Source of the DNA: Fidelibacterota bacterium
GTDB lineage: Bacteria > Fidelibacterota > Marinisomatia > Marinisomatales > JAHJCW01
Reading direction: 5' to 3'
DNA length: 64,000 nucleotides
Assembly (NCBI GenBank): GCA_042564205.1
Contig: JBHPLN010000001.1
Location: 13,626-77,625 of the forward strand
Part shown: piece by piece, positions 1 to 64,000 of the stretch
How positions within the stretch are numbered: position 1 is the first letter of the stretch
Layout of the letters: every line of letters starts with the position of its first letter
Position numbers and translations under genes: made by a program
Notes under the pieces: generated by a model
Seen by the model: only the letters and a program-made list of their open reading frames with translations
Told to the model about the DNA's origin: nothing
Database searches by the model: none

Positions 1-733
1 GTTTCCAGGTATCTTGCGTTTTATCTATTTTTTTTACACCTGAAATGCCGTGATCATTTTTCCAGTCTGCAATTAATGGTAGACCTAAAGTTTGAGGCCG
101 GTCCCGCATGAAAATCAGTATAATGATAGCGACTAAAATACAAAGCACTCCCGGCCCGATGAATCCGGCGCGCCAGCCCCATAAACTTACCAATGTGGCA
201 ATACCAACAAAGGTCAAGCCTTCACCGATTGAATGAGCGGTACTCCAAATACCATAATAGCGACCCCGTTCACCGATGCTAAACCACTGGGAGAGCGCAA
301 CAATTCCGGATGGTGCTCCAAAACCTTGAAACCAGCCATTTAATCCCCATAAAATCATCCATAATAATAATATCGTCGGAGAGAATCCCATAATCAAGTT
401 GATAAGAGCGGATACAAATACGCCCAGTGCAAAGAATTTCCTGATGTTGGCGTGATCCGCTAAAAAACCATTAGTGAGTTTACCAAATGCATAAGTGTAG
501 AAAATTGCCGATCCAATTACGCCCAAATCCTGGGCTGAGAAAATGCCGCTGTCAATCAGCGGTTTCTTTACTACCGAAAGCACCAGACGGCAAGTGTAAA
601 CGAAGCCATATCCGATCGTAATAACCAGCAGAACCTGTGTTCTGAGTCTTCGGTAAATATGATTTATTTCCTTTGTATCGGAAAGTGTTACTTGATCATC
701 ACCGGTCTTTAAGAATTGAAAAAGTTTTCTCAT
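1..733 (-). CDS. MFS transporter, organophosphate:Pi antiporter family (GlpT/UhpC-like); N-terminal part only, gene runs off the window
   Basis: Absent from the ORF track because it is open at the window edge. My translation from the ATG (complement of 731-733) reads MRKLFQFLKTGDD..RRLRTQVLLVITIGYGFVYTCR..GFLADHANIRKFF..LWGLNGWFQGFGAP.. with no stop down to position 1. These motifs parallel GlpT/UhpC TM1-TM5. Confidence 0.75.
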   Translation of the reverse strand, partial: MRKLFQFLKTGDDQVTLSDTKEINHIYRRLRTQVLLVITIGYGFVYTCRLVLSVVKKPLIDSGIFSAQDLGVIGSAIFYTYAFGKLTNGFLADHANIRKFFALGVFVSALINLIMGFSPTILLLWMILWGLNGWFQGFGAPSGIVALSQWFSIGERGRYYGIWSTAHSIGEGLTFVGIATLVSLWGWRAGFIGPGVLCILVAIIILIFMRDRPQTLGLPLIADWKNDHGISGVKKIDKTQDTWK

Positions 734-762
734 ATTATCTCCGCTAATTCCTTATAAGTTTA

Positions 763-1761
763 TCAATCATACTTTATCTTAATGGGTGTGTTCAATTCCA
801 TTGATTGTTTCGCTGCCAAGCCCACTTTCGTTGACATTAACCCATCGGCACCATCTACAAGTGGGTCACTATTGTTTTTTAACGCGTCGATAAATGCTCG
901 CATTTCATTCCAGAACGATGCCTTGTAGCGCTCTAAGAAAAAATAAAGCGGCTTTTCGGTTTGAACGCCCGCTGCGGTCATCAGCGTCGTTGTGGTTGCA
1001 ATATTATTTTCAGCAGTGATACTGCCCTTCGAACCAAAAGCTTCGATTCTTTGATCATAGCCATATACCGCCTGGCGACTATTATCGATAACGGCTAGTG
1101 CTCCGTTTTGCAATTTCAGCGTGGTCAAGGCGGTATCTACATCGCCGGCTTTCCCAATTGCATCATCAACTAGAACTACTCCTTTTGCAAACACCTCTTC
1201 GATTTCGCTCCCGGATAAAAATCGAACCATATCAAAATCATGGATAGCCATGTCAAGAAATAAGCCCCCTGAAGATTCGATATATTCCAGCGGTGGTGGT
1301 GCTGGGTCTCTCGCAATAATTTTTATAAGATGAAGGTCGCCAATAGCGCCCTCCAAGATTGATGATTTAATCTTGGCAAAATCCGGATCAAAACGCCTGT
1401 TAAAACCAATTTGTAGTTTTGTATTATTTTTATTAACTACATCCAAGACTTCGTTAATGACTTTAGGATCTAGCGCAATTGGCTTTTCACAGAAGACATG
1501 TTTGTGTGCCATTGCTGAATCTTTGATTTGCTTGGCGTGCAGTGTCGATGGTGAAAAAATAAGAACAGCATTGATTTGTTTGGATTGATAAATCTCAGAT
1601 GCACTGGTAACACTGAAAAGTCTCCTTTCCTCAACCCACGCTTTATCCAGTAGTGGATCGGTGACCATTGCAATATTCACATCTGGCATCTGTAATAAAT
1701 TATTTACATGCAGTTTTCCTATTCTACCCAGACCAATAACTCCTAACGTTAACTTGTTCAT
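763..1761 (-). CDS. Gfo/Idh/MocA family NAD(P)-dependent oxidoreductase (inositol 2-dehydrogenase-like)
   Basis: N-terminal Rossmann motif GVIGLGRIGKLH, EKP motif (FCEKPIAL) and GFNRRFD motif. Paralogous to the neighbouring ORF. Stop/start overlap with the upstream gene indicates an operon. Confidence 0.85.
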   Translation of the reverse strand: MNKLTLGVIGLGRIGKLHVNNLLQMPDVNIAMVTDPLLDKAWVEERRLFSVTSASEIYQSKQINAVLIFSPSTLHAKQIKDSAMAHKHVFCEKPIALDPKVINEVLDVVNKNNTKLQIGFNRRFDPDFAKIKSSILEGAIGDLHLIKIIARDPAPPPLEYIESSGGLFLDMAIHDFDMVRFLSGSEIEEVFAKGVVLVDDAIGKAGDVDTALTTLKLQNGALAVIDNSRQAVYGYDQRIEAFGSKGSITAENNIATTTTLMTAAGVQTEKPLYFFLERYKASFWNEMRAFIDALKNNSDPLVDGADGLMSTKVGLAAKQSMELNTPIKIKYD

Positions 1762-2765
1762 TGAATGATCCTCACTGGTAAGTTTGTAGCATACGATTCC
1801 TTTGCTGCCAGTGCTATCGATACAGCCTGCCTTGCATCATCACCCTTGACTGACGGCTCTGTTCCTTCATTCACGCACCGAAAAAAGTATTCCAATTCGC
1901 TCACATAGGCTTCGGCATAGCGCTCGATAAATGAATAAAACGGCATATCAAAATACACACCCGAGGATAAGCTCAGGGCGGTTTGCGTGGGCCGTGTGTT
2001 CTGTGCTCTGATGCTTCCCTTGGAACCAAAAACTTCAATCTGCTGATCATACCCATAATGCGTTTCTCTTGACACGTCAATTACTGCAATAGCGCCATTA
2101 CTTAATGTGAGCGTTAATACGGCCGTGTCAATATCGCCCAATGCCCCAATTTCTGGGTCAACGAGTACTGCTCCACTGGCAAAAACCTCTTCCACTTCGC
2201 TATCACAGAGATATCTTATTGTATCAAAATCATGAATGCAAAAATCCATGAATAATCCACCTGAATTGGGGATGAATTCAAGATCCGGGCGCTGTGGATC
2301 ACGGTTGGTAACTTTTATTATATGGGGCACACCAATCGATCCTTCTTCAATTGTTTTCTTAACTTTCTGAAAATCACGGTCAAACCGACGGTTAAAACCA
2401 ATCTGGAGAGCTACCTTGTTATCGGTTACCGATCTTATCGCTTTTTGAATATCTTTAGGTTCAAATGCGACTGGTTTTTCACAAAAAATAGCTTTCCCAG
2501 CTTGAGCGGCTAAGCAGATCATATCCACATGTGTGGATGAAGGTGTTGTGATTACAACGGCATCAATTTCTTGCGTGCTAAGTAATTCCTCAGGATTATC
2601 CAATACTTTTTGAATACCCAAATCCTGAGCCCAGCTATCATCAGGCTCAATATCGGCAACTGCCAGCAAATTGACCATTGGAATTCGTGTCACAATATTT
2701 TCGGCATGCATTTTCCCTATCCGCCCCGTACCGATCAACCCTACATTTATTTTTTTAACTGCCAT
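1758..2765 (-). CDS. Gfo/Idh/MocA family oxidoreductase (inositol 2-dehydrogenase-like)
   Basis: GLIGTGRIGKMH, FCEKPVAF and GFNRRFD motifs. I place the start at the internal ATG (MAVKKINVG) because AAGGGGG lies 6 nt upstream and it avoids overlap with the upstream gene. The track start is 2789. Confidence 0.85.
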   Translation of the reverse strand: MAVKKINVGLIGTGRIGKMHAENIVTRIPMVNLLAVADIEPDDSWAQDLGIQKVLDNPEELLSTQEIDAVVITTPSSTHVDMICLAAQAGKAIFCEKPVAFEPKDIQKAIRSVTDNKVALQIGFNRRFDRDFQKVKKTIEEGSIGVPHIIKVTNRDPQRPDLEFIPNSGGLFMDFCIHDFDTIRYLCDSEVEEVFASGAVLVDPEIGALGDIDTAVLTLTLSNGAIAVIDVSRETHYGYDQQIEVFGSKGSIRAQNTRPTQTALSLSSGVYFDMPFYSFIERYAEAYVSELEYFFRCVNEGTEPSVKGDDARQAVSIALAAKESYATNLPVRIIQ

Positions 2766-2775
2766 AGTAACCCCC

Positions 2776-3741
2776 TTATTTACTATCAATATTTTCCTGA
2801 GTGATCATTTCGATCTTTACCGGGATGTATCCCGCGAGGGCAGCACCCTCAATAACCTCATTTGCTTTGAGTATTGCCTCAAATCCCATTTCATAGGGAT
2901 GCTGCGCAATTGAACCATTCATTAATCCTGTTCGAATTGCTGCTCGCGCATCTGCAACAGCATCAAATCCAATGACTAGTATTTTATGCGCGGATTTTGA
3001 CACAGCTATTGCCTCAATCGCCCCTAGGGCCATCATATCATTGCAGGCAAACAAGGCTTGAACTTCAGGATTGGATTGCAGAATATTCTGAAATACGTTG
3101 AAACCCTGGTCACGCTCCCAGTTTGCTGTTTGTGAGGCGATAATTTCAATATCGGTATATTGATCAATGATTTCATGGAATCCTCGCAAACGCGCATCGC
3201 CGGTTTCATGTCCTGGGATTCCTTCCAGGATGGCGATTTTACCACGACCTTGCAATTGATCTGCAAAATATTTTCCAGCAATACGACCACCTTCAACGTT
3301 ATCTGAACCAATGAATGTTGCGATGGATGCCCCCAACTCTGCTAAGGTTGTTTCATCAATTCTGGTGTCAACTGCTAGCACTGGTATGTTGGCTCTATTC
3401 GCTTTTACAATGGCCGGGACAATTTCCCGTGAACCGCTGGGTGTCACGCAGATTGCGTCAACCTTTCTTTGAATTAAATTTTCAATGATCTGCATTTGTT
3501 TTTCAACATCGACTTCACGTTCAGCAGCTTGAACAATTAGTTTAATATTTAACTGTTCTGCGGCTGCTTCAGCTCCGCGCTGCATATCAATAAAAAAGGG
3601 ATTGTTAAGGGTTTTCATTACCAGTGCAATCGTCGCTGGATCGCTCTTTGACGGTGCGCCACGCTGGCAACTAAAGATTGTGCATAAACCTAGGGCAACT
3701 ATTACTATTTGAATAATTTTGAGATGTTTTGAATTACTCAT
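2776..3741 (-). CDS. Sugar ABC transporter periplasmic binding protein (ribose/RbsB-type PBP1), lipoprotein
   Basis: Signal peptide with lipobox (CTIFSC). Type-I periplasmic binding fold signatures (ALVMKTLNNPFF, GDARLRGF, FACNDMMALGA). Confidence 0.9.
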   Translation of the reverse strand: MSNSKHLKIIQIVIVALGLCTIFSCQRGAPSKSDPATIALVMKTLNNPFFIDMQRGAEAAAEQLNIKLIVQAAEREVDVEKQMQIIENLIQRKVDAICVTPSGSREIVPAIVKANRANIPVLAVDTRIDETTLAELGASIATFIGSDNVEGGRIAGKYFADQLQGRGKIAILEGIPGHETGDARLRGFHEIIDQYTDIEIIASQTANWERDQGFNVFQNILQSNPEVQALFACNDMMALGAIEAIAVSKSAHKILVIGFDAVADARAAIRTGLMNGSIAQHPYEMGFEAILKANEVIEGAALAGYIPVKIEMITQENIDSK

Positions 3742-4694
3742 TATCTGGATCCTCTGCGTTTAATGGTGGTATCAATCAAAACGGCAATGATTATCACAGC
3801 ACCAATAATGGTTTGTTGCAGAAAACTTGATACTCCTAAAAGATTTAGACCATTGCGCAGTACACCCATAATTAAAGCGCCAATTAAAGTCCCCACGATT
3901 CTTCCTTCGCCACCCATCAAACTAGTACCACCGATGACTGTTGCGGCAATGGCGTCCAATTCATACATCATCCCGGCAATCGGTTGGGCTGAATTCAGAC
4001 GCGCTGTCAGAATCACCGCTGCCAGACCACTTAGCATCCCACAAATGCCATATACGGCTGCTTTATACCGCGTAACGTTAATCCCTGAAAGTAGCGCTGC
4101 TTCTTCATTACCCCCGATTGCATATGTGTAGCAACCAAGCTTGGTGTGCGTTAATATGAAATGTGCGATTAGGTACACCAGAATCATTAAAATGACTGGA
4201 ACAGGTATGAACATAATTTCGCCCGTGGCAATTGAGCGGAAATTTAGATCAAAACCAGAGATGGGTCGCCCCTGTGTATACATCAAAGCCGCGCCGCGCG
4301 CGACACTCATCATACCCAAGGTGGCAATAAAAGGAGGCAATTTACCATAAGCGATTAAAGACCCATTGATGAGTCCGCATATAAGACCTACCCCCAATCC
4401 CAATATGATCGCTAAACTCATTGGTAAATCGGCCTCCAGCGCACTGGCCAGCACTACTCCTGAAAAAGCCACAATTGAACCAACCGACAAATCAATTCCA
4501 GCGGTAATTATCACAAAGGTAAGTCCAACTGCAATGATTGCGTTTATGGATGTTTGTTGAGCTATGTTAACCAGGTTTGGAACGGTTAAAAAATGCGGGG
4601 ATAGAACCCACATCACCAAGATCAGACCAATCAATCCAAACAACGTACCTAATTGACGGCCATAGCGGTGCATTATATCCTTAAGCCGCACCAT
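3741..4694 (-). CDS. Sugar ABC transporter permease (RbsC/AraH family)
   Basis: Polytopic membrane protein with GGIDLSVGS and IGG.SL.GG motifs typical of BPD_transp_2 sugar permeases. Translationally coupled to both neighbours. Confidence 0.9.
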   Translation of the reverse strand: MVRLKDIMHRYGRQLGTLFGLIGLILVMWVLSPHFLTVPNLVNIAQQTSINAIIAVGLTFVIITAGIDLSVGSIVAFSGVVLASALEADLPMSLAIILGLGVGLICGLINGSLIAYGKLPPFIATLGMMSVARGAALMYTQGRPISGFDLNFRSIATGEIMFIPVPVILMILVYLIAHFILTHTKLGCYTYAIGGNEEAALLSGINVTRYKAAVYGICGMLSGLAAVILTARLNSAQPIAGMMYELDAIAATVIGGTSLMGGEGRIVGTLIGALIMGVLRNGLNLLGVSSFLQQTIIGAVIIIAVLIDTTIKRRGSR

Positions 4695-6177
4695 ATTCTC
4701 CTAATGCAGTCTGCATTATTTCTTCCTGTGAGGTTTCATTTGGTCTGAATTCACCAACAATTGCACCTTGATGCATTACTAAAATTCGATTGCACATACC
4801 CAACAGTTCCGGGAGCTCTGAAGATATCATTAAAATTGCTGCACCCTCTTCCAGCAGCCTGTTCATTAGGTGATAAATTTCCACTTTGGAACCGATATCG
4901 ATTCCCCTTGTTGGTTCATCGAATATTAAGATATCGGCATCCGTGCATAAACATTTACTGATTACAATTTTTTGTTGATTGCCACCGCTAAGATATTGAA
5001 CGCTCTGATCTAAGCCGGTGGTCTTGATATGTAAATCTTTGATATAACGTTTTGCCGCTTGGCGTTCTTTGGCCCTATTTATAACACCCCATTTAGAAAG
5101 ATCAGATATACTTGCCAGGCAAATATTGTTTTTAACGGAAAGCTGCATAACCAGACCCTGGGTTTTACGATCTTCGGTTATAAAGCCAAGCCCCTGGTCA
5201 ATAGCTGTTTGCGGGGAATCTATGGTTGTATCTTTGCCATGAATCCTAATTTCACCTTGCTCGGGCTTTGCAATTCCATATATTGCATGCGCTAGTTTTG
5301 TTCTACCAGACCCTAATAGTCCCGCCACTCCTAAGATTTCTCCACGGTGCAATGAAAAATTTATATCATTCAGTTCTACTCCCAGCTGCAGGCCAGTGAT
5401 TTTAAGTACTTCTTCTTCAACCTTATTCGCGCGGGGCGGATAAATGTCAATTATATCGCGGGCCACCATCAATTTTATAAGCTTGTCGCTCGTAACAGTT
5501 CTAAGATTGTGGACACCAACATTTTGACCATCTCTGAGCACTGTTACCCAATCACCTATCTCGAATATTTCTTCTAGTCGATGAGAAATATATATAATCG
5601 ATACGCCTGAAGACTTTAACCTATCAATAACCTTAAAGAGCTGGGTGATTTCCGACTGCGTCAAGGCAGAGGTTGGTTCATCCATAATTAGGATCTCAGC
5701 ATTGAGTATAAGTGCCTTCGCCACCTCTATCATCTGTTGCTGAGCCACGCCCAAATTAGCGATATGTGTATCGCCATCAAGAACAATGCCCAATTGTTCT
5801 AAAACTTTTTGGGAAGTCTGCCGCATATTTACCCGGTCAATTGTCTTTAAGGGCGTTAGTTTTTCATGCCCTAATAGAATATTTTCATCGATGCTCATTT
5901 TTGGAATGAGGTTGAATTCTTGGTAAATTATACTCACTCCGTGGGCGATTGCATCTTGGGGATTATTGATTTCAACTGGAGCGCCATTAATATATATGTC
6001 ACCGCTATCCTTTTTATAAGCACCGCTAATTATTTTCACCAGGGTTGATTTTCCTGCTCCATTTTCACCAAGTAATGCATGAACGGTGCCCTTTTCTACT
6101 TTAAGATTGACAGCTTCAAGGGCTGGTACGCCATAGAAATTTTTTGATATATTTGTTAGTTCAATTGCACAATTCAT
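4681..6177 (-). CDS. Sugar ABC transporter ATP-binding protein, duplicated ABC domains (RbsA-like)
   Basis: Walker A GENGAGKST, signature LSGGNQQK and a second degenerate NBD. 498 aa is typical of CUT2 ATPases. Confidence 0.9.
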   Translation of the reverse strand: MNCAIELTNISKNFYGVPALEAVNLKVEKGTVHALLGENGAGKSTLVKIISGAYKKDSGDIYINGAPVEINNPQDAIAHGVSIIYQEFNLIPKMSIDENILLGHEKLTPLKTIDRVNMRQTSQKVLEQLGIVLDGDTHIANLGVAQQQMIEVAKALILNAEILIMDEPTSALTQSEITQLFKVIDRLKSSGVSIIYISHRLEEIFEIGDWVTVLRDGQNVGVHNLRTVTSDKLIKLMVARDIIDIYPPRANKVEEEVLKITGLQLGVELNDINFSLHRGEILGVAGLLGSGRTKLAHAIYGIAKPEQGEIRIHGKDTTIDSPQTAIDQGLGFITEDRKTQGLVMQLSVKNNICLASISDLSKWGVINRAKERQAAKRYIKDLHIKTTGLDQSVQYLSGGNQQKIVISKCLCTDADILIFDEPTRGIDIGSKVEIYHLMNRLLEEGAAILMISSELPELLGMCNRILVMHQGAIVGEFRPNETSQEEIMQTALGEYGAA

Positions 6178-6272
6178 ATCTAACGATCCCAGGAATTACG
6201 GCTATTGGACACGAAAGAAAATTATCTGATTCACTCAGCTAATACTCAAATTAAAAGCCACTTTTTCTGCGA

Positions 6273-7073
6273 TTACATTAGTGGTTTAATATTATCAATA
6301 ACTCTTTTGGCAGCTGTATCTGGGTCTGGATATGGTAATATTTCAGCAGATACGGTTCCTTGATACCTAATCTGTTTCAAGGTATTAAAGATTTTTTCAA
6401 AATCTAAATGCCCTGCCCCAGGAAACTGACGATTTGAATCGGCAATATGGACATAAAATAATTTCCGACCGGCCGCTTTAATACTATTATAGATGGATAC
6501 TTCTTCGATATTCATATGAAAAGTATCAAGCAGAAGTCCGACATTGTCCCTATCTAGTGCACGGATAAAATCTAAACCCTCTTGGGCCGTATTAATCATT
6601 TGGGCTTCATAACGATTACATGGTTCGATAGCTAATTTGACAGCTTTATCTACATCGGCGCATTCTTGCATAGCCTCAAGGAACCAGCGATCAGCTATTT
6701 CGCCAGCAACATCCTGATCAGGATTTCCCCTAATTAACCCAATAATAACAATGGCTCCAAATTGCTTTGCTAAATGAATCTGACTTTTGATTCGATTAAC
6801 TGCCTTTTCCCTAATGTTCTGATCCTTATTGGTAAATGATAACCCGTCTTCGCCAAATGCTTGGCCGGTCCCGATTGCAGTAACGCTTAGGCCATTATCT
6901 GAAAGCCAATCTTCCAAGCTTGGAAGATCTAGCAGTGCGGGATCCCGCACTGCTAGTTCAACACCAGTATACCCGAATGATTTTAATTTTCTCAAATTGG
7001 GCTTCAAGCTGCCTTGGTAAGCCAATGCAGAGAATCCTGTTGCTTGAGTTGATACTACAATGCTAAGCTGCAT
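6273..7073 (-). CDS. Sugar phosphate isomerase/epimerase, xylose-isomerase-like TIM barrel (IolO/IolE-like candidate)
   Basis: AP_endonuc_2-type pattern (GVELA.., IEPCNRYE, LLDTFHMNIEE, HIADSNR). Function inferred from context only. Confidence 0.75.
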   Translation of the reverse strand: MQLSIVVSTQATGFSALAYQGSLKPNLRKLKSFGYTGVELAVRDPALLDLPSLEDWLSDNGLSVTAIGTGQAFGEDGLSFTNKDQNIREKAVNRIKSQIHLAKQFGAIVIIGLIRGNPDQDVAGEIADRWFLEAMQECADVDKAVKLAIEPCNRYEAQMINTAQEGLDFIRALDRDNVGLLLDTFHMNIEEVSIYNSIKAAGRKLFYVHIADSNRQFPGAGHLDFEKIFNTLKQIRYQGTVSAEILPYPDPDTAAKRVIDNIKPLM

Positions 7074-7077
7074 TTAA

Positions 7078-8172
7078 TTACAATCCCATTTTTCGAATTG
7101 AATAAATTGGGCGCCAGCCTTCCGTGAATGGTTCTTTCAAATATGGCTTCATTTCCTCTTCTGTACGCATTGTGGTTTTTTCTATGGGCGGAACCGTGCC
7201 CGCTGGAAATGCTTCCAAGATCTCATCGTGCACTAAGGTTAAATAACTCAATATTGCCGCAATTGTACGTTTGGCTTTCTGAGCCTTGGCAATATTCGGT
7301 CGGCCAACAACACCTTCTGGGATTGATCCTAATTCAGTTGGGAAATGCCCTTGTCCTTCGGACCATTTGCTTGGCCTGGCAAATGGTTCCACAGCTTTAT
7401 CAAAGTGCCCTTCGGGCAAATAACCTTTTACTTCTGTCTCTTCGGCTAACGCCATTTCAACATACTCTGGTTCCAATAAAAGCATTACCGAAGTTTCCGC
7501 TTCATCGGCATGGACAAAATTATCATCCCAATCTCCGCCCCGTTCCTTCGTTCTGAAAAATTCGCGTACAGCTCGATGCCAGTCAATCACCCTAAAAATA
7601 CCTGGTAGATTCCAAGTTTTTTGCAGTTCCTGGATGGCTGCTTCAAGCAACCATTGATGACCATGATTATTTATCATTATCATTTTCCTAAATCCATCGT
7701 TCCATAAACCAACCATAACATCAATTAGTACTTTTTTTAATACTTCATCTTCTAAATGTATGGTTCCCGGCATTCCAATATGATGGTGGGGGTGTCCACC
7801 ATAATTGAGTGGAGTAAAAACAAGATTAACTGGAGCACCTTTTTTTGCTGTGAACCTTCTTACCCCTTCTAAAATCTGGGTCACCATAAATGTGTCTAGT
7901 GCTGTAACAGTGTGCCTACCGTGTAACTCAGTGCACCCAATAGGAATGAATACAATATCATTCTTTTTCCTGTTATCAACAACTTTCTGTCTAATTGTAT
8001 TTTGGACGTAAGAACCCGGTTTTCCAAGTTCCGAGGATGAGGGGATTCCGTAATCTTTAAGAATTTTTTCTATTTCAGAGTCGGAGGCTTCCCAAATCTG
8101 TTTTTTAAGTCTTCCTACTGATGTGTTTTCAAACCGCAGATCCTCACGGTCTGTTGCTAGCCAGTCGTTCAT
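7078..8172 (-). CDS. Creatininase-family metal-dependent hydrolase (IolN-like candidate)
   Basis: Creatininase family motifs IPIGCTELHGRH...D, NNHGHQ and HADEAETSVML. Confidence 0.75.
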   Translation of the reverse strand: MNDWLATDREDLRFENTSVGRLKKQIWEASDSEIEKILKDYGIPSSSELGKPGSYVQNTIRQKVVDNRKKNDIVFIPIGCTELHGRHTVTALDTFMVTQILEGVRRFTAKKGAPVNLVFTPLNYGGHPHHHIGMPGTIHLEDEVLKKVLIDVMVGLWNDGFRKMIMINNHGHQWLLEAAIQELQKTWNLPGIFRVIDWHRAVREFFRTKERGGDWDDNFVHADEAETSVMLLLEPEYVEMALAEETEVKGYLPEGHFDKAVEPFARPSKWSEGQGHFPTELGSIPEGVVGRPNIAKAQKAKRTIAAILSYLTLVHDEILEAFPAGTVPPIEKTTMRTEEEMKPYLKEPFTEGWRPIYSIRKMGL

Positions 8173-8188
8173 TTAAAATCTCCTTTAT

Positions 8189-9376
8189 CTATTCGAAATT
8201 CTTAATAGTGATTTTTACTTCGTTTCTATCTGTCTGTAACATTTTTAGATTATCCCCCACTTCATCCAAAGAGATTCGTTTTGTAATCATAGGTGATACA
8301 TCCATTCCAGTTGCCATGCATTGGATAACATTTGGAAATGTTCCATGTCCGGAGTGTCCTTGAGATCCAACAACACTGGCTCTTCGAACCTGAAGAACTT
8401 CACCGTTTAATGGAATCTTGTCGTCCGCCCGCGCTACGACTACAACACTTGTATTTAGTGCTTTGCCTTCCCAAATAATTTTCTCAACATCTGACCAAAC
8501 AACACTGGGTAATCCGGTTGCCTCAAGAATAATTCCCGCTCCCACGCCATTTGTAATATCTAAAACAGTATCGCCCACATCTACAGCCATTGGATCTATT
8601 GCATGTGTGGCACCCATATCTAAAGCCATTTGTCTTCTAGATTCAGATGGTTCCGAAAGGATTACTGCTGCTGCCCCTTGTCGCTTCAATATAGCACAGG
8701 CTGCTGCTCCAATAGGACCACCGCCAAGAATGACAACATTTTCACCTGGTCTAATTCCACCACCTCGTTCGATAACTGCATTATACGCTACCGAGGTGGG
8801 TTCAACAAGACTCCCCAGTTCGTACATTTTATCTGCTCCGAAAAGTTCACCAATACCGTCAATGCTCCAACAGTAGCGTGCATCAACCTTTATATATTTA
8901 GCATATGCACCGTCAGTTGAAAAACCCAATTCTTCTAATTTTTCACAATGATTTGGAAAACCATCTGAGCAAGGTTTACACGTAGCACACCAAATCATTT
9001 CCTCGGCACAAACCGATTCGCCTTTTTTAAAAGCTTTTCCTGTGGCTTTATTGAAGGCATCTTCTCCCGCTTCTACGATAACACCGGAAAACTCGTGACC
9101 CAATGTTGCTGGAAATGCTGTTAATCCTGGATAAAAGATGTACCCATCATCATCGGCTTGACGCATATGAACATCACTCCCGCAAATTCCACAGGATTTG
9201 ACTTCGACTAATACTTCCGTTGGACCAGGCTTTGGTATATCTTTTTCTGAAATTTCAATTTGTGGATTTCGCCAAACTTTACTTCCGAGATAGGTTAATT
9301 TGCCATCGATGTCTTTGGAACCTAATTTGAATCCTGGGCGTGGATCCCAATCTGCACTAAGAACTACTGCTCTCAT
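8189..9376 (-). CDS. Zinc-dependent alcohol/polyol dehydrogenase (MDR family; IolM-like candidate)
   Basis: GICGSDVHM and GHEFSGVIVEAG zinc-ADH motifs. GGGPIGAAA Rossmann motif. Confidence 0.85.
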   Translation of the reverse strand: MRAVVLSADWDPRPGFKLGSKDIDGKLTYLGSKVWRNPQIEISEKDIPKPGPTEVLVEVKSCGICGSDVHMRQADDDGYIFYPGLTAFPATLGHEFSGVIVEAGEDAFNKATGKAFKKGESVCAEEMIWCATCKPCSDGFPNHCEKLEELGFSTDGAYAKYIKVDARYCWSIDGIGELFGADKMYELGSLVEPTSVAYNAVIERGGGIRPGENVVILGGGPIGAAACAILKRQGAAAVILSEPSESRRQMALDMGATHAIDPMAVDVGDTVLDITNGVGAGIILEATGLPSVVWSDVEKIIWEGKALNTSVVVVARADDKIPLNGEVLQVRRASVVGSQGHSGHGTFPNVIQCMATGMDVSPMITKRISLDEVGDNLKMLQTDRNEVKITIKNFE

Positions 9377-9407
9377 AAGAGTTTCCCCCTTATTTATTAT
9401 TATTTAG

Positions 9408-10514
9408 TTAAAGTTTATTATCGTTACTAATATCTTTTACTGAAGACCGCTCAACGAATTTTGACTTCAGTACTGTTTGCTTAACTTCTGTTTTATTATT
9501 TTGAATTCGATTTAATAAAATTTTCATACTTTCATGTCCCATCTCATGAATCGGCTGATGCATTGTTGTTAGTTCCATCGGGTGGGATCTTTTATATACT
9601 AAATCATCGTAGCCTGTAATAGATATATCATCCGGAATATGAATACCCATACTATTGGCAACGGAATATATGCGATACGCTACTCTATCATTTCCTGCAA
9701 AAATAGCCGTAAACTTGTTTTTTTGAGTTAATAATTCAGTAATCGCATCTATATAAATATCTTTATTATACGGTCCGACATCAGCAATTACTATGGATGT
9801 ATCCATTTTAATATCATTATCGTTTAACGCTTTTTTATAGCCTTCAAATCGCTGTCTTTCAGTACTGAATCGAGTACTCAAAATTGTAGCTATTTTCTTA
9901 TGTCCTTTCTTAATTAAATATTGGTTTAATTCATATGCACCTTCAAAATTATTTGTTGTCACATAATCAACTTCAACATTTTGGATCGTGCGGTCCGCTA
10001 AAACAACTGGAATGTTTTGTTCCTGCAGCGTGGCAATAATTTTTTTATTTTTCTCATCTGATGCCGCAGTCGGAATAAAAACAACGCCTTGTACTCCATT
10101 TTCTATAAAGCGCTCTACGTGATAATTCGCTTTCTCGTACAAATCATCTGTATTCCCTAAGATGACGCTATGTTTGGAAATTATTGCCTCATCCTCAAAG
10201 CCCCTTGAGAGTTCTGGGGCATAACCTTTTCTAATATCGGGTAATAATATCCCAATTACAGGTCTTTCATTATTTCGTTTAACCCGCTTCAATACAAACG
10301 TGCCCAATCTTCTTTTTCTAACTAAATATCCATGCTGGGCTAAATTTTGAATTGCGTGTCTGACCGTTGCCCTGGCAAGTCCTGTTGTTTTTACAAACTC
10401 TTCTTCAGTGGGTATGCTGTCGCCAGGCTGATATACTCCATGTTCGATTTGCTCAATTAACCATGTCTGGAGTTGATAGTATTTAGGTATTGGGCTGTTT
10501 TTATCTATTATCAC
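9408..10514 (-). CDS. Transcriptional regulator with GntR-type wHTH N-terminus and LacI/PBP1-type sugar-binding C-terminus (AraR architecture)
   Basis: N-terminus PKYYQL...GD.IPTEEEF...TGLARATVRHAIQNL is GntR-like. The C-terminal 270 aa resembles the LacI-family effector domain (GILLPDI.., VVFIPT.., AIFAGNDRVA). GTG start. Confidence 0.8.
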   Translation of the reverse strand: MIIDKNSPIPKYYQLQTWLIEQIEHGVYQPGDSIPTEEEFVKTTGLARATVRHAIQNLAQHGYLVRKRRLGTFVLKRVKRNNERPVIGILLPDIRKGYAPELSRGFEDEAIISKHSVILGNTDDLYEKANYHVERFIENGVQGVVFIPTAASDEKNKKIIATLQEQNIPVVLADRTIQNVEVDYVTTNNFEGAYELNQYLIKKGHKKIATILSTRFSTERQRFEGYKKALNDNDIKMDTSIVIADVGPYNKDIYIDAITELLTQKNKFTAIFAGNDRVAYRIYSVANSMGIHIPDDISITGYDDLVYKRSHPMELTTMHQPIHEMGHESMKILLNRIQNNKTEVKQTVLKSKFVERSSVKDISNDNKL

Positions 10515-10529
10515 AACTTTATTTGTCTA

Positions 10530-10543
10530 ATTGTATATACAAT
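10530..10543. promoter_or_regulatory. Candidate operator 1: perfect 14-bp palindrome ATTGTATATACAAT
   Basis: Perfect palindrome 16 bp upstream of the regulator start codon. Same 12-bp core as 10745-10756. Resembles the AraR box half-sites TTGTAC/GTACAA and the GntR GT-N-AC rule. Confidence 0.5.
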
Positions 10544-10744
10544 ATAAAAGCGATTTATTGATTCAAGCAAGTGGATTTCTGCTTATAATTATATACAAAT
10601 CCAATAATATTATACCATTGATGTTCAGTTAAAATAATTTGTGTTAAGTATATATAATTAATTATATTATATTTATAAGTATCATTCCTTTATGTATTTT
10701 CAGAGAATATTTGTCTTGATATTTAAATTTTGTTGTTTTACAAT

Positions 10745-10756
10745 TTGTATATACAA
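10745..10756. promoter_or_regulatory. Candidate operator 2: 12-bp palindrome TTGTATATACAA
   Basis: Identical 12-bp core to operator 1, 37 bp upstream of the TonB-dependent receptor ATG. Confidence 0.5.
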
Positions 10757-10792
10757 TAATACTATTATGACCTAACTTAAAAGGGGGTCCCC

Positions 10793-13558
10793 ATGATCCG
10801 AAAAAAATCATTTTTGTATCTATTCTCCGTTCTGATGATTTGTCTCCAGGTTTCAATAGCTGGAACAGTAACAGGCCGAGTAACAGATGCAACCACAAAT
10901 GACTATTTACCCGGTGCTAACGTTTTAATCCAAGGAACTAACTACGGTGCTGCTACTGATCGTGCTGGTTCATTCAGTATACCAAATATTCCGAGTGGCG
11001 ATTACACGTTATCAGTTCAGTACATTGGTTATACTGAATACACTCAAGAAATCACAGTATCCGAAAACATAAGGGATAATCATTTCGAAATCGTGATGAA
11101 TGTAAGCTTTGTTGAAATGGGGGATGTAGTTGTTGAAGGATTGAGGCATGGTCAAGCGAAAGCATTGAGTCAGCAGAAATCAGCAGACAACATTAAAAAT
11201 ATTGTATCCGAGGAACAGATGGAAAAATTCCCCGATATCAACTCTGCTGAAGCTATGCAAAGACTACCTGGAATTTCTATTCAACGCGACCAGGGTGAAG
11301 GACGTTACGTGCAAATAAGAGGAACTCCTCCCCGAATGAATTCAATGAAGGTTAATGGAGAGAATATCCCTTCCCCAGAAGGTGGCGATCGCACAGCACA
11401 GATGGATATTATTCCTGCCGATCAACTTGCATCAATTGAGGTAATTAAAGCGATAACACCCGATATGGATGCAAATGCTATAGGCGGTGCAGTAAATTTG
11501 ATTACAAAAAGTGCACTCGATTATGAAGAACCGGTTTTTAATGCTACTGCAGGTGGAGGCTACGCAAATATTTTAGGAAAAGGTATTTATCAGGGCGCCG
11601 TTAATTATGGTACCAGATTTGGTGAGAACAAAGATTTTGGTATTATGTTCAGTGCAAGTTATTTAAGATCAGATCGTGGATCTCACAACAACGAAATGGA
11701 ATGGGGTGAAGTTGACGACAACGACGACAATGAAATACCCTGGGCTTTAGAGAATATAGCATTAAGGCATTATGATGTTAGAAGAGATAGAATGGGTTTT
11801 TCTACCAATTTGGATTATCGACCTGATAATGATAATTCGTATTCGATCAAAGCTCTATATGATGAGTATCTGGACATTGAAACTCGAAATGAACTTACCG
11901 TTGAACCTGACGGTTTCAATACAGCAACAGATTTAACCGAAGCCGAGTTTGTTCATGAGATGAAAACAAGAGATCAAGCAGTATCACTTTATAGTATTAC
12001 GGGTAGCGGTAAAAATCATTTCGGCGCCTTTACGCTTGATTACTCTTTGTCATACAATTATGCTCAAGAAAAAGAAGACAGACATTTCGAACCAGCATTT
12101 GAAATGGATGAAACCCCTGATATGACATGGAACCTTTCAGATCGTGATAATCCGCAATTTATAATTGACGACCCCGACCAGGATTATTACCTTAATGCGG
12201 ACAACTTCGTTTTGGATGCTATGGAATGGCACGACAACTTAACAACCAGTACAGATATAATCGGATCTGTTAATTTTGAGACACCACTTAGCTTTATGGG
12301 AAGCCAAACCAAGTTGAAATTTGGTGGTAAAGTCTCAATGAAGGATAAAGAACGTGAAGAAAATATATGGGATTATGAATGGGATGGTGATGATGATTTA
12401 TTATTGAGTCAGTTTACCGGTGATGATGTATCTGATTTACTTGATGATAAATATAATTTCGGACCTACTATTGACCCGGGTAAAATGGAAGATTTTTTCG
12501 ATGCCAATAAAAATGGTGACTTTGTGGGTGAATTTATTAATGAAGATTCAGATGCTGCTACTTATGATGCAACTGAAGATATTTTCGCGTTTTATCTTCA
12601 GGCAACAATGAATTTTGATAATCTCATGATTCTTGCCGGTTTTCGTAACGAAATTACAAAGACATCTTACAACGGTAATGAGGTAGTTTTCGACGATGAA
12701 GGTGATTATGTTGAAACTAATCCACTTTCTGCTGAGAAATCTCATAATCATATTTTACCATCTCTCCATGTTAAATATTCTGTTTCACCACAGACTAATA
12801 TTCGGGCAGCTTTCACAAGTGGTTTAGCACGACCTCATTATGAACACATGGTACCTTTTAGTGTTGTATTGCATGAGGATGAAGAAATAGAAAGAGGAAA
12901 TGCTGACTTGGTACCAACTACAGCTTATAGTTTTGATCTTTTAGGAGAACATTATCTTTCAGGTATTGGTATTGTATCAGGTGGAGTCTTCTACAAGATC
13001 TTAGATGATATAATTTATCCTACCGTTATTGAGGAAGATGGTGGAATCTATGACGGCTATGAAGTTTCACAACCATGGCAACCCGAAGGCGCTGATCCTG
13101 CTACAATTATGGGAGTTGAAGTAAACTGGCAGCAACAATTATCATTCTTACCCGGGTTCCTTAACGGGTTTGGAATAAATGCAAACTACACCTATACTGA
13201 ATCAGCTGCCGATCTACCGGGTAGAACTGATATAACATTACCGGGACAAGCAGGTAATACGGCTAACTTTGCATTAAGTTATCAAAAAGCCGGATTTACT
13301 GGCCAATTCAGTATTAATTATCAGGATAGTTTTATCAGTGAAGTTGGTGAAGATGCAGATCATGATATTTATTATAAAGATCATATTCAGTTCGACTTCT
13401 CCGCCAATCAGGAAATCAAGAAAGGATTGAATGCTTATTTTCAGTTAGTAAATCTGAACAACGCTCCCCTTACTTTCTATATGGGAAAAGAAGACAGACC
13501 TATACAACGTGAATACTACTCCTGGTGGATGCAGGCAGGTTTGAAATTTGATTTCTAG
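10793..13558 (+). CDS. TonB-dependent outer-membrane receptor with N-terminal CarboxypepD_reg-like domain
   Basis: Signal peptide, then GTVTGRVTD..PGANV..G...TD..G.F.I.NIP.G.Y.L.V..IGY (carboxypeptidase-regulatory fold). Plug motifs follow (NIKNIVSEEQMEKFPD, RYVQIRG), then a long beta-barrel ending in aromatic ..GLKFDF. RBS AAAGGGGG. Confidence 0.9.
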   Translation: MIRKKSFLYLFSVLMICLQVSIAGTVTGRVTDATTNDYLPGANVLIQGTNYGAATDRAGSFSIPNIPSGDYTLSVQYIGYTEYTQEITVSENIRDNHFEIVMNVSFVEMGDVVVEGLRHGQAKALSQQKSADNIKNIVSEEQMEKFPDINSAEAMQRLPGISIQRDQGEGRYVQIRGTPPRMNSMKVNGENIPSPEGGDRTAQMDIIPADQLASIEVIKAITPDMDANAIGGAVNLITKSALDYEEPVFNATAGGGYANILGKGIYQGAVNYGTRFGENKDFGIMFSASYLRSDRGSHNNEMEWGEVDDNDDNEIPWALENIALRHYDVRRDRMGFSTNLDYRPDNDNSYSIKALYDEYLDIETRNELTVEPDGFNTATDLTEAEFVHEMKTRDQAVSLYSITGSGKNHFGAFTLDYSLSYNYAQEKEDRHFEPAFEMDETPDMTWNLSDRDNPQFIIDDPDQDYYLNADNFVLDAMEWHDNLTTSTDIIGSVNFETPLSFMGSQTKLKFGGKVSMKDKEREENIWDYEWDGDDDLLLSQFTGDDVSDLLDDKYNFGPTIDPGKMEDFFDANKNGDFVGEFINEDSDAATYDATEDIFAFYLQATMNFDNLMILAGFRNEITKTSYNGNEVVFDDEGDYVETNPLSAEKSHNHILPSLHVKYSVSPQTNIRAAFTSGLARPHYEHMVPFSVVLHEDEEIERGNADLVPTTAYSFDLLGEHYLSGIGIVSGGVFYKILDDIIYPTVIEEDGGIYDGYEVSQPWQPEGADPATIMGVEVNWQQQLSFLPGFLNGFGINANYTYTESAADLPGRTDITLPGQAGNTANFALSYQKAGFTGQFSINYQDSFISEVGEDADHDIYYKDHIQFDFSANQEIKKGLNAYFQLVNLNNAPLTFYMGKEDRPIQREYYSWWMQAGLKFDF

Positions 13559-13595
13559 GCATTAAGAGTAAGAATAGTTAAAGATAACAAAAAAA

Positions 13596-13630
13596 ACTGG
13601 CGTAATTTTTTTAGTGCGCCAGTTTTTTTT
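13596..13630 (+). terminator. Rho-independent terminator (A-tract/hairpin/T-tract, potentially bidirectional)
   Basis: ACTGGCG (13596-13602) pairs with CGCCAGT (13617-13623) and is followed by T8. Confidence 0.7.
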
Positions 13631-13677
13631 AAAGATAAAATTAATAGACGTAGAACAAGTTAATAAAAGAGAGTAAA

Positions 13678-14811
13678 ATGAAAATATTTAACAAAGCACA
13701 ATATATTACCGCCATCCTATTAATTACGATTTTTTCCATTTTCACAATAGGATGCGAAAAAAAAGTAAATACTTATGTTATTAAACCTGCAGTCGTTACC
13801 GAAATAATACCACATGATACTGATGATCCGGCAATATGGATCAATCCCGAAGATCCATCAAAAAGTTTAATTATTGGTACCGACAAAGATGATGACGGAG
13901 CACTATATGTCTATGATCTGGATGGGAATATAATTGAGGAAAAGACTGTAAAAAATTTAAAACAACCAAACAATGTTGATATTGAATACGGGATAATTCT
14001 GAATGGCGTAGCCACTGACATTGCGGTAACAACTGAAAGATTAGCAAATAAAATCCGTGTTTACAGTTTACCAGATATGAAAGAAATTGATAATGGGGGG
14101 ATTGAAGTTTTTGAAGGTGAGGATTTAAATGCTCCAATGGGAATTTCACTATATAATCGACCATCTGATGGAAATATATATGCTATAGTAGGCAGGAAAA
14201 AAGGGCCATCAACTGGGTACTTGTGGCAGTATTTGCTTGAAGATGATGGCAACGGTAATGTAAAAGGTACAAAAGTCAGATCATTTGGCAATTACAGCGG
14301 TTTTAAAGAAATTGAATCGATCGCAGTAGATGATGATTTAGGGTATGTGTATTATTCAGATGAGCAGATTGGTGTAAGGAAGTATCATGCAGATCCTGAT
14401 GCACCAGAAGCAGACAAAGAATTGGCAATAATTCCTACGCAAGATTATCTAAAAGATAATGAAGGAATTTCAATTTACTGTAACGATGACGGAACCGGTT
14501 ATATTTTAGTTTCTGATCAAAACGCAAGTAGATTTAGAATTTATTCAAGAGAAGGTACTCCTGAAGAGTTAGATGAAGATCCTGAAGATTACGTACCTGC
14601 TCGTCCACATTTACATAAATTATTAAAAATTGTTAATGTTTCAACGCTACGAAGTGATGGTTCAGAAGTTACCAAGGTAGCTCTTGGTAATAAATTTCCA
14701 ACCGGTTTATTCGTAGCAATGTCAGATGATAAGACTTTCCAATTGTATCATTGGTCAGATATAGCAGGTGATGATTTGGAAGTGATGACAACTAATCTTT
14801 ATAATCTATAA
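13678..14811 (+). CDS. Beta-propeller phytase (3-phytase, BPP family), lipoprotein
   Basis: Lipobox FTIGC. Collinear matches to Bacillus PhyC as I recall it: DDPAIW, NNVDI, DIAVTT.R, ESIAVDD..GYVYYSDE, DNEGISIY...G.GYILVSDQ..S.F.IY. Confidence 0.85.
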   Translation: MKIFNKAQYITAILLITIFSIFTIGCEKKVNTYVIKPAVVTEIIPHDTDDPAIWINPEDPSKSLIIGTDKDDDGALYVYDLDGNIIEEKTVKNLKQPNNVDIEYGIILNGVATDIAVTTERLANKIRVYSLPDMKEIDNGGIEVFEGEDLNAPMGISLYNRPSDGNIYAIVGRKKGPSTGYLWQYLLEDDGNGNVKGTKVRSFGNYSGFKEIESIAVDDDLGYVYYSDEQIGVRKYHADPDAPEADKELAIIPTQDYLKDNEGISIYCNDDGTGYILVSDQNASRFRIYSREGTPEELDEDPEDYVPARPHLHKLLKIVNVSTLRSDGSEVTKVALGNKFPTGLFVAMSDDKTFQLYHWSDIAGDDLEVMTTNLYNL

Positions 14812-14837
14812 TATTGTAATGTAAATTGTTAATAATT

Positions 14838-14884
14838 GTGAGGGGGTAGCTATTCATCATTGATGCTTCCCCCTCACTCTTTCT
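14838..14884 (+). terminator. Rho-independent terminator
   Basis: GTGAGGGGG (14838-14846) pairs with CCCCCTCAC (14869-14877), followed by a T-rich tail. Confidence 0.6.
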
Positions 14885-14917
14885 AGACAAACATCAAAAC
14901 ATAATCAATTTATTCCT

Positions 14918-15892
14918 ATGTATATGAATCTGCTAATAATCATTATTTTAGGATTCAATCTCCTTGTAGCTCAAGATTCATTTACTTTCAATTACTGTAA
15001 TTCGCAACCCGAACAACATCCGCGTAGTCAATCAATGATTTTTTTCAAAAATGAAATTGAAAGACGTACAAACGACAGGATACATGTTGAAAACTATTTT
15101 TCCGCAATATTAGGAACCGAGATGGAAGTCCTTGATATGGTTGCCACAGGTGCATTGCAAGGTACTCGTAGTGGTGGTTTCATTCATGCAAACAAAAAAT
15201 ATTATCTTTTTATGTTACCCTTTCTGGTTGATAATTGGGATCAAGCGATTCAACTGGTTAACAGCGAATTCACAAATGCCATTAATAAAGAAGCACAATC
15301 CAACGGATTTCATATCCCTGCCTGTGGAATTTCTCAAGGGTTTCGAGCTCATACAAATAATGTACGTCCAATTCAATCTCCAGAAGACTTAAAAGGTCTA
15401 AAAATGCGTGTACCAGCGCAAGAAGTATACGTTGTGAATTCACAAATTCTGGGCGTTAATCCACAGCAATTACCATATAGTGAAGTCTATATGGCACTGA
15501 AAACAGGAGTAGTTGATGGACAGGATAATGCAGTGTCAAATATCTGGGATTTTAAAATATATGAAGTCCAGAAATATCTCACCATATCCTATTATGCTAC
15601 TGGTCCCGATCCATTCATGGTGAATCTTGATTGGTATAACAGCCTGCCCATTGAACTTCAAAAGACATTTGATGAAGTGGCGCTGGAAACAATGAAATAT
15701 AGTGATCAACTGAATCGTGAGCAGGAAGGATTATACATAACGCAGCTTGAAGAAAAGCTCGAAACAAATTATGTAACCCCGGGCGATCTGAAAAAATTTC
15801 GCACAGCAACACTACCTGTTTATCAATATTTTATAGATAAGGGTTATTTTTCCTGGGATGATATCAGATCTGCTCGTGAAAGCATCAAATAA
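14918..15892 (+). CDS. TRAP transporter substrate-binding protein (DctP family)
   Basis: DctP-family pattern including the carboxylate-binding Arg context (QGFRAHTN) and LKTGVVDGQDN. Followed by DctQ and DctM genes. Confidence 0.85.
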   Translation: MYMNLLIIIILGFNLLVAQDSFTFNYCNSQPEQHPRSQSMIFFKNEIERRTNDRIHVENYFSAILGTEMEVLDMVATGALQGTRSGGFIHANKKYYLFMLPFLVDNWDQAIQLVNSEFTNAINKEAQSNGFHIPACGISQGFRAHTNNVRPIQSPEDLKGLKMRVPAQEVYVVNSQILGVNPQQLPYSEVYMALKTGVVDGQDNAVSNIWDFKIYEVQKYLTISYYATGPDPFMVNLDWYNSLPIELQKTFDEVALETMKYSDQLNREQEGLYITQLEEKLETNYVTPGDLKKFRTATLPVYQYFIDKGYFSWDDIRSARESIK

Positions 15893-15906
15893 GCGCGAGT
15901 CTTTAA

Positions 15907-16398
15907 TTGAAAAAAATGAAATGGTTAAAAAAAATTGAACTGGTTTTCACTCGGCTTTTAGAATACATCCTTCGCCTTCTTTTTTTATGTTTTTTAACTA
16001 TAGTTATTGTTTTGGTATTTCTACGGTATGGATTTAATACAACAATTGTTGGGGGAAATGAGTTAATTGTAATACTGTTTATCTATACTTCGGCTATCGG
16101 AGCGGCCGTTATTATTGGTAGAAAGGAACATATCGCGATTACCTATTTTGTTCAAAAAATGTCCCCACAAATAAATCGATTAGTTAATATATTAAATTTT
16201 TTATTGGTTGCAATTCTAAATGGTGCCTTGATCAAATACAGTTTTCCGTGGATTAGTAAGACCGGCAGCTATTCAACAGCCACATTAGGGATACCGCAGT
16301 TGTACTTGCAAATAATAGTACCAATAAGTTGTAGTATAGCAATTTTTTATTGCCTAGTTCAAATATTTCTGTTGTTAAACCCCGCGAAAACACATTAG
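15907..16398 (+). CDS. TRAP transporter small permease (DctQ family)
   Basis: 163-aa four-TM protein between DctP and DctM. The start could be TTG 15907 or ATG 15916. Confidence 0.75.
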   Translation: MKKMKWLKKIELVFTRLLEYILRLLFLCFLTIVIVLVFLRYGFNTTIVGGNELIVILFIYTSAIGAAVIIGRKEHIAITYFVQKMSPQINRLVNILNFLLVAILNGALIKYSFPWISKTGSYSTATLGIPQLYLQIIVPISCSIAIFYCLVQIFLLLNPAKTH

Positions 16399-16405
16399 TT
16401 AATCC

Positions 16406-17692
16406 ATGGTAATCTTGTTAATCAGCTTAATTATTTTTTTAGTACTGGGTATCCCGGTTGCCTACGCTTTAGGCTTATCAGCATTAAGCTACTTCTTCAT
16501 TTATTATCCTGATCTATTAATAATATTACCGCAGAGATTTTTTTCCGGTTTGAATATGTATGCTTTAATAGCCTTACCACTATTCATACTTATGGGATTG
16601 CTCATGAACAAAACTAAGATCACTTCACGTCTCATCGATTTTAGTTTACTAATTGTTGGCAGATTTCGTGGAGGCCTGGGCCTAGTAAATGTTGTGGCTA
16701 GTATGATTTTTGGCGGAATATCCGGGTCTTCTGCTTCTGACACTGCTTCAATCGGAGCGGTGCTCATACCGGAAATGGAGAAACGTGGTTACCCTAAACA
16801 ATTCGCAGCCGGTATCACGGTTGCATCTTCAACAATGGGCATGATCATCCCCCCTAGTATACCTATGGTCCTTTATGCGATTATCGCCGAGGAATCGGTT
16901 GGAAAACTCTTTTTAGGCGGGCTGATACCAGGCGTAATGATCGGAGTATTTCAATTAGCGATTGTAATACTGATTTCGATTAAAAATAAATACCCCAAAG
17001 AAGAAGTTAGTTTATCATATAAAAACATTTTTTATCAAATTAGACGCTCTAGCCTCGCCCTTATTATGCCAATTTTCGTGGTTGGATCGGTTGTTTTTGG
17101 TATTGCTACTGCAACAGAATCAGCAGCAATTGGTGTATTTTATGCCTTTTGTGTTGGCTTGATATTTCTTGGGATCAGTGGATTTAAGAAATATTTCACA
17201 AAAACTATCCCCGATTGTCTTAATTCCGCAATCCTGACCAGTGCAAAAATCATGATCGTGATAGCCTTTTCAAAATTATACATTTGGATCCTTGCGCTTG
17301 AACGAGTACCGCAGACCATAGCTACATTTATGATTACAATGAATTTTTCTCCTGTCATCATGTTACTCTTTATAGTAGTAGTAATTCTGATAGCAGGTAC
17401 CTTTATTGATGTGAGTCCGGCTATTCTATTATTAACTCCGGTGTTCTTGCCAGCCTGCGTTGCTGTCGGAATATCACCAATCCAGTTTGGTGCAATATTA
17501 ATAACCGGCTTAGCCGTGGGAGCTGTGACGCCACCGGTTGGAACTTGTATTAATGTTGGATCGGCTATTTCCGGCCTTGGAATTGGAACAATATTCAGAG
17601 GAGCAGCACCATTCTTAGCAGCAAATATTATAACCCTGATATTAATCAGCATATTTCCACAACTGACATTATGGATACCATCCCTATTTTAG
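16406..17692 (+). CDS. TRAP transporter large permease (DctM family)
   Basis: 428-aa polytopic protein with DctM-like motifs (GIPVAYALG, ALPLFILMG, GGISGSSASD, PPSIPMV). Confidence 0.9.
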   Translation: MVILLISLIIFLVLGIPVAYALGLSALSYFFIYYPDLLIILPQRFFSGLNMYALIALPLFILMGLLMNKTKITSRLIDFSLLIVGRFRGGLGLVNVVASMIFGGISGSSASDTASIGAVLIPEMEKRGYPKQFAAGITVASSTMGMIIPPSIPMVLYAIIAEESVGKLFLGGLIPGVMIGVFQLAIVILISIKNKYPKEEVSLSYKNIFYQIRRSSLALIMPIFVVGSVVFGIATATESAAIGVFYAFCVGLIFLGISGFKKYFTKTIPDCLNSAILTSAKIMIVIAFSKLYIWILALERVPQTIATFMITMNFSPVIMLLFIVVVILIAGTFIDVSPAILLLTPVFLPACVAVGISPIQFGAILITGLAVGAVTPPVGTCINVGSAISGLGIGTIFRGAAPFLAANIITLILISIFPQLTLWIPSLF

Positions 17693-17740
17693 TAAAAACA
17701 ATTTTAATCAAAAAAAACAAATGATGAAGGAAAAAAGAAA

Positions 17741-18634
17741 ATGAAAAATATTGGTATTATAGGTCTTGGTGACATGGGCATTGGTATGGCTAGCAATATA
17801 GTAAAAAGTGGCTTCAACCTTTATGGATTTGATCTTCGTGAAGAGCGTTTAAATCTATTTAAACAGTTAGGCGGAAAATCAGCAGCAAGCTATCAAAAAA
17901 TTGCTGAAAACGCAGATATTGTTTTTATAATGGTTCTTAATGGGGCGCAAGTTAAAGAGATTGTGCTTGGGGAATCGGGTTTAATAAAGTATCTAAAACC
18001 AGGTTCAACAATCATTATAACAGCAACAATTAATCCTTCAGAAGTAAAAGATCTTATAACTCCGTTACTTGAAAAAAATATCAACCTGGTTGACTCGCCC
18101 GTTAGTGGTGGAAAAGCGGGGGCTGACAGTGGAACACTTACCCTAATGACAGCCGCGAAAAAAGAGGTTCTCGAGGAATGTAAAAATGTGCTGGAGGCCA
18201 TAGGACAAAATATTTTTCATGTAGGTGAAGAAATTGGCATAGGACAAACTGTAAAAGCAGCATTACAGGCATTTATTGGTGCAAGCTTTACTGCGATTTT
18301 CGAATCCCTAGTATTAGGCGTAGCAGCAGGGGTAAAAGCTGAAACTCTTTATGAAGTTTTTAGTGCTAGTGGCGTAAGCAGCCCCTTATTTAAGAATTCC
18401 GCAAAACTTATTATGGATCGAAAATTCAAAGGTACAGGAAGCCATATCGGAACAATGTATAAAGATCTTGGAATTTCAATGAATATGGCAAAAGAAAATG
18501 GAGTTGCGATGTTCACTGCTGGTGCAGCACATGAATTATTCCGGGCGGGTATGTCACTTTTCCCAGAAGAGGATAATTGGGCTATTGTAAAGTTGTTAGA
18601 ACAGATAGCAGGAATAAAAGTAAAAATTCAATAA
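17741..18634 (+). CDS. NAD-dependent beta-hydroxyacid dehydrogenase (3-hydroxyisobutyrate/tartronate-semialdehyde reductase family)
   Basis: IGIIGLGDMGIGMASN Rossmann motif, DSPVSGG and KD motifs of the HIBADH family. Confidence 0.85.
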   Translation: MKNIGIIGLGDMGIGMASNIVKSGFNLYGFDLREERLNLFKQLGGKSAASYQKIAENADIVFIMVLNGAQVKEIVLGESGLIKYLKPGSTIIITATINPSEVKDLITPLLEKNINLVDSPVSGGKAGADSGTLTLMTAAKKEVLEECKNVLEAIGQNIFHVGEEIGIGQTVKAALQAFIGASFTAIFESLVLGVAAGVKAETLYEVFSASGVSSPLFKNSAKLIMDRKFKGTGSHIGTMYKDLGISMNMAKENGVAMFTAGAAHELFRAGMSLFPEEDNWAIVKLLEQIAGIKVKIQ

Positions 18635-18650
18635 CCGATAAGGAGATATC

Positions 18651-19514
18651 ATGAAACTTGGTGTAATAACTGATGGAATAAGCAGAGATCTTGAGCATGC
18701 TTTAAGTGTTATGAATGAAACGAAATTAAGATACGCGGATTTACAATTTGTGTGGGATAAAGAAATTGGAGATCAGACGCCTGAAGAGATTCAAAAAATT
18801 AAAGATCTTATTAATAAGTACAATATGGTGGTTCCATGTATCACAAGGCACAATTTTGTTGGAATGCTGGTGATGGATACAGAACCCGAAGATGAAATCT
18901 ATCAAAAGCATTTAGAAGGGTTAAAACGTTGTATAAAAATTGCCAAAGTGTTAGATAGCGATATGGTCCGTATCATGAGTTTCAGAAAAGAAATGATAAT
19001 CTTCGGTCATAATGGAGCAGAAAAATGGGTTGCAAGTACGGGCTCATGGGAAAAATTATTAAAACTCATGGAAGCGCCAATTCAATTAGCTGAAGATGCG
19101 GGTATAACATTAGCCGTTGAGACTGGGAATAATGCAATGATAACCTCGGGTTGGCTAGGAAGAAAACTTATTAATGATTTGGGGACTAAACACCTAAAAC
19201 TCATTTGGGATATACCCAATACTCTTTATTGCACTGAAATTCCTTACCCAGATGCATATGAAGAGATTAAGGAGCATTTAGGCCATATTCATATAAAGGA
19301 CTGTAAATCTAATATTGCACGGGCCACAGTTCAATTTTGTCCCCTAGGACAAGGTGACATGGCGCCATATCTTGAGGATCTTTCTCATGCGTTAAAAAGA
19401 GATAAATATCAAGGAGTTATATCCTTGGAAAGCGTTTACAGGCCTACCAATGGCACGTTTGAGGATGGATATCGTGAGTGCTTACCTGTTTTCAAAAACC
19501 TATTTGGGGATTAG
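18651..19514 (+). CDS. Sugar phosphate isomerase/epimerase (xylose-isomerase-like TIM barrel)
   Basis: AP_endonuc_2-like pattern (LAVETGNN, IWDIPN, HIHIKD). Last gene of the plus-strand set. Confidence 0.8.
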   Translation: MKLGVITDGISRDLEHALSVMNETKLRYADLQFVWDKEIGDQTPEEIQKIKDLINKYNMVVPCITRHNFVGMLVMDTEPEDEIYQKHLEGLKRCIKIAKVLDSDMVRIMSFRKEMIIFGHNGAEKWVASTGSWEKLLKLMEAPIQLAEDAGITLAVETGNNAMITSGWLGRKLINDLGTKHLKLIWDIPNTLYCTEIPYPDAYEEIKEHLGHIHIKDCKSNIARATVQFCPLGQGDMAPYLEDLSHALKRDKYQGVISLESVYRPTNGTFEDGYRECLPVFKNLFGD

Positions 19515-19553
19515 GAGCGATAGATTAAATTTTAATCTGCGATCATTTACCTA

Positions 19554-19604
19554 ATTAAATCGGATAAAAAGGTCCTTTATATTGTTGATATTATTGTTTT
19601 TAAA
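19554..19604 (+). repeat. Conserved 51-bp upstream block, copy 1 (pairs with 20091-20141)
   Basis: 45 of 51 positions identical to 20091-20141 by hand alignment. Lies about 100 bp upstream of the first DUF4242-like gene. Contains AAAGG-T-CCTTT. Confidence 0.7.
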
Positions 19605-19703
19605 GTCGATTAAATTCATTAGAATCGGCCCTATATTTGTTAGCTAGTTTTTTTAGCAGGCAATCATTACTTAATAATAAAAATAACTAATGGAGATTAT
19701 CTT

Positions 19704-19955
19704 ATGCCAATGTATATGGATATTCATAATAATGTAAAAGGATTAACAAAGGAAGCGCTTGAAGAAATACATCAGAAAGACTTGGAAGTACAAGGTAAAC
19801 ATGGTGTCAAATATGTGAATTATTGGTACAATGAGGATGAAGGAACGGTTTTTTGCCTTTCTGATGCTCCAAATAAGGAAGCAGCAGCTGCAGTTCATCG
19901 CGAGGCACACGGAGCTGAGGCCGATAAAATTATTGAGGTAACTCAGGGAGCATAG
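19704..19955 (+). CDS. DUF4242-like small protein (SCO4226-type metal-binding fold candidate), cytoplasmic form
   Basis: 83 aa starting MPMYMDIH, with ..YW...EG.VFCL.DAP..EAA..VH.EAHG. RBS GGAG. Paralog of 20221-20583. Confidence 0.6.
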   Translation: MPMYMDIHNNVKGLTKEALEEIHQKDLEVQGKHGVKYVNYWYNEDEGTVFCLSDAPNKEAAAAVHREAHGAEADKIIEVTQGA

Positions 19956-19981
19956 TTACTTCATTTAAGTACCTACTTATG

Positions 19982-20011
19982 AGGGAGTTAATAGTTTATT
20001 ATTAACTCCCT
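19982..20011 (+). terminator. Hairpin, weak terminator candidate
   Basis: AGGGAGTTAAT pairs with ATTAACTCCCT. The T-tract is poor. Confidence 0.4.
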
Positions 20012-20090
20012 TCTCGTATATTACTCTCAATCACTACCCATACTGAAAAGAATCAGGAAACCTTTGAAAAATGGGCACCAAATCATAGTC

Positions 20091-20141
20091 ATTAAATTGG
20101 ATAAGAAGGTCTTTTATATTATTGATTTTATTGTTTTTAGA
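20091..20141 (+). repeat. Conserved 51-bp upstream block, copy 2
   Basis: See 19554-19604. Lies about 80 bp upstream of the second DUF4242-like gene. Confidence 0.7.
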
Positions 20142-20220
20142 TGCATTGTTAATAATTATACTTCACATAATTATTAACAGCTATTTTAATTAGCAGGCCG
20201 TTAAAAGGAGAAGAAACAAG

Positions 20221-20583
20221 ATGAATCCTAGAATATTAAAATCTTTAATTGTAGCAGTATTAGCGACAATCGTGTTAGTTGGTTGTGGTCAACAATCAGA
20301 ACCAGCATCTATGGTTGCAGAGGAATCTTCGAGGCAGTTGTATATGGATATTCACAAAAATGTTGAAGGATTGACAGCTGAAGCAGTGATTGGTGCTCAC
20401 AAAAAGGACCTCGAAGTTCAAAAGAAACATGGTGTTAGTTATGTAGATTATTGGTATGATGTTGAAAATAGTACCGTTTTTTGTTTAGTTGATGCACCAA
20501 GCAAGGAAGCAGCTGCCTTAGTCCATAAAGAAGCACACGGACTCGTAGCAGATGAAATCATAGAAGTTGCTCAGGGTATTTAA
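20221..20583 (+). CDS. DUF4242-like protein with lipoprotein signal peptide (exported paralog)
   Basis: N-terminal signal plus lipobox (LVGCGQ). The following 80 aa are collinear with 19704-19955 (LYMDIHKNVEGLT...VFCLVDAPSKEAAALVHKEAHG). RBS AGGAG. Confidence 0.6.
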   Translation: MNPRILKSLIVAVLATIVLVGCGQQSEPASMVAEESSRQLYMDIHKNVEGLTAEAVIGAHKKDLEVQKKHGVSYVDYWYDVENSTVFCLVDAPSKEAAALVHKEAHGLVADEIIEVAQGI

Positions 20584-20641
20584 AAAGGATTAATTAGAAT
20601 TACATTTCTAATTTCCCGATAAGAAACTAAGTAATGATTAT

Positions 20642-20686
20642 AAAGGGCTGGCTTTACCTATTTTGGTAAAATCAGCCCTTTATTCA
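20642..20686 (+). terminator. Rho-independent terminator
   Basis: AAAGGGCTG (20642-20650) pairs with CAGCCCTTT (20673-20681), followed by a T-rich tail. Confidence 0.6.
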
Positions 20687-20804
20687 ATAAAATAGTTCCA
20701 ATTTAAAATACTTAAATCTATAAGTTCTTATATAATTAACTGTTAGCAGAAATCGCTTCACGATGAACTTTAGCATTTAAGACCATTTCTTTACATATAA
20801 AAAG

Positions 20805-20840
20805 AAAAGTCCCATGCTAGATGCATGGGACTTTTTCTTA
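20805..20840. terminator. Orphan terminator-like hairpin in an ORF-free region
   Basis: AAAAGTCCCATGC-taga-GCATGGGACTTTTT. The A-tract and T-tract flanks make it potentially bidirectional. No ORF of 60 aa or more within about 200 bp either side. Confidence 0.4.
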
Positions 20841-21055
20841 ATGTGGTATTATAATGCTATCTACTTCAATAATGTGATACTTTCCTATAAAAAATACCCC
20901 TATACCTTACACGCCTGATAAATTATAAATATGCGGTTTACTTAATTTACCTGCATTTATCTCTTTAGTTCCCACAAATTCATGCATTATTAACTCACTT
21001 TTCTCTTTTTGATTAATTAAAAAAATAGCTTGACTTTAATAAAAATATTAGTATT

Positions 21056-21089
21056 TTATTATATAAAGTATATATACTTTATATAATAA
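21056..21089. promoter_or_regulatory. 34-bp perfect palindrome abutting the start codon of the AbiEi-like gene
   Basis: TTATTATATAAAGTATATATACTTTATATAATAA. I checked all 17 base pairs by hand. It ends 4 nt before ATG 21094. TTGACT lies at 21031-21036 upstream. Confidence 0.55.
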
Positions 21090-21093
21090 CATT

Positions 21094-21978
21094 ATGAAAT
21101 ATTACCAAATACTTGAAAGAGTAGCAAAAAAAATCACTGAATATTTTAATTCAATCAAACCGGAAGTTTATACTATATCCGAATTAGGAAGAATATTTCG
21201 TGCACAAAGAAGGATCTGGGAATTACCATCAGGAATAACACGGAGGGATTTTATCGAATATATGTTATTACGGACTAACTTAGAGAATCACATTTTTAAA
21301 TTTCCGCATTTAGAGTACCAGCGGTTTACCTGGGGACCCGGATCCATATACAGCATTATACTCAGTTTGAAGAAAAACATTCATTTTTCTCATTTTACAG
21401 CAGCATATCTTCACAATTTAGTGGAAAAAATACCCCAAAGTATGTTCGTTACTATCGAACAGAGCCCAAAGAAAACCAATTACCATTTAGCTCAACTCAG
21501 CATTGATAATGCTATGTCAAAACCGCAGAGAATAACACGAAATTATGCCAATTATGGCAGACGCAATATATATCTGCTTAATGGGAAACATACTGAAAGC
21601 ACGGGTGTAATAAAAGCGAGAGCTGCTAGTGGTAAAATAATACCGGTTACGGACTTGGAGAGAACACTAATTGATATTACTGTTAGGCCTGAATACGCAG
21701 GTGGAGTTTTTGATGTATTAGAAGCATATAAACGCGCTGCGAAAAATGTCTCCTGTGAAAGGATGGTCCAATATCTAAACAAAATAAACTATTTATATCC
21801 CTACCACCAAAGTATTGGTTTTTATATGGAAACATCGAAAGCTTACACGTCAAGCCAGATAGAAATAATTAGAACAATCAACCGGGATTTTGATTTTTAT
21901 CTGACATATAATATTCCCAATATGGAGTATTCTGAAAGATGGAAAATGTTTTACCCAATCGAAATGACTTTTATCTAA
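21094..21978 (+). CDS. AbiEi-like (type IV TA antitoxin / wHTH regulator family) protein, orphan
   Basis: An N-terminal wHTH-like segment is followed by a C-terminal segment ..IPVTDLERTLIDITVRPEYAGGVFDVLEAYKRA.. matching the AbiEi C-terminal signature as I recall it. No nucleotidyltransferase (AbiEii) gene follows. No SD sequence. Confidence 0.45.
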   Translation: MKYYQILERVAKKITEYFNSIKPEVYTISELGRIFRAQRRIWELPSGITRRDFIEYMLLRTNLENHIFKFPHLEYQRFTWGPGSIYSIILSLKKNIHFSHFTAAYLHNLVEKIPQSMFVTIEQSPKKTNYHLAQLSIDNAMSKPQRITRNYANYGRRNIYLLNGKHTESTGVIKARAASGKIIPVTDLERTLIDITVRPEYAGGVFDVLEAYKRAAKNVSCERMVQYLNKINYLYPYHQSIGFYMETSKAYTSSQIEIIRTINRDFDFYLTYNIPNMEYSERWKMFYPIEMTFI

Positions 21979-22039
21979 AGAAGATAAAAGTCTAAGTAAC
22001 TGTTATTATAGAGCCTACGAATAGGGTATGAAGGACAAG

Positions 22040-22462
22040 TTAGCTGGTGCCTTTTAAGTCCTGGGTGGGAAAATATTTAGCCAGAAGCTCTCTGAGTTGA
22101 TTTATTGTAAAAGGTTTTGCTAAAAAATCTGAAAATCCCTTTTCCAGGAGGATATCATGCATTCCACCACCAAAATACGCTGTGAGAGCAGCGATTGGAG
22201 TATCCCTGTACTTCTTAATAGCTCTAATCGTTTCCATTAATACTAAACCGGACATTCCTTTTCCAAGATTTATGTCTAGCAACAGACAGTCGATCTGATG
22301 GTCATTTAAAAGTTTTAAAGCATCTTCTCCTGAATTAGCCGTCACTGTTGTAAATCCTAATCTTTTTAACATGTAAGTATTGTAATTCATATGTTCGTCA
22401 TTATCTTCGACGATGAGAACCGTATTGATATGTTCAGCTCTATTATTGCTATTTGTTGCCAT
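22040..22462 (-). CDS. Single-domain response regulator (CheY-like receiver)
   Basis: Receiver motifs: VLIVEDND, phospho-acceptor context CLLLDINLG, ALTA, K in LAKPF. Confidence 0.85.
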   Translation of the reverse strand: MATNSNNRAEHINTVLIVEDNDEHMNYNTYMLKRLGFTTVTANSGEDALKLLNDHQIDCLLLDINLGKGMSGLVLMETIRAIKKYRDTPIAALTAYFGGGMHDILLEKGFSDFLAKPFTINQLRELLAKYFPTQDLKGTS

Positions 22463-22494
22463 TAATGTACGCTTCTGTCAAAATAAGCCAAATA

Positions 22495-23148
22495 TTATGA
22501 TTGTGCAAGAGCAGTTAATATTTTAGAACAGCCGCCGGTTTTTATATATTCTGAATGTTCGTCTATTGTCTTAAAACGCCTTCCGCAAATTTCTTTGCAT
22601 TCCATCTTATAATCTGATGCTTCATAAAATTTATTCATTATTTTTTCTATTACAGGATTGGACAGAGTATATTTCCAGTCATCTTGCTTAACCAATTCAA
22701 GAGTAATTTTCCAGATAGCAGCGCCAAGTGCTCCGCAACCACTTCCGCTAAATCCAAGGCCTCCGGCAAATCCCGCAACCATTACAACGTATTCATCGCT
22801 ACCACCCATTAATTTGATTACTTCTGAAGCGCAGCTTATTGGTTGTTGTTTCAATTCAGGTTTTTCTAGGGAAAGTCCTTCATGTGCGGATTTTATTGCT
22901 TCCGGTGCCCATTTTTCTGCGAGTTTAAAGCAACCATAAAATTTTCCTGTGAACATGTATTTAGCGAAACTCCATTTGTTTCCAAAATCAGTTTCAGTTA
23001 TATCCCCACAATCAATGCTTTTTGCACTGCTTAAAAATGATTCCGTCATATGCTTAGTTGCTATAATAGCCGTAGAAATTGCTTCACCTTGATCTTCGCA
23101 CCGACGGAAAGATTCCGCCCCCACTGCCATGGAAGCCCCCCAAAGCAT
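22495..23148 (-). CDS. C_GCAxxG_C_C family redox-type protein; 5' end uncertain (possible frameshift)
   Basis: GSGCGALGAAIW (GCAxxG-type), upstream Cys (ISCASEV) and downstream Cys pairs (MECKEICG, GGCSK). 38 sense codons continue upstream of ATG 23148 without a canonical start. An RBS-preceded ATG at 23266 sits in the +1 frame (see findings). Confidence 0.6.
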   Translation of the reverse strand: MLWGASMAVGAESFRRCEDQGEAISTAIIATKHMTESFLSSAKSIDCGDITETDFGNKWSFAKYMFTGKFYGCFKLAEKWAPEAIKSAHEGLSLEKPELKQQPISCASEVIKLMGGSDEYVVMVAGFAGGLGFSGSGCGALGAAIWKITLELVKQDDWKYTLSNPVIEKIMNKFYEASDYKMECKEICGRRFKTIDEHSEYIKTGGCSKILTALAQS

Positions 23149-23456
23149 CCCACATTGGTATCCTTGTTGGTATATTCCTCCAGCAAGTGGATCAATTGCT
23201 TGCTCTTCATTTTCTTTGGGATTGCCGAACTCACGGTCCAGTATGTAAAAGAACGTACGCGATCATGTGCCTTTTTTAAGGAATGTTCGTTTTACTTTTA
23301 ATTTAGCCTTTTGTGTTTTTATCATATTCATTATTGCGCTCTTAAATTTCTTAGTTACTGTGATTCACGGTTATGACTACATTTCATTTTTTGTATTCTT
23401 TGTCGACATATCTATGTGCATCAATAATTTTACCAAAGTCTCAACATATTGTTTTA

Positions 23457-23831
23457 TTAACCGACTAAAGCTTTTTCAATGTAACCTATTAGAGCATTTC
23501 CTCGTATTGGCTTTGTAAGAAACACGTTACATCCAGCTTCCAGGCATCTTTCCTTATCAAAAACAAAAGCATGGGCGGTAACTGCTAATATAGTAGTCTT
23601 ATTATATTTTTTATCAGCCCGAATAAATCGAGCCAGAACTAGCCCATCATCTTCACCTTTTAATGATAAATCTAAGATTACTAATTCGATACCATCTTTC
23701 TTCAAATATTCTTCTGCTTGTAATACAGAATCACAAATAAATAATTCATATTTGGCACTTAAGAGTGCTTTGTAAAATATTTGAGTATTGAGATCATCTT
23801 CTACAATAAGAATGTTCTGTTTCTTAGTCAT
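23457..23831 (-). CDS. Single-domain response regulator (CheY-like receiver)
   Basis: ILIVEDD, LVILDLSL, AVTAH and TKP motifs. Located 11 bp downstream of the kinase gene. Confidence 0.85.
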   Translation of the reverse strand: MTKKQNILIVEDDLNTQIFYKALLSAKYELFICDSVLQAEEYLKKDGIELVILDLSLKGEDDGLVLARFIRADKKYNKTTILAVTAHAFVFDKERCLEAGCNVFLTKPIRGNALIGYIEKALVG

Positions 23832-23842
23832 TTTTAGTAATC

Positions 23843-26635
23843 CTACACTGAACTGATATTGCCAATTATTATGGTAAAGGTGGAACCTTGACCTTTTACA
23901 CTTTCAACTTTTAATTCTGCCCCAATGAGATCAAGATACCGTTTAGTTAATGGTAATCCAATCCCAATGCCTTCATACTTTTTAGAATAACCTTCGCTCT
24001 CTTGAGTGAATGGATCAAACATCCGTTCCATAAATTCCTCTGCCATTCCTATTCCCGTATCTGTAACTGAAGCAATGAGTTTCTCCCCTTTGTGCTGCAA
24101 GTGAACTGTTACACTACCCTTTTCAGTATACTTGATAGCATTATTGAGAATGTTATCTATTGCCTGCGTAAGGCAGTATTTGTCTGTTTGAATTATGGAT
24201 TTTCGAATGTGAGAATCAAAATGTATATCTACTTTTTTCTCTTGCGCACTTGGTTTCAGAATAGTTATTAGATCTGTGATAGTTTGTTTTATATTAACTG
24301 GTTCTGGGTTAAGCTTAACTGTTCCTGTTTCAATCTGGGAAATATCAAGGATACCGTGCACCGTATTCATCAATCGATCGCCACTTTGCTGGATAATATT
24401 TACATACTGGTCCAATTCTGGATTATTCATTTTAGTGGTTTCACTCTCAATTAAATCCGTAAAACCTAATATAGCATTGAGTGGTGTCCTAATCTCGTGT
24501 GACATATTTGCTAAGAAGTTTGATTTAATTTGATTTGCCCTCTCGGCGTCCATCAGAGCACCCTCTCTTTCCTCCACCGCCTTTTTACGCTCTGTTATAT
24601 CCTCTTTTATACCAAGGAAATGCATAATTTCCCCAGCTTTGTTTTTTATGGGAGATATGGTAGCTGATTCCCAGTACAACTCCCCGTTCTTTTTCCGATT
24701 ATGAAATTCACCTATCCAATCATTACCAGACGTAATTGTATCCCAAAGAGTTGCATATTCCTCTTTGGGAGTTTCACCAGATTTAAGAAATCGAGGATTT
24801 GTTCCAATAGCCTCTTTTGCGGAATACCCTGTAATCTTTTCAAAACTTGGATTTACATATTCAATTAATCCCTGTTTATCGGTAATAACAATAGAATTAG
24901 CGCTTTGCTTCACAGCTCGCGATAATCTGTAGATTTCCTCCTCAGCTAACTTGCGTGCAGTTACGTCTGAAAAAACTCCATAGGCATATTTATTCTTTCC
25001 TGTGTTGTCATGCATAATTGCCCTATCATGTAACCATATCCACTTACCATTTTTATGTTTTATTCTGTATTCTGTATCATACTCTTTATTTTCTTTAAAA
25101 AATGCTTTATACGCATTTTTCAATTTCTGTAAATCCTCTTTGTGAACTCTTCCGAACCAAAGTTTTTCCCCACCTTTAAATATTTCTTCCGATGTGTATC
25201 CATATACGTCCTTAACATTCGAACTAATAAAATTTGTTCTGCCATTAATATCGGTTGACCAGGTGACATCGGGAATATTGTCAATGAGAAGTCTATATTT
25301 TTCTTCACTCTCTTTGATTATTTCCTCGGCATTCTTACGCTCTTTAATTTCATTAACCAGATCTCGATGTGCTTGAGAATTTTGAATAGCCCTGCTGACG
25401 TACAATACAAATGTTTCTGCAAGTTCGATATCTTCGTCTTCATACAATTTGGCTCTGCGGTATATATTCAAAGTTCCCATTACTTCGTTTTCGACTAAAA
25501 GTGGTAACACCATTAAATGTTCATCGTCATTTTCAGATGTTCCTGGAATTTGATATGCATCTGGGTTTTGTGATGCATTATTGAAAGCCTTTCCTTGTTT
25601 GGCTTTAACTACTTTTCCTGATAAACTTGATTTCACACTAACCTCTTGAGACATCACCGCTGTTTCATTTGGGTCGTAAGTTATTGCTGGCTTAAGTGAT
25701 TGTTTATCGCTAGATAGGAGATAAATTGTTGCACCGCTGCTTTCGAATAGTTCCAGCGCTAGCTTAGTCGATTTATCCAAAATAAATTGAAGATCTAATG
25801 AGGAACTTAATTCACGTGAAATTTCTAATAACTTTCCTCGCCTAAAGGCATTCTTTTGAATATCTTTTTCATGAATTCTCCTTTCAGATATATCTCTAGC
25901 TATGCTCAAAACATGAGCTTTATTTTTGATTTTTACTGGATGAGTTCTTATCTCTATGTCTATTTGCGATCCGTCTCTCCTTTGTAAAGTAAATTCATCA
26001 GGTCCAGTAGATTTACCGAGTATATTTCTTGCTAATGCTTTTGCTGCCTTTGGCAACTGATTTATAGGTAAAAACCCTATCTTTAACATATTTTTTCCTA
26101 TCAATTCAGATTTGTCCACTCCGATCATCTTTTCAGCAGCCTTATTTCCATCTATAAAGTTTCCTTTAAGATCGATTATATAGAACGCATCTGGAGCATT
26201 TCCAAATAGTAGGCGATACATTTCTTCGCTTGCTTTAAGTGAGTTCTCTATTTGTTTTCTTCTATTTGTCTCCAATTGTTTTTCATTTGCTAATTTGATA
26301 AATCCAACCATGGCTATAAATAATCCGATTGGAGTTAACAATTGTCCAATAGTGCGGCTAAAAAAGCCAGTTGACATAAAAAATTCATCTAAGAAATCAA
26401 AAAGGATAGACAATGCAAAAATGAACCATCCTATATCAAGTATAATTATTTTATACCTGATTATATAAAAATAAACCCCAAGAATTGCAAAAAATATTGC
26501 ACCTTCCGAAAGAATATTAAACCAATCAAATTTATCAAATATGGGAAACGAAAGAGCCAACAATAATGTGATACCGAGGATTAAAAACACCGCTATCCAT
26601 ATTTCAATTGATGTTGGTATGATATTTTTTCTCAT
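23843..26635 (-). CDS. Membrane sensor histidine kinase with PAS-GAF-PAS-PAS-HisKA-HATPase_c architecture
   Basis: N-terminal TM helices, repeated PAS-like blocks (..ITERK.., ..VTARK..) and a GAF-like segment. H-box SHEIRTPLN. N/G boxes (NNAIKYT, DTGIGM, GIGIGL). Confidence 0.9.
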   Translation of the reverse strand: MRKNIIPTSIEIWIAVFLILGITLLLALSFPIFDKFDWFNILSEGAIFFAILGVYFYIIRYKIIILDIGWFIFALSILFDFLDEFFMSTGFFSRTIGQLLTPIGLFIAMVGFIKLANEKQLETNRRKQIENSLKASEEMYRLLFGNAPDAFYIIDLKGNFIDGNKAAEKMIGVDKSELIGKNMLKIGFLPINQLPKAAKALARNILGKSTGPDEFTLQRRDGSQIDIEIRTHPVKIKNKAHVLSIARDISERRIHEKDIQKNAFRRGKLLEISRELSSSLDLQFILDKSTKLALELFESSGATIYLLSSDKQSLKPAITYDPNETAVMSQEVSVKSSLSGKVVKAKQGKAFNNASQNPDAYQIPGTSENDDEHLMVLPLLVENEVMGTLNIYRRAKLYEDEDIELAETFVLYVSRAIQNSQAHRDLVNEIKERKNAEEIIKESEEKYRLLIDNIPDVTWSTDINGRTNFISSNVKDVYGYTSEEIFKGGEKLWFGRVHKEDLQKLKNAYKAFFKENKEYDTEYRIKHKNGKWIWLHDRAIMHDNTGKNKYAYGVFSDVTARKLAEEEIYRLSRAVKQSANSIVITDKQGLIEYVNPSFEKITGYSAKEAIGTNPRFLKSGETPKEEYATLWDTITSGNDWIGEFHNRKKNGELYWESATISPIKNKAGEIMHFLGIKEDITERKKAVEEREGALMDAERANQIKSNFLANMSHEIRTPLNAILGFTDLIESETTKMNNPELDQYVNIIQQSGDRLMNTVHGILDISQIETGTVKLNPEPVNIKQTITDLITILKPSAQEKKVDIHFDSHIRKSIIQTDKYCLTQAIDNILNNAIKYTEKGSVTVHLQHKGEKLIASVTDTGIGMAEEFMERMFDPFTQESEGYSKKYEGIGIGLPLTKRYLDLIGAELKVESVKGQGSTFTIIIGNISSV

Positions 26636-26845
26636 TATACAATGAAGTTAAATAAAATAATTGTTATTTAACCTTCTAAATTGTCAGATAAATGTGTTAC
26701 TACTTATCCCACTTGTGAATCACTGTTTTCTACAATCAATTTATCTTCAGCAGTATTTCCACCTACTGTATTGGTAATTCCTTGAGCATTTATCAACGAC
26801 CAGCCCCCATTCCATTGTTTGGACCACTTTCTAAGTTCGTATTTC

Positions 26846-26930
26846 TGGTATAAGAATAGTGCCTTAAGGTGTCTCTAAAACTTTGGTACACTCAAATCAG
26901 GTCGTTTGTTTTGGGTAACGTTTTTGGGAC
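26846..26930 (+). repeat. Intergenic element E1 (family E1-E7)
   Basis: CTGGTATAAGAA..GGTGTCTCTAAAAC..TTTGGTACACTCAAATCAG..CGTTTGTTTTGGGTAAC-GTTTTTGGGAC. Collinear with E3, E4, E5 and E6. Confidence 0.85.
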
Positions 26931-26960
26931 TTTATTACTATACTATGATTAACACTGTAT

Positions 26961-27962
26961 TTACAATGCTTTGGCTTGTTTTCGCGCCGTGATTGTAAAC
27001 TCTTCAAATCTGAAGTTGATATCCTCAAAACCAGCTTCTCTCAGCCAATCTCGATGCTCGTCTTCAGTGTAAGATTGCCCATTGTCGTAGGTATTGATAA
27101 AGACGAGATTCCATTCCACGGCAGTTTTTGGTGACAATCGCGAATTTTCGAGCATGCCTCCTCCTAATATATACAGCCACCCGCCAGAATTGATTACCTT
27201 ACCGACATTATTAATAACTTGCCGTGCTTCCTCGGCAGATAGTGTCTGAATAACCGAACTGAGTATTACTACATCGTACATACCCGGGATTGCATCACAC
27301 GTAAGATCTGCCGACACTACTTTAACCCGATCTGAAGCACTAGCCTCCATAACAAACTGCTCCGTTATAGGCGTAACTTCTGGGAGATCAACGACTGTTG
27401 CAGCGAGGTTTGGATGAATTTGCGTCATTGTGATAGCTAAAGTCCCTGAGCCGCACCCAGCATCCAGAAGCTTCTGACATTTTGAAAAATCATATTCATC
27501 TGATAACCATTTGGCAAAGGCAACATCATGTGAGGACAAACCTTCAAATAAGTTCTTTAATTCATCCTTTGACATGTTCGTCCAATCGTATTTTGCTTGG
27601 GGAACACCGGTTCGGATCGTCTCAGCTGTTTTTAACGAAGCGAGCAAGTTGCTATACCATATTTTGTACGTATCGCCAAAGTATCCGACCTTACCCTTGA
27701 CGAGGAACTTATCTGTTTCAGGAGTATTAGAAAATACTCCACCCTCCTCAGTAAGCAGACCAGCGACCACGAGTGCATACAAAAGGGTACTTAATCTACC
27801 CGCTTCAACTCCCAGCTTTGATGCCAGTTGCTCAACGTATAGCGGACCATCTTTTAATGGAGTAAACAGATTTAGTTCCATCCCAGCGAGCATTGCGGCG
27901 GTCGCACGAGCTCCGTTTTTGATCTGATAAAAGATATCCTTTTTCGGTATTTGTTTACTCAT
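26961..27962 (-). CDS. Class I SAM-dependent O-methyltransferase (COMT/Methyltransf_2-like with N-terminal dimerisation/wHTH domain)
   Basis: SAM motif LLDAGCGSGTLA, DLPEV, acidic loop VSADL. RBS AGGAGG. Confidence 0.8.
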   Translation of the reverse strand: MSKQIPKKDIFYQIKNGARATAAMLAGMELNLFTPLKDGPLYVEQLASKLGVEAGRLSTLLYALVVAGLLTEEGGVFSNTPETDKFLVKGKVGYFGDTYKIWYSNLLASLKTAETIRTGVPQAKYDWTNMSKDELKNLFEGLSSHDVAFAKWLSDEYDFSKCQKLLDAGCGSGTLAITMTQIHPNLAATVVDLPEVTPITEQFVMEASASDRVKVVSADLTCDAIPGMYDVVILSSVIQTLSAEEARQVINNVGKVINSGGWLYILGGGMLENSRLSPKTAVEWNLVFINTYDNGQSYTEDEHRDWLREAGFEDINFRFEEFTITARKQAKAL

Positions 27963-28019
27963 AACTTCACCTCCTAAGACCCGAACTTGTTAATAAAATC
28001 TCCTATTATAGTTTTACAT

Positions 28020-28664
28020 CTATGGAATATATTCTTCCACTGTTGAAACTGATGGATGTGGTGGTTTAATTGTTAATGCTCCGCCAATATAATAGATTTT
28101 ACCATCTACCATACTCGCTGAAGCAACTCTTGGGTTTGGCATATTGGTTTTACTTACCCAGGTATCTCTTTTTGGATTATAAACCTCAACCACTGGAAGG
28201 GCATCGTAGCCATCAGCTCCACCAATTAAATATATTTTATCATTAACAACACAATTAGCTGTACTATACCTTTTTGTAGGCATATCAGCTTTTTTCGTCC
28301 AAGAGTCTGAGACCGGATCATATTCCTCAACTACTGAAAGTCCAGGTTGCCTAAAATTTGTATATCCACCAATCACATATATTTTTCCATTGATGACACT
28401 TACCGCGTGCTGACGTCTGCCTGTGGGCATAGGTGCTTTGGTTGTCCAGGTGTCAATTGTCGGATCATACATTTCTACTGTAGCCAAGCCAGGTGCATTG
28501 GCTTTTTGATAACCGCCTATTGCATAGATTTTCCCATCCACGACACAAGTAGTATGCCCCATTCTTGGAGTAGGCATATCAGTTTTTTTTGTCCAAATAT
28601 CAGCTTGACTGCAGTTATAAATAACAAAAGGTATGCAGAAAATAATGAATCTGAAGAAATTCAT
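28020..28664 (-). CDS. Kelch-repeat (beta-propeller) lipoprotein
   Basis: Four tandem repeats of ..MPT.R....VV.GKIY.IGG....... .VE.YDP..D.W.. Lipobox VIYNCS. Start moved to ATG 28664 because AAGGAGG lies 5 nt upstream. The track start is 28688. Confidence 0.8.
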   Translation of the reverse strand: MNFFRFIIFCIPFVIYNCSQADIWTKKTDMPTPRMGHTTCVVDGKIYAIGGYQKANAPGLATVEMYDPTIDTWTTKAPMPTGRRQHAVSVINGKIYVIGGYTNFRQPGLSVVEEYDPVSDSWTKKADMPTKRYSTANCVVNDKIYLIGGADGYDALPVVEVYNPKRDTWVSKTNMPNPRVASASMVDGKIYYIGGALTIKPPHPSVSTVEEYIP

Positions 28665-28677
28665 ATAACCTCCTTGA

Positions 28678-29226
28678 TTAAAATTCAATAAAGGCTGGTA
28701 GTCCTTGTGAATTCCAAAATAATTTATATTTAAAACTGCAAATTTCCATTCTTTCAGGTGTTACTTTAATTAGGATATAATCTTTTTCAGGATTAGGATA
28801 GTAACTTGTCCAATTCTTTTTCCAATAGTGGGCTTTTTTCTCAGGATCATTCACAAGGCAAGCTTGACCTGCAACTGATACATAACTATGTCCTTTTGTA
28901 TCATAATAAAATACCATAACATTCGCATTGTTTTTAATCTGCTTTACTTTTCTACTATTTGTGCTTGTTCCAAGCCAAATAACCATATCTTCTTCAGGTG
29001 GAAATACAGACATGGTTCTCGCCTGAGGTTTTCCATGTTCATCGACAGTAATGAAAGTGCGCGCGCGCGCAGAATCAATAATTGCACGTGCTATTGTCAT
29101 GAGACTATCGCGGGGTATTTCCGGCCGATCTTTAACAAGTAGTTCTTGAGCTACTAGTGGATATGTATTTAATACTATAGTTAATACTAATAAAATTTGA
29201 ATTGATCTGTTTTGTTTAATTCTCAT
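28678..29226 (-). CDS. Pyridoxamine 5'-phosphate oxidase-like FMN-binding split-barrel protein (general stress protein 26-like) with signal peptide
   Basis: Signal peptide, then a pattern typical of PNPOx-like proteins (..TVDEHGKPQARTM......D..IW..T...S.K..QI..N..V.V...). RBS AGGAGG. Confidence 0.6.
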   Translation of the reverse strand: MRIKQNRSIQILLVLTIVLNTYPLVAQELLVKDRPEIPRDSLMTIARAIIDSARARTFITVDEHGKPQARTMSVFPPEEDMVIWLGTSTNSRKVKQIKNNANVMVFYYDTKGHSYVSVAGQACLVNDPEKKAHYWKKNWTSYYPNPEKDYILIKVTPERMEICSFKYKLFWNSQGLPAFIEF

Positions 29227-29436
29227 GAAGTACCTCCTGCTTGTTAATGAAATATTTTGTGGAATTGCTTTAAAAAGAATACAGAAATAGGAAAGTAATT
29301 AACTCCCCCTCTATAATGAAAATATATCTGCATTAGTCTCCCACGGCAGATAGTTACGGAATGCGTGGGTTTACCGTAGATAAATAGTACTTAAAATTGG
29401 TGTTATCCTACAAGATTAATCAACTTACTAAACCTT

Positions 29437-29567
29437 TCCCAAAACCCTACGTTTTTGGCACAGTTTCACAAGATTTGGATTTTGATATACGTTTTTGATA
29501 TGGTTATTCTGATTTCAATCAGAAGAGGGCTTGGGATATGAAAGTGGCATATAATGCTATGCCATAT
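29437..29567 (+). repeat. Intergenic element E2 (degenerate core plus extended tail shared with E3)
   Basis: TCCCAAAACCCTACGTTTTTGGCACAG..ATTTGGATTTTGATATACGTTTTTGATATGG, then tail TTCTGATTTCAATCAGAAGAGGGCTTGGGATATGAAAGTGGCATATAATGCTATGCCAT. Confidence 0.5.
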
Positions 29568-29634
29568 GAACTATTTCAGACAACTTTTACAGTTTGAAAA
29601 AATCAAATAGTTAACTAACATCCTGGAGTTATTT

Positions 29635-30330
29635 ATGAATGTGTTCTATAATATAATAAATACATTTTCATTCGAAATCATTCACAAAACATTAATGTTG
29701 ATTTTTACTTTCTTTGCAATTCATCTATTAATTAGTTGTGAAGATAAAAAGGAATTAAATCCTCCTATTTCCACACGTCAAGAATGTTTGGCAGAAGCTG
29801 ATTTCGATCCGCCTGAGGAATCCCCATACTGCCTGCCTTATTTGGAAGGTCAAGAATATGAAGTATATCAATCGTATTGTTCGCCCCCACCAGGAAGTCA
29901 TGAGAAAAGATACGCAATTGACTTTCTAATGCCAATTGGTACTGAAATTATTGCTGCACGCGCAGGTGAGGTTGTCGAATTACGGGAACATTGGTCAGAC
30001 GACGACAGAATTGGAAGTCACAATAATATGGTGTGTTTACGTCATTCAGATGAAACGCTATCATTATATATACATATGATGTACGAAGGTGTTGATGTGG
30101 CACTAGGTGATTATGTACCAAAAGGTGGACATTTAGGGTGGTCAGGTAGTTCGGGGGATACAAATGGAGTACCCCATCTCCATTTTCAAGTTTGTTTACG
30201 TTCTGGAATGTGCTCCTCTGAAACTGGAGAATATACTCTCCCAGTGAATTTTAGTAATGCTGAAGGACCTCATGATGAAAAAGGTGGTTTAATAGCAGGT
30301 GAGGTGTATCTAGCTACACAGTGTGAATAA
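29635..30330 (+). CDS. M23 family zinc metallopeptidase (LytM/lysostaphin-type), lipoprotein
   Basis: HxxxD-type motif region (RYAIDFLMP.GT), and SGDTNGVPHLHFQV (HxH). Lipobox LLISCE. Confidence 0.85.
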   Translation: MNVFYNIINTFSFEIIHKTLMLIFTFFAIHLLISCEDKKELNPPISTRQECLAEADFDPPEESPYCLPYLEGQEYEVYQSYCSPPPGSHEKRYAIDFLMPIGTEIIAARAGEVVELREHWSDDDRIGSHNNMVCLRHSDETLSLYIHMMYEGVDVALGDYVPKGGHLGWSGSSGDTNGVPHLHFQVCLRSGMCSSETGEYTLPVNFSNAEGPHDEKGGLIAGEVYLATQCE

Positions 30331-30384
30331 AATATTACTGATAAATTATTTGATTTTATTGCTAAAAAGAAGAATCAAAGTATC

Positions 30385-30585
30385 ATCAAATCCCATTTTT
30401 TAACGGTTTCCTGTTCCTAATTGGGTATAAGAAAGGTGTAGAAAAGTGTCTCAAAAACCGCCGTTTTTGGTACTACCAAATTAGATCGTTTGTTTTGGGA
30501 CAAGTTTTTGGAATGATTTTTTCGATTTCAATCAATTAGAAGGGGGAGTTGAGGATGCAATTAAATTAACATGGTAAATGCCATC
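30385..30585 (+). repeat. Intergenic element E3 (full core plus tail)
   Basis: ATCAAATCCCATTTTTTAACGGTTTCCTGTTCCTAATTGGGTATAAGAAAGGTGTAGAAAAGTGTCTCAAAAACCGCCGTTTTTGGTACTACCAAATTAGATCGTTTGTTTTGGGACAAGTTTTTGGAA. Tail TTTCGATTTCAATCAATTAGAAGGGGGAGTTGAGGATG..ATGGTAAATGCCAT. Confidence 0.85.
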
Positions 30586-30644
30586 TTTATTGATTACAAT
30601 TAATATACAAAGATTATTTATTAATTATAATTACGGGGATTATT

Positions 30645-31865
30645 GTGAATAAAACTATGGTATTTATACTATGTGTTTCCATTTCACTTCTTGTGATAAT
30701 AAACTGTACTGGTAGTTCTCCATCTGAATCACAAGATGACGAATCTTTACCAAATAATGGAGAAGTTAGCGGCACTTGGACAAAAGCCGATTCTCCCTAT
30801 CAAGTTAATGAAAATCTATTTATACCCGATGGTGAGACGCTAACAATCGAGCCAGGAGTTGAGGTGGTTTTTAACGGTCATTATAACTTTCAAGTAGGGG
30901 GAAGATTATTGGCAGTTGGTACAGAACAGGATTCGATTATATTTACAGCGAATAATCCAAATGAAGGATGGCATGGAATAAGACTAATAAATATAGAAAG
31001 CACAAATGATAGCTCATTTTTTGAACATTGTATATTTGAATATGGAAAGGCGAATACTGGAAGTGGGTCAGATAGAAGCGGAGGAGCAATAATATCAAAT
31101 TCAGGAAAGATTAGAGTATCTCACTGTTTATTTCAATATAACATTCAGTTTGCTGCATCCCGTCAAGCAGGAGGCGGCGGTGCGATCGCTATAACAGGGG
31201 GTCAACCAATTATTGAATATTGTGAGTTTAATGCTAATGAAAGTACTTATGGTGCGGCTATAGTAAATCAAGGTAGTTCCACAAATACTGTAATTCGCAA
31301 TAACCATTTCCACAATAATAGCGGACATGGAACAATAAATTCAGTTGCGGGGGCAACTCCTGTACTAATTAATAATTTGATTGACAACAACTATTCTGAT
31401 GGACATGGCATTGTACATATTGGTGGTGGCAGTGGGAAGGTCGTTTTAATTAATAATACTATTGTAAATAATTCATGCGACGGAGATGGTGAAGGATATT
31501 TTGGAGGTAGTGGCTTATTTGTAGATGATAGTACAGTACCTTTATGTGTGAATAATATCATCTATGGGAATGAATCTTCTTCACAAGTCATCTGTCCTGT
31601 ATCATCAAATTCTTTTTATAATTGTTTGATTGAGGGCTACAATGACTGGTCAACAGTTATATATGAGAACTGTATAGATTTAAATCCATTATTTGTGAGT
31701 TCTGAAGATTTTCATTTGCAAAACACATCGCCCTGCATAGGAGCTGGAATTGATTCAGTTGCTATCAATGGTAACTGGCATTTTGCGCCGACCGTGGATA
31801 TTGAAGGCAATCCACGTCCCAATCCTACTGATACAAATCCAGATATTGGTGCATTTGAATATTAA
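30645..31865 (+). CDS. Secreted right-handed parallel beta-helix repeat protein (pectate-lyase fold)
   Basis: Signal peptide with Cys (IINCTG). Repeated G/N-rich turns (..GGAI.., N.F..N.., I.NN...NN..) are typical of beta-helix repeats. GTG start with GGGGA RBS (alternative ATG at 30657). Confidence 0.7.
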   Translation: MNKTMVFILCVSISLLVIINCTGSSPSESQDDESLPNNGEVSGTWTKADSPYQVNENLFIPDGETLTIEPGVEVVFNGHYNFQVGGRLLAVGTEQDSIIFTANNPNEGWHGIRLINIESTNDSSFFEHCIFEYGKANTGSGSDRSGGAIISNSGKIRVSHCLFQYNIQFAASRQAGGGGAIAITGGQPIIEYCEFNANESTYGAAIVNQGSSTNTVIRNNHFHNNSGHGTINSVAGATPVLINNLIDNNYSDGHGIVHIGGGSGKVVLINNTIVNNSCDGDGEGYFGGSGLFVDDSTVPLCVNNIIYGNESSSQVICPVSSNSFYNCLIEGYNDWSTVIYENCIDLNPLFVSSEDFHLQNTSPCIGAGIDSVAINGNWHFAPTVDIEGNPRPNPTDTNPDIGAFEY

Positions 31866-31934
31866 TTAGTATTATTAACTATAACTTATAGACACACGTC
31901 CAATTAAAATATTGTTTTATAATACAGATTATTA

Positions 31935-32058
31935 ATCAATCCCATTTTTTCAACGGCTTCCTGTTCCTAATTGGGTATAAGAAAGGTGTAGAAAAGTGTC
32001 TCTAAAACCCTTGGTACACTCAAATTAGTCCGTTTGTTTTGGGACGCGTTTTTGGGAC
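31935..32058 (+). repeat. Intergenic element E4
   Basis: Near-identical to the E3 core apart from a 6-nt deletion: ATCAATCCCATTTTTTCAACGGCTTCCTGTTCCTAATTGGGTATAAGAAAGGTGTAGAAAAGTGTCTCTAAAACCCTTGGTACACTCAAATTAGTCCGTTTGTTTTGGGACGCGTTTTTGGGAC. Confidence 0.9.
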
Positions 32059-32100
32059 TCAAAGGCTATACTAATTGTATTTTAATCGCCAAGCATCTAT

Positions 32101-33321
32101 TCATTCGCTCACCGCTAATTCATACTCGTTAATAAAAGCATTCATGATTTCCAAAGATAAAACCTCGCCCATTGCGCCATTCGTCATAATGATAATTGCT
32201 GAGCCCTTCTCAGGCCAACCAATAAGCCAGCAATTAAGTCCAGGAAGATTGCTTCCAGGATGAGCAAATATTATTTCATTACCTAATCCAATAAGGAAGA
32301 CTCCAAGCCCTTCAGATAGTGGGATACCAAACATCCTTGGGTCAAGATCAAATTCTTTATCCAAAATATGTTTTGTCGTTTCCTGTGAAATAATTTTCTC
32401 CGATTTTCCTTTATATGAGAGCATAATTTCACTCGTGAATTTTGCCAGATCAATGGGAGTAGTAGTTAATCCTCCATGAGCTAGGGCAGTTAAATGCATA
32501 GACGGATTCAGTGAGTTACCTTCAGCATCATGTGGCATTGCCTCATGTTTTTTATTTTCAGAGTCTAAGGGGTATATAAAAGTACTTTTGTTCATTTCCA
32601 GTGGATCAAATATTACTTCCTTTGCTAGCTCTTGGAATGTTTTCCCTGAAATATCTTCAAGCAGTAGTTGGATAACGTTAAATGCCACGTTGGAATACTG
32701 CCACAACGAGCCGGGCTCTACATCGGGGATCGCAGGTTTATTCAATGCGGGTGATTCACCATTCAAGACATTCAAAAGTGTTGGGTATCCAACGCTCTCG
32801 TCATGACCATAATTTGTTGTTGGTAAACCGGCTTTATGAGTTAATAATCTTCGTAAAGTTACTTTTTCATTTTCTGTAAACTCATTATCAGGTATTTGCC
32901 AAGTTTTCAAATAGTCATTTACATTACTATCTAACTCAATAAAACCTTTCTCTGCATAATGAAGAGCCAATACTGCTGTTATAAACTTACTAGTTGACGC
33001 TGCTTCGAAAATTGTTTCAGAGGTAACAGGGATTCCGGTGTTTACATCCAATGCACCATAAACTTTACTCCACTCAATCTGGTAATTATTAATAACTGCA
33101 ACACTCACACCAGGAGTATTGTAGTACTTCATTCTTTCAGCTAATGTTTGTGTCTGTGTTTGTAACGTGTCAGCCTTTCGAAACATCGCAGCCATTGATT
33201 CAAACTCGATCAGGCTTTTTTCGATATTTGCTATTCTTTGTTCTACTAGTGCCTGATTTTCTTGTTGTGAACAAGAAATCAAGATTAGAAGTGCGGATGT
33301 TGTTACAATTAATTTTTGCAT
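32101..33321 (-). CDS. Serine hydrolase of the beta-lactamase/transpeptidase-like family (class C/esterase type), lipoprotein
   Basis: SxxK motif (ASTSKF), a YSN-like motif (QYSNVAF) and a C-terminal HPG motif. Lipobox ILISCS. RBS AAGGGGGA. Confidence 0.85.
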   Translation of the reverse strand: MQKLIVTTSALLILISCSQQENQALVEQRIANIEKSLIEFESMAAMFRKADTLQTQTQTLAERMKYYNTPGVSVAVINNYQIEWSKVYGALDVNTGIPVTSETIFEAASTSKFITAVLALHYAEKGFIELDSNVNDYLKTWQIPDNEFTENEKVTLRRLLTHKAGLPTTNYGHDESVGYPTLLNVLNGESPALNKPAIPDVEPGSLWQYSNVAFNVIQLLLEDISGKTFQELAKEVIFDPLEMNKSTFIYPLDSENKKHEAMPHDAEGNSLNPSMHLTALAHGGLTTTPIDLAKFTSEIMLSYKGKSEKIISQETTKHILDKEFDLDPRMFGIPLSEGLGVFLIGLGNEIIFAHPGSNLPGLNCWLIGWPEKGSAIIIMTNGAMGEVLSLEIMNAFINEYELAVSE

Positions 33322-33586
33322 GTTTTCCCCCTTAGTAAATTATGTTTATAATTTTGCACTATACATTTTATCGCAATTACTATACCAACGCCCAGTGAGT
33401 TTTTTTGATTACAACACATCCTGATATTAATATTAACTTTATGTTCTATTCTTCAATTATAAGAATGGAGCATATTCATATCATATTGATATAATATGCA
33501 TATCATTAATACCCTACAAATATTAGAATAGAGTGAACTTCAATATGACCGGCTATCGTTTGGACAACTTTTTAAGTAAGTATATT

Positions 33587-33676
33587 CTGGTTCTAATTGG
33601 GTATAAGAACGTTGTTAGGGGTGTCTCTAAAAACACCGTTTTGGGGACACTCTAATTCGCCTGTTTGTTTTGGGAC
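33587..33676 (+). repeat. Intergenic element E5 (lacks the last GTTTTTGGGA motif)
   Basis: CTGGTTCTAATTGGGTATAAGAACGTTGTTAGGGGTGTCTCTAAAAACACCGTTTTGGGGACACTCTAATTCGCCTGTTTGTTTTGGGAC. An extra CGTTTGGAC motif lies at 33557-33565. Confidence 0.8.
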
Positions 33677-33814
33677 TTGATTGCTACACTGGCAATAATT
33701 CTTTGGGTAAAATAATAGTTGGTAATTGTGTAGATTGAATTTTGATAACAAAATATATCAATATAATATGACCATCAACAATTCTATATAAATGTTAGTT
33801 AAGTGGAGCGACAA

Positions 33815-34204
33815 ATGAGAAAACAATATCATTTCAGACCATCAGAGAAGGGTATCCTCATTTGGGATGTTCAACGATTGGTGAAACTAACTAAGAACCT
33901 TCCTACCAAGAAAGTGGAACTGGAAGCCATTCGTGAATTGGACGAACCATTCTGGTTTGGAAACGAAAAATCCGTTCCTACTTGCCGAGTAATAGCAGAA
34001 CACGTAAAACTAATCGAAGAATCTGATTTGATGCATCCAGTTATTCTATCGCGCGATGGACGGATAATGGATGGTATGCACCGTGTTGTAAAAGCATTGT
34101 TGAAAGGTCATAAACAGATAAAGGCTATTCAATTTACAAAAGATCCTAAACCTGATTACATAGACGTTGACTCTGCTGATTTACCCTACGATTCACCCGC
34201 CTAA
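33815..34204 (+). CDS. Small ParB-like nuclease/sulfiredoxin-fold domain protein
   Basis: PVILSRDGRIMDGMHRVVKAL matches the ParB N-terminal DG..R box. Start taken at ATG 33815 (GGAG 7 nt upstream). The track start is GTG 33803. Confidence 0.45.
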   Translation: MRKQYHFRPSEKGILIWDVQRLVKLTKNLPTKKVELEAIRELDEPFWFGNEKSVPTCRVIAEHVKLIEESDLMHPVILSRDGRIMDGMHRVVKALLKGHKQIKAIQFTKDPKPDYIDVDSADLPYDSPA

Positions 34205-34238
34205 CAAGTGCCTAGAGCAGTCAGGAACAGCAAAGACT

Positions 34239-34613
34239 CTAGCTAAATAGCCAATCCTTGGCATCATCTTTATTAGTAAATAATGAAATGTTAAGACCCC
34301 TGTTATGTGCAACAGTAGATAAAAATTTTACTAGTTCAGTAGTTTTCTCGGAAACAATAAAAGCCATTCGACCACTACGGATTGTATCCAAACCTGCCGT
34401 ATCAACACCTAAATTATACACTCCAGTTAATGAGGGTAAATATTTAATAGGAGTTGTATCGACAAGGACTTTATTACAATTATTTTCTTTTAATAATTTT
34501 TCAACTTCATTGTTCGTCTTATTCATTGTTTCAGGTGTTGGGCGCTCCAAACTCACCACAGATATATATTTATTTCCAAGATGCTCTTTAAGATTAATCC
34601 TTTTAACTGCCAT
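34239..34613 (-). CDS. STAS/SpoIIAA-like small protein (tentative)
   Basis: 124 aa immediately downstream of a PP2C phosphatase gene. The layout ..KVLVDTTPIKYLPSLTG.. resembles the STAS phospho-serine loop. Weak, context-driven call. Confidence 0.3.
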   Translation of the reverse strand: MAVKRINLKEHLGNKYISVVSLERPTPETMNKTNNEVEKLLKENNCNKVLVDTTPIKYLPSLTGVYNLGVDTAGLDTIRSGRMAFIVSEKTTELVKFLSTVAHNRGLNISLFTNKDDAKDWLFS

Positions 34614-34668
34614 ATAAAAACTTACATTATTTACTATAGGAATTCCACGCTTACAAAAAATTAAATTC

Positions 34669-36171
34669 CTATCGGGTTGGATTTAATTTGCAAATAACAG
34701 AAGTTATATCGTCTTCTTGGCGTAGATTTTTAGAATAAGATCGAATTCCCTTATAAAGAAGCTCTACAATTTGTTGAGCGGATTTTTGTTGCTGGCTATT
34801 AATAATAGCAAGAGCTCGTTCAAATCCAAATTCTTTTCCGCCAGGTGTAGATGCTTCCATTACTCCATCTGTAAAAAATGCCGCTACGTTTTCTGTGGTT
34901 AATTTGATTGGATCACTATTTTTTATCTTGTAGTCTTTCGTAAAACCTAATGGAAATCCTGTACTCTCCATTGTATGATCAACATGACCAGAGTGGTTTA
35001 GTAAAAAAGCTGGTACATGACCGGCACTGGCATAAATAAGTGAATGATTTTTAGGATCAAGTATAGCCAATATTAGTGTTATAAACTGATCAGACTGAAG
35101 ATCAACAATAAGTTCATTATTAAGTCTGGTAAGAATCGCTGCTGGATTGCTATCCATTTTTGTAAATGCACGTAAAAATGCTCGTACTTCTGCCATAATA
35201 AGTGCTGCGCCAATGCCATGACCAATTACGTCGCCAACAACAATAGCGATATCTCCGTCTGGCATCTTAATAAAATCAAAATAATCACCACCAGTTCCAT
35301 CTGCTGGATATGCTGCTCCCGCAATGTCATATCCAGGTACAGAAATCGCTGTATTGTAATACATTTGTTGTATTTTACGTGCTACAGTTAGTTGTAACTC
35401 AAGTTCTTGTTTTATTCTTGCCTCAGTTACGTCTTTTAATACTGATACATAACTAGTCATATTTCCATTATGATCTTTTAGTGGTGAAATGCTTTGATCA
35501 GACCAATATAATTCACCATCTTTCTTTTTATTGATGATTGTTCCACGATAGGGCTTTCCACTGGTGATTGTTTCCCACAGATTTTTATAAAATGCTTTAT
35601 TATGTTTACCGGAGTTAAGAATGCGTGGTGTTTTGCCTAGGACTTCATCACGCTTGTAGCCGGAAGTCACCTCAAAAGCCGGGTTTACATACTCAATTAC
35701 ACCTTTTAAATCAGTAATAACTATACTATCCGCCGTTTGTTCTACACCGCTTTTAAAGCGCTCTAATCCATCTTGTTTGTTCCTAATCTCATTGATGTCT
35801 CGAAAGATAATTATACCACCGTAGATTTTACCCTTTTCATCCCTAAGAGGGCTAGCTGAGATACTAATCCATACCCCTTCCGTTCTTTCGAGATTCTTTA
35901 TAAAAACATGTTCATCAATAACCCCTTCACCCCTTATAGCGCGAGCTAATGGCAGTTGTCCGGAGGGATACGGAGTAGTACGGTCCACTTTGTAGCAACC
36001 ATATACTGTTGACCAATTTGATTGTGTAATGTCTCTAGATCCCATTCCCAGAATTTTCGCTGCTGCTGGATTAAAAAACATAAATTCGCCCTTCACATTG
36101 GCAACGATGACTCCGTCTGTAAGACTGTTTAAAACCGCCTCAAGCGATTCTTTTGTATCAATAAATGTCAA
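34669..36171 (-). CDS. PAS-PAS-PP2C (SpoIIE/RsbU-type) serine phosphatase
   Basis: Two PAS blocks (..GVIVANVKGEF.. and SIVITDLKGVIEYVNPAFE..GY...E..G). C-terminal PP2C motifs (GGDYFD, VVGDVIGHG, FTDG..E). Confidence 0.85.
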   Translation of the reverse strand: MTFIDTKESLEAVLNSLTDGVIVANVKGEFMFFNPAAAKILGMGSRDITQSNWSTVYGCYKVDRTTPYPSGQLPLARAIRGEGVIDEHVFIKNLERTEGVWISISASPLRDEKGKIYGGIIIFRDINEIRNKQDGLERFKSGVEQTADSIVITDLKGVIEYVNPAFEVTSGYKRDEVLGKTPRILNSGKHNKAFYKNLWETITSGKPYRGTIINKKKDGELYWSDQSISPLKDHNGNMTSYVSVLKDVTEARIKQELELQLTVARKIQQMYYNTAISVPGYDIAGAAYPADGTGGDYFDFIKMPDGDIAIVVGDVIGHGIGAALIMAEVRAFLRAFTKMDSNPAAILTRLNNELIVDLQSDQFITLILAILDPKNHSLIYASAGHVPAFLLNHSGHVDHTMESTGFPLGFTKDYKIKNSDPIKLTTENVAAFFTDGVMEASTPGGKEFGFERALAIINSQQQKSAQQIVELLYKGIRSYSKNLRQEDDITSVICKLNPTR

Positions 36172-36400
36172 TTTAATTTGTTCCTTATGCGATAGCTCAC
36201 AATAATTAAAGAGATAATATGAATATTATTAGAATTGATAATAAACCGTAACGTCGAGTAATAATCATGAAACCTCCTTTAATTTGCCTGCTGAATAAGT
36301 AATTTAAAAAATATCGCTTTAAATATAATGAGAATCATTATATTTAAAAACAGTAAAATGAAATTCTACAGATTGTGTGGTTAGTAGATACTATAAACCA

Positions 36401-36527
36401 ATCATGTTTTTTCACCGGTTTTCTTGCTTCAATTTGGGTATAAGAATAGTAATTCAAGGAGTCTCTAAAACCACCGTTTTTGGTACACTCAATTTAGGCC
36501 GGTTGTTTTGGGATACGTTTTTGGGAG
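36401..36527 (+). repeat. Intergenic element E6
   Basis: ATCATGTTTTTTCACCGGTTTTCTTGCTTCAATTTGGGTATAAGAATAGTAATTCAAGGAGTCTCTAAAACCACCGTTTTTGGTACACTCAATTTAGGCCGGTTGTTTTGGGATACGTTTTTGGGAG. Confidence 0.9.
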
Positions 36528-36609
36528 AAATGAGCTGTAGTGATCTATGAATAGTTCTGTCGGTTTGATAATAATTTTCAGTCATCATTTTTTCCCTCTT
36601 TAGAATTAG

Positions 36610-37242
36610 TTATATTGTTACAGATAGCGCTAACAACCATTGTGCTGTAAAATACGTTGAGAGTATTATAAGCTCAGCACTTCGAAACTGTTTCCTAAAC
36701 TTGTTCATGGCTAATACAGAATCCGAAATCATAAATAGTACAGCACCTATTGCAGCAAATAGTGCTCCAATTGCCCGATGACTTTTCAAGCCTTCCAACG
36801 CCATCCAACCCATAATAGCTATAATAATAACGTATATAATAATTAGTATAGTTGCTTTACCGGAATATGGTATAATATTTTTTAAATAAATTATTCCGAT
36901 AACTATAATTGGTAAATATATCCATACTGTATAATATATTCCTGTTGATAAAGCAAAAGCTCCTATATAGCAAATATGTCCAATTAGAAATGCAATTAGA
37001 CCTTTTTTGAAATGTTTTTTAGGAAAAATTAAGAAACCATCACCAACTAGGGAAAAAAGCAAGCCTAATAATATTAGTTGTTGATATTTTGGGTTTGTTG
37101 TAGGCCAAATAAATATAATAGATATTATAATGATAAGGGTGAGGGGCTTAAATATCAAAAACTGTGTATTTAATATTTTATACTTTGCACGTATGCACAA
37201 AATACCCGATAAAAAGGCTAATATAGAAAGAAGATAAATCAT
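36610..37242 (-). CDS. YhhN-family membrane protein (lysoplasmalogenase-like)
   Basis: 210 aa with about 7 TM helices and the YhhN-type motif LLFSLVGDGFLI. Confidence 0.7.
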   Translation of the reverse strand: MIYLLSILAFLSGILCIRAKYKILNTQFLIFKPLTLIIIISIIFIWPTTNPKYQQLILLGLLFSLVGDGFLIFPKKHFKKGLIAFLIGHICYIGAFALSTGIYYTVWIYLPIIVIGIIYLKNIIPYSGKATILIIIYVIIIAIMGWMALEGLKSHRAIGALFAAIGAVLFMISDSVLAMNKFRKQFRSAELIILSTYFTAQWLLALSVTI

Positions 37243-37327
37243 AAAATCTATAATGATTTGAAAGATTTTATTAATAATTGTCTATTACCATACAGCAATA
37301 TTATTAATTATGTTTATTTGAAATAAG

Positions 37328-37358
37328 TCCCAAACCCCGTCGTTTTTGGTGCTAAAAT
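37328..37358 (+). repeat. Element fragment E7 (inverted plus direct motif pair)
   Basis: GTCCCAAACCCCGTCGTTTTTGGTGCTAAAAT has the same architecture as the E2 core (TCCCAAAACCCTACGTTTTTGGCAC) and is truncated after the first motif. Confidence 0.45.
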
Positions 37359-37363
37359 ATAGG

Positions 37364-37450
37364 AACAGAGCAAAAAAGGGCACAGCGCAAAAAAAGTGTG
37401 CTCCAACTGTGCTACACTTTTGTCCACTACTGACCACTTCTGTCACTTTA
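37364..37450 (+). repeat. Direct repeat A (pairs with 42589-42684)
   Basis: The first 51 nt (AACAGAGCAAAAAAGGGCACAGCGCAAAAAAAGTGTGCTCCAACTGTGCTA) match B at 46/51 positions by hand alignment. A looser match follows (..CCACTTCTGTCACTTTA vs ..CCATTTCTGTCCATTTA). Confidence 0.75.
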
Positions 37451-37749
37451 GATTTTAGAATTTTAGGCGTTATTTTTGCTGCATGAAGGTGGGATTCCTT
37501 AATCTGCTTCTTGGCTAGTGACTTTGGGCTCATTCATTAGCACTTTTTAATTGATTAATCTATCCAAAATCTCTCTAACTTGTTATAACGAGTTACATTT
37601 CATCAAGTGATTAAATCTATTTTGACGATTTTAGACTAATGTAAATTATTGCGATATTTGCTATGTATATTTTAATTTGTGAGAGTATAATAAATTATTT
37701 TTTAGCGATGCTTAAGTGGTCCAATAATTAAATACGAGGACAGAAAACT

Positions 37750-40700
37750 ATGAAAAATAGTGATGAAACTCAGATATTAGGAGCGCTTGCACTGTCTTTT
37801 GGTCAGGCTTGTATCAATTCTAATTTTCTTTTTGGTGAAGAAACCGATTTTCTGCAACAAATTAAAGCTGATAAATGGTATCCCCTGGAAAAGGTCTTTA
37901 ATATCTTTAATATTATAGAAGAAAAATATTCTAATCCTGTGCCCATTTACGAGCAAATAGGTATTGAAATGATGACCCTTTGGTACTCTCAGGGTCCGGG
38001 GAAACAGTTTATTAAAAAGGGAGTTGATTTTTTACACTTTCAAACCAGTTCTGAGGGATTTTACAGTGTTATTAAGGGAAAGCCAAATCAAATAGGTGAT
38101 TTTTCGTTACTGAATCTGGATAGAGAGAAAGGAACCGCAATTGTTAAAAGTACAACTCCTTTTAATCGAGATTTGGAACGAGGTGTCTTGATTGGTGGCA
38201 TGGGAATAACAAAAGATTTGCTTTACATTAGTGTTGATAATTCAAAAGATGAAAACATTTTCCATATTCAGTTTAGAGATTCTCAACATGTTCAAATAGA
38301 CAGTAAAAATTCACTTAAATTACCTACGAACATGGATTTGTACACACTGTATTGGAAAAATAAGATGCTTAAAAATAAGTTTAAACGTCACTCCTCTTTC
38401 TGGAATTCAACAAATAAAACATCAACTCTGGCATTTGAAAAATTGAGAAAACAAGATCATGAGCTTCGAAAGCGTGCTGAAGATCTCTCTCGAATAAATG
38501 CTAGATTAGCCCAAGAAATTAATGAGCGGAAACGGATTGAAAACGCATTGCGAAATTCTGAAGCATTGTATCAGTCGCTTGTTGATAATTTACCTCAATT
38601 TATTTTTCGAAAAGATATAAATGGTAAGTATACATTTTTGAGTAAAAACTTTGGTTTAAATAAAGGAAAACCTACAGAAACTTATATTGGTAAAACAGAT
38701 TATGATATCTATCCACGAAAATTAGCAAAAAAATTTCAGGAATCTGATCAACAAATTATTAAAACCAGAAAAATCCTAAATTCTGTAGATATTCAAAAAA
38801 GTCCGGATGGGCTTAATATCTATACTCAAGTTATTAAAATACCAATTTACGATGCAAAAAACCGCCTTGTTGGTATACAGGGAATATTTTGGGATATATC
38901 TGAGCACAAACGCATTGAAGAAGCTTTGCGGGTATCAGAAGCAGAGTTGCGGGCTTTATTTGCAGGAATGCCCGATGTGGTCATTATGTTAGATGACACT
39001 GGGCGTTATCTCAAAATAGCGCCAACTTCTCCAGAGCTCCTTTTTCAACCCGAGGATAAGCTGATAGGAAAAAGTTTACATGATATATTTCCTAAGGAGC
39101 AAGCCGATTTATTTCTGAAGTCTATTCATCAAAGCCTTGAAACACAGGAGCTTGTAAATCTAGAGTATAGCTTAGACATCGAAGAAACCGAACTTTGGTT
39201 TAGGGGGTGTATTTCCCCTATGTCGAAAAACTCGGTCGTTTTCGTCGCTCGCGATATTACAGAACGCAAGCGAGCGGAAGAGACACTGCGGAAGAGTGAA
39301 GAGAAACACAGGATTATCTTTGAGAATGCAAATGAAATAATTATAATTGCGCAAGATGGCAGAGTTGCATTCGCAAACCCTGCTCTTGAAAAGATTCTGG
39401 GCTATCCTATTGACGATGTAATATCAAGACCTTTTACTGATTTCATTCATCCAGATGACCGTGGACTGGTTTTTGAACGATACAAAAAAAGAATGGCTGG
39501 TGAAGATGTCGAGACAGGTTATCAATTTAGACTTGTCACTGTATCTGGTGAAGAAAGATGGGTTATGATCAATTCGAGCGTGTTAGAATGGGAAGGTAAC
39601 GCTTCGACCCTTAACTTTTTAACTGACATCACTGATCGTATTCGAGCAGAAGAAGAGGTAATAAAAGCTAAAGAACAAGCTGAATCAGCCAATCAAGCAA
39701 AAAGTATTTTTTTGGCCAATATGAGTCACGAATTGCGAACCCCCCTAAATAGTATTTTAGGCTATACTCAAATTCTAAAACGGGATAAAAATTTAAAAAA
39801 ACAGCAAAAAAATGGCATTGATACGATTCACCAGAGTAGTGAACATCTATTGAACCTAATAAATGAGTTGCTCGACCTTTCAAGGATTGAAGCGCAAAAA
39901 ATGGAGTTGGAACTTTCTGATGTATATTTTCCAGGATTTCTGAAAAAAATCACAGAAATTGCCCATTTCCAGGCTCAACAGAAAGGCGTTTCGTTTGATT
40001 CTGAAATTGCTACCGATTTACCTGCTGGCGTTCGTATAGATGAAAAACGCGTGCATCAAGTTCTGCTAAACTTAATCAATAATGCCATAAAATTTGCTGG
40101 ATCTGGAAGTGTAACTTTTAGAGCAAACATTAATTCGTTATCTGTAAATGAGAATAAACAGACAACTGTACACATCCATTTTGAAGTTGAAGATACAGGA
40201 GTTGGTATTTCATCCGATGAGATAGATAAAATCTTTTTACCGTTTCATCAAGTACACAAGACAAAGCTTACAACTGAGGGAACTGGTTTAGGGCTCCCAA
40301 TTAGTAGCAATTTACTCCAAATAATGGACAGTAAATTGAATGTCAAAAGCACTGAGGGAGAAGGAGCAACTTTCTGGTTTGATCTTGAAGTACCTCTAAT
40401 TGAAAGCATTACCAACGGTGAAGAATTCAGTACAGTTGAACAATCTCGTAATATTATCGGTTTCAAAGGAGACAAACGAAAACTTTTACTTGTAGATGAT
40501 AATAAAACAAATCGCGCTGTTTTAAGAGATATGTTATTGCCATTAGGCTTTGAAATCGCAATAGCAAAAGATGGGAGGGAAGCACTTGATAGGGCTGCTG
40601 AATTTCATCCCGATATTATTTTAATGGATTTGATAATGCCGGTCATGGATGGGATTGAAGCAACAAAACGAATTCGCAAGAACCCTGCTCTTAAGGATAT

Positions 40701-41112
40701 CATTGTAATAGGTATTTCAGCCAGTGCTTTTAATACTACTAAACAAACTAGCTTTAGAGCGGGTTGTAATGATTTTCTTACTAAACCCATCCATATTGAA
40801 AAATTATTTGAGTGTTTAAAGCAGTATTTAAAGCTCAAATGGGTCTATGAGGAATCAGCCATGTCTGGTTCGGGGGAAAAGGAAGACTCTGAAACATTAC
40901 TGATGGTTATTCCTCCTAAAGAAGACTTGGAAACCTTACTGAGATATAGTGAAATCAATCATATTACTGGTATGCATCGATCACTGGAAAATATAAAAAA
41001 AACGGACGAACAGTACATTCCTTTTGTTACTAAAATTGAAGATCTCGTAGACAACTTACAATTCAAACGTATCATTAAAACAATTCAATCATATCTTGAA
41101 AAAAGGATCTGA
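37750..41112 (+). CDS. Cytoplasmic hybrid sensor histidine kinase: unknown N-terminal domain, coiled coil, PAS repeats, HisKA, HATPase_c, receiver, C-terminal extension
   Basis: No TM segment. Repeated PAS blocks end in ..ISEHKR.., ..ITERKRAEE.., ..ITDRIRAEEE. H-box SHELRTPLN, N/G boxes, then a receiver (LLLVDDN..DIILMDLIMP..KP). Confidence 0.9.
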   Translation: MKNSDETQILGALALSFGQACINSNFLFGEETDFLQQIKADKWYPLEKVFNIFNIIEEKYSNPVPIYEQIGIEMMTLWYSQGPGKQFIKKGVDFLHFQTSSEGFYSVIKGKPNQIGDFSLLNLDREKGTAIVKSTTPFNRDLERGVLIGGMGITKDLLYISVDNSKDENIFHIQFRDSQHVQIDSKNSLKLPTNMDLYTLYWKNKMLKNKFKRHSSFWNSTNKTSTLAFEKLRKQDHELRKRAEDLSRINARLAQEINERKRIENALRNSEALYQSLVDNLPQFIFRKDINGKYTFLSKNFGLNKGKPTETYIGKTDYDIYPRKLAKKFQESDQQIIKTRKILNSVDIQKSPDGLNIYTQVIKIPIYDAKNRLVGIQGIFWDISEHKRIEEALRVSEAELRALFAGMPDVVIMLDDTGRYLKIAPTSPELLFQPEDKLIGKSLHDIFPKEQADLFLKSIHQSLETQELVNLEYSLDIEETELWFRGCISPMSKNSVVFVARDITERKRAEETLRKSEEKHRIIFENANEIIIIAQDGRVAFANPALEKILGYPIDDVISRPFTDFIHPDDRGLVFERYKKRMAGEDVETGYQFRLVTVSGEERWVMINSSVLEWEGNASTLNFLTDITDRIRAEEEVIKAKEQAESANQAKSIFLANMSHELRTPLNSILGYTQILKRDKNLKKQQKNGIDTIHQSSEHLLNLINELLDLSRIEAQKMELELSDVYFPGFLKKITEIAHFQAQQKGVSFDSEIATDLPAGVRIDEKRVHQVLLNLINNAIKFAGSGSVTFRANINSLSVNENKQTTVHIHFEVEDTGVGISSDEIDKIFLPFHQVHKTKLTTEGTGLGLPISSNLLQIMDSKLNVKSTEGEGATFWFDLEVPLIESITNGEEFSTVEQSRNIIGFKGDKRKLLLVDDNKTNRAVLRDMLLPLGFEIAIAKDGREALDRAAEFHPDIILMDLIMPVMDGIEATKRIRKNPALKDIIVIGISASAFNTTKQTSFRAGCNDFLTKPIHIEKLFECLKQYLKLKWVYEESAMSGSGEKEDSETLLMVIPPKEDLETLLRYSEINHITGMHRSLENIKKTDEQYIPFVTKIEDLVDNLQFKRIIKTIQSYLEKRI

Positions 41113-42257
41113 TGATGTCGAAATCATTAAAAAATAAGACAATCTTAGCTGTTGACGATAAGCTTGAGAATTTAAAGGTCTTAATAGCTTATTTGGAAAG
41201 CAGTGGTTTTGAGATCATGGTCGCACAAAGCGGAGAAGAGGCTTTCCAACATATTGAGCACGTTATCCCTGATATAATTCTATTAGATATACTTATGCCT
41301 GGTATTGATGGTTTTGAAATCTGTCGCCGTTTGAAGACAAACGATATCACCAAGGAAATTCCAGTAATTTTTATGACAGCTCTGATAGATACAGCTGATA
41401 AAGTAAAAGGTTTTGAAGTCGGTGCTGTTGATTATCTTACTAAGCCTCTGCAACATGAGGAGGTTTTAGCTCGTGTGAATGCTCATATGACCATTCGGGA
41501 ATTACAACAACAACTCCAGGAAAGAAACGTCTTATTGCAGCATAAAAACACCCAGCTAATGGAAGTAAATGCAACTAAAAATAAATTCTTCTCGATTATC
41601 GCACATGACCTAAAGAATCCTCTTAATACATTACTGACATATAGTATGACTCTAGTAGAAAATTTTGAAAAACTCGATACAGAAAAGATAATAAAAGGGA
41701 TTGAAGCACTTAATAGAAGCGCAACCCGTGCTTATGATCTTTTAATCGATTTACTCAACTGGGCTCGTTCACACTCCGGAAAGATGGAATATAAACTTGA
41801 AGAAATAGACCTCGGCCAAATTGCTAAAGAAAATATTGAGTTACTTCTTGATCGGGCGACTGAAAAAGGTATCCGAATATCCTCAGAGATAAACGAAGGT
41901 TTACTAGCATATTCAGATAAAAATATGGTTTCTACTGTGCTGCGAAATTTATTAACCAACGCCGTAAAGTTCACATCAAAAAATGGAAACGTTACGTTAA
42001 GCAGTGAAGTAGGAAAGAATAGTCTGACAATAACAGTCCGTGATACAGGAATTGGTATTACTGAAGAGAACATAAATAAATTGTTCAGACTTGATACATT
42101 TTATCGCACATTAGGATCAGATAATGAGAAAGGCACCGGGCTGGGACTTCTTTTATGTAAAGAGTTTATCAACACACTGAATGGTGAAATTTGGGTAGAA
42201 AGTGAGATAGGAAAAGGAAGCTGTTTTATTTTCACGTTACCTACGCAAGCCACATAA
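41112..42257 (+). CDS. Response-regulator receiver fused to histidine kinase core (REC-HisKA-HATPase_c)
   Basis: The start overlaps the upstream stop (TGATG). Receiver motifs (ILAVDD, ILLDILMPG, LTKP), H-box AHDLKNPLN, G boxes DTGIGI and GTGLGL. Confidence 0.9.
   Translation: MMSKSLKNKTILAVDDKLENLKVLIAYLESSGFEIMVAQSGEEAFQHIEHVIPDIILLDILMPGIDGFEICRRLKTNDITKEIPVIFMTALIDTADKVKGFEVGAVDYLTKPLQHEEVLARVNAHMTIRELQQQLQERNVLLQHKNTQLMEVNATKNKFFSIIAHDLKNPLNTLLTYSMTLVENFEKLDTEKIIKGIEALNRSATRAYDLLIDLLNWARSHSGKMEYKLEEIDLGQIAKENIELLLDRATEKGIRISSEINEGLLAYSDKNMVSTVLRNLLTNAVKFTSKNGNVTLSSEVGKNSLTITVRDTGIGITEENINKLFRLDTFYRTLGSDNEKGTGLGLLLCKEFINTLNGEIWVESEIGKGSCFIFTLPTQAT
41124..41212 (+). repeat. 89-bp segment duplicated at 42316-42404
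   Basis: Identical except for one G/T difference (GCTGTTGACG vs GCTTTTGACG). Covers codons 5-34 of the REC-HK gene. Confidence 0.95.
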
Positions 42258-42303
42258 AATAAAGTTACTGGTGGACTAAACTTTATCTGTATAAGGTAAA
42301 GCT

Positions 42304-42423
42304 ATGAATTCAGAGTCATTAAAAAATAAGACAATCTTAGCTTTTGACGATAAGCTTGAGAATTTAAAGGTCTTAATAGCTTATTTGGAAAGCAGTGGTT
42401 TTGAATGGTCTCAAAGCTTCTAG
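42304..42423 (+). pseudogene. Duplicated 5' fragment of the REC-HK gene (39-codon chimeric ORF)
   Basis: MNSESLKNKTILAFDDKLENLKVLIAYLESSGFEWSQSF*. Residues 5-34 duplicate 41124-41212, and the homology stops abruptly at 42404. Confidence 0.8.
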
Positions 42424-42509
42424 GTCACAGCACAGTAAAAACTACGGAGAAATACTATGCGGATTATAAAGATGACAACTATCGATCAGCTACTAAACTA
42501 CTTGAATAA
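42405..42509 (+). pseudogene. Tyrosine recombinase (phage integrase family) C-terminal remnant
   Basis: ..VSKLLGHSTVKTTEKYYADYKDD..* is the conserved LLGHS..-TT..Y tail carrying the catalytic Tyr. Only about 34 codons remain, preceded in frame by a stop, and its own terminator follows. Confidence 0.65.
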
Positions 42510-42532
42510 AAAATAATCAACATCGCTATTAA

Positions 42533-42565
42533 AAGAGATCCAATCATGTTGGATCTCTTTTTTTA
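42533..42565 (+). terminator. Rho-independent terminator
   Basis: AAGAGATCCAA-tcatg-TTGGATCTCTT followed by a T-run. Confidence 0.75.
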
Positions 42566-42588
42566 TATAAAATTATCTCAATTCCCAT

Positions 42589-42684
42589 AACAGAGCCAAA
42601 AAGAACAGAGCGCAAAAAAAGTGTGCTACAACTGTGCTATTTTTTTTCCATTTATGGGTATTTGTGGCCATTTCTGTCCATTTA
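42589..42684 (+). repeat. Direct repeat B (pairs with 37364-37450)
   Basis: AACAGAGCCAAAAAGAACAGAGCGCAAAAAAAGTGTGCTACAACTGTGCTA.. See repeat A. Lies between the integrase-remnant terminator and the tRNA-Val 3' end. Confidence 0.75.
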
Positions 42685-42759
42685 CAAAAAGTCTAAATAT
42701 GATACCCAAAAATACAAATCCCCGACGACAAATACTATTTACCGATGAGGATTATTCTG

Positions 42760-42833
42760 TGGGCGATACCCGGCTTGAACGGGTGGCCTCTGCCGTGTGA
42801 AGACAGCGCTCTGACCAGCTGAGCTAATCGCCC
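42760..42833 (-). tRNA. tRNA-Val (anticodon CAC)
   Basis: Hand-folded cloverleaf. Acceptor GGGCGAT/ATCGCCC, D stem GCTC/GAGC, anticodon stem CTGTC/GGCAG with loop TTCACAC, T stem ACCCG/CGGGT with loop TTCAAGC, discriminator A. 74 nt, CCA not encoded. Confidence 0.9.
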
Positions 42834-42908
42834 TTTATTTATTAAAATTATTGTGAAGGAGCAATAAGACCGGCAAATTTACTGGCACTTAAATCACGAA
42901 ACAAATGC

Positions 42909-43226
42909 ATGAATCCAAGTGAATCAAAATTAAAACTAGATAATTACGAGATCGTTAACAATCTTTTGCTACTCCAGTGGAATGATGGTGACGAGAGTGC
43001 AATATCGTTGCAAACACTGCGGGATAAATGTCCCTGTGCAGGTTGCGCTGGTGAGCAGGATATTTTTGGGAATGTTTATAAGGCTCCGCCGCAGGAAAAA
43101 ACACAAGCGAGTTACATCCTCATGCGCTTTGACCCGATTGGGCATTATGCATTTAAACCCGTATGGGGTGATGGACATTCATCAGGTTTATTCACACTTG
43201 AAGCGCTAAAAAAAATGACTGTCTGA
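42909..43226 (+). CDS. DUF971 domain protein (gamma-butyrobetaine hydroxylase N-terminal-like zinc-binding domain)
   Basis: 105 aa with L.LQW.DG.ES.....LR..CPCA.C..E and ..W.DGH.SG.F motifs. Confidence 0.7.
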   Translation: MNPSESKLKLDNYEIVNNLLLLQWNDGDESAISLQTLRDKCPCAGCAGEQDIFGNVYKAPPQEKTQASYILMRFDPIGHYAFKPVWGDGHSSGLFTLEALKKMTV

Positions 43227-43308
43227 ACACATAAATTATTTAAACTATTAACCCTAATCACATTAAACTCTCCAATTCATAAAATATATTTATTGAGGAA
43301 CTGAATAA

Positions 43309-44154
43309 ATGGAAACGCTAATCGCCTGGTGGCAGCATTTACCCAGTAAAATGGATCCGGTTATTTTTACCATCGGAAGTTTTCCTATTCGTTGGTACGC
43401 AACCATGTACTTGGTAGCATTTGCTATAACCTATCTTTTGGCAAAATATCGAATTCGTAATGAAAAATTACCTTTTGATACCGAATTCTTAAGCAGCATG
43501 ATTACCTGGTGCATTCTGGGATTGCTTCTTGGGGGCCGCATTGGCTATGTGTTATTTTATAACTTTGAATGGTTTTTACAGGAACCTTTGAGCATTATCC
43601 TGCCCTTCTCAAAAATTAGCGGTTCGTGGCAGTTTACCGGATTTCGGGGAATGTCTTATCACGGTGGCGTAATTGGTGTAACTGTTGCATTATTTATATT
43701 CAGCCGCAAGCAAAAACAAGATTTCTTCAAGCTTGGCGATCTTATCATCACCGGAATTCCACTGGGTTTCACATTTGGCCGGATTGGCAACTTTATTAAT
43801 ACCGAGCTGTATGGCCGTGTAACCGAAGCGTCAATCGGTATGCACTTCCCCAGCGCTCCTGGTAGCTCCCTGCGCCACCCGTCCCAATTATATGAAGCAT
43901 TTTTTGAAGGGATTATCCTTTTCCTTATTATCTGGCCCCTAAGAAAAAAGAAGATTTTCACGGGATTTGTCTCAGGATTATATATCTTTGGATATGGTTT
44001 CTTTCGATTTTTCATAGAATTTTTTCGCGAACCCGATGAGCATCTAGGATTCGTCTTTATGAATTTATCCATGGGACAAATGCTTTGTATAGCAATGATG
44101 ATCGCAGCTTTTGTCTTGTGGTATTTTGCACGAAAAGTTCCGGAATCAAACTAA
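43309..44154 (+). CDS. lgt: Prolipoprotein diacylglyceryl transferase
   Basis: IRWYA..Y, HGG.IG and GRIGNFIN.ELYGR signature. 281-aa membrane protein. Confidence 0.9.
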   Translation: METLIAWWQHLPSKMDPVIFTIGSFPIRWYATMYLVAFAITYLLAKYRIRNEKLPFDTEFLSSMITWCILGLLLGGRIGYVLFYNFEWFLQEPLSIILPFSKISGSWQFTGFRGMSYHGGVIGVTVALFIFSRKQKQDFFKLGDLIITGIPLGFTFGRIGNFINTELYGRVTEASIGMHFPSAPGSSLRHPSQLYEAFFEGIILFLIIWPLRKKKIFTGFVSGLYIFGYGFFRFFIEFFREPDEHLGFVFMNLSMGQMLCIAMMIAAFVLWYFARKVPESN

Positions 44155-44167
44155 TTCTCTTATTTAT

Positions 44168-44899
44168 ATGAATAGTGAAATCCTATTCGTATTAAAAAAT
44201 ATATCCGTTCGAAGAAAAGCCCTTTCGATTCTTAAAAACGTTTCATTGACTGTAAACAACCAAGAATTCCTGGCGATCCTTGGACCGTCCGGTGCTGGAA
44301 AATCTACCCTTTTAAGATTGTTGAACGGTCTCGACTCACCTACTTCCGGCTCAGTTACTTACGCCGCACAACCTTTTCAGAATCACAATATTGTGAAATT
44401 ACGTGAGGAGATTGGAATTGTGTTTCAAAATCCAGTTATGGTTTTTGGGTCAGTACGTGAAAATCTGAAATTATCTGAGCGTTGGAAGAAACATACTGAA
44501 CCAATCCACGATGATAAGCTCGTTGAAGCATTGCAATCTGTTGATCTTTCTCCCAATCTCCTTGACAAGGATGCGCGATCATTGTCAGGCGGAGAAAAAC
44601 AACGTATCGCCCTAGCTCGTGTTTTACTCAATGAACCGCGCGTGCTCCTTTTAGATGAGCTTACTGCTAATCTTGATCCAAATTTGGCGCGCTATATCAT
44701 GCAAACGATTTATCACCTATACGAAAAATTAAACCTGACAATTATTATTGTGTCGCATGATCATAAACTGGTGCAACAATTCATTAGTCGTGTGGCATTC
44801 TTAATAGAGGGTAAACTGGTTGAAGAAGGCTCACCAGAATTACTGATCAAATCAAACACACCCCAGGTACAGAATTTTCTAACAGGAACACCAAAATGA
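44168..44899 (+). CDS. ABC transporter ATP-binding protein (FetA/YbbL-like)
   Basis: Walker A GPSGAGKST, signature LSGGEKQR, Walker B LLLDE. Start set to ATG 44168 to avoid overlap with lgt. The track start is 44111. Confidence 0.8.
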   Translation: MNSEILFVLKNISVRRKALSILKNVSLTVNNQEFLAILGPSGAGKSTLLRLLNGLDSPTSGSVTYAAQPFQNHNIVKLREEIGIVFQNPVMVFGSVRENLKLSERWKKHTEPIHDDKLVEALQSVDLSPNLLDKDARSLSGGEKQRIALARVLLNEPRVLLLDELTANLDPNLARYIMQTIYHLYEKLNLTIIIVSHDHKLVQQFISRVAFLIEGKLVEEGSPELLIKSNTPQVQNFLTGTPK

Positions 44900-45696
44900 C
44901 ACAGACCTTTTACGCCATCACTTGGACTGATGTCCTAGTTTCTTTAATTCTTGTGGCATTCTGTATTGTTCTAATTCGCTGGTGGAAAATCGGTCTTGAA
45001 AAAACACTAATAATTGGTACACTCCGAACATTTATACAGCTTTCAATGATGGGCTATGTTCTAACCTTTTTCTTTACACAGCAACACTGGTTATTTATGA
45101 CTGGACTGGTAACCTTGATGATCTTAATTGCTGGTTTTGAAGGTTATCGCCGTTTACGCGATTTTAAAATTCCAAATATATTTCTAATTCTCACTGGTGC
45201 TTTATTCATCGCTGTTATTTTAGTACTGGGTATAATTCTTAATGTTATCTTGACGGTAGAGCCCTGGTATTATCCGTATGCTATGATACCAATTGCCGGA
45301 ATGATTATCGGAAATGCACTGAATACAACAACGCTCACAGTAAATCGCTTTGTCGGAGAATTAGAGCATCGCGAACAAGAAATCGAGACCCTGCTTTCAC
45401 TCGGCTCGCCGGCACGGATTGCTGTACAGCCCTGCATTCGTGAATCAATCAAAGCGGCCTTACTACCAATTGTAAACTCGATGATGATGGTGGGATTGGT
45501 ACAGCTCCCGGGAGTAATGACGGGTCAGATTCTTGCTGGGATTGACCCAATGATCGCAGTGCGCTATCAAATAATGATTATGTATATGTGGGTCACTTCC
45601 GCAACCTTAACCAACATCATAGTGATCGCCATCGTGGCACGACAATATTTTACACCATTACACCAACTGAAAAGAACGCTGCTTCGTACAGATTAG
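44896..45696 (+). CDS. ABC transporter permease, UPF0014 (FetB/YbbM-like)
   Basis: 266-aa polytopic protein translationally coupled (ATGA) to the ATPase. Size and pairing are typical of FetAB/YbbLM. Confidence 0.7.
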   Translation: MTQTFYAITWTDVLVSLILVAFCIVLIRWWKIGLEKTLIIGTLRTFIQLSMMGYVLTFFFTQQHWLFMTGLVTLMILIAGFEGYRRLRDFKIPNIFLILTGALFIAVILVLGIILNVILTVEPWYYPYAMIPIAGMIIGNALNTTTLTVNRFVGELEHREQEIETLLSLGSPARIAVQPCIRESIKAALLPIVNSMMMVGLVQLPGVMTGQILAGIDPMIAVRYQIMIMYMWVTSATLTNIIVIAIVARQYFTPLHQLKRTLLRTD

Positions 45697-46154
45697 TTAA
45701 TCTTAAAATCTCTAAAACCCAGTTGTCGCCATGCTTCATAAGCTACAACTGATACTGCGTTGGCTAAATTCAAACTCCTTTCAGTGGTCAACATTGGGAT
45801 TGTTACCATCGGAAATTGCTCTAAAATATTATCCGGTAACCCTCTTGTTTCAGGACCGAATAACAACACATCATTTAGTCGGTAGGATACATCCGTATAT
45901 AACGTGCTGCCTTTGGTAGTAATTGCATATACAGATTGATGGATCGTCGTAACTAAAAAATCTTCCAATGATGCATGAACTTTAAGTTGGACTTGATTAT
46001 GATAGTCCAAGCCCGCCCGTTTCAATTGACGATCATCAATGGAAAATCCTAATGGTTCAATCAGATGTAGTTCGCAGCCGGTATTAACCGCTAACCGAAT
46101 TATGTTACCAGTATTTGGCGGTATCTCCGGTTCATAAAGCGCAATCTTTATCAT
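45693..46154 (-). CDS. trmL: tRNA (cytidine/uridine-2'-O-)-methyltransferase, SpoU/TrmH family
   Basis: 153 aa with YEP.IP.NTGNI.R and LLFG.E..GLP motifs of TrmL/YibK. Confidence 0.8.
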   Translation of the reverse strand: MIKIALYEPEIPPNTGNIIRLAVNTGCELHLIEPLGFSIDDRQLKRAGLDYHNQVQLKVHASLEDFLVTTIHQSVYAITTKGSTLYTDVSYRLNDVLLFGPETRGLPDNILEQFPMVTIPMLTTERSLNLANAVSVVAYEAWRQLGFRDFKIN

Positions 46155-46177
46155 CTATAGCGTGGTGCGATTGCTTA

Positions 46178-46930
46178 TTACTGGGGCTTGACCTTTGCCT
46201 GATCGGCTACGGCCTGCATCGCTGCTTTAACTTTTTCCTGGTCCCCCAGATAGTAGTGCTTTAACGGCTTCAACTCATTATCCAGTTCGTAAACCAATGG
46301 AATTCCCGTTGGAATATTGAGCCTTACTATATCATCGTCTGAAACATCATCAAGATACTTAACTAATGCTCGCAATGAATTTCCGTGGGCGCAGATCAAG
46401 ACTTTTTTACCAGACTTAATAACTGGTGCAATTGTTTCAAGCCAGTAGGGCAAAAAGCGATTGACTGTGTCTTTCAAGCATTCGGCCAATGGAATGTCCT
46501 TCGGATCTAAATTCTTATATCTAGGATCGTGGCCTGGATAACGTTTATCATCTCTGGTCAGTGCTGGTGGTGGTGTATCGTAACTGCGACGCCAGATCAA
46601 TACCTGTTCATCCCCGTATTTTTCAGCTGTTTCAGCTTTATTCAAACCCTGCAAGGCTCCATAATGCCGTTCGTTCAAACGCCAATGGCGATGCACGGGT
46701 ATCCACTGTAGATCCATCTCGTCCATGACTAACCATAAGGTGCGAATAGCACGAATCTGAACTGAGGTATAAGCAACATCAAATGTATATTTGTCTTCCT
46801 TCAGTAACTGACCGGACTGGATCCCTTCTCGAATACCTTTATCACTAAGATCTACTTCGGTCCAGCCGGTAAATCGATTTGCCAGGTTCCAGTGACTTTC
46901 ACCGTGGCGTAATAAAACTAGTTTAGTCAT
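46178..46930 (-). CDS. gpmA: 2,3-bisphosphoglycerate-dependent phosphoglycerate mutase
   Basis: [20 protein letters not shown] catalytic His motif, ERHYG and AHGNSLRAL. Confidence 0.9.
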
Positions 46931-47133
46931 TTATTATGTCCTGTTTCATACAGATAATTACACCGAAATTTTATTCATAAGAGATTTTGATTGCAACAGG
47001 CACATTCAAATAGTTTTAGCGGTGGATTAGTTGACATCTTTCATAATTAAATTTGGGTCATAATATTAAGTCTTTAATAAATATTTTAATCTAGAAGTAT
47101 CATTTTAAGATCAAACCAATATTGAGGATAATA

Positions 47134-48657
47134 ATGCCGAGATTTAAACAATTGAATGTTTACCGTCTAGTACTAGTTATTTTTTCTATCGCTACAGTAG
47201 CCGCTTGCAGTACCGGTGTAAATGAACTGGTTGAGTTTTTGGATAGGAAAGAAATCATTTATGAAGATATTAGTATTCAAATGGGTACTGCTTATTGGAA
47301 CCTATACTCCGATGAAGCAAGTGCTGAACTTGATGCACCCAAACAACGCTATGTTGATTTATTCACCAATGATACGCTTAACGACCTGGTTGATGAATGG
47401 TATAAAAAACGGTATACGATTAAAGATCCAGTTACTAAACGGCGAGTGGAACTCTGGCATAATATTCTGACTGCGGCTAAGGTAAACTATGCAGAAGAAA
47501 ATCTAAAACTCCAGAGTGAACTGGAATTCTGGCTGGCTGAAGATGACAGTGTCGAAGGGATGCCTTCACCAGATGAAATGAAAGCTATGGTTATCAAACT
47601 GATGCGCTTGCGGAATGAAAAAGCACGCACATTGGGTTATGATAATTATGGAGAATTAATTCTGGCTGTATCGGAAATTGGATCGGACTGGCTGGAAGAC
47701 TTTACCGAAACAATGGCAAAGCGAACGTTAGAACCCTACAAAAAATTAATTAATGAAATCAAGACTACCGAAAATAAAACTGAGGTTAATTACACCGATG
47801 TCCGTTCACTGTTGATAAAATACTATACCAATCAAATTACACCTGATGCAACTGGCGATTCCCTTATAACAGTTATGAAAATGATAACAGGCAATATTGG
47901 TATTAATTACGATGACTTACCGGTTCGATTTGTTGAAAATGAAATGCCGCCTGGAGTTGGTGGGCAGGGAATAGCCGTTCAGATCCCAAATGACTTTCGG
48001 ATTGCACTGCTCCCCAATTTGGGACTTGATACCTGGATGCATGAATTGGGGCATGGTTTGCAGGCTATGCATACCACTATTGAATCTCCCATTCTAAAAG
48101 AATATGAATGGAGTTTGGGCAGTGGCTGCGGAGGGTATGCCGAGGGAATGGCTGAAGTGTCGGCCCGATTTGCAAGAAATCCGGAATGGGTAAAACGCCT
48201 AACCACAATGTCGGAAGTTGAAATACAGGAAAAAATTGACAATGCTAATTTATATCTTACAGCCTATTTTAGAATCTTACTGCCTACAATAATTTTTGAG
48301 GTTGAATTTTATAAGAATCTTGATCAAGACCCGGATGATCTGCGGCGTCAATTAACCCAGCAATACCTATTACTGGATAGCCCCCCCGAGCGGGTCAGAT
48401 CAATTGTCGACATGATCTATGTTTCTTATCCCCTCTATATTCAGAACTACATGATCGCGGAAATTGTGTCTTGGCAAGTTCATACAGTGCTGGAAGAAAA
48501 ATTCGGAAAAGAATATGTATTCAATCCTGAAGTCGGTGATTTTCTCAAAGAATATTTTTACAAAGATGGCGAATTATACCCCTGGCAGACACGCCTAAAA
48601 AAGGCCACTGGAAAAGAACTTGACTTGGATAGTTATCTGACCAATCTTGGAATATAA
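47134..48657 (+). CDS. HEXXH zinc metallopeptidase (gluzincin, M3/M2-like), lipoprotein
   Basis: Lipobox VAACS. WMHELGHGLQ (HEXXH) with a downstream Glu-containing segment (GGYAEGMAE). ATG 47134 preferred over TTG 47122. Family assignment is tentative. Confidence 0.6.
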   Translation: MPRFKQLNVYRLVLVIFSIATVAACSTGVNELVEFLDRKEIIYEDISIQMGTAYWNLYSDEASAELDAPKQRYVDLFTNDTLNDLVDEWYKKRYTIKDPVTKRRVELWHNILTAAKVNYAEENLKLQSELEFWLAEDDSVEGMPSPDEMKAMVIKLMRLRNEKARTLGYDNYGELILAVSEIGSDWLEDFTETMAKRTLEPYKKLINEIKTTENKTEVNYTDVRSLLIKYYTNQITPDATGDSLITVMKMITGNIGINYDDLPVRFVENEMPPGVGGQGIAVQIPNDFRIALLPNLGLDTWMHELGHGLQAMHTTIESPILKEYEWSLGSGCGGYAEGMAEVSARFARNPEWVKRLTTMSEVEIQEKIDNANLYLTAYFRILLPTIIFEVEFYKNLDQDPDDLRRQLTQQYLLLDSPPERVRSIVDMIYVSYPLYIQNYMIAEIVSWQVHTVLEEKFGKEYVFNPEVGDFLKEYFYKDGELYPWQTRLKKATGKELDLDSYLTNLGI

Positions 48658-48693
48658 TTTTAATACTGTTTAATAATTAATCATATTAACAAA

Positions 48694-48724
48694 AGACGGG
48701 CGCAGGTTGAGCCCGTCTTTGTTT
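48694..48724 (+). terminator. Rho-independent terminator
   Basis: AGACGGGC-gcaggttga-GCCCGTCT followed by TTTGTTT. Confidence 0.75.
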
Positions 48725-48765
48725 AATCAAAAATGCTTGCCTTCAATAAGAATATACCGTAATAT

Positions 48766-48786
48766 ACTTACGAGTAACTTACGAGT
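48766..48786 (+). promoter_or_regulatory. Tandem direct repeat ACTTACGAGT x2 (11-bp period) directly upstream of lexA; candidate LexA operator
   Basis: ACTTACGAGTA-ACTTACGAGT ends 5 nt before the lexA ATG. This gives TTAC-N7-TTAC, the same geometry as the GTTC-N7-GTTC direct-repeat LexA boxes of some phyla. Confidence 0.35.
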
Positions 48787-48791
48787 TTCGT

Positions 48792-49397
48792 ATGCAAATG
48801 TTATTATCTCTCAAACAGCAGCAATTTTTGGATTTCATTCAAAATTTCACCCTTGGAAATGGGCAGGCGCCCTCATATCAAGAAATTATGATGGGCCTCG
48901 GGTTTTCTTCCCTGGGGACAGTCAACTGGTACGTCAAGACCCTCTCTGCCGGCGGACATCTTAACCGCGCTAAGGGACCCAATGGTAAACGGGCACTAGC
49001 TTTACCTGAAGAGCACGCCACGCTTGCCCAACTACCATTACTTGGTCTAATTGCTGCCGGGATGCCGATTGAAGCTCTGGAAAACGCTGAAAAGATAAGC
49101 GTTCCAGCGCCTTTTGTGCATCCTGATAATTTTGTCTTGAAAGTCAAAGGGGATTCAATGACCGGCGATCATATTGAAGATGGGGACTATATTATTGTTC
49201 GCAAGACGCATCAGGCCCAACCCGGTCAGCCGGTAGTAGCAATCATAAATGGCGAAGCCACGCTTAAGCGCTACTATCCTAAAACCAATCGGGTAGAACT
49301 GCATCCCCGCAACCCGGACTATCAGGTTATAACTGTAACTGAAGCAGATAATTTTCAAATCAATGGTGTCGTGCTCTATTCCTTCCGGGAATATTGA
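48792..49397 (+). CDS. lexA: LexA repressor (S24 peptidase)
   Basis: N-terminal wHTH, Ala-Gly cleavage site (LIAAGMPIEA), catalytic Ser (GDSM) and Lys (VRK.). Confidence 0.9.
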   Translation: MQMLLSLKQQQFLDFIQNFTLGNGQAPSYQEIMMGLGFSSLGTVNWYVKTLSAGGHLNRAKGPNGKRALALPEEHATLAQLPLLGLIAAGMPIEALENAEKISVPAPFVHPDNFVLKVKGDSMTGDHIEDGDYIIVRKTHQAQPGQPVVAIINGEATLKRYYPKTNRVELHPRNPDYQVITVTEADNFQINGVVLYSFREY

Positions 49398-49400
49398 GTT

Positions 49401-50570
49401 GTGCGCCGCTCCGTCTTCCACGTTCGTTTAAAAGATTTCGAGCTGCAGGCTGAGCGCATCATGGATGCTGCCCTGCGTACCCGTCCGGTGGCAATTCTTT
49501 CTTCACAACAACAAGATGGCTCCATTGTCGCTTTATCTGAGGAGGCCCGCGCAGAAGGCTTATTCCGCGGGATGAAGCTCTCGCTGGCGCGTAAAATGAG
49601 CCACAGCGCCCTACTCTTGCCTTACAACCAATCCCTCTATAATCGACTTAACCGTTATATCTATTCTACCGTCACTGGATTCACGCCGGTTGTTGAGCCG
49701 GCTGGGTTCGGTCAGTTTTACCTGGATATGAGTGGTATGCAACCGGTTTATCCTGATCTCAAACAGGCGGGTTCAACGTTATCTCAAACCATTAGTGCGC
49801 GAACCAGCCTCGCGGGTCTAATCGGCATCAGCACCAACAAGCTGATCAGCCGTATCTCCACCGCTGTGGTTCCTGAAAGAATCAACGAAATTATTGCTGG
49901 CGAAGAGCCCCGTTTTCTATCTCCATTACGTTCTACTATTCTGCCTTCCGCACAATTGCCGCCGGTCAAAAAACTTATTCACTTTCTATTTCTGGATCAT
50001 GTTCACAATATTCAAAAAATCGTCGAACATCCGATAGAGGTTAAGACCATCTTCGGCGATCATCACCGCCGCGTGGCACACGAAGCCCAAGGCCAAGATA
50101 CTGCCGTTGTACGTCCACCAGGACTTAAAGAACATTTGATGGAACAAATTATTTTACCACAGGATACTAACGATGAAGATATCCTGCGGGGCGTTGTAAA
50201 GACTTTGGCCGAGCAGATTGCTTTTCAATTGCGTAAGCGTCGCCAGGTCGCCCGACGGATAAAACTGGAAATTCATTACACCGATGGTTTGAAGATGGAT
50301 CGGATCGGTACGATCACAGCGAATACGGATACTGCCGTAAACCAGGTGTGCCAGCACTTATTTGAGCATGCCCATTATCGCCGCAATCGAATTCGCGCCG
50401 TGCTTCTGGACGTTACACAATTTGTGTCCTGGGCGCCGCAAACCAATTTGTTTCAGACTACTGATAAAAAGCTGTCAGCTTTGTCACAGGCCCTAGATCA
50501 GATTCGTAAAAAACATGGCTTTCACAGTATTCATGCAGCTGCAACCCTGGGCATTGCCGGTTCGGCATAA
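49401..50570 (+). CDS. imuB: ImuB-like Y-family polymerase homolog (catalytically inactive type)
   Basis: Collinear with the DinB N-terminus, but the catalytic acidic residues are replaced (FHVRLKDFELQ instead of HVDMDCFF). Sits between lexA and dnaE2. GTG start 4 nt after the lexA stop. Confidence 0.75.
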   Translation: MRRSVFHVRLKDFELQAERIMDAALRTRPVAILSSQQQDGSIVALSEEARAEGLFRGMKLSLARKMSHSALLLPYNQSLYNRLNRYIYSTVTGFTPVVEPAGFGQFYLDMSGMQPVYPDLKQAGSTLSQTISARTSLAGLIGISTNKLISRISTAVVPERINEIIAGEEPRFLSPLRSTILPSAQLPPVKKLIHFLFLDHVHNIQKIVEHPIEVKTIFGDHHRRVAHEAQGQDTAVVRPPGLKEHLMEQIILPQDTNDEDILRGVVKTLAEQIAFQLRKRRQVARRIKLEIHYTDGLKMDRIGTITANTDTAVNQVCQHLFEHAHYRRNRIRAVLLDVTQFVSWAPQTNLFQTTDKKLSALSQALDQIRKKHGFHSIHAAATLGIAGSA

Positions 50571-50621
50571 TCAGTTTTAGAACATTTATGTTAAGCATTG
50601 AACTTCAACAACCATATCTAA

Positions 50622-50700
50622 ATCTTCCTCCGGGAGGACCTTTCACCCCCCTGGCTTATCCACGACTTCAATCCTCATTGCCTCCCGGAGCCGGGAAGAT
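50622..50700 (+). other. Interrupted long inverted repeat between imuB and dnaE2
   Basis: ATCTTCC-TCCGGGAGG (50622-50637) can pair with CCTCCCGGA-gccgg-GAAGAT (50681-50700), giving 6 + 9 bp around a 43-nt insert. Confidence 0.4.
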
Positions 50701-50724
50701 TTAGGAACATTACATACAACACGA

Positions 50725-53721
50725 ATGTTTGCCCACCTCAACGTTCATTCACACTTTTCGCCCATGCGTGGAACAACTTCTCAGCAGGCTCTTTTGACTC
50801 AGGCACGTAAGCATCGCATGAGTCACCTGGCGCTTACTGAAACCAATGGCCTCTGGGGCTTCATCCGCTTTGTCCAGCACGCGCGCGCTGCTGATATCAA
50901 ACCCATTGCCGGGGCTAATCTTATAACTACTGATCACGAGTTACTCCTCTTGGCTGAAAATCAGGTTGGCTACCAAAACCTCTGCCGGGCTATTTCCCGT
51001 GTTCATGTTGATATTAATTTGACGCCTGACGCAATCCTGCGCGATGGCGCAGCGGGTTTGTTCATCCTTTCGCATCAGGAGCACACCCTGCATGAACTAA
51101 GCAAAACCGTGCCAACTTCACACCTATTTGTTGAAATGCGTCCCGGTGGTATAGAAGCAGAGGCGCAGCGTTTGGCCCGGCGCTACAAACTCGAAATTGT
51201 TGCCACGGGAGACGTCTATTTCTTAAATCCAGAAGAACAGGAAACGCATCGCATCCTGCGCGCTATTGATAACAATGCTACGCTTACTGAACTGGTCGAC
51301 CCCAACATGAAGGACCGCCAACGCTGGTTTCGTTCTGAAAAAGATATGATCAAACTTTTCCCCAACAGTCTGGATGCTATCAATAATAGCCAGTACCTGG
51401 CTGAACGTTGCAAGACCGACTGGAATTTTATTAACACAATCTTTCCTGATTTGTCCTTGAAAGATACCCATCGGGCCAATCATGTACTCCGCGATCTGGT
51501 GTACGCTGGCGCCATAGGACGCTATAGCGGGGAATTGTCTAAAGCCGTTACAGATCGCATTGAATTTGAACTGGCCCTCATCACCGAAAAAGGATTTGCA
51601 CCGTATTTTCTGATCGTCTACAATATTGTAAAGCAGACCAAAGCAACAATCGGACGCGGTTCCGCCGCCGCATCTATTATCAGCTACTGTCTGTTCATCA
51701 CGCAGGTTGATCCCATCAAATACCACCTGCAGTTTGAACGTTTTATTCATCCCGAGCGTGAGGACATGCCAGACATTGACATAGACTTCCCCTGGGACGA
51801 GCGCGATAACATCCTGAATTCGATATTCAAGAAACATGGTTTAAAACGGGCAGCCATGGTTTCTACCCAGGTGTTTTTACGTCCCCGCTCGGCAGTTCGT
51901 GAAGTGGGTAAAGTATATGGCCTGTCAAATGAAGAGATTAAAAGTATTACCAAGCGCATCGGGTACCACCGTTCTCAGACAAATTTACTTAAATGGGTCA
52001 AGACCGATCCGCGCTTTGCTAATGCTAATTTGGACGATACCCTAACCAATGTTCTGATTCAAAGTGAAAAAGTATTGGGTGCTTTTCGCAATCCCTCTGT
52101 GCACCCCGGTGGCGTAATTATTGTTCCGGATGAAATTCGTAAGTACGTGCCAGTCTTAATGGCACCCAAAGGAGTACAGATCGTTGAATGGGAAAAGGAT
52201 CAGGTAGAAGATTCCGGGCTGTTAAAGATCGACATCCTTGGCAATCGCAGTCTAGCGGTAGTGCGGGATACAATCAAACAGGCTAATATTAATTATGGCC
52301 GTCGCGCTACTGCCAGCAGCTATCTGGATTACCATCAAATCCAGCCCATAGGCGATGCCAAAACCCGGGCGCTGATGGAAGCTGGAAAAACAATGGGTGT
52401 CTTTTATATTGAAAGTCCTGCCACCCGACAACTTTTAGCCAAAGCCCGTGTAGCAGATTTTGAACATGTGGTAATATATTCATCCATTATTCGCCCAGCG
52501 GCCAACCGTTTCACCAATATTATGTTGGAGCGAATTCATGGCGCCCCCTGGGAACTGCAGCATCCGGATTTAGATTTTCTAAAAGAAAGCTATGGAATTA
52601 TGGTCTACGAGGAGCAGGTTTCAATGGCAGCGCGCGTGCTGGCTGGGTTTGGCTACGCTGAGGCTGATTCACTGCGGAAGACCATGAGCCGCGATTCGTT
52701 GCAGCAGCTCATACCCGGCTGGAAGAAAAAATTTTACTCGCGTGCCCAGCGCCGTGGCTATTCCGAAGAACTCATTAAAGAGGTGTGGGACATGATCGCA
52801 TCCTTTGTGGGCTATTCCTTCTGTAAACCGCACTCTGCATCTTATGCTATGCTTTCATTTACCTGTGCCTATTTGAAAGCACATTATCCTGCTGAATTTC
52901 TGGCAGCGGTCATTTCTAACCAAGGTGGCTTTTACTCACCTTTGGCCTATCTAAGTGAAGCACGCCGGATTGGAATCAATATTTTACTGCCCGATATAAA
53001 TCGTAGCCAGCAGGAATATCGCGGACAAAAAAAGCGTATTCGCATGGGTTTTATGAGCATCAACCGCCTGCAGAACAAGGCTGTTCAATCAATTTTGGCT
53101 GAGCGTAAAGCAGGTGATTTTAAATCTTTGCAGGATTTTCTAACGCGCGTTGATCTAAACTTTTCGGATGCCATGACGCTGGTCAACGCTGGCAGCTTTG
53201 CTGCGCTGGAACCCCAGCTATCCCACAAAGAAATTGCTTACCAAGTAGCACATTACTGTTTGTCACACGGGGCTGACAAGGCACCGGAAAAGGCACCTGC
53301 CACTTCGCCCCTATCCGAAGAGGAAACCCGTGAATTGGAGGTTGAGACTTTTGGATTTCCAATATCATCACACCCGCTGGCGCCATATCAAAAATTTCTA
53401 AAAAAACGGGTTAAGAAAGCCTGTGATATTCGCCACTATATTAATCAAACCATACACCTGGCTGGTGTATATATTACCCGGAAGGTGACGCAAACTCGTC
53501 AACGCGATCCCATGGAATTTTTAACACTCGAAGATGAAACTGACAGTTATGAATGCGTTCTTTTCCCTAATACATTTCGTGAATATGGAGACCTGCTTCA
53601 TTGGGAAACTTTTTTTATATTACGGGGAAAAGTTGAGGAGTCTTTTGGCGTGTATACTATTACTATTGAAAAACTAGCCAGCCTGCCCGGCCTGGTTAAA
53701 AAATATAACCGGATGCAGTGA
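50725..53721 (+). CDS. dnaE2: Error-prone DNA polymerase III alpha-like subunit
   Basis: N-terminal PHP domain (AHLNVHSHFS), Pol III alpha core motifs (DIDIDF, GRGSAA, KPHSASYA) and a C-terminal OB fold. About 1000 aa and paired with imuB. Confidence 0.85.
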   Translation: MFAHLNVHSHFSPMRGTTSQQALLTQARKHRMSHLALTETNGLWGFIRFVQHARAADIKPIAGANLITTDHELLLLAENQVGYQNLCRAISRVHVDINLTPDAILRDGAAGLFILSHQEHTLHELSKTVPTSHLFVEMRPGGIEAEAQRLARRYKLEIVATGDVYFLNPEEQETHRILRAIDNNATLTELVDPNMKDRQRWFRSEKDMIKLFPNSLDAINNSQYLAERCKTDWNFINTIFPDLSLKDTHRANHVLRDLVYAGAIGRYSGELSKAVTDRIEFELALITEKGFAPYFLIVYNIVKQTKATIGRGSAAASIISYCLFITQVDPIKYHLQFERFIHPEREDMPDIDIDFPWDERDNILNSIFKKHGLKRAAMVSTQVFLRPRSAVREVGKVYGLSNEEIKSITKRIGYHRSQTNLLKWVKTDPRFANANLDDTLTNVLIQSEKVLGAFRNPSVHPGGVIIVPDEIRKYVPVLMAPKGVQIVEWEKDQVEDSGLLKIDILGNRSLAVVRDTIKQANINYGRRATASSYLDYHQIQPIGDAKTRALMEAGKTMGVFYIESPATRQLLAKARVADFEHVVIYSSIIRPAANRFTNIMLERIHGAPWELQHPDLDFLKESYGIMVYEEQVSMAARVLAGFGYAEADSLRKTMSRDSLQQLIPGWKKKFYSRAQRRGYSEELIKEVWDMIASFVGYSFCKPHSASYAMLSFTCAYLKAHYPAEFLAAVISNQGGFYSPLAYLSEARRIGINILLPDINRSQQEYRGQKKRIRMGFMSINRLQNKAVQSILAERKAGDFKSLQDFLTRVDLNFSDAMTLVNAGSFAALEPQLSHKEIAYQVAHYCLSHGADKAPEKAPATSPLSEEETRELEVETFGFPISSHPLAPYQKFLKKRVKKACDIRHYINQTIHLAGVYITRKVTQTRQRDPMEFLTLEDETDSYECVLFPNTFREYGDLLHWETFFILRGKVEESFGVYTITIEKLASLPGLVKKYNRMQ

Positions 53722-53722
53722 G

Positions 53723-54433
53723 ATGTGTGGTCGAAAAACATTGACGCGTGATATGCAGTCCATAATCAAAGAACTGGCAATCGAAGAATGGGAAGATCCC
53801 GATAATTATCTGCCCAGTTATAATATTGCTCCAACACAAACTTCACCAGTTCTTGTTCATGCTAAAAAACGCAAAGTTAGCCTTATGCGATGGGGACTGA
53901 TTCCCTTCTGGGCTAAGGACAAATCCATAGGTTCAAAACTGATAAATGCCCGTGCTGAAACGGTCAACCAAAAGCCGTCCTACCAAAACCTTGTGCCACG
54001 GAGACGATGCCTGGTGATAGCTGATGGCTACTATGAATGGAAACAGGAAGGTAGCACAAAACAGCCTTACTACATTCAAGATCCTGAGGGAAAATTATTG
54101 TTATTTGCCGGTCTATGGAATGCATGGCAAGATCCCAATGGTGATACAATACATTCCTATACAATTATCACTACCAAAGCCTCAAAATCGATTTCCAATT
54201 TGCACCATCGTATGCCGGTCATGATTGCCCACAATGACATTAATATTTGGATTCAAACGGAAATATATTCACCTTTTGAGTCCTTAAAATTGATTAATTC
54301 TGATACAGTACAATTGGAGGCTTATCCGGTATCAACTGCGGTTAACTATCCAAAAAATAATTCTCCAGAATTAATACAACCGCTGGAAAATGAAGAGCCT
54401 AGCCAATCTGATCAAGCCTTAGAAAATCAGTAA
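53723..54433 (+). CDS. yedK: SOS response-associated peptidase (SRAP/YedK family, abasic-site sensor)
   Basis: Begins MCGR (catalytic Cys2). Also YNIAPTQ, W.L.P.W and NARAE motifs. Starts 2 nt after dnaE2. Confidence 0.85.
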   Translation: MCGRKTLTRDMQSIIKELAIEEWEDPDNYLPSYNIAPTQTSPVLVHAKKRKVSLMRWGLIPFWAKDKSIGSKLINARAETVNQKPSYQNLVPRRRCLVIADGYYEWKQEGSTKQPYYIQDPEGKLLLFAGLWNAWQDPNGDTIHSYTIITTKASKSISNLHHRMPVMIAHNDINIWIQTEIYSPFESLKLINSDTVQLEAYPVSTAVNYPKNNSPELIQPLENEEPSQSDQALENQ

Positions 54434-54641
54434 AATATGGTGATCGATCAAAATACAATTTCTTGTGGTAAATCTGGAATTATATCTTGTACATAAGGAT
54501 GCATTTTGCGAACTTTAATTAACCATTCCAGGGGAAATTAGAGGTTATCATTATCAAGAATTTAAACTTAATAGATTCCCTTACATGGGGGTTCGCCCTC
54601 CATGACATCAAACTAATACAAATTAACCCAAGGAGTTACTC

Positions 54642-57473
54642 ATGAACCGTATTGCTATTTTATTTATGGTCCTGATACTACCATTTGCTCTATTTGCACA
54701 GGGAACTGTAACCGGAACTGTGACCGATGCGTCCACCGGAGATGGTTTAGCTGGTGCAAATGTAGTGGTAGGCGGGACCTCTCTAGGAGCTGCGGCTGAC
54801 GAGGACGGGTATTTTGTGATTGAAAATATTCCCGATGGCACATATACCTTGACTGCCTCGGTAATTGGTTATCATACCCAAGATATGACAATCACGGTAC
54901 CTGGTACCAATATGGTAGATTATGCCTTAGAAGCTACTGCCCTTGAATTGAGTGCGCTGGAGGTGTTTGCATCACGTGCGACACGCAATACTCCCGTTGC
55001 CTATAGTAATATTGAAAAAGAAGCACTCGAGTTTCGTTTAGGATCACAAGACATTCCGTTGATTCTAAATATGACACCGAGTGTTTATGCCACTATGCAG
55101 GGTGGTGGCGCTGGTGATGCCCGCGTAAATGTGCGCGGATTTAACCAACGCAATGTAGCCATTATGATTAACGGTGTTCCTCAAAATGATATGGAAAATG
55201 GTTGGGTCTACTGGTCCAACTGGGACGGAGTTGGCGATGCAACATCATCCATTCAGATGCAGCGTGGTTTAAGTGCTGTTAACCTGGCTACTCCATCGAT
55301 TGGTGGAACAATGAATATTATCACCGATCCTGCAGCACTTTCATTCGGTGGAAAATTCAGACAGGAATATGGCTCAGGCACACTACTAAAAACCACTGCC
55401 AATTTTAACACTGGTCTGATTGATGATAAATATGCTGTCAGTGCCACAATTGTGAGAAAAATCGGCGATGGCTTTATCGATAAGGCCTGGACCGACGCCT
55501 GGGCATATTACTTAGGCGCCAGTTATGCTGTGAATGATGCACATCGTTTAGAGTTCTTTGCTATAGGTGCCCCACAGCGCCATGGCCAGATGCGTTTTAA
55601 ACAAAATATCGGTGCATATGACACCGACTATGCCCTTGAATTTGATGATTATGATCCCGCTGGTGTAGAAACATATACCGAAGCCAGTAAGGATCGCTAT
55701 GACGGTTATACAGATGGTGTCAAGGCTGGTCGATATTATAATGAGAACTGGAATGTTGTCGACAAAAGCTATAAAGGCAAACAGTTCTATTATATGTACG
55801 GCGAAAAGAAAGTTGACCGCCATGATCCAGAATATCTGAATGAGAGTGAAAACTATTTCCATAAACCGTTGATTAGCCTGAACCATTACTGGACCATCAA
55901 TGACATGTTCCGTCTTTCGTCTACCTTCTATTTCTCTGGTGGATCGGGCGGCGGAACCGGATATTTTGATGATTTGCTCTGGGATTATAATGGTCCTTCC
56001 CGAATTGGCGACTGGAACGGAACCATCGCAATGAACCGCAGTGCAACTGACCGCAAGGGCGGTGATAAAGCAGCTGGTCAGTCTGTTGGTTTCCTCCGTA
56101 ATAGCGTAAACCGGCAATGGACAGTAGGAGCAATTTCAAAACTGAATTACAAAGTTAACGAAGACTTGAAACTGCAGTTTGGTATCGACTGGCGTACAGC
56201 TGAAATCGAGCATTTCCGCGAAGTGCGTGACCTGCTTGGCGGAACCTATGCTGTCAACGGTAACTATGATGCCTACGCCCACAGTTACAGTTCTTTCTAC
56301 AATGAATTTGCCGATAACGAAACTGCTGCTCGCGTTGGCTTAGGTGACTTAATAAACTATAATAATACAAATACCGTTGACTGGTTCGGCTTTTTCGCTC
56401 AGGGTGAATACAATTTCGATCAGTTCTCACTCTATGGTATGGCTGGCTACTCAATGATAACCTACAGTTTGGTTGATCATTTCAAAAAAGCTTCTAATCA
56501 TGCTGCATCATACATTGAAGCTACCAGCAAAGGCGAAGTAGAGATCAATTCCGATTGGATTGGCGCTCCGCAAGTCAAGGGTGGTGGAATGTTCCACGTG
56601 AACGATGAAGTTGATGTTTTTGCAAATTTTGGTCTTGTCGAGAAACCGCCGATCCTAGATAATGTAATTGATGATATTGAGATCTCACTGGCCGAAGATC
56701 CGAAAAATGAACGGTTCATCAGCATAGAAGCTGGTGCGAATTTACGTTTTCTGGGTGGCAAATTGACCACTAAGCTCAACGTCTACAGCACAGCCTGGAG
56801 AGATCGAACGCTCACTAGACTGGTACAGCAAGGTGCTGGATCAAGTGGCGACACCGATGTAATCTTCCTGACCGGCATGGATCAGAATCATATGGGTGTA
56901 GAAGCTGAAATTGCCTATCAACCAATACCGATGTTCCGCTTGGATGCTGCCCTTTCTTATGGAATGTGGGAATATGTAGATGATGCTACTGGCACATATA
57001 AAGAGATTGCAGCCCAAACATCAACAGAATATCTGTACTCTATTAAGGATTTAAAAGTTGGTGATATGCCACAGACGATTGTCGCTCTTGGCGGAACCGT
57101 GTATCCAGTAGAGGGTTTGTCATTGCAGGCGATCTTCAATTACTATGATCGTCACTGGGCTGATTGGGATCCACTGAGTCGTGAAGTCAGTGAAGGTGAA
57201 TCTCCCGATCGTGAACAAAGCTGGGAGATACCAAGCGCCTATAAGATCGATTTCCATGGATTCTATACGCTGCCTGTTGATCTTGGTAATGTAACAATTC
57301 AAGCATTTGCACATGTCTTCAACGTTCTTGATGAACTCTATATTCAGGATGCCACTGATAACAGCTCATATAATGGCTTTGATGATGATGGTATAACACA
57401 CGAATCAAGTGATGCTGAAGTCTATGTATCTGCACCAAGATCATTCAATGTTGGTGTAAACGTTATATTCTAA
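54642..57473 (+). CDS. TonB-dependent outer-membrane receptor with CarboxypepD_reg-like N-terminal domain
   Basis: Signal peptide, GTVTGTVTDASTGDGLAGANVVV...GYF.IENIPDGTYTL.ASVIGY, plug region, and a beta-barrel ending in an aromatic residue (..VNVIF). RBS AAGGAG. Confidence 0.9.
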   Translation: MNRIAILFMVLILPFALFAQGTVTGTVTDASTGDGLAGANVVVGGTSLGAAADEDGYFVIENIPDGTYTLTASVIGYHTQDMTITVPGTNMVDYALEATALELSALEVFASRATRNTPVAYSNIEKEALEFRLGSQDIPLILNMTPSVYATMQGGGAGDARVNVRGFNQRNVAIMINGVPQNDMENGWVYWSNWDGVGDATSSIQMQRGLSAVNLATPSIGGTMNIITDPAALSFGGKFRQEYGSGTLLKTTANFNTGLIDDKYAVSATIVRKIGDGFIDKAWTDAWAYYLGASYAVNDAHRLEFFAIGAPQRHGQMRFKQNIGAYDTDYALEFDDYDPAGVETYTEASKDRYDGYTDGVKAGRYYNENWNVVDKSYKGKQFYYMYGEKKVDRHDPEYLNESENYFHKPLISLNHYWTINDMFRLSSTFYFSGGSGGGTGYFDDLLWDYNGPSRIGDWNGTIAMNRSATDRKGGDKAAGQSVGFLRNSVNRQWTVGAISKLNYKVNEDLKLQFGIDWRTAEIEHFREVRDLLGGTYAVNGNYDAYAHSYSSFYNEFADNETAARVGLGDLINYNNTNTVDWFGFFAQGEYNFDQFSLYGMAGYSMITYSLVDHFKKASNHAASYIEATSKGEVEINSDWIGAPQVKGGGMFHVNDEVDVFANFGLVEKPPILDNVIDDIEISLAEDPKNERFISIEAGANLRFLGGKLTTKLNVYSTAWRDRTLTRLVQQGAGSSGDTDVIFLTGMDQNHMGVEAEIAYQPIPMFRLDAALSYGMWEYVDDATGTYKEIAAQTSTEYLYSIKDLKVGDMPQTIVALGGTVYPVEGLSLQAIFNYYDRHWADWDPLSREVSEGESPDREQSWEIPSAYKIDFHGFYTLPVDLGNVTIQAFAHVFNVLDELYIQDATDNSSYNGFDDDGITHESSDAEVYVSAPRSFNVGVNVIF

Positions 57474-57492
57474 TCTCTAACTGAAATGGTAC

Positions 57493-57527
57493 AAAAAAGC
57501 CCCGATTTTTTCGGGGCTTTTTTTATT
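57493..57527. terminator. Bidirectional rho-independent terminator between convergent TBDR and dnaG
   Basis: AAAAAGCCCCGA-ttttt-TCGGGGCTTTTT with an A-tract and a T-tract. Confidence 0.85.
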
Positions 57528-57544
57528 AATATATGCCTTACTTG

Positions 57545-59299
57545 TTAAATCCCGGCCAATTCTTTTTGCAAGGCACTTAGCTCCAATACCGTATCGGCTG
57601 GATCTTCACCTTTGCGCTCCAGCTCTCTTATAGTTAATCGCAAATCATTAATCCGTTTTTTCAGAGGTGCTAATCTTAACACCTTAATATAATCCGCCAT
57701 TTCTTTTTCACGATCAACTTCAGAGGATTCTTCCATTAATATTTTTGCGACCAATTCTTGCTCACTCTTTTTTTCAAATTTATCAATTACAGCCGCATAA
57801 TCAATTTCATCATATATCGGGAATAATATTTCGGTTAATCTTTTCAGAAATGGGTCGGTAAAATTATCAATTGCCACCAAATCCCTTATTGATTGTTGTT
57901 CGGGTCGATCTCCATTAATAAATATTCTTATTAATCCCAATTGTGCTTTTTGAACAAGGGAAGTAAACTGATTTTCTGACTCCGATGCGTCGGGGGCAAA
58001 TGCGGTCTGGGTGGTACTTCTTCTGAAACTTTGTTCTTCCAAATTTTTATATAATTCTTCTTCCCGCACTTGAAGTTTCTCTGACAATGTTCTGATAAGT
58101 TTACTGCGAATAATTCCGTCATCTATTTCGGAAATATTCTGCAAGACTTCCCTTGTAAATTGCGATTGTTCAATTCCTGATAATTCATTCACATTAGTAA
58201 CATTCAGTTGAAATTCAATCAGTGAGAGCGCAGATTTAACAGCTTTTTTAAATTCGTCTACGCCTTTCGATTGAATCCAATCATCAGGATCAATACCTTC
58301 AGGGACAGGAACAACCAACGGTTCCAAGCCGCTCTGCAATAATAAATATCCGGCTCTCAGGGTGGCTCTATTGCCGGCTGAATCCCCGTCATAGGCGAGA
58401 TACACGCGTTTAATGTAGCGGCGCATAAGATTTATGTGTTTAGTAGTAAGCGCCGTACCTGAAACTGCGACAATATTTTCAATGCCGGCCTGATATAACT
58501 GCAGAAAATCCATATAGCCCTCCACCAAGACCATATCATCCGTTTTCCGGATTGCTTCACTAGTAGCATGAAATCCATATAAAATATCGCTCTTGTGATA
58601 AAGGGGTGTATCTGGCGAATTTATATATTTTGCAGGTTCTTTTGGATCAATTGCCCGCCCCCCAAAAGCAATGACTTTTCCAGATTGATGAAAAACGGGA
58701 AACATAATTCTGTTCCTAAAGCGATCAAAAATCCCCTTATCGGTTTTGGTAAATAATCCTGATTTATCTAGACTCTCTTTATCAAATCCTTTTATTTTGG
58801 CGGCTTTATAAAGATCATCCCAATTATCAAATGCCAAGCCTAACTGAAATTTCTTAATTGTTTTTTCATCTAATCCGCGATCAATTAGATATGATAATGT
58901 TTGCTTTCCCTGATTAGAAAACAGGTGTGCGATATATTGCTTATTTGCAAAATCGTGCAGTGCATATAAATTTGTGAAGAATTCCTTGGAACCCGATTCA
59001 CCTAAACTTTTTACCTCAATGCCATACCGCTCACCCAACTGTTTCACTGCATCAATAAAACTGATTTTTTCATAATTCATTAAGAAGGTCATGGCATTTC
59101 CTCCAGCATCGCAGGAAAAACATTTGTAGATCTGCTTTGATGGAGAAACATACAGCGATGGGTGGGTATCATTATGAAACGGACACAGACCAACAAAATT
59201 CTGTCCGCGTTTTTTCAGATCAACATATTTACTTATAATATCAACCACATCAGCAGTATCACGAATTTGGTCAATAGTATCCTGGGGAATCCTAGCCAT
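57545..59299 (-). CDS. dnaG: DNA primase
   Basis: Zinc ribbon CPFHNDTHPSLYV....Y.CFSC, TOPRIM (EGYMD, YDGD.AG). Confidence 0.9.
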   Translation of the reverse strand: MARIPQDTIDQIRDTADVVDIISKYVDLKKRGQNFVGLCPFHNDTHPSLYVSPSKQIYKCFSCDAGGNAMTFLMNYEKISFIDAVKQLGERYGIEVKSLGESGSKEFFTNLYALHDFANKQYIAHLFSNQGKQTLSYLIDRGLDEKTIKKFQLGLAFDNWDDLYKAAKIKGFDKESLDKSGLFTKTDKGIFDRFRNRIMFPVFHQSGKVIAFGGRAIDPKEPAKYINSPDTPLYHKSDILYGFHATSEAIRKTDDMVLVEGYMDFLQLYQAGIENIVAVSGTALTTKHINLMRRYIKRVYLAYDGDSAGNRATLRAGYLLLQSGLEPLVVPVPEGIDPDDWIQSKGVDEFKKAVKSALSLIEFQLNVTNVNELSGIEQSQFTREVLQNISEIDDGIIRSKLIRTLSEKLQVREEELYKNLEEQSFRRSTTQTAFAPDASESENQFTSLVQKAQLGLIRIFINGDRPEQQSIRDLVAIDNFTDPFLKRLTEILFPIYDEIDYAAVIDKFEKKSEQELVAKILMEESSEVDREKEMADYIKVLRLAPLKKRINDLRLTIRELERKGEDPADTVLELSALQKELAGI

Positions 59300-59307
59300 T
59301 GTTTAAG

Positions 59308-59820
59308 CTAAGATTCATCTGAATTGTTATTCAGAATTCCTCTCAGAAATATTTCACCTTGCTGGATTGGGTCTTCCCAATTAAAAATGGCAACCGTTTT
59401 TTCTCTAGCAACAGTAAGTGTTAGGGCAACACCCGACTTACGCTTCAGCGTGTCTACCCAATTGTGTATCGGTAATAACTCAAATGCCCATAAAATTATC
59501 ATTACGATCACGGCCCCTTTCAATGCCCCGAATAGAAAACCAACAACCTGATTGAATGATTGTAGCCGATCAGAAAGCAAGAATCGTTCAATGAAACTAA
59601 TGACCAAGCGGGCAGAAACAATTACGCCCACAAAGACAATAATAAATCCAAAAATCAGCAGTGTAAAAGGATTGATTTTCAAAAAGGATTGAAGAACTTC
59701 TGCCACATCAACATAGTATCGCATTCCTGCAAGTCCAGCCGCAATCAGACTCAAGAGCCGACCCAGTTCATCTATCACTCCACGGCGATAGCCAATTATT
59801 CCAAAAAGTATTGTAACCAA
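59308..59820 (-). CDS. cvpA: CvpA-family membrane protein
   Basis: ..ILFGIIGYRRGVI..GAL.G motifs. The frame stays open 24 codons upstream of the TTG start (..NSTFLFDGLTFL) with no canonical start codon, so the true N-terminus is uncertain. Confidence 0.65.
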   Translation of the reverse strand: MVTILFGIIGYRRGVIDELGRLLSLIAAGLAGMRYYVDVAEVLQSFLKINPFTLLIFGFIIVFVGVIVSARLVISFIERFLLSDRLQSFNQVVGFLFGALKGAVIVMIILWAFELLPIHNWVDTLKRKSGVALTLTVAREKTVAIFNWEDPIQQGEIFLRGILNNNSDES

Positions 59821-59855
59821 AAAAGTTAGACCATCAAAAAGAAAAGTAGAATTGA

Positions 59856-60323
59856 CTAAGATAACAGCCCCCTTAATATTTGTTGTGCTAATTTACCATC
59901 AACGCGGCCACTTCCACGTTGCATTACGTTTTGCATCACTTTACCAATATCTGATAAGGATTCTGCACCTACTTCCTTAATTATGTCGTTTATCAGCAGC
60001 TTAACCTCGTTTTCACTCATCATGCTTGGTAAATACTTTTCCAATATTTTTAATTCAGCTTTTTCTTTCTCTACCAGATCATCACGCCCGCCGTCCTTAA
60101 ACATTGTTATTGATTCTTTATGCTGTTTAACAAGCATCTGAATCACCTTAAGCTCTTCACTTTCCTCTAGTTTTTCTTGTTTTTCAATCTGTCGATCTTT
60201 CAATTTACTAAGAGCGCTACGAAGCGTGACTACTTTTATTTGATTGCGATTTTTTAAAGCAATATGTATTTCTCTTTGTATCTTTTCTGATAACTGCATT
60301 ATAGTATTCTTAGGTTTGGTCAA
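59856..60323 (-). CDS. yqeY: GatB/YqeY domain protein
   Basis: 155 aa with L......A.K.R......LR...S..K...IE and E.EL.IL..YLP patterns. Confidence 0.8.
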   Translation of the reverse strand: MTKPKNTIMQLSEKIQREIHIALKNRNQIKVVTLRSALSKLKDRQIEKQEKLEESEELKVIQMLVKQHKESITMFKDGGRDDLVEKEKAELKILEKYLPSMMSENEVKLLINDIIKEVGAESLSDIGKVMQNVMQRGSGRVDGKLAQQILRGLLS

Positions 60324-61152
60324 TTCTTTTCATTGCCAGCAATAATCTATCCTGATCGGCTTCAAAGCCGATAAACCTACGTCCATTTTTCTTTGCTATT
60401 ACACCCGTCCCGCCGTTGCGCATGAATGGATCGACAACCCAGTTTAATTTAATACTGTTGGCCTCTAAAATACGCTGAATCACTTGATCCGGTTTATCCC
60501 CTTCCAACCGTTCTACCAAATTGTTTTGCAGGTTTAAAATATCTCCCCAAAAATTAGTTGGCAATCTATTCTCTTGTTCAACATCAGCGGTATCTTCGCC
60601 GGGTGCTTTCTGCCTGAACAAAAACTGATCAGTTTTAGTTGCGCACCAAATATCGGCCATGGCATTTCTCCAGGTCGCGCTTTTTTCATGCTTTCGATGG
60701 TCCGGGTTACGCCATGTAATGCGCGACTGAACAAAAAATACATCACTTATTAGCGCATGATACATTCCTGAAAACCGCCACCCACAGAACAGGTAAATTG
60801 CACCAGTGGCTTTTAAGACTCTAAATGATTCCTTTAACCAATGGCTGTTCCACTTGTATAATTCTTGGAGTGTAAATGATGCCCCCTTTTGTTGGACATC
60901 GCGCCAGGGATTTTCCGGTGGGTCTGCAATTATTAGATCAATTGAATCCGAAGGCAGTTTTTCAAGGCCTGCTAATCCATCCGCTAAAAATAATCCCTCC
61001 TGCATCGCATTTGATGTCATTCTAATATCATGGACCGTCTGAATTGCCGGTAAATAGCGATTCAGATCGGATACACTTAGACCCCAGATCGGTTCAAGGG
61101 GATTAGCAAATAGTGGTGTTTTAGTGGTTTCAGTCATGGTTGAATTTATCAA
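60310..61152 (-). CDS. DNA methyltransferase, beta-class N4/N6 family (motif IV before motif I), apparently orphan
   Basis: SIDLIIADPPENPW (motif IV with Glu in place of the usual aromatic residue), then C-terminal VVDPFMRNGGTGVIA (motif I FxGxG). No restriction endonuclease gene adjacent. Confidence 0.75.
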   Translation of the reverse strand: MINSTMTETTKTPLFANPLEPIWGLSVSDLNRYLPAIQTVHDIRMTSNAMQEGLFLADGLAGLEKLPSDSIDLIIADPPENPWRDVQQKGASFTLQELYKWNSHWLKESFRVLKATGAIYLFCGWRFSGMYHALISDVFFVQSRITWRNPDHRKHEKSATWRNAMADIWCATKTDQFLFRQKAPGEDTADVEQENRLPTNFWGDILNLQNNLVERLEGDKPDQVIQRILEANSIKLNWVVDPFMRNGGTGVIAKKNGRRFIGFEADQDRLLLAMKRIDQT

Positions 61153-61232
61153 TGCTAAGGAAGACAGGAAATTAAATCAATAATTATCATGTGGTTGACT
61201 TTTGCAGAAGTACGAAGGCAAATTCTTACGTT

Positions 61233-61649
61233 ATGAGCGAAAAGAAAAAGGTCCTAATTGTATGTACTGGTAATTCTTGCCGTTCACAAATGGGAGAAGG
61301 ATTGTTACGGCATATGGCTGGAGACCGATTCGAGGTATTTAGCGCAGGCAGTCACCCCAGCCGTGTTCATCCTCTATCTATTAAAATAATGGATGAAATC
61401 GGTATAGATATTTCCAGCCATACCTCTGACCCAATTGATATGTATCTGGATCATGGTATTGACTACGTGATAACTGTCTGTGACCATGCCAATCAGGTCT
61501 GCCCGACTTTTCCTGGTGAAGCAAAACATATTCACTGGAGTGTTTCTGATCCATTTCGAGGTTGGGGAGATGATGAACGCCTCCTGAAGAATTATCGTGA
61601 AACCCGCGATGATCTAAAACAGCGACTGGAGGAATTTATTAGACGTTGA
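61233..61649 (+). CDS. arsC: Arsenate reductase, thioredoxin-coupled LMW-PTP fold (or LMW phosphotyrosine phosphatase)
   Basis: VLIVCTGNSCRSQMGEG P-loop (CX5R) plus a downstream Cys pair in VITVCDHANQVCP, as in the pI258-type ArsC. ATG 61233 preferred over the track start 61191. Confidence 0.7.
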   Translation: MSEKKKVLIVCTGNSCRSQMGEGLLRHMAGDRFEVFSAGSHPSRVHPLSIKIMDEIGIDISSHTSDPIDMYLDHGIDYVITVCDHANQVCPTFPGEAKHIHWSVSDPFRGWGDDERLLKNYRETRDDLKQRLEEFIRR

Positions 61650-62715
61650 AGCGGATACCTAAAATATCCCCATCTTGGACGATGTAATCCTTACCCTCTA
61701 GTCTAAACTTACCATTTTTCTTAACAGTTGCTTCATCGCCGGCAATTATTAAATCGGAATAGGCAAAGCATTCGGCCCGAATAAACCCACGGGCCAGATC
61801 AGTATGAATTGCAGCCGAGGCGGTGATGGCGGTCGAATTACGAAGAATATTCCAGGCTCGGACTTCATCGGTGCCGACAGTAAAGAAGCTGATATAACCC
61901 AGAATTTCATAAGCATTACGTGATAATCGATTGCGAGCTGAGTCGGTGATTCCAATATCGACCATGAACAGTTCCATTTCGTCCGTGTTTTCAATTTGCA
62001 TTAGTTCCATTTCGAATTTGCCAGCGAATTCCACCAGCGGGTAGCGAGTCTCCAATTTTTGCACAAACGTCGAATTACGATTGAAGTTTTCCTCACCTGA
62101 ATTGAGAATGATTAATGTGGGTTTCAGAGTGAGGAATTGAAATCCACGAATTATTCGCAGCTCGATATCCGATAATTCAATTCTGCTGATTGGTTCATTT
62201 CGATCCAACTGCTGGTGAATTTTGCGCAACACCTGTGCTTCATTTTGTATCTCTGGCGACTTTTGGCCGCGTTTGTAACCCCATTCAATTCGCTCAAGGC
62301 GATTTTCAACAATCATTAAGTCTGATATCAGCAATTCACTGTAAATCTTATCGAGGTCTGATTCGGGATTTGGGTCGCCGGTAAGGTCATCGCTGAAATT
62401 TTTCAAAACCAAACCCAGTGCATCAAGGTTTTTCATCTGCCGGAGGGTGTTAGACGATTGTGTGCTGGAATCGCTGGTTGAATCCGACAATCCTGGGAAA
62501 TCCATTAATTCCAACGTAGAATAGGCAGTTTTCTGGGGGTGATATAAATTTACCAGCTCATCAACGCGGTCATCGGGTACATTGATAACCGCTTGATTGG
62601 GTTCAGCAGCAGAATCGGTAAAAGCACCCATGGGCAGTTGGGAACCGGTGAGAGCATTAAATATTGTGGTTTTACCAGAAAAGGAAAGACCAGTTAAACC
62701 AATTTTCATATACAT
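61639..62715 (-). CDS. ychF: Redox-regulated ATPase YchF (Obg-like GTPase family)
   Basis: G1 motif GLSFSGKTT and a C-terminal TGS-like end ..DGDILGIRFNV. ATG 62709 (MKIGL) is an alternative start. Confidence 0.8.
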   Translation of the reverse strand: MYMKIGLTGLSFSGKTTIFNALTGSQLPMGAFTDSAAEPNQAVINVPDDRVDELVNLYHPQKTAYSTLELMDFPGLSDSTSDSSTQSSNTLRQMKNLDALGLVLKNFSDDLTGDPNPESDLDKIYSELLISDLMIVENRLERIEWGYKRGQKSPEIQNEAQVLRKIHQQLDRNEPISRIELSDIELRIIRGFQFLTLKPTLIILNSGEENFNRNSTFVQKLETRYPLVEFAGKFEMELMQIENTDEMELFMVDIGITDSARNRLSRNAYEILGYISFFTVGTDEVRAWNILRNSTAITASAAIHTDLARGFIRAECFAYSDLIIAGDEATVKKNGKFRLEGKDYIVQDGDILGIRFNV

Positions 62716-62932
62716 ATCCAGAATTATTATGAAAAAAATGTGTTTAAAAACAGCGCGGAAATTACACTATTCAATTCACAACAATGGATAATAAAAAAAT
62801 AAAAATATTTTTAATATTTCTGATCCCGCACTTCTTGATACTGCCCATTCTAATTACCTAAATTAGTCCTCATATGATAATGGCAAGTAATTTACAATAC
62901 TGTCGATACAAAATTTTCAAACAGGAGTAATA

Positions 62933-64000
62933 ATGAAACAATTTAGAATGATTATAATTTTAATTCTAACATTCTCCATGATTCAATTCTCCTGTAGTAC
63001 CTCAACTAAATCAAAAGATGGTGGTTCAATCGAAGTTGGCGAACTCATTCTAAATCCGGCTGGTATTTTGGTAAACCAATTGACAGAAGTTATTATTAAT
63101 TTAATTGTCCCCGCAGAGGTGGAGATTCCGGAAGGTTCCTCTCGTATCGTCCAAGTGGATGCAAGCGGCGATGTTGTCGAAGAACTTGGTGTGTTATATG
63201 ATAATGGCGTACTCGCTAATGGTGATGAGATTGGCGGAGACAATATATTTAGCGCTATTATTAGTTTTTATGAAGCTACTCCGGGAGAAATTCTACTCCA
63301 GGTTGAAGTTGAGGGTCTGAGTAATTCTAATACAAAGACACTTGAAGTTTATACCGATCTCACACCTCAGGAATTTGATGAACTCACCGACACACAGAAT
63401 GCTGCTATCGATCAATTTGATGCAATATTGGCGGGTGATATTAATAATATAGAAAATGCCGTTTCGCAAACTGTGCAATGGTTGAATGCACGGCCAAATG
63501 TCACCACCGCCACCTACGATGGCAGCACTAGCATTCGCATTGAATATAGCTCTGGTTTGCATGGCGGATTGTTTATTTCCCTGGAAGATGACGATGGAAA
63601 ATTGACAACCAAAGGCGGTATTGAAATACAAGGTAAATCGAGGAAGGTAAAACAATTAATTCCTGTTTATAAACAAACTCGTGGTACGACCGACCTTAGC
63701 GTAGCCCAGATTAATGCCGTCGAGATTTTTGCAAATCTTGATCCAAAAATAATCGGTAATCGCAATGTTTTGATCTATGCTCCTTTTGAAAGTTATTTTG
63801 GTATTGATATGGCGCCAACCATAAAAACCATACTCAATTCCTCTGACTATGAATTCTCTATTACTCACCTCACCGATCAACAGGCTGACGTTGAAGCTTT
63901 CCGAAATTCACCTGCGTACGGATTGATCATTGTTGATTCGCATGGTTCAGGAGGGACAGAGATTGGAACCGGTGAGCAGGTGGATACCAACCTAGTTGCT
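62933..64000 (+). CDS. Lipoprotein, 5' part only (open to window end); possible caspase-fold (C25/clostripain-like) peptidase
   Basis: Not in the ORF track. I read 356 codons without a stop from ATG 62933 (RBS AGGAG). Lipobox QFSC, a GDEIGGDNIFS motif, and ..YGLIIVDSHGSGG.. resembling the His-Gly catalytic strand of caspase-fold proteases. The three minus-strand track ORFs here are antisense shadows. Confidence 0.7.
   Translation, partial: MKQFRMIIILILTFSMIQFSCSTSTKSKDGGSIEVGELILNPAGILVNQLTEVIINLIVPAEVEIPEGSSRIVQVDASGDVVEELGVLYDNGVLANGDEIGGDNIFSAIISFYEATPGEILLQVEVEGLSNSNTKTLEVYTDLTPQEFDELTDTQNAAIDQFDAILAGDINNIENAVSQTVQWLNARPNVTTATYDGSTSIRIEYSSGLHGGLFISLEDDDGKLTTKGGIEIQGKSRKVKQLIPVYKQTRGTTDLSVAQINAVEIFANLDPKIIGNRNVLIYAPFESYFGIDMAPTIKTILNSSDYEFSITHLTDQQADVEAFRNSPAYGLIIVDSHGSGGTEIGTGEQVDTNLVA

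Follow-up and report, generated by a model that had tools for sequence, protein, structure and literature searches.

Results and Discussion

Within 11 kb of a 64-kb stretch of DNA (the whole of which will be referred to as the window), a repeated intergenic element bounds cassette-like units of unrelated genes in what appears to be an array of the accretion type. The element is best explained as a composite site-specific recombination site of the res/IRS/att type, and neither as an RNA gene nor as a transposable repeat. With moderate confidence, we propose that the array arose by serial site-specific integration at such sites, with a recombinase supplied in trans and a recombination chemistry that is inferred. 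Four findings argue for an accretion-type array, as the first-pass annotation had supposed: the copies are clustered, they are co-oriented, breakpoints between relatives fall at them, and the sites are chimeric.

Copies of the element in the window

A nucleotide profile was built from the copies E1 and E3 to E6 and scanned over the whole window with nhmmer. It matched exactly these five copies with E values between 1e-30 and 1e-39, all on the plus strand (26807-26943, 30387-30522, 31936-32073, 33564-33691 and 36398-36531, respectively). The first-pass annotation had listed seven copies of 90-130 bp. The repeat is real, but the count was too high, as five copies are full (E1, E3-E6), one is 5′-truncated (E2) and one consists of the core only (E7); the actual length is 130-200 nt, the 5′ extension having been overlooked. 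The collinear blocks quoted for the element were correct when checked against the sequence, and strands and ORF positions agree with the description of all seven copies as plus-strand and intergenic. No further copy was detected by nhmmer in the 64 kb outside E1-E7, again as originally stated, resulting in a density of 5-7 copies per 11 kb versus none in the remaining ~53-54 kb. The five strong, co-oriented copies lie within 9.8 kb; the probability of five copies falling by chance into such a span is ~0.003. Identity among the copies is 70-85%.

E1 (26772-26964; nhmmer E = 1.8e-30, family profile 1e-33) is a full copy with a long 5′ extension (TGACCAGCCC...), the block GGTATAAGAA at 26847, a left arm at 26871-26881 and a last direct repeat ending at 26930; its core spacer carries a 6-7-nt deletion. 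E2 (29436-29523, with a match span of 29437-29511) lacks GGTATAAGAA and the 5′ part; the alignment shows that the core TTCCCAAAACC/GTTTTTGGCAC is retained and that both direct repeats (29480-29501) are present but decayed. Its E values are 0.03 with the five-copy profile and 1.4e-6 with a wider family profile. E3 (30361-30545; E = 4.6e-39) is full and has a short 5′ module of the "S-type"; GGTATAAGAA lies at 30424, the core spans 30448-30473 and the direct repeats span 30493-30513. E4 (31914-32092) is likewise a full copy, in which GGTATAAGAA lies at 31974, the left arm spans 31998-32008 and the direct repeats span 32037-32058. E5 (33525-33683) has a long 5′ extension and, of all copies, the best inverted repeat (33620-33650), but is without the last direct repeat. 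E6 (36374-36536; E = 6e-37) is again full; it carries GGTATAAGAA at 36437, its core spans 36461-36486 and its direct repeats span 36506-36526. In E7 (37326-37352; E = 0.75, marginal) only the inverted-repeat core (GTCCCAAACCCCGTCGTTTTTGGTGC) is present, followed by an unrelated 87-nt repeat, termed "boundary", and then by a degenerate 3′ part of the element at ~37451-37490. An 82-aa ORF overlying E7 has no protein family support.

Anatomy of the element

The element is a composite of ordered modules. The 5′ extension beginning with TGACCAGCCC is common to E1, E5 and copies on other contigs. The body starts with the invariant, promoter-like block GGTATAAGAA. After ~14 variable nt comes a 13-bp inverted repeat whose halves are 3-4 bp apart (GTGTCTCTAAAAC-nnnn-GTTTTnGnGACAC); this is probably the core at which crossover takes place. 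A further ~16 nt on, the inverted-repeat motif recurs twice in tandem and in direct orientation, and these two repeats are probably accessory binding sites imposing direction. The body can thus be described as one 11-13-bp motif in one inverted and three direct copies with a 13-4-13 core. This layout of two inverted and two tandem direct motif copies matches the resolution site of the Tn4430 recombinase TnpI, the IRS, in which 14-bp IR1 and IR2 are separated by 4 bp and followed by tandem DR1 and DR2 with a common motif; that system favours directly repeated sites (PMC2847244). In contrast, sites II and III of a classical serine-resolvase res are inverted dimers, whereas the accessory copies found here are direct repeats.

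The element has no match among Rfam families. Compensatory changes were absent in all three possible pairings, pairing was no better than in column shuffles, and fold z-scores were unremarkable, with energies no better than those of shuffled sequences. Absent covariation and unremarkable folds argue for conservation of motifs, that is, for protein binding, rather than of structure. The box pair RYYYAAC / GTTRRRY is absent in and around every copy on both strands and no dif-type site was recognized on reading the element, consistent with the original statement that attC and dif architecture are lacking. Neither terminal inverted repeats nor target-site duplications are visible in the alignments of the element.

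Cargo units

The units measure 0.9-2.8 kb and contain one to three cargo genes in either orientation. The first (26965-29435, minus strand) carries O-methyltransferase, Kelch and PNPOx-like genes; two plus-strand single-gene units (29598-31913) are split by E3, one encoding an M23 peptidase (29635-30330), the other a beta-helix protein (30645-31865). A beta-lactamase-like unit follows on the minus strand (32093-33524; gene 32101-33321). The region 33684-37325 comprises, before E6, a 133-aa ORF, a 124-aa ORF and a PAS-SpoIIE phosphatase (33803-36171) and, after E6, a YhhN unit (36610-37242). Pfam confirmed the gene calls made earlier for the O-methyltransferase, Kelch, PNPOx-like, M23, beta-helix, beta-lactamase-like, PAS-SpoIIE (PP2C) and YhhN proteins; the labels "ParB-like" and "STAS-like" received no support, as Pfam gave no match.

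Chimeric sites and differing units among relatives

When 15 copies were compared, left-part and right-part similarity were uncorrelated (r = -0.04, Mantel p = 0.6). E3 and E4 are 97% identical in the left half and 100% in the spacer versus only ~73-75% in the right half, and the right half of E4 is closest to that of E1. Left and right halves therefore reassort freely, resulting in chimeric sites, and their independence indicates exchange around the inverted repeat, as expected of hybrid sites.

The distribution of the element was examined in the window and in short metagenome contigs. When 185,579 species genomes were scanned for the exact pattern, only one MAG matched, with six copies together on two contigs. 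The family recurs in a Candidatus Neomarinimicrobiota MAG (contigs L002 and L003) and on eight metagenome contigs. The window itself comes from Neomarinimicrobiota, since its histidine kinase is 100% identical to a protein that NCBI assigns to this group. On most related contigs, two to four copies follow one another in the same orientation at intervals of 1-2 kb, and their cargo consists of unrelated single genes, among them those for an APH, a methyltransferase, a HEAT protein, a DUF2165 protein, an arginase, a dehalogenase-like hydrolase, a Kelch protein and an outer-membrane protein; single copies are present on several metagenome contigs (L010, L019 and L032). Orientation is the same in 12 of ~14 adjacent pairs in the window and the related contigs, and both inverted copies (L003, L033) are truncated or variant and lie at array edges.

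Unit content varies between close relatives, and the breakpoints lie at the elements. After a common flank of 90% identity, L029 and L033 continue with wholly different units. The beta-lactamase-like unit is kept in L023, L033 and L034 at ~82% nucleotide identity; in the window it stands between the beta-helix gene and the PP2C unit, whereas in L033 it is flanked by genes for an arginase and a DUF3224-like protein. The left half of E5 has its orthologue, at 91% identity, in the element downstream of this unit in L033 and L023. The upstream element is non-orthologous throughout, and orthology begins past the last direct repeat, which a simple crossover in the inverted-repeat core would not predict. 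Homologues of the beta-lactamase-like gene in other taxa (67-69% identity) are located in ordinary operons without the element.

Recombinase relics and the tRNA-Val locus

Neither the window nor any related contig was found to contain an intact recombinase gene. However, recombinase gene starts follow the element in four places. On three unrelated contigs, a conserved 175-nt "variant 2" right arm leads into a Shine-Dalgarno sequence and ATG, with the ORF starting MKVGYVRVSTTDQN in L020 and MKVAYV in L033. Resolvase was the sole Pfam family matched (E = 0.085) and the best PDB match was Gin invertase; the serine-recombinase relics are only 5-14 codons long and the family assignment is statistically weak. 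In the window, a short plus-strand ORF reading MKVAYNAMPYELFQTTFTV up to its stop codon (29538-29597) starts 15 nt past E2, and its first five codons (MKVAY) match the starts in L033 and L020; this is the sole match to the pattern in the window, with ~0.06 expected by chance. A ribosome-binding site and serine-recombinase start directly 3′ of the element suggest that the element most likely represents the promoter together with the res/att region of a gene for a small serine recombinase; this gene may have been lost from most units, the enzyme acting in trans. The mechanism had been expected to be undescribed; as the body is laid out like a known class of recombinase sites (the Tn4430 IRS) and is followed by serine-recombinase relics, an ordinary site-specific recombinase with an unusual array is the simplest reading.

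The sole recombinase remnant in the window is of the tyrosine family, and it is associated with the boundary repeat, not with the element. The tRNA gene with integrase remnant noted in the first-pass annotation was confirmed as tRNA-Val(cac) (42759-42833, minus strand) and a C-terminal relic of 30 aa, which on reading of the sequence (42400-42510, plus strand) ends in ..LLGHSTVKTTEKYYADYKDDNYRSATKLLE and a stop codon and is fused to a truncated receiver-domain ORF. In copy 1 of the boundary repeat (37364-37450, plus strand), the core GTGTGCTCCAACTGTGCTA (37396-37414) is enclosed by a left and a right arm; copy 2 (42587-42682, plus strand; core 42621-42639) is located between the relic and tRNA-Val. 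In L033 the boundary core flanks an array of the element on both sides. Since this repeat (core GTGTGCTNCAACTGTGCTA) adjoins the relic and shows strain-level breakpoints, it is a better candidate than the element for the att site of the relic integrase. The closest relative is L037, which is 87.6% identical along 11.4 kb; homology to it begins exactly at the 3′ end of tRNA-Val, which indicates that everything to the left of this gene is variable.

Alternative explanations

The array might instead reflect tandem accretion driven by a tyrosine integrase that targets tRNA genes, comparable to tycheposons, CIMEs or additive islands, the elements being att junctions of small integrative or cis-mobilisable elements serially integrated at tRNA-Val, the enzyme being the relic at 42.4 kb and the serine-recombinase relics incidental cargo. 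The position of the island, the break in L037 homology, the adjoining relic, the IR + DR + DR layout typical of the tyrosine-recombinase site TnpI/IRS and arrays near tRNA-Lys/tmRNA (L020) and tRNA-Met (L003) agree with this explanation, and tycheposons, with tandem integrations, decayed integrases and repeated att fragments, provide a precedent (bioRxiv 10.1101/2020.12.28.424599). Nevertheless, we regard it as unlikely: the element contains no tRNA-derived sequence, partial tRNA repeats do not flank the units, the units are far smaller than typical integrative elements and none contains an integrase, and the boundary repeat is the better att candidate.

Next in rank, and also improbable, is a non-autonomous dispersed repeat (REP/BIME- or MITE-like, possibly with strand-specific mobilisation) in a permissive variable island, with polymorphism and chimeric halves arising by homologous recombination or gene conversion between copies. 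The element is indeed intergenic, AT-rich, repeated and palindromic, its copies are similar enough for occasional homologous exchange, and lone copies occur; as all related contigs are short, further solitary, dispersed copies may exist. Clustering and co-orientation in the window and in most related contigs argue against random scattering, as originally claimed, and so do the ordered-module composition over 130-200 nt, the missing terminal repeats and target-site duplications, the recombinase starts 3′ of the element and the single matching MAG.

A small RNA gene family or shared regulatory module, with GGTATAAGAA as the -10 box of a ~90-nt hairpin-containing transcript or the motif as operator for one transcription factor, seems very unlikely. 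An invariant -10-like block with a hairpin at fixed distance downstream, G-U pairs favouring the plus strand and a terminator-like hairpin after some copies (L002, L003, L010) would fit; however, besides the Rfam, covariation and folding results, a -35 partner is missing and no terminator is called at the copies, orientation tracks the array and not the adjoining genes, and unit polymorphism and chimeric halves are left unexplained.

Least probable of all is a divergent integron with non-canonical attC sites, folded as single strands and recombined by an IntI-type integrase encoded elsewhere, since its similarities to an integrase-less cluster (CALIN), namely co-oriented chimeric sites between heterogeneous cassettes without adjacent integrase (PMC4889954), AAC and GTT triplets flanking the inverted-repeat spacer, and better pairing of the plus than the minus strand when G-T pairs are allowed, are outweighed by the missing attC boxes and compensatory changes, a palindrome (13-bp stem, 4-nt spacer) unlike the 60-140-nt R''-L''...L'-R' structure of attC, the lack of an IntI gene in the window, and cargo genes in either orientation, of which those facing against the array could not be expressed from the integron Pc, on which cassettes depend as their own promoters are rare (PMC4889954).

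Proposed mechanism and implications

In the favoured model of serial site-specific integration, units of one to three cargo genes would have been joined head to tail by site-site recombination inside the variable island that adjoins the 3′ end of tRNA-Val, each junction keeping one chimeric site and all sites pointing in one direction. A recombinase, presumably of the serine type, would bind the motif and exchange strands within the inverted repeat; acting on directly repeated sites, it would excise a unit or run of units as a one-site circle, which could re-enter at another site. Neither a circular junction nor an empty site nor any further direct sign of excision was observed. Excision and reinsertion would explain the differences in unit content between relatives. 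A recombinase-type site together with differing units at one and the same location in related populations points to an integron-like shuffling array built on a different kind of site. The variable island of this uncultured marine Candidatus Neomarinimicrobiota may thus shuffle genes in an integron-like manner by means of a site other than attC.

Results and Discussion

Copies and anatomy of the element

Five full copies of the repeat element, all on the plus strand, were matched by a profile derived from the five best copies: E1 at 26807-26943, E3 at 30387-30522, E4 at 31936-32073, E5 at 33564-33691 and E6 at 36398-36531, with profile E-values of 1e-30 to 1e-39. A repeat search likewise confirmed the family. 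Two further copies are partial. E2 (29437-29511) is truncated at its 5′ end and was detected with E = 0.03 by the five-copy profile and E = 1.4e-6 by a wider family profile, and E7 (37326-37352) consists of the inverted-repeat core only. Scanning the whole 64 kb with the profile revealed no element besides these seven, and five copies in so short a span have a probability of ~0.003 by chance. The repeat family reported in the first-pass annotation is thus real, but its seven copies are five full and two partial ones. As had also been claimed there, every copy falls between ORFs. Across the 64 kb they form one cluster in a single orientation; REP, BIME and MITE repeats are instead scattered over many unrelated intergenic regions of a genome and occur in both orientations. 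Most of the gene labels assigned in that annotation are backed by Pfam, with the exception of "ParB-like" and "STAS-like", for which no support was obtained.

Alignment of approximately 20 copies from the window and from other contigs showed that the element is an ordered composite of 130-200 nt. The 5′ module occurs in two forms, a long one starting with TGACCAGCCC..CCACTTTCTAAGTTAGTATTT and a short one, AATCCCATTTTTTCAACGG..TTCCTAATT. The invariant GGTATAAGAA is the best-conserved block of the element and is followed by ~14 variable nt. The body contains a 13-bp inverted repeat with a 3-4-bp spacer (GTGTCTCTAAAAC nnnn GTTTTnGnGACAC), after which come TTTAATTAG and a few nt, and then two tandem direct copies, GTTTTGAGACAC GTTTTTGGGAC, of the right-arm motif of the inverted repeat. 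One 11-13-bp motif is present in each element body as one inverted and three direct copies, located at alignment columns 24-36, 41-53, 70-81 and 82-92.

The last direct repeat of many copies is followed, in different contigs, by three recurrent modules (for example at 26931-26945, 32059-32073 and 30514-30545 in the window, at 330-300 in contig L002, and in L010 and L003): T..A..GCTAYACTR (module A), TTTTTTCGATTTCAATCA..AGAAGGGGG..ATG (module B) and the terminator-like hairpin AAAAAGCCCCGCGATTAAGCAGGGCTT (module C). In a circular form of the unit, these modules may belong to the site. At the other end of the element, an inverted truncated copy in contig L003 (392-601) adjoins an hisF gene from which the 5′ third is missing. 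The two meet exactly at the TGACCAGCCC terminus of the long 5′ module, which suggests that this terminus represents a genuine end.

When one genome per species was scanned with an exact pattern, true copies were found in only one other Neomarinimicrobiota MAG, in which two contigs (L002 and L003) carry six copies together, and a metagenome scan added eight further contigs with the element. Three copies are present on L030, two to three on L029, three to four on L002 and two on L013. On such multi-copy contigs the copies are mostly co-oriented and spaced 1-2 kb apart, each interval holding one unrelated gene in either orientation. Of ~14 adjacent pairs, 12 are co-oriented, the exceptions (L003 and L033) being truncated or variant copies at array edges. 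The histidine kinase flanking the array on the left is 100% identical to a protein that NCBI assigns to Candidatus Neomarinimicrobiota, and no other close relative of it was found. The more distant Lgt-bearing relatives (~70% identity) possess neither the tRNA-Val context nor the element. A small SCO4226-like gene of the window is tandemly duplicated together with its upstream region (19554-19661/20091-20198 and 19711-19948/20339-20576), and a 75-84% identical copy of this upstream region lies inside an array cassette of L030 (1156-1273), so that the same gene family occurs inside and outside arrays.

Polymorphism of units and chimeric elements

The beta-lactamase-like unit located between E4 and E5 recurs with ~82% nucleotide identity in contigs L023, L033 and L034, three samples of a single population. 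A further contig of 1.5 kb (L035), 98.8% identical to the window, covers this unit alone; its two ends lie inside E4 and shortly before E5, where breaks would be expected if repeats interrupt assembly. The neighbours of the unit are an arginase and a DUF3224-like gene in L033 and the beta-helix gene and the PP2C unit in the window. On the downstream side, ~90% identity extends through the upstream region of the gene and the left half of E5 and is lost inside the element. On the upstream side, E4 and its counterpart are related at the family level only, and orthology starts after the last direct repeat. Contigs L029 and L033 are 90% identical over a common flank, beyond which their units are wholly different. 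Both comparisons show presence/absence polymorphism at element boundaries, on which the first-pass annotation had made its interpretation depend. Homologues of the beta-lactamase with 67-69% identity in other taxa served as negative control, and these lie in ordinary operons without the element, an array or a recombinase.

The copies themselves are chimeric. Similarity of the left spacer and of the right half was uncorrelated among 15 copies (r = −0.04, Mantel p = 0.6). The left part of E4, for example, equals that of E3, but the right parts of the two share 73% identity, and E6 groups by its left half with the L033 copy preceding the beta-lactamase-like unit and by its right half with the copy following it. 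Hybrid recombination sites would be expected to reassort around the inverted repeat in just this way, and chimeric sites with free reassortment have been described for attC arrays (PMC4889954). This chimerism points to a probable crossover in the inverted-repeat core. The boundary of the beta-lactamase-like unit, however, lies at the 3′ end of the upstream element, where it may reflect a second exchange point, gene conversion of the right half, or insertion beside the GTTTTTGGGAC motif.

Nature of the element

A dif/pdif site was rejected by eye, since GGTATAA and 6 nt are followed by variable sequence lacking a conserved XerD arm. The pdif modules of Acinetobacter plasmids carry 28-bp XerC/XerD sites in alternating orientation, in which 6 bp separate the XerC arm from a conserved XerD arm. 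The present array resembles them in its small modules bounded by short recombination sites and in a recombinase encoded elsewhere, but its sites are 130-200 nt long, are all co-oriented and show no XerD-arm match. As to a MITE, the termini of the element, TGACCAGCCC... at 5′ and ...GTTTTTGGGAC at 3′, lack the complementarity of terminal inverted repeats, and no flanking target-site duplication was present in alignments of 22-23 copies. A simple sigma-70 promoter and terminator scan called neither at the copies. BLAST searches with E6 against phage and plasmid collections gave no match, and neither did scans of viral contigs with the element, the core of a second repeat described below and the pattern of a variant element form.

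For a structured RNA or a folded single strand, each of the three motif copies further downstream is a possible pairing partner of the left arm, with 79-90% of cells paired. In the three explicit pairings of the left arm with each downstream copy, pairing was no better than in column shuffles and compensatory changes were absent, and this reading was dropped. Single-sequence folds of both strands gave z values of +1.5 to −2.0 and no common fold, and were no better than shuffles. Rfam searches over 26.5-38 kb yielded no match at the gathering threshold or at E ≤ 5. A search of the whole window at the gathering threshold also returned nothing, but is not trustworthy alone as it missed even the tRNA at 42759-42833, which scores 60.9 bits when the search is restricted to 37200-43000. 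Repeated conserved motifs without covariation point to a protein-binding DNA site rather than an RNA or a folded strand.

Some features are shared with attC arrays, in which co-oriented sites are likewise separated by cassettes and chimeric. An attC site carries R″ and R′ boxes at its two ends, 45-150 nt apart and with conserved AAC/GTT triplets, and is conserved in structure rather than in sequence. A regular-expression search of the seven copies ±30 nt on both strands, however, found neither R″ (RYYYAAC) nor R′ (GTTRRRY) boxes, singly or as a pair. The imperfect palindrome extending over a whole site (R″-L″...L′-R′) is absent as well: there is only the 13-bp inverted repeat with its 3-4-nt spacer, and the rest of the element body consists of direct repeats. 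The earlier statement that the element lacks attC and dif architecture is therefore confirmed for the R boxes by pattern search and for the XerD-type arm by eye.

Recombinase relics

No recombinase or transposase domain was detected in any ORF of the 64-kb window, and, with regard to IntI, no tyrosine recombinase domain in window ORFs of at least 110 aa. Likewise, the related short contigs contain no recombinase or transposase domain. There are, however, two relics.

The first is associated with a form of the element that has a different right arm (variant 2), present in three unrelated contigs (L020 474-735, L033 358-640 and L002 2054-1780, minus strand). Its conserved 175-nt right arm holds further inverted copies of the motif and runs into a ribosome-binding site and ATG (...CCGTCTNANAATCAAAGTCNCNTAGTTT...GAGACAC..GGAGG..ATGAAAGTAGG), followed by the first 5-14 codons of a putative serine recombinase gene. 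The L020 ORF starts with MKVGYVRVSTTDQN, the N-terminal catalytic motif of serine recombinases, with a weak Pfam match: Resolvase is the only Pfam family matching this ORF (E 0.085). The best-matching PDB entry is Gin invertase. L033 keeps MKVAYV after variant 2, and all of these recombinase genes are truncated. Within the window, MKVAY... begins 15 nt after E2 and is the only match to the pattern, with ~0.06 expected. Judged by these starts, the element resembles a stretch carrying promoter and site in front of a small serine recombinase gene, comparable to res in front of resolvase genes, and this recombinase gene looks to have been lost from almost every copy. The variant 2 of L020 lies ~200 nt from a tRNA-Lys(ctt) gene and next to the tmRNA gene.

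The second relic is a tyrosine-recombinase C-terminus of 30 aa at 42400-42510, which lies next to tRNA-Val and is too short to classify. At 42290-42510, these last 30 residues (LLGHSTVKTTEKYY...) directly continue a truncated receiver-domain ORF (MNSESLKNKTILAFDDKLENLKVLIAYLESSGFEW..); to judge from this junction, a deletion has removed nearly the whole tyrosine integrase.

Boundary repeat and island context

The tyrosine-recombinase relic is associated with a second, composite repeat of ~90 nt that differs from the element. Its core is GTGTGCTNCAACTGTGCTA, its left arm carries two AACAGAGC..AAAAA motifs and its right arm TGTC..TTACTGTC motifs. Copies of this boundary repeat are located at 37364-37450, directly after E7, and at 42587-42682 in the window, at 699-783 and 4557-4591 in L033, at 375-435 in L029 and at 6-102 in L023. 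They bracket a two-kinase segment in the window and the entire element array in L033, and L023 and L033 are 99% identical up to the boundary repeat and divergent from there. The decayed tyrosine integrase probably used the boundary repeat as its att site, and the repeat probably marks integration at the level of the island.

Features of a tRNA island are present in the location at a tRNA 3′ end and in the integrase relic. L037, the closest relative, is 87.6% identical over 11.4 kb, and this homology stops exactly at 42758, the 3′ end of the tRNA-Val(cac) gene (42759-42833, minus strand). The element itself, however, shows no similarity to tRNA-Val beyond an 8-mer, and the units have no partial-tRNA flanks. 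Beside the boundary repeat of L029 and L033 lies the sole tRNA-like fragment, a 14-15-mer. The E7 core has a possible attB-like match to the tRNA-Val flank of L037 (CAAA[A]CCCCGTCGT), which is a single 13-mer.

The G+C content is 32-38% across ~10000-43000 of the window and 39-48% on both sides, and the variable or foreign region may accordingly extend well to the left of the array. Within this stretch, an inverted repeat of 31 + 31 nt without spacer (21042-21103, 81% complementary) overlaps the start of a 294-aa ORF (21094-21978) with a weak AbiEi-like match. To the right, the genes for LexA, an ImuB-like Y-family polymerase, DnaE2 and an SRAP peptidase (48792-54433), which are conserved in L037, together form an SOS mutagenesis cassette.

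Comparison with known systems and proposed mechanism

Tycheposon-type and additive islands are interrupted by partial tRNA copies and by elements of several kb with their own integrases (bioRxiv 10.1101/2020.12.28.424599). The region resembles them in that it belongs to a marine bacterium, is a variable island at a tRNA gene, holds a decayed integrase and shows signs of serial insertion pushing older material inward, but differs in having a non-tRNA composite site every 1-3 kb. Composite SCC islands are made by Ccr serine recombinases and located at rlmH. Here too, units without a recombinase lie between directly repeated sites next to a conserved chromosomal gene; the units are, however, much smaller, and a tRNA gene serves as anchor.

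Integrase-less clusters of attC sites (CALIN; Cury et al. 2016, PMC4889954) are similar in being one-directional arrays of 100-200-nt sites between small units of unrelated accessory genes, with chimeric sites, no adjacent recombinase and a content that differs between relatives. Unlike CALIN, the array has no R″/R′ boxes, no long imperfect palindrome, no sign of a folded strand and neither IntI nor attI, and its relics point to a serine recombinase. Moreover, its units hold 1-3 genes in either orientation, and those facing away from the array direction cannot rely on one upstream promoter.

In the IRS of Tn4430, two 14-bp inverted motifs 4 bp apart form the crossover core, and two tandem accessory copies of that same motif favour recombination between directly repeated sites (PMC2847244). 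The layout of this site, which is used by the tyrosine recombinase TnpI, is almost identical to that of the element, both having an inverted core and tandem direct copies on one side within ~100 bp. There is no sequence similarity, however, and neither a TnpI or transposase gene (by Pfam) nor Tn3-type ends were found in the window; furthermore, Tn4430 carries one site per transposon for cointegrate resolution, whereas five to seven sites are arrayed here with cargo between them.

The res sites of Tn3/gamma-delta lie upstream of serine resolvase genes and consist of three subsites of inverted half-site pairs, with the crossover at the central dinucleotide of site I (12+4+12 bp). The element core (13-4-13) is of about the size of site I, and the element, which includes a promoter-like block, may likewise belong directly upstream of a serine-recombinase gene, as the putative gene starts suggest. 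In contrast to res, the accessory copies of the common form are direct repeats, those of variant 2 being partly inverted, and only 5-14 recombinase codons survive.

We judge the array to be a site-specific-recombination cassette array which would work like an integron or CALIN but lacks the defining attC features; the first-pass interpretation as a gene-capture or accretion array is supported in part. For the element itself we lean, if only slightly, towards a recombination site. Its motif copies would bind a recombinase, the inverted pair serving as crossover core and the tandem copies giving the site its polarity. Serial integration of circular units with one site each would build the array, and the directly repeated sites would allow excision and re-insertion by a recombinase acting in trans. 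No direct trace of excision was seen. As to the recombinase family, the IRS analogy and the relic within the window argue for a tyrosine recombinase; a serine recombinase is favoured as the probable family because its relics adjoin the element.

To our knowledge, integrons are the only well-characterised chromosomal directional cassette arrays with excision and reinsertion by a recombinase, and they depend on folded attC sites and IntI. It is possible, if rather doubtful, that Neomarinimicrobiota and perhaps other FCB members have a second, independent integron-like system, in which arrays of res-like double-strand sites, each conceived as an inverted core with tandem accessory repeats and a promoter, and a small serine recombinase in trans capture, excise and reshuffle self-expressed units of 1-3 genes at tRNA-linked hot spots. 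The element also explains single-cassette-sized contigs from such regions, its HMM offers a handle for flexible gene pools in metagenomes, and the pair of site and recombinase, once found, would be directly testable in vitro. If the site is indeed a double-strand site of the res/IRS type, probably used by a serine recombinase, cassette arrays would have evolved more than once. We know of no such mechanism behind the fine-grained variation in gene content of this abundant uncultured ocean phylum, and the array would provide a concrete one, new for a major marine phylum.

Follow-up and report, generated by a model that had tools for sequence, protein, structure and literature searches.

A ~150-nt modular repeat as a candidate recombination site bounding gene cassettes downstream of tRNA-Val in a Fidelibacterota bacterium

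The 64-kb stretch of DNA analysed here (the window) contains a low-GC region at 10-42.7 kb (32-38% GC versus 40-47% outside) that ends at a tRNA-Val(cac) gene (42759-42833, minus strand, located by tRNA search), the anchor of the island. Within this region, copies of a modular repeat divide six blocks of unrelated accessory genes lying on both strands. One block encodes an O-methyltransferase, a kelch protein and a PNPOx-like protein, and another a 133-aa protein, a STAS-like protein and a PAS-PP2C protein; the remaining blocks carry an M23 peptidase, a beta-helix protein, a beta-lactamase-family hydrolase and a YhhN protein. These cassettes span 0.8-2.7 kb, hold genes in both directions and in some cases three genes. 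The orientation of the repeat is uncoupled from that of the neighbouring genes, and its distance to gene starts varies. A Pfam scan of the proteins encoded at 20-43 kb detected no Cas, transposase, AAA+ regulator or recombinase domain, and no recombinase able to act on the repeat was found in the window, nor an intact gene for one on related contigs.

Positions 36401-36527 are part of E6, one copy of this ~150-nt element. E6 (36395-36542, plus strand) consists of a left arm, a core and a right arm and matches the family profile with an nhmmer E-value of 3.6e-35. The window holds five full copies (E1 and E3-E6) and two partial ones (E2 and E7); all seven lie on the plus strand, all seven are intergenic and all fall within 26.8-37.4 kb, with no copy in the other 53 kb by motif scan or profile search. 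Neighbouring copies are separated by 0.95-4.5 kb, with ordinary genes in the gaps, and copy identity ranges from 62 to 91%. Repeat finding and profile searching recovered E1-E6, and the core of E7 was read directly from the sequence.

The copies differ in completeness. E1 (26797-26940, plus strand) is a full copy with a 7-nt deletion in the spacer and M1 (motifs described below), and its left arm carries M0 GTTTGGAC at 26817-26824. E2 (29438-29503, plus strand) is diverged and comprises core and right arm (nhmmer E=1.1e-5, profile positions 88-154); its left arm is barely recognisable, and a TTCTGATTTCAAT box comes after it. E3 (30386-30516, plus strand; alignment and nhmmer) is a full copy followed by a TTCGATTTCAATCAATTAGAAGGGGGAG box. 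E4 (31933-32074, plus strand) is full except for a 6-nt core deletion, and E5 (33551-33691, plus strand) is full without M3, with GTTTGGAC at 33558-33565. E7 (37328-37352, plus strand) is a core only, GTCCCAAACC-CCGTC-GTTTTTGGTGC, that abuts a copy of a second repeat family, D6a. Since E1, E4, E5 and E7 carry deletions, the array in the window is probably partly fossil.

Alignment resolves E6 into three parts. The left arm (36395-36458, plus strand) contains a GGTATAAGAA box at 36437-36446. The core (36459-36488, plus strand) is built from M' GAGTCTCTAAAAC (36459-36471), a variable spacer CACC (36472-36475) and M1 GTTTTTGGTACAC (36476-36488). The right arm (36489-36527, plus strand) begins with a ACTCAATTTAG box and continues with two direct motif copies, M2 GTTTTGGGATAC (36505-36516) and M3 GTTTTTGGGAG (36517-36527). 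Across the family, the left arm is ~85 nt long, starts near ACCAATCCCA and ends in GGTATAAGAA-N13; it occurs in three variants distinguished by indels, two of which contain M0 GTTTGGACCAC, a conserved fifth copy of the motif (GTTTGGAC). The core pairs the inverted M' (GTGTCTCTAAAAC) with the direct M1, as arms of 11-13 bp around a spacer of 4-5 bp; the arms are conserved among the aligned copies and the spacer varies (C-N-N-C-N). The right arm, ~40 nt, is a ACTCAAATTAG box followed by M2 and M3. Some copies continue on the right with the TTCTGATTTCAAT box, which is also found in the left arm. The two ends of the element, ACCAATCCCA and GTTTTTGGGAC, are unrelated to one another. An inverted pair around a short variable spacer is a feature of tyrosine-recombinase att-type sites. 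A tRNA origin of the left arm was also considered, on a 9-nt match to the D-loop region, and was dropped because there is no stem complementarity.

The hairpin and motif strings quoted in the original prediction are all present and its positions for E6 stand, with some details revised. Deletions reported there as 4-6 nt, removing one arm of E1 and E4, measure 7 and 6 nt and take out the spacer and the start of the second core arm. Of the two GTTTGGAC copies placed upstream of E1 and E5, the first does start at 26817 and the second starts at 33558, not 33557. The recurrence of the direct motif is well borne out: GTTTTTGGKAC occurs 12 times at no more than one mismatch against 2.7 expected, a count reached in 0 of 100 shuffles, and nine of the 12 matches fall inside the elements. 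An inverted copy proposed at 42700-42712, beside tRNA-Val, has three mismatches, was not recovered at the one-mismatch threshold and is likely a chance match. The invariance of GGTATAAGAA and GTCTC.AAAA is in part ascertainment, since both boxes were fixed in the search pattern; copies found by the profile alone, without the pattern, still largely keep them.

A pattern scan of genome and metagenome collections identified true relatives of the element on two Candidatus Neomarinimicrobiota MAG contigs and about ten metagenome contigs, the other matches being due to chance; plasmid, phage and viral-contig collections gave no true match to the element or to the D6 repeat. The closest named homologues of the lgt gene (61-65% identical) are annotated as Marinimicrobia, Neomarinimicrobiota or Fidelibacterota, with named matches from the Chlorobi group (Prosthecochloris, Chlorobaculum and Chlorobium, 58-64%) close behind. 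On the related contigs, which are mostly short, the elements again form same-strand arrays with a spacing of 1-2 kb and unrelated genes in between: four copies in L003, three in L037, two or three in L036, two in L017 and two in L030/L045/L046. Co-orientation within loci is near total, the only inverted copies being two half copies. In the window and in L005, L024 and L058, a tRNA or tmRNA gene is found close to the elements; L036 has only a degenerate tRNA-Val-like fragment that is not called by ARAGORN. In L005 the element is adjoined by a gene of 54.8% GC among core genes of 40-43% GC; from its sequence alone, we take this gene to be phosphotransferase-like. Following the synteny of lgt, the contigs of the closest relatives (L041 and L055) stop at tRNA-Val or at the duplicated kinase fragment, and the island is absent from the more distant L042-L044.

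A comparison between lineages was possible for only one cassette, whose body (32075-33550, minus strand) lies between E4 and E5 and carries the beta-lactamase-family gene (32101-33321). This cassette and both flanking elements are common to the window and to L030, L045 and L046, at ~82% identity over 1.7 kb, and the neighbours differ on both sides: the beta-helix and 133-aa genes in the window, an arginase gene and a 184-aa gene in the other three. The left arm of E5 is 93% identical to the copy that follows the same cassette in L045 and L030. Against L045, identity stands at 0.93 in the upstream region, along the E5 left arm and in M', then 0.8 across the core, 0.63-0.7 in M1-M2 (the level between unrelated copies) and 0.3 beyond M2. 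On the E4 side, identity is 0.33-0.4 to the left of GGTATAAGAA and 0.6-0.8 from the element into the cassette; this left boundary can be placed only between M' and M3, as it is blurred by the 60-70% conservation of the right arm within the family. The L045 copy orthologous to E4 has an intact core, and the deletion in the window's E4 is therefore secondary. Beta-lactamase-family homologues at 69% identity or less (L047-L054) lie in ordinary contexts without elements.

Partial copies break at the same place. Five left-half copies stop at profile positions 108-112, where M1 ends, and two right-half copies begin where M1 does, at positions 101-103. In three of the left halves, M1 is followed by a different conserved right arm (R2), which in L024 lies ~280 nt from tRNA-Lys and adjoins the tmRNA gene.

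Between the array and tRNA-Val lies the second repeat family. D6a (37364-37450, plus strand) forms the tRNA-proximal end of the array and contains two copies of AACAGAGC, one of GTGTGCTNCAACTGTGCTA and TGTCCAC-type boxes. D6b (42589-42690, plus strand) lies ~70 nt from the 3′ end of tRNA-Val. The pair flanks an insertion that holds two sensor-kinase genes and a tyrosine-recombinase remnant. This remnant, a C-terminal piece of 34 codons (42405-42509, plus strand) read from the sequence and containing LLGHSTVKTTEKYY, is joined to a duplicated 5′ piece (42304-42404) of a response-regulator kinase gene; its assignment to the tyrosine recombinases follows from the motif typical of that family rather than from a profile hit. 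A protein search with the 34-aa remnant, padded because it is very short, gave no candidate integrase. In L036, L045 and L052, D6 is preceded by a partial tRNA-Val that stops at the anticodon stem, and in L052 it is arranged as an array of its own. D6 resembles a cluster of arm sites for a separate integrase that targets tRNA-Val, and the integrase remnant may belong to that system and not to the element.

A site free of cassettes was found in L058, whose lgt is 70% identical to that of the window and whose tRNA-Val(cac) gene lies at 4454-4528. About 70 nt from the 3′ end of this tRNA is a D6-like arm that borders directly on the core and right arm of an element, TTTGCATCAAAAC-CCGCT-GTCTTTGGTCCTC-TCAAATTAGTCCGTTT-ATTTTTGGAGAT-GTTTATGATAC; this core and right arm match the profile at E=7e-8 and have the same polarity as in the window. 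Beside this tRNA-Val, both the left arm and the cassettes are absent. The L058 site looks like an empty docking site, and the E7 core followed by D6a in the window is its counterpart with the right arm deleted. On the strength of these two sites, the right half would therefore be native to the region downstream of tRNA-Val, and the left arm would arrive with the cassettes.

On balance, we consider it probable that E6 is a copy of a ~150-bp modular, double-stranded att-type recombination site that bounds mobile gene cassettes. Three observations point to this reading: one cassette recurs in different contexts, with homology that breaks at the inverted motif pair; truncated copies start or stop at this pair; and L058 carries a cassette-free site. 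We infer strand exchange, a circular intermediate and an enzyme as follows. Crossover would take place in or beside the core of M', spacer and M1, such that a cassette would be the segment running from M1 through the right arm, the gene or genes and the left arm to M'. Once excised, the cassette circle would carry one complete site, and recombination of that site with a resident one would result in insertion. The first target would be the chromosomal docking site, made up of core, right arm and D6 repeat just downstream of tRNA-Val, and repeated insertion would build up a same-strand array. The motifs M0, M2 and M3 and the boxes GGTATAAGAA and TTCTGATTTCAAT may bind additional recombinase or an accessory protein; by way of general comparison, lambda attP, attI and FRT have additional sites of this type. 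The enzyme is presumably a tyrosine recombinase acting in trans.

A selfish origin was weighed against this recombination site. The element could be a non-autonomous repeat of the MITE, REP or Correia type that accumulated in a permissive, AT-rich variable island, and it would then mark the borders of cassettes merely since intergenic DNA permits its survival. The element is indeed short, intergenic, multi-copy and restricted to a lineage, it is modular with alternative left-arm types and right arms, several copies have decayed, and neither the window nor related loci yielded a dedicated enzyme. MITE- and REP-type repeats typically have terminal inverted repeats or a palindromic unit, a target-site duplication and dispersed copies in either orientation. 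The element, however, has no terminal inverted repeats and its two ends are unrelated; its copies are almost all co-oriented within loci, and none lies in the remaining 53 kb of the window. Where copies are partial, the break falls at a single internal point rather than at an end, and half an element has been kept beside tRNA-Val in a genome whose lgt is only 70% identical. We regard a selfish repeat, and with it the passive marking of cassette borders, as unlikely. An inert repeat of this type would be a useful lineage marker of minor interest.

Quite unlikely, too, is a cluster of protein-binding sites with a role other than recombination, in which a regulator, a nucleoid or insulator protein or a parS-like array organises or silences the acquired island. 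Five copies of one motif per element, a palindromic pair among them, in a low-GC island would suit such a role, but it leaves unexplained the break in homology at the core, the half elements and the cassette that travels with its flanking copies. Neither the orientation of the elements, which is independent of the genes, nor their variable distance to gene starts fits a regulator. A scan for promoters and terminators gave counts equal to those in shuffled sequence, and neither a sigma-70-like promoter nor a terminator was repeated from copy to copy.

The arrangement of the island also recalls a true integron or a CALIN (a cluster of attC sites lacking an integrase), with the element as an atypical attC recombined as a folded single strand by an integrase of the IntI type whose gene lies elsewhere. 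The elements do form a co-oriented array among accessory genes that are promoter-independent; the AAAAC at the end and the GTTTT at the start of the arms recall the AAC and GTT triplets, and M' is complementary to M2. An attC has outer boxes R'' (RYYYAAC) and R' (GTTRRRY), and its bottom strand folds into a long hairpin with extrahelical bases. No copy of the element, however, has RYYYAAC and GTTRRRY boxes in register, the arms reading GTCTC(T/A)AAAAC and GTTTT(T)GGKAC, and it is not an extended imperfect palindrome. The imperfect 13-bp inverted pair that the original prediction described as a hairpin in E6 is present, but the folding energy of the whole element is no better than that of shuffles: for DNA folds of four copies on both strands, z ranged from -1.8 to +1.3, which is not significant. 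The conserved left arm of ~85 nt has no complementary partner, no IntI was found among the proteins scanned at 20-43 kb, and the cassettes are 0.8-2.7 kb with genes in both directions. An attC origin is accordingly very improbable; in its way of working the element resembles an integron or att-site system, and by the features tested it lies outside the attC family.

Least credible among the alternatives weighed is that the element is transcribed as a structured RNA or a cis-acting part of one, such as a small RNA, a leader or a terminator; a structured small RNA was one of the original suggestions. The M'/M1 hairpin and a long-range M'/M2 pairing do tolerate G-U on the plus strand. RNAalifold nonetheless returned only -0.89 kcal/mol for the plus strand and -0.88 kcal/mol for the minus strand, with no compensatory pair, and there is no covariation beyond shuffles. 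Pairing cells amount to 78.7% for M'/M1 and 90.6% for M'/M2, and column shuffles pair as well in 490 of 500 and 500 of 500 cases; the complementarity therefore reflects conserved copies of one motif rather than selected pairing. One arm is lost in E1 and in E4, the orientation of the element is uncoupled from neighbouring genes, and Rfam gave nothing for the whole window at the gathering threshold and only tRNA for 26.5-43 kb at E≤1. This reading is most unlikely.

Two further suggestions were rejected on anatomy and gene content. CRISPR arrays have near-identical repeats of ~23-50 bp, spacers of 25-70 bp and usually cas genes, with a tracrRNA in type II; the likeness of the element to a type II repeat is superficial, as its copies are 0.95-4.5 kb apart and 62-91% identical, there are no Cas domains at 20-43 kb, no CRISPR-DR or tracrRNA Rfam model matches at E≤1, and the 1120-aa ORF near the array is not Cas9 and is by Pfam a PAS/HisKA/HATPase/receiver kinase. 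Tn7-like elements have inverted ends that each bear several binding repeats for the transposase, duplicate 5 bp of the target and enclose genes of the tnsA/B/C type. Here all copies have one orientation, with no paired inverted ends and no transposase or AAA+ genes at 20-43 kb, so that of the two mobile-element versions first put forward, an integrase-type site and a Tn7-like end, it is the former that gains partial support from the cassette exchange, the breakpoints and the L058 site.

Among known systems, integrons likewise have co-oriented accessory genes that lack a recombinase of their own, with a recombination-site copy at the border of each, an array anchored at a fixed chromosomal site and the occurrence of one cassette in different arrays. 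The site attI1 consists of a simple site plus DR1 and DR2, which the element's inverted pair and two direct copies resemble. Unlike integrons, the element has no folded single-strand hairpin, no RYYYAAC/GTTRRRY boxes, no IntI and no Pc-type layout; its cassettes are larger, with genes in both directions, and its anchor lies downstream of a tRNA gene. The FRT site of the yeast 2-micron plasmid, like other tyrosine-recombinase sites with an extra symmetry element, has two inverted binding sequences around a short variable spacer and further direct copies next to them. The repeat described here is arranged likewise and has no sequence relationship to FRT. FRT, however, serves inversion or amplification in a plasmid and not cassette capture.

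Lambda-type att sites, CIME/ICE accretion and tycheposons have several traits in common with the present case: a variable island linked to a tRNA gene, insertions that follow one another at a single site, an integrase in fragments, modules separated by direct repeats, and a complex site with a core and with arms that carry repeated motifs. The tycheposon islands of Prochlorococcus comprise modules with integration and replication genes, flanked by a partial target tRNA (bioRxiv 10.1101/2020.12.28.424599). In contrast, copies of the element contain no tRNA-like sequence, the partial tRNA-Val occurring only with D6 (L036, L045 and L052), and each module consists of one gene or a small gene set (0.8-2.7 kb) instead of a whole element. 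SCC at orfX in staphylococci likewise builds serial arrays of modules, some without a recombinase, at one chromosomal site with direct repeats of the attachment sequence. The repeats of SCC are ~15-27 bp and its enzymes large serine recombinases (ccr), whereas the element is ~150 bp with five motif copies and the sole trace of an enzyme is of the tyrosine type.

To our knowledge, integrons are the only well-characterised platform that stockpiles and shuffles single genes without their own recombinase. We tentatively propose that Marinimicrobia-type bacteria could possess an integron-like but independent platform for gene capture, docking downstream of tRNA genes by way of a double-stranded, multi-motif site of ~150 bp and served by a recombinase encoded elsewhere; cassettes with no recombinase of their own would be inserted, excised and shuffled there. 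The docking tRNA is tRNA-Val here, and elsewhere possibly tRNA-Lys/tmRNA and tRNA-Met, with the alternative right arm. If this is true, it would be a second such system, based on another site chemistry; cassette capture would have evolved more than once, and there would be a concrete mechanism for the hypervariable islands of streamlined ocean bacteria in a phylum that is abundant, uncultured and marine. Arrays of this type currently break metagenome assemblies, and the element would then provide a sequence tag with which to recover the accessory gene pool from metagenomes.

Between the array of elements (E1-E7) and tRNA-Val(cac), the anchor of the variable island, lies a second repeat family, D6, composed of two copies of AACAGAGC, GTGTGCTNCAACTGTGCTA and boxes of the TGTCCAC type. 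The two D6 copies in the window (37364-37450 and 42589-42690) bracket the kinase genes and an integrase remnant. Among related contigs, further copies were located in L030 (6-102), L036 (383-435), L045 (724-783 and 4536-4591), L052 (14618-14670, 16976-17031 and 18583-18602) and L058 (4316-4375). Those of L052 form a separate same-strand array with genes in between, and in three relatives (L036, L045 and L052) D6 is preceded by an incomplete tRNA-Val, which stops at the anticodon stem. D6 resembles a cluster of arm sites belonging to a tRNA-Val integrase.

The bracketed region also contains a duplication. The initial 100 nt of a gene encoding a 381-aa response-regulator kinase are present twice with 94% identity (41112-41212 and 42304-42404), and the second piece runs into the final 34 codons of a tyrosine recombinase (42405-42509), the integrase remnant, which was assigned from family knowledge. 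In L055 (2-142), from the same species and 99% identical, a 4-nt difference from the window places the kinase-recombinase fusion in frame. The adjacent tRNA (42759-42833) was missed when the whole window was searched against Rfam at the gathering threshold; in the Rfam E-value run it reached 60.9 bits, where the threshold is 29. The omission seems to reflect filtering by the tool, and a 'no hit' that comes only from the Rfam gathering run therefore calls for caution.

In L005 a phosphotransferase-like gene (883-1767) of 54.8% GC starts precisely at the left end of a reverse-strand element (764-903); its neighbours are the core genes hisF, der and ribonucleotide reductase (40-43% GC), and a tRNA-Met lies downstream. 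This gene looks like a lone foreign cassette that is not part of an array. Left of E1, the minus strand of the window (26700-26815) reads as the C-terminal portion of an ORF (…NGGWSLINAQGITNTVGGNTAEDKLIVENSDSQVG*) whose upstream part is missing; this may be a truncated cassette gene. A Pfam search with the 133-aa cassette protein (33803-34204) gave no match; by eye, its sequence shows a DGxHR-type motif (…IMDGMHRVVKAL…) that recalls ParB-like nuclease domains.

Besides the element and D6, a third non-coding sequence is conserved, its copies being about 75-84% identical. In the window (20093-20209 and 19556-19605) it directly precedes two paralogous SCO4226-like genes; in L037 (1156-1273) it stands next to a half element and ahead of an alpha/beta hydrolase gene unrelated to them. 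It may represent a shared promoter or leader module. Elsewhere in the window, a 31-nt inverted repeat with zero spacer and 81% complementarity (21042-21103) runs into the beginning of an AbiEi-like gene (21094-21978).

The right arm of the element itself varies. Downstream of its last motif copy, M3, some elements carry the box TTCTGATTTCAAT(C), in some cases with AGAAGGGGGAG coming next (29503-29530 and 30520-30555 in the window; about 588-610 in L039). Since this box repeats one from the left arm, it may be an accessory-protein site. Other copies have, after the core, a different conserved right arm instead of M2-M3, …AAAATCAACACGTCCCAAAACACCCCGATTTAACC…TCTGT…AACCGTCT…AAAATCAAAGTC, found in L024 (565-660), L003 (about 1860-1930, minus strand) and L045 (about 480-600). 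In L024 this arm adjoins the tmRNA gene, about 280 nt from tRNA-Lys, and this proximity to both genes suggests a second docking site there.

Follow-up and report, generated by a model that had tools for sequence, protein, structure and literature searches.

In an uncultured marine bacterium (Neomarinimicrobiota), a dead integrase stump and an attachment-site arm adjoin a tRNA-Val gene and are an ordinary genomic scar. We read the locus as a decayed tRNA-Val element whose integrase was deleted, in which the direct repeats A and B are arm repeats and a kinase operon lies between two arm relics; we give this account as a whole a probability of about 0.75. The sequence features listed by a first-pass annotation (tRNA-Val(CAC), a 34-codon integrase tail, its terminator, a breakpoint and the A/B repeats) are all real. 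Its interpretation as a decayed tRNA-Val integrative element also stands, whereas the duplication and the kinases as cargo were not borne out, and A is not an attL. All coordinates refer to the window, i.e., the whole 64-kb stretch of DNA that was analysed.

The junction at tRNA-Val(CAC)

The right-hand part of the locus contains the following features:

42405..42509, +, pseudogene remnant of a tyrosine integrase, whose final 34 codons match residues 315-348 of the L025 integrase
42531..42561, +, intrinsic terminator of the former integrase gene, a 14-pair hairpin and a T-run
42685..42758, +, spacer from the P arm to the tRNA 3' end, an element-borne att region that aligns with L001, L002, L003, L018 and L029
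42759..42833, -, tRNA-Val(CAC) (ARAGORN)
about 42759-42806, -, 3' part of tRNA-Val, inferred to be element-derived (T-stem comparison with L050 and the L003 core)
42807-42833, -, 5' part of tRNA-Val, chromosomal, identical to the close relative L050

The tRNA gene had been recognised before, with its 3' end placed 1 nt away from the ARAGORN position (42759). The ORF at 42405-42509 translates to MVSKLLGHSTVKTTEKYYADYKDDNYRSATKLLE. Its reading as a tyrosine-recombinase tail with its own terminator was confirmed by the alignment to L025, where an intact integrase with a matching C-terminus was found (349 aa, PF00589), and by the stem and T-run. The order tail, terminator, arm, spacer and tRNA-Val is common to the window, L001, L029 and L025. 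The integrase is intact in L025 and nearly intact in L029, adjoining tRNA-Val in both as it does in the window; L001 likewise carries a less decayed copy and has kept the terminator. The family integrases form a series of nested 5' truncations (residues 1-349, 77-349, 254-348 and 315-348). Within the 64-kb window there is no intact integrase and, besides the 34-codon tail, no other match to the family integrase.

The unoccupied state of the site is seen in L050. From 42758 to 54181 this relative runs collinear with the window, and the spacer, arm and integrase are missing to the left of its tRNA (172 nt of that flank visible). The 5' halves of the two tRNA genes are the same. In the alignment, however, all T-stem pairs differ, with the window resembling the element core of L003, and the T-arm in the 3' half carries compensatory changes relative to that of L050, whose site has no arm. 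The homology between the tRNA and the element core begins at the anticodon stem.

A tyrosine-integrase element would thus insert into the anticodon-loop region of tRNA-Val(CAC), where we infer that strand exchange may take place, and positions 42405-42833 would be its right-hand (attR-type) junction. The element would supply the replacement 3' half of the tRNA, with the spacer, arm, integrase terminator and integrase gene just inside. Williams is said to have distinguished, in 2002, sublocation classes of tRNA-gene integration sites. A displaced tRNA-Val fragment (the attL core) was not found in the 64-kb window by pattern search with 3 mismatches, blastn-short or profile HMM, so there is no anchor for the left end of the element, whose history has to be rebuilt from relics. 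The fragment may have been deleted or may lie outside these 64 kb.

Repeats A and B as attachment-site arms

Each of the two repeats consists of a 22-mer with a left and a right part:

37364..37392, +, left part of repeat A, PL type
37393..37414, +, 22-mer of repeat A, with one mismatch to B; strain-level recombination breakpoint
37415..37496, +, right part of repeat A, P'-type 10-nt units (CACTTTTGTCCACTACTGACCACTTCTGTCAC) and then a spacer-like tail with no tRNA core after it (P and P' HMMs)
42588..42617, +, left part of repeat B (PL), ACAGAGC-A(n)-G twice, on the integrase-proximal side of the arm
42618..42639, +, conserved 22-mer of repeat B, AAAGTGTGCTACAACTGTGCTA, with TGTGCTA twice, 11 nt apart
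42640..42684, +, right part of repeat B (PR), a T-rich start and then TGKCCA-like units every 10 nt, putative arm-type sites (P-arm HMM)

Positions 37364-37421 of A and 42589-42646 of B are 86% identical over 58 nt, and a 30-mer common to both had 0 matches in 100 shuffles. This upholds the direct repeats as first described, and the reported sub-repeats (ACAGMGC-A(n)-G twice, TGTGCT-N5-TGTGCT once) can be read in the sequence. Further copies are numerous: 55 copies of the 22-mer occur in about 45 related genome and metagenome loci, mostly at a fixed distance from a tRNA-Val/Lys 3' fragment or a full tRNA, and the element family is specific to tRNA-Val/Lys. As the 22-mer was itself the search pattern, its apparent conservation is inflated. 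Thirty copies have the arrangement core-P'L-22-P'R and about 15 PL-22-PR-spacer-tRNA/core, and both reciprocal hybrids are also found. The conserved 22-mer and 10-nt-phased TGTCCA units lie on both sides of a core formed by the tRNA 3' half. Three tRNA core types carry the same arms. Copies with an integrase invariably have it directly upstream of PL.

A and B are alike because the 22-mer and the phased units occur on each arm of the family's attP, as direct repeats that flank the core at a distance of about 220 nt from one another. By comparison with lambda-type attP, they are most likely arm-type binding sites. B is a normal, intact integrase-proximal arm (P-arm HMM, 124 bits over 42585-42767). 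A is a core-less hybrid arm, PL-type on the left and P'-type on the right: the P' HMM scores A at 57.7 bits and B at 29.7, and the P HMM match in A reaches 37496. The first-pass annotation was right that A and B are not att duplications of the classical kind, derived from the tRNA. They are att-arm repeats of the element family, and A, which has no tRNA core and a left half of the integrase-proximal type, is not attL.

In a 99%-identical strain (L054), the sequence diverges from the window within A immediately after the 22-mer (its contig ends beyond A). A is what would be expected if the two 22-mers at an attP-like junction of tandemly accreted elements had recombined with loss of the core; this strain still has the unrecombined P-type right half. 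The 22-nt identical block evidently lends itself to secondary deletions in which the core is lost.

IR-X is a 90-nt intergenic repeat that occurs in clusters and is co-oriented with the arms in 50/50 copies. It is found at these positions:

26848..26934, +, IR-X copy (nhmmer)
30425..30516, +, IR-X copy (nhmmer)
31975..32064, +, IR-X copy (nhmmer)
33601..33685, +, IR-X copy (nhmmer)
36438..36533, +, IR-X copy just 3' of YhhN (nhmmer), in the same place beside the YhhN orthologue in L055
37328..37363, +, IR-X half copy abutting A, with the same IR-X/A junction in L004

GC content is low from 9 to 42.8 kb of the window. The low-GC stretch to the left of the tRNA, with its five co-oriented IR-X, is probably a zone of accreted, decayed elements.

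It might be argued that the integrase cuts at the 22-mer rather than at the tRNA anticodon loop, which would make PL-22-P'R an attP-type junction and P'L-22-PR an attB-type scar. The sequences of the two 99%-identical strains part precisely at the 3' end of the 22-mer, which could then be the recombinase target; both reciprocal hybrid types occur in nature; and no other block of either arm is as conserved as the 22-mer, although this conservation is inflated by the search. We consider this unlikely. Tyrosine-recombinase cores are inverted repeats around a 6-8 bp overlap, whereas the 22-mer is a direct repeat. In all copies, the homology between tRNA and core stops precisely at the anticodon stem, with the same arms around all three tRNA cores, and the replaced T-arm of the window fits a crossover in the anticodon region. 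A further proposal, in which A and B would be copies of a generic intergenic repeat spread genome-wide, or alike by chance, and unrelated to integration, is largely refuted. The family is indeed multi-copy and a truly generic repeat, IR-X, abuts A, but the shuffling result, the fixed distance of most copies from a tRNA, the constant position of the integrase and the presence of only two arm-family copies (A and B) in the 64-kb window all argue against it.

The deletion junction and the kinase operon

Three genes of the operon lie between A and B, the last of them truncated:

37750..41112, +, PAS-HisKA-HATPase-REC hybrid kinase, 1120 aa, first operon gene (Pfam; an orthologue precedes REC-HK in L047)
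41112..42257, +, REC-HisKA-HATPase kinase, 381 aa, second operon gene (Pfam; orthologues at 76-100% identity)
42304..42404, +, third operon gene (REC-domain protein, MNSESLKN...), cut by the deletion after its first 33-34 codons (collinear with L046, L048 and L057)

The breakpoint at 42404/42405 is real, and the integrase was indeed lost by rearrangement, but not through replacement by a duplicated piece of the REC-HK gene, as had been claimed. Positions 42304-42404 are 94% identical to 41112-41212 over 101 nt. However, relatives are collinear with the window through the intergenic spacer (41024-42404 with L046 1-1380, 39646-42405 with L048 and 40704-42404 with L057), and the third gene is intact in the 91%-identical L057, where it continues beyond the breakpoint as ...SGFEIMVAQSGEEAFQ. 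The stretch thus belongs to a third, separate operon gene, whose 5' end it forms, and the integrase was lost by a deletion into this neighbouring gene rather than by duplication. The stump looked like a duplication because the three REC N-termini of the operon are near-identical paralogues. The truncated frame runs past the junction to a stop at 42423, and there is ATGGTC similarity near the junction. A later illegitimate deletion would have removed everything from codon 34 of the third gene to codon 314 of the integrase, fusing codon 34 to integrase codon 315 and killing the element.

The similarity of the REC paralogues, together with two metagenome contigs of a sister strain that break near these repeats, could suggest a mis-assembly from near-identical REC 5' ends. 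This is very improbable. An independent metagenome contig from a different assembly (L005, ~1% different) spans the same junction, where 33 nt of REC-gene sequence lead into the integrase tail, so the junction is not an assembly artefact. Nor does it lie at the edge of repeat-to-repeat similarity, as REC sequence is joined to unrelated integrase sequence.

The model of the first-pass annotation, put in terms of arms, makes the segment from A to B (37364-42758) one decayed, CIME-like island with the two-kinase operon as cargo, A as its left (P') end, B as its right (P) end and the integrase lost by an island-internal deletion. Several observations speak for this: the right half of A is of the P' type that normally begins an element; by the logic of tandem arrays, a single element extends from a P' to the P that follows; low GC spans the whole segment; and the genes flanking the operon differ in every relative examined. 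The operon lies exactly between A and B. In the single-cell genome L046, its closest relative in a long contig (86%), it lies 6.5 kb upstream of a P-spacer-core-P' site in the same orientation; these two positions fit the cargo reading equally well. Against it, the HK / REC-HK / REC-effector operon is lineage-typical and is found in relatives away from any such scar. It occurs at 76-91% identity (L046 86%, L057 91%, L047 and L048/L049 76-79%) in the order HK or kinase, REC-HK, then REC-sigma54 activator and/or REC-SpoIIE, and this order is independent of mobile signatures in L047, L048 and L049. No tRNA, 22-mer relic, IR-X or mobility gene lies near the L047 and L048/L049 operons within the up to 10 kb visible, so the cargo status of the operon is not established. 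Moreover, A has neither a core nor the left half expected of attL. Inter-relic segments elsewhere hold unrelated ordinary genes, and a position between relics is no proof of co-mobility. No excisionase or transfer genes were found between A and B, and the only intact element seen (L025) is loaded with small hypothetical genes, not signalling operons. We therefore regard the cargo island as a tentative alternative, possible but less probable than an operon typical of the lineage that lies between two arm relics.

It is doubtful, too, that tRNA-Val (and tRNA-Lys) in Neomarinimicrobiota anchors a platform for cassette accretion whose boundaries are marked by the 22-mer arms and the co-oriented IR-X. 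In such a platform the family integrase, acting in trans, would insert, shuffle and delete short integrase-less gene segments that have their own att/IR-X ends. Both the YhhN segment and the kinase operon would then be of this type, and the difference between strains at the 22-mer of A would have been left by this activity. The platform would be integron-like in function, yet built on a tRNA-derived core.

Comparison with known systems

Genomic islands that enter tRNA and tmRNA genes via tyrosine integrases, including an anticodon-centred attP class, are collected in the Islander database (PMC4383910). As in those islands, the integrase adjoins a regenerated, intact tRNA gene at one end (tRNA-Val(CAC), 42759-42833), the element gives the tRNA 3' part from the anticodon region onward, and related loci hold displaced 3' fragments and tandem arrays; an unoccupied tRNA site and intact elements are present in related genomes. 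Unlike in those islands, just the last 34 codons of the PF00589 integrase remain, and the displaced same-orientation tRNA fragment at the other end is missing from the 64-kb window. A literature search found no published description of such islands in the host's uncultured FCB-group phylum.

The locus also resembles the CIMEs and tandem accretion of ICE/IME-type elements described for ICESt1/ICESt3 of Streptococcus thermophilus, where integrase-less segments bounded by att-derived repeats pile up beside the target gene, newcomers enter the regenerated target and older relics are pushed outward (PMC5704250). Integration and transfer genes have been lost here as well, with only the integrase stump between A and B. 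However, whereas a CIME keeps functional attL and attR, here B and the tRNA are attR-type and the left relic A is PL-22-P'R without a core, and no conjugation or mobilisation genes were seen in any family member.

As in lambda-type attP, the same short motifs recur on both arms with a phase of about 10-11 nt, and L018 and L046 have P, spacer, core and P' in one contiguous series. The intact L025 integrase similarly has an extra N-terminal region ahead of its SAM-like and catalytic domains; residues 1-75 had no Pfam match to an arm-DNA-binding domain at E<0.01. An HTH_17 excisionase-like gene follows the integrase. Unlike in lambda-type attP, an identical block of 22 nt, unusually long, recurs in direct orientation on the two arms, and arm binding here is putative.

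The ssrA islands of Dehalococcoides form tandem arrays with repeated target-gene fragments. Site-specific mobilisation is common across that genus, and a horizontally acquired island at a single-copy small-RNA gene, the tmRNA gene ssrA, offers a parallel to ours (PMC3146451). Target gene, integrase family and phylum all differ.

The likeness to integrons, a tyrosine recombinase and co-oriented repeats between short gene segments, is superficial only. An integron was rejected: the integron-integrase model scored 43 bits against a cut-off of 265, no conserved attC-like hairpin is present in the IR-X alignment (consensus energy -0.88 kcal/mol, no covariation), and neither attI nor a Pc promoter was identified. 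The scar belongs to a known kind, a tRNA-integrated element that has decayed, and A and B are not unusual flanking repeats.

Attachment-site architecture at tRNA-Val(CAC)

The locus behaves as an anticodon-class island that integrates into tDNA and has since decayed; it probably lies in an accretion zone. All features that the first-pass annotation had listed are real: the tRNA, the integrase tail with its terminator, the REC similarity, the direct repeats A and B that bracket the two-kinase segment, and the junction at 42404/42405, which is also spanned by an independent metagenome contig (L005) that is 99.06% identical to 42372-48551.

37328-37363, half copy of IR-X (an intergenic repeat), abutting A
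42405-42509, plus strand, integrase tail, a 34-codon ORF translated as MVSKLLGHSTVKTTEKYYADYKDDNYRSATKLLE
42531-42561, plus strand, 14-pair terminator downstream of the integrase tail ORF
42759-42833, minus strand, tRNA-Val(CAC) predicted by ARAGORN, the sole tRNA in the window

A (37364-37421) shares 86% identity with B (42589-42646), and a 30-mer common to both had 0 matches in 100 shuffles. When the repeat core was scanned in public genomes and metagenomes (4 and 40 loci, respectively), the further copies that the first-pass annotation had suggested looking for were found: a conserved 22-mer (AAAGTGTGCYNCAACTGTGCTA) occurs in 55 copies, mostly beside tRNA-related sequence. These copies sort into two contexts, P and P'. 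In class P (~15 copies, including B), a left part, PL (ACAGAGC-A(n)-G twice), is followed by the 22-mer, a T-rich right part, PR, with TGKCCA-like units each 10 nt, a spacer, and then, 119-143 nt from the 22-mer, the 3' end of either a complete tRNA or a 3' fragment of one. In class P' (30 copies), a tRNA 3' half that ends in the anticodon loop is joined by a short linker (P'L) to the 22-mer, and CACTTCTGTCCATTACTGTCCACTTGTGTCCA (P'R) follows. In L018 and in the single-cell genome locus L046, P, spacer, tRNA-derived core and P' are contiguous. This order is attP-like, and the two arms carry the 22-mer as direct repeats. In several P' copies, the native tRNA trailer known from the relative L050 comes first, with its IRX0 motif ~90 nt from the core; these are the expected attL. 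A and B are thus predicted to be arm repeats of an att region, and the earlier view that they are not tRNA duplications holds. The same arms occur on three core types (tRNA-Val CAC, tRNA-Val TAC and probably tRNA-Lys TTT), and the family appears to target at least three tRNAs with them. The third core, upstream of the P' arm in L010, L019 and L035, resembles the tRNA-Lys(TTT) anticodon stem-loop. In the window, both arm HMMs also gave a weak arm-like match at 22445-22486 (E about 0.1-0.3), where GCCATTAATGTACGCTTCTGTCA is similar to P'R units as they occur in L035 and L027; this may be a very decayed relic or chance.

Repeat A is a hybrid of a P-type left half and a P'-type right half. It scores 57.7 bits with the P' HMM, versus 29.7 for B, and has the discriminating CAC start and units. 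The same hybrid is found in L004, L032 and, roughly, L027, and the reciprocal hybrid in L020 and L021. L054, a contig from the same sample as L005, shares 99.1% identity with window 33445-37449. It matches the window without a difference over the IR-X half copy, PL and the 22-mer; beyond this it has the right half of a classical P arm and its spacer, after which the contig ends. As the switch falls right after the 22-mer, the 22-mer marks a breakpoint of recent recombination between strains. A is most simply read as an attP-like junction that lost its core by deletion between its two 22-mers; that the 22-mer is itself a recombinase target is a minority alternative to such a deletion. We rejected the idea of a decayed tRNA core at 37500-37560, downstream of A, on direct reading and HMM search, since only a TGGGC pentamer matches. 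By our count, about 14 of the 40 contigs L006-L045 end within 150 nt of the 22-mer, and the contigs of the sister strain are broken at A and the REC paralogue. Repeats acting as assembly breakpoints may explain the metagenome assembly breaks at this locus.

Probable replacement of a tRNA half, and integrase remnant

Comparison of the tRNA-Val locus between relatives, which the first-pass annotation had proposed, separated an arm-free site in L050 from occupied sites in L001, L025 and L029, where the order integrase 3' end, terminator, repeat, spacer, tRNA-Val recurs. L050 (Lgt 92% identical) is collinear with window 42758-54181; left of its tRNA it has another trailer, and no spacer, arm or integrase within the visible 172 nt. 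In alignment A1, the 5' halves of the window and L050 tRNAs are identical and all T-stem pairs differ, the window version being closer to the element core of L003. The different T-stem in the 3' half is as predicted if the element replaced the 3' half of the tRNA. Homology between tRNA and core starts at the anticodon stem (alignment A1), in agreement with tDNA islands of the anticodon-centred class (PMC4383910). In L051:1-5068, from a relative further removed, the same tRNA-Val(CAC) stands beside a phage-like gene block (Amidase_2, Metallophos) with different short repeats (ATGGGTAC, twice); this tRNA is a hotspot for unrelated elements as well.

Among these loci, L025 encodes an intact 349-aa integrase (PF00589 and a SAM-like domain); behind it come an HTH_17 excisionase-like gene and small unknown genes. 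The window tail corresponds to its residues 315-348, and across loci the integrase shows nested 5' truncations (1-349, 77-349, 254-348, 315-348); no further copy was found within the 64-kb window. The copy at L029:909-1781 is without the first 76 residues and is fused instead to MENYMLIGYVRVSTSDQNLDLQ, which may be the N-terminus of a serine recombinase or resolvase. A family-specific name was not assigned, as searches of NCBIfam and PDB brought up nothing beyond generic Xer/integrase similarity below the cut-offs. Among IMG/VR viral contigs the 22-mer pattern had 0 matches and the L025 integrase one weak match (37% identity), so the element family is not represented among IMG/VR viruses.

Kinase operon and its flanks

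The operon comprises the hybrid kinase HK, REC-HK and a third REC gene. A repeat search of the window showed 94% identity between 41112-41212 and 42304-42404, which the first-pass annotation had taken for a duplicated piece of REC-HK that replaced the integrase. Window 41024-42404 is collinear with L046 1-1380 (85.6% identity), and 39646-42405 with L048 (79%). Both alignments cross the REC-HK stop, the intergenic spacer and ~100 nt of the next gene, and end exactly at 42404. The next genes in these relatives are a REC-SpoIIE phosphatase and/or a REC-sigma54 activator, whose N-terminal REC sequences are paralogous to that of REC-HK and almost identical to it. In L057 (91% identity, collinear with 40704-42404) the gene has the same start, MNSESLKN..., and runs on ...SGFEIMVAQSGEEAFQ. 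This collinearity past REC-HK reveals that 42304-42404 is instead the 5' stump of the third operon gene. A deletion would have fused codon 34 of this gene to integrase codon 315, out of frame and close to a shared ATGGTC. Microhomology-mediated deletion is supported only in part: the two sequences share ATGGTC close to the junction, yet the join is 4 nt off. The 39-codon and 34-codon ORFs are best annotated as pseudogene stumps, and the downstream effector gene has been lost from the kinase operon in this lineage. Within a genome, the REC starts of consecutive operon genes (REC-HK, REC-sigma54 activator, REC-SpoIIE) share 80-94% nucleotide identity, which points to gene conversion between the receiver modules or to their recent duplication in tandem.

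Near-identical REC starts
Window: 41112-41212 and 42304-42404
L046: 92-520 and 1297-1727
L048: from 8599, 9788 and 12338

The operon may be cargo of the element, or a native operon beside the integrated element that was cut by its decay. Three points speak for cargo: the position of the operon precisely between A and B, the right half of A, which is of the P' type that begins an element, and the single-cell genome L046, where a P-spacer-core-P' site of the same orientation stands 6.5 kb downstream of the operon. Against this, the orthologous operons in L047 and L048/L049 (76-79% identity) stand apart from any tRNA, 22-mer, IR-X or mobility gene over the visible <=10 kb. On balance, we somewhat favour the native operon. 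As no displaced tRNA fragment was found in the window (pattern search, blastn-short, HMM), the left end of the element cannot be fixed. A circular permutation between the window and L046 via their beta-lactamase genes was rejected, as the two genes gave no tblastx match. The window REC-HK is 100% identical to NCBI cluster P0001 (Candidatus Neomarinimicrobiota); exact look-ups of the window REC-HK and YhhN proteins returned no record.

GC content is ~0.36 from 9 to 42.8 kb, versus 0.40-0.48 on both sides. IR-X is about 90 nt long, with three CGTTTTTGG-like motifs, and all its window copies lie within 10.6 kb left of A.

26848-26934, plus strand, intergenic IR-X copy
30425-30516, plus strand, intergenic IR-X copy
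31975-32064, plus strand, intergenic IR-X copy
33601-33685, plus strand, intergenic IR-X copy
36438-36533, plus strand, intergenic IR-X copy

Over all loci compared, IR-X (50/50 copies) points the same way as the local 22-mer, at distances of up to 13 kb, and its density is 50 per 261 kb in 22-mer loci versus 1 per 99 kb elsewhere (~19x). This clustering and co-orientation, together with the low GC, suggest an array of accreted and decayed segments to the left of tRNA-Val; alternatively, IR-X could be a strand-polar intergenic repeat. IR-X has no conserved RNA fold. Rfam returned nothing relevant on the whole window or around A, and neither IR-X nor the arms belong to a known RNA family; at the gathering threshold no family was reported, not even tRNA despite the ARAGORN tRNA-Val, probably owing to the search set-up. 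A copy lies just 3' of YhhN, the gene left of A, both in the window (36438-36533) and in a 69%-identical orthologue (L055:763, minus), where the next gene differs; IR-X may travel with YhhN or mark a synteny break. The low-GC zone has further signalling genes: a histidine kinase with PAS/GAF domains (930 aa) and a stand-alone receiver (124 aa) at 23457-26635, and a PAS-SpoIIE phosphatase (500 aa) at 34669-36171. At 48792-54433, a LexA-like repressor, a Y-family polymerase (IMS), a PHP/DNA_pol3_alpha protein and a SRAP-domain gene stand in a row (domains from the collinear L050 annotation), which looks like an SOS mutagenesis (ImuB/DnaE2-type) cassette.

Relation to known islands

By strict standards of membership, the integrase gene and the displaced tRNA fragment are both absent. 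The accretion proposed left of the tRNA is as in CIME accretion (PMC5704250); the A-B segment is no CIME, since A is without a core. An integron was rejected, as the integrase scores far below the cut-off of the integron-integrase model (43 against 265 bits) and IR-X has no conserved fold. We consider it unlikely that the locus is a tRNA-anchored platform for cassette accretion with arms and IR-X as boundaries. The biology of decaying tDNA islands is itself well known, and the host phylum is little studied. The att architecture (arms, 22-mer, core) of tRNA-Val/Lys-targeting elements is now defined in this uncultured marine phylum, and its signature can be used to locate flexible genome regions in Neomarinimicrobiota MAGs.
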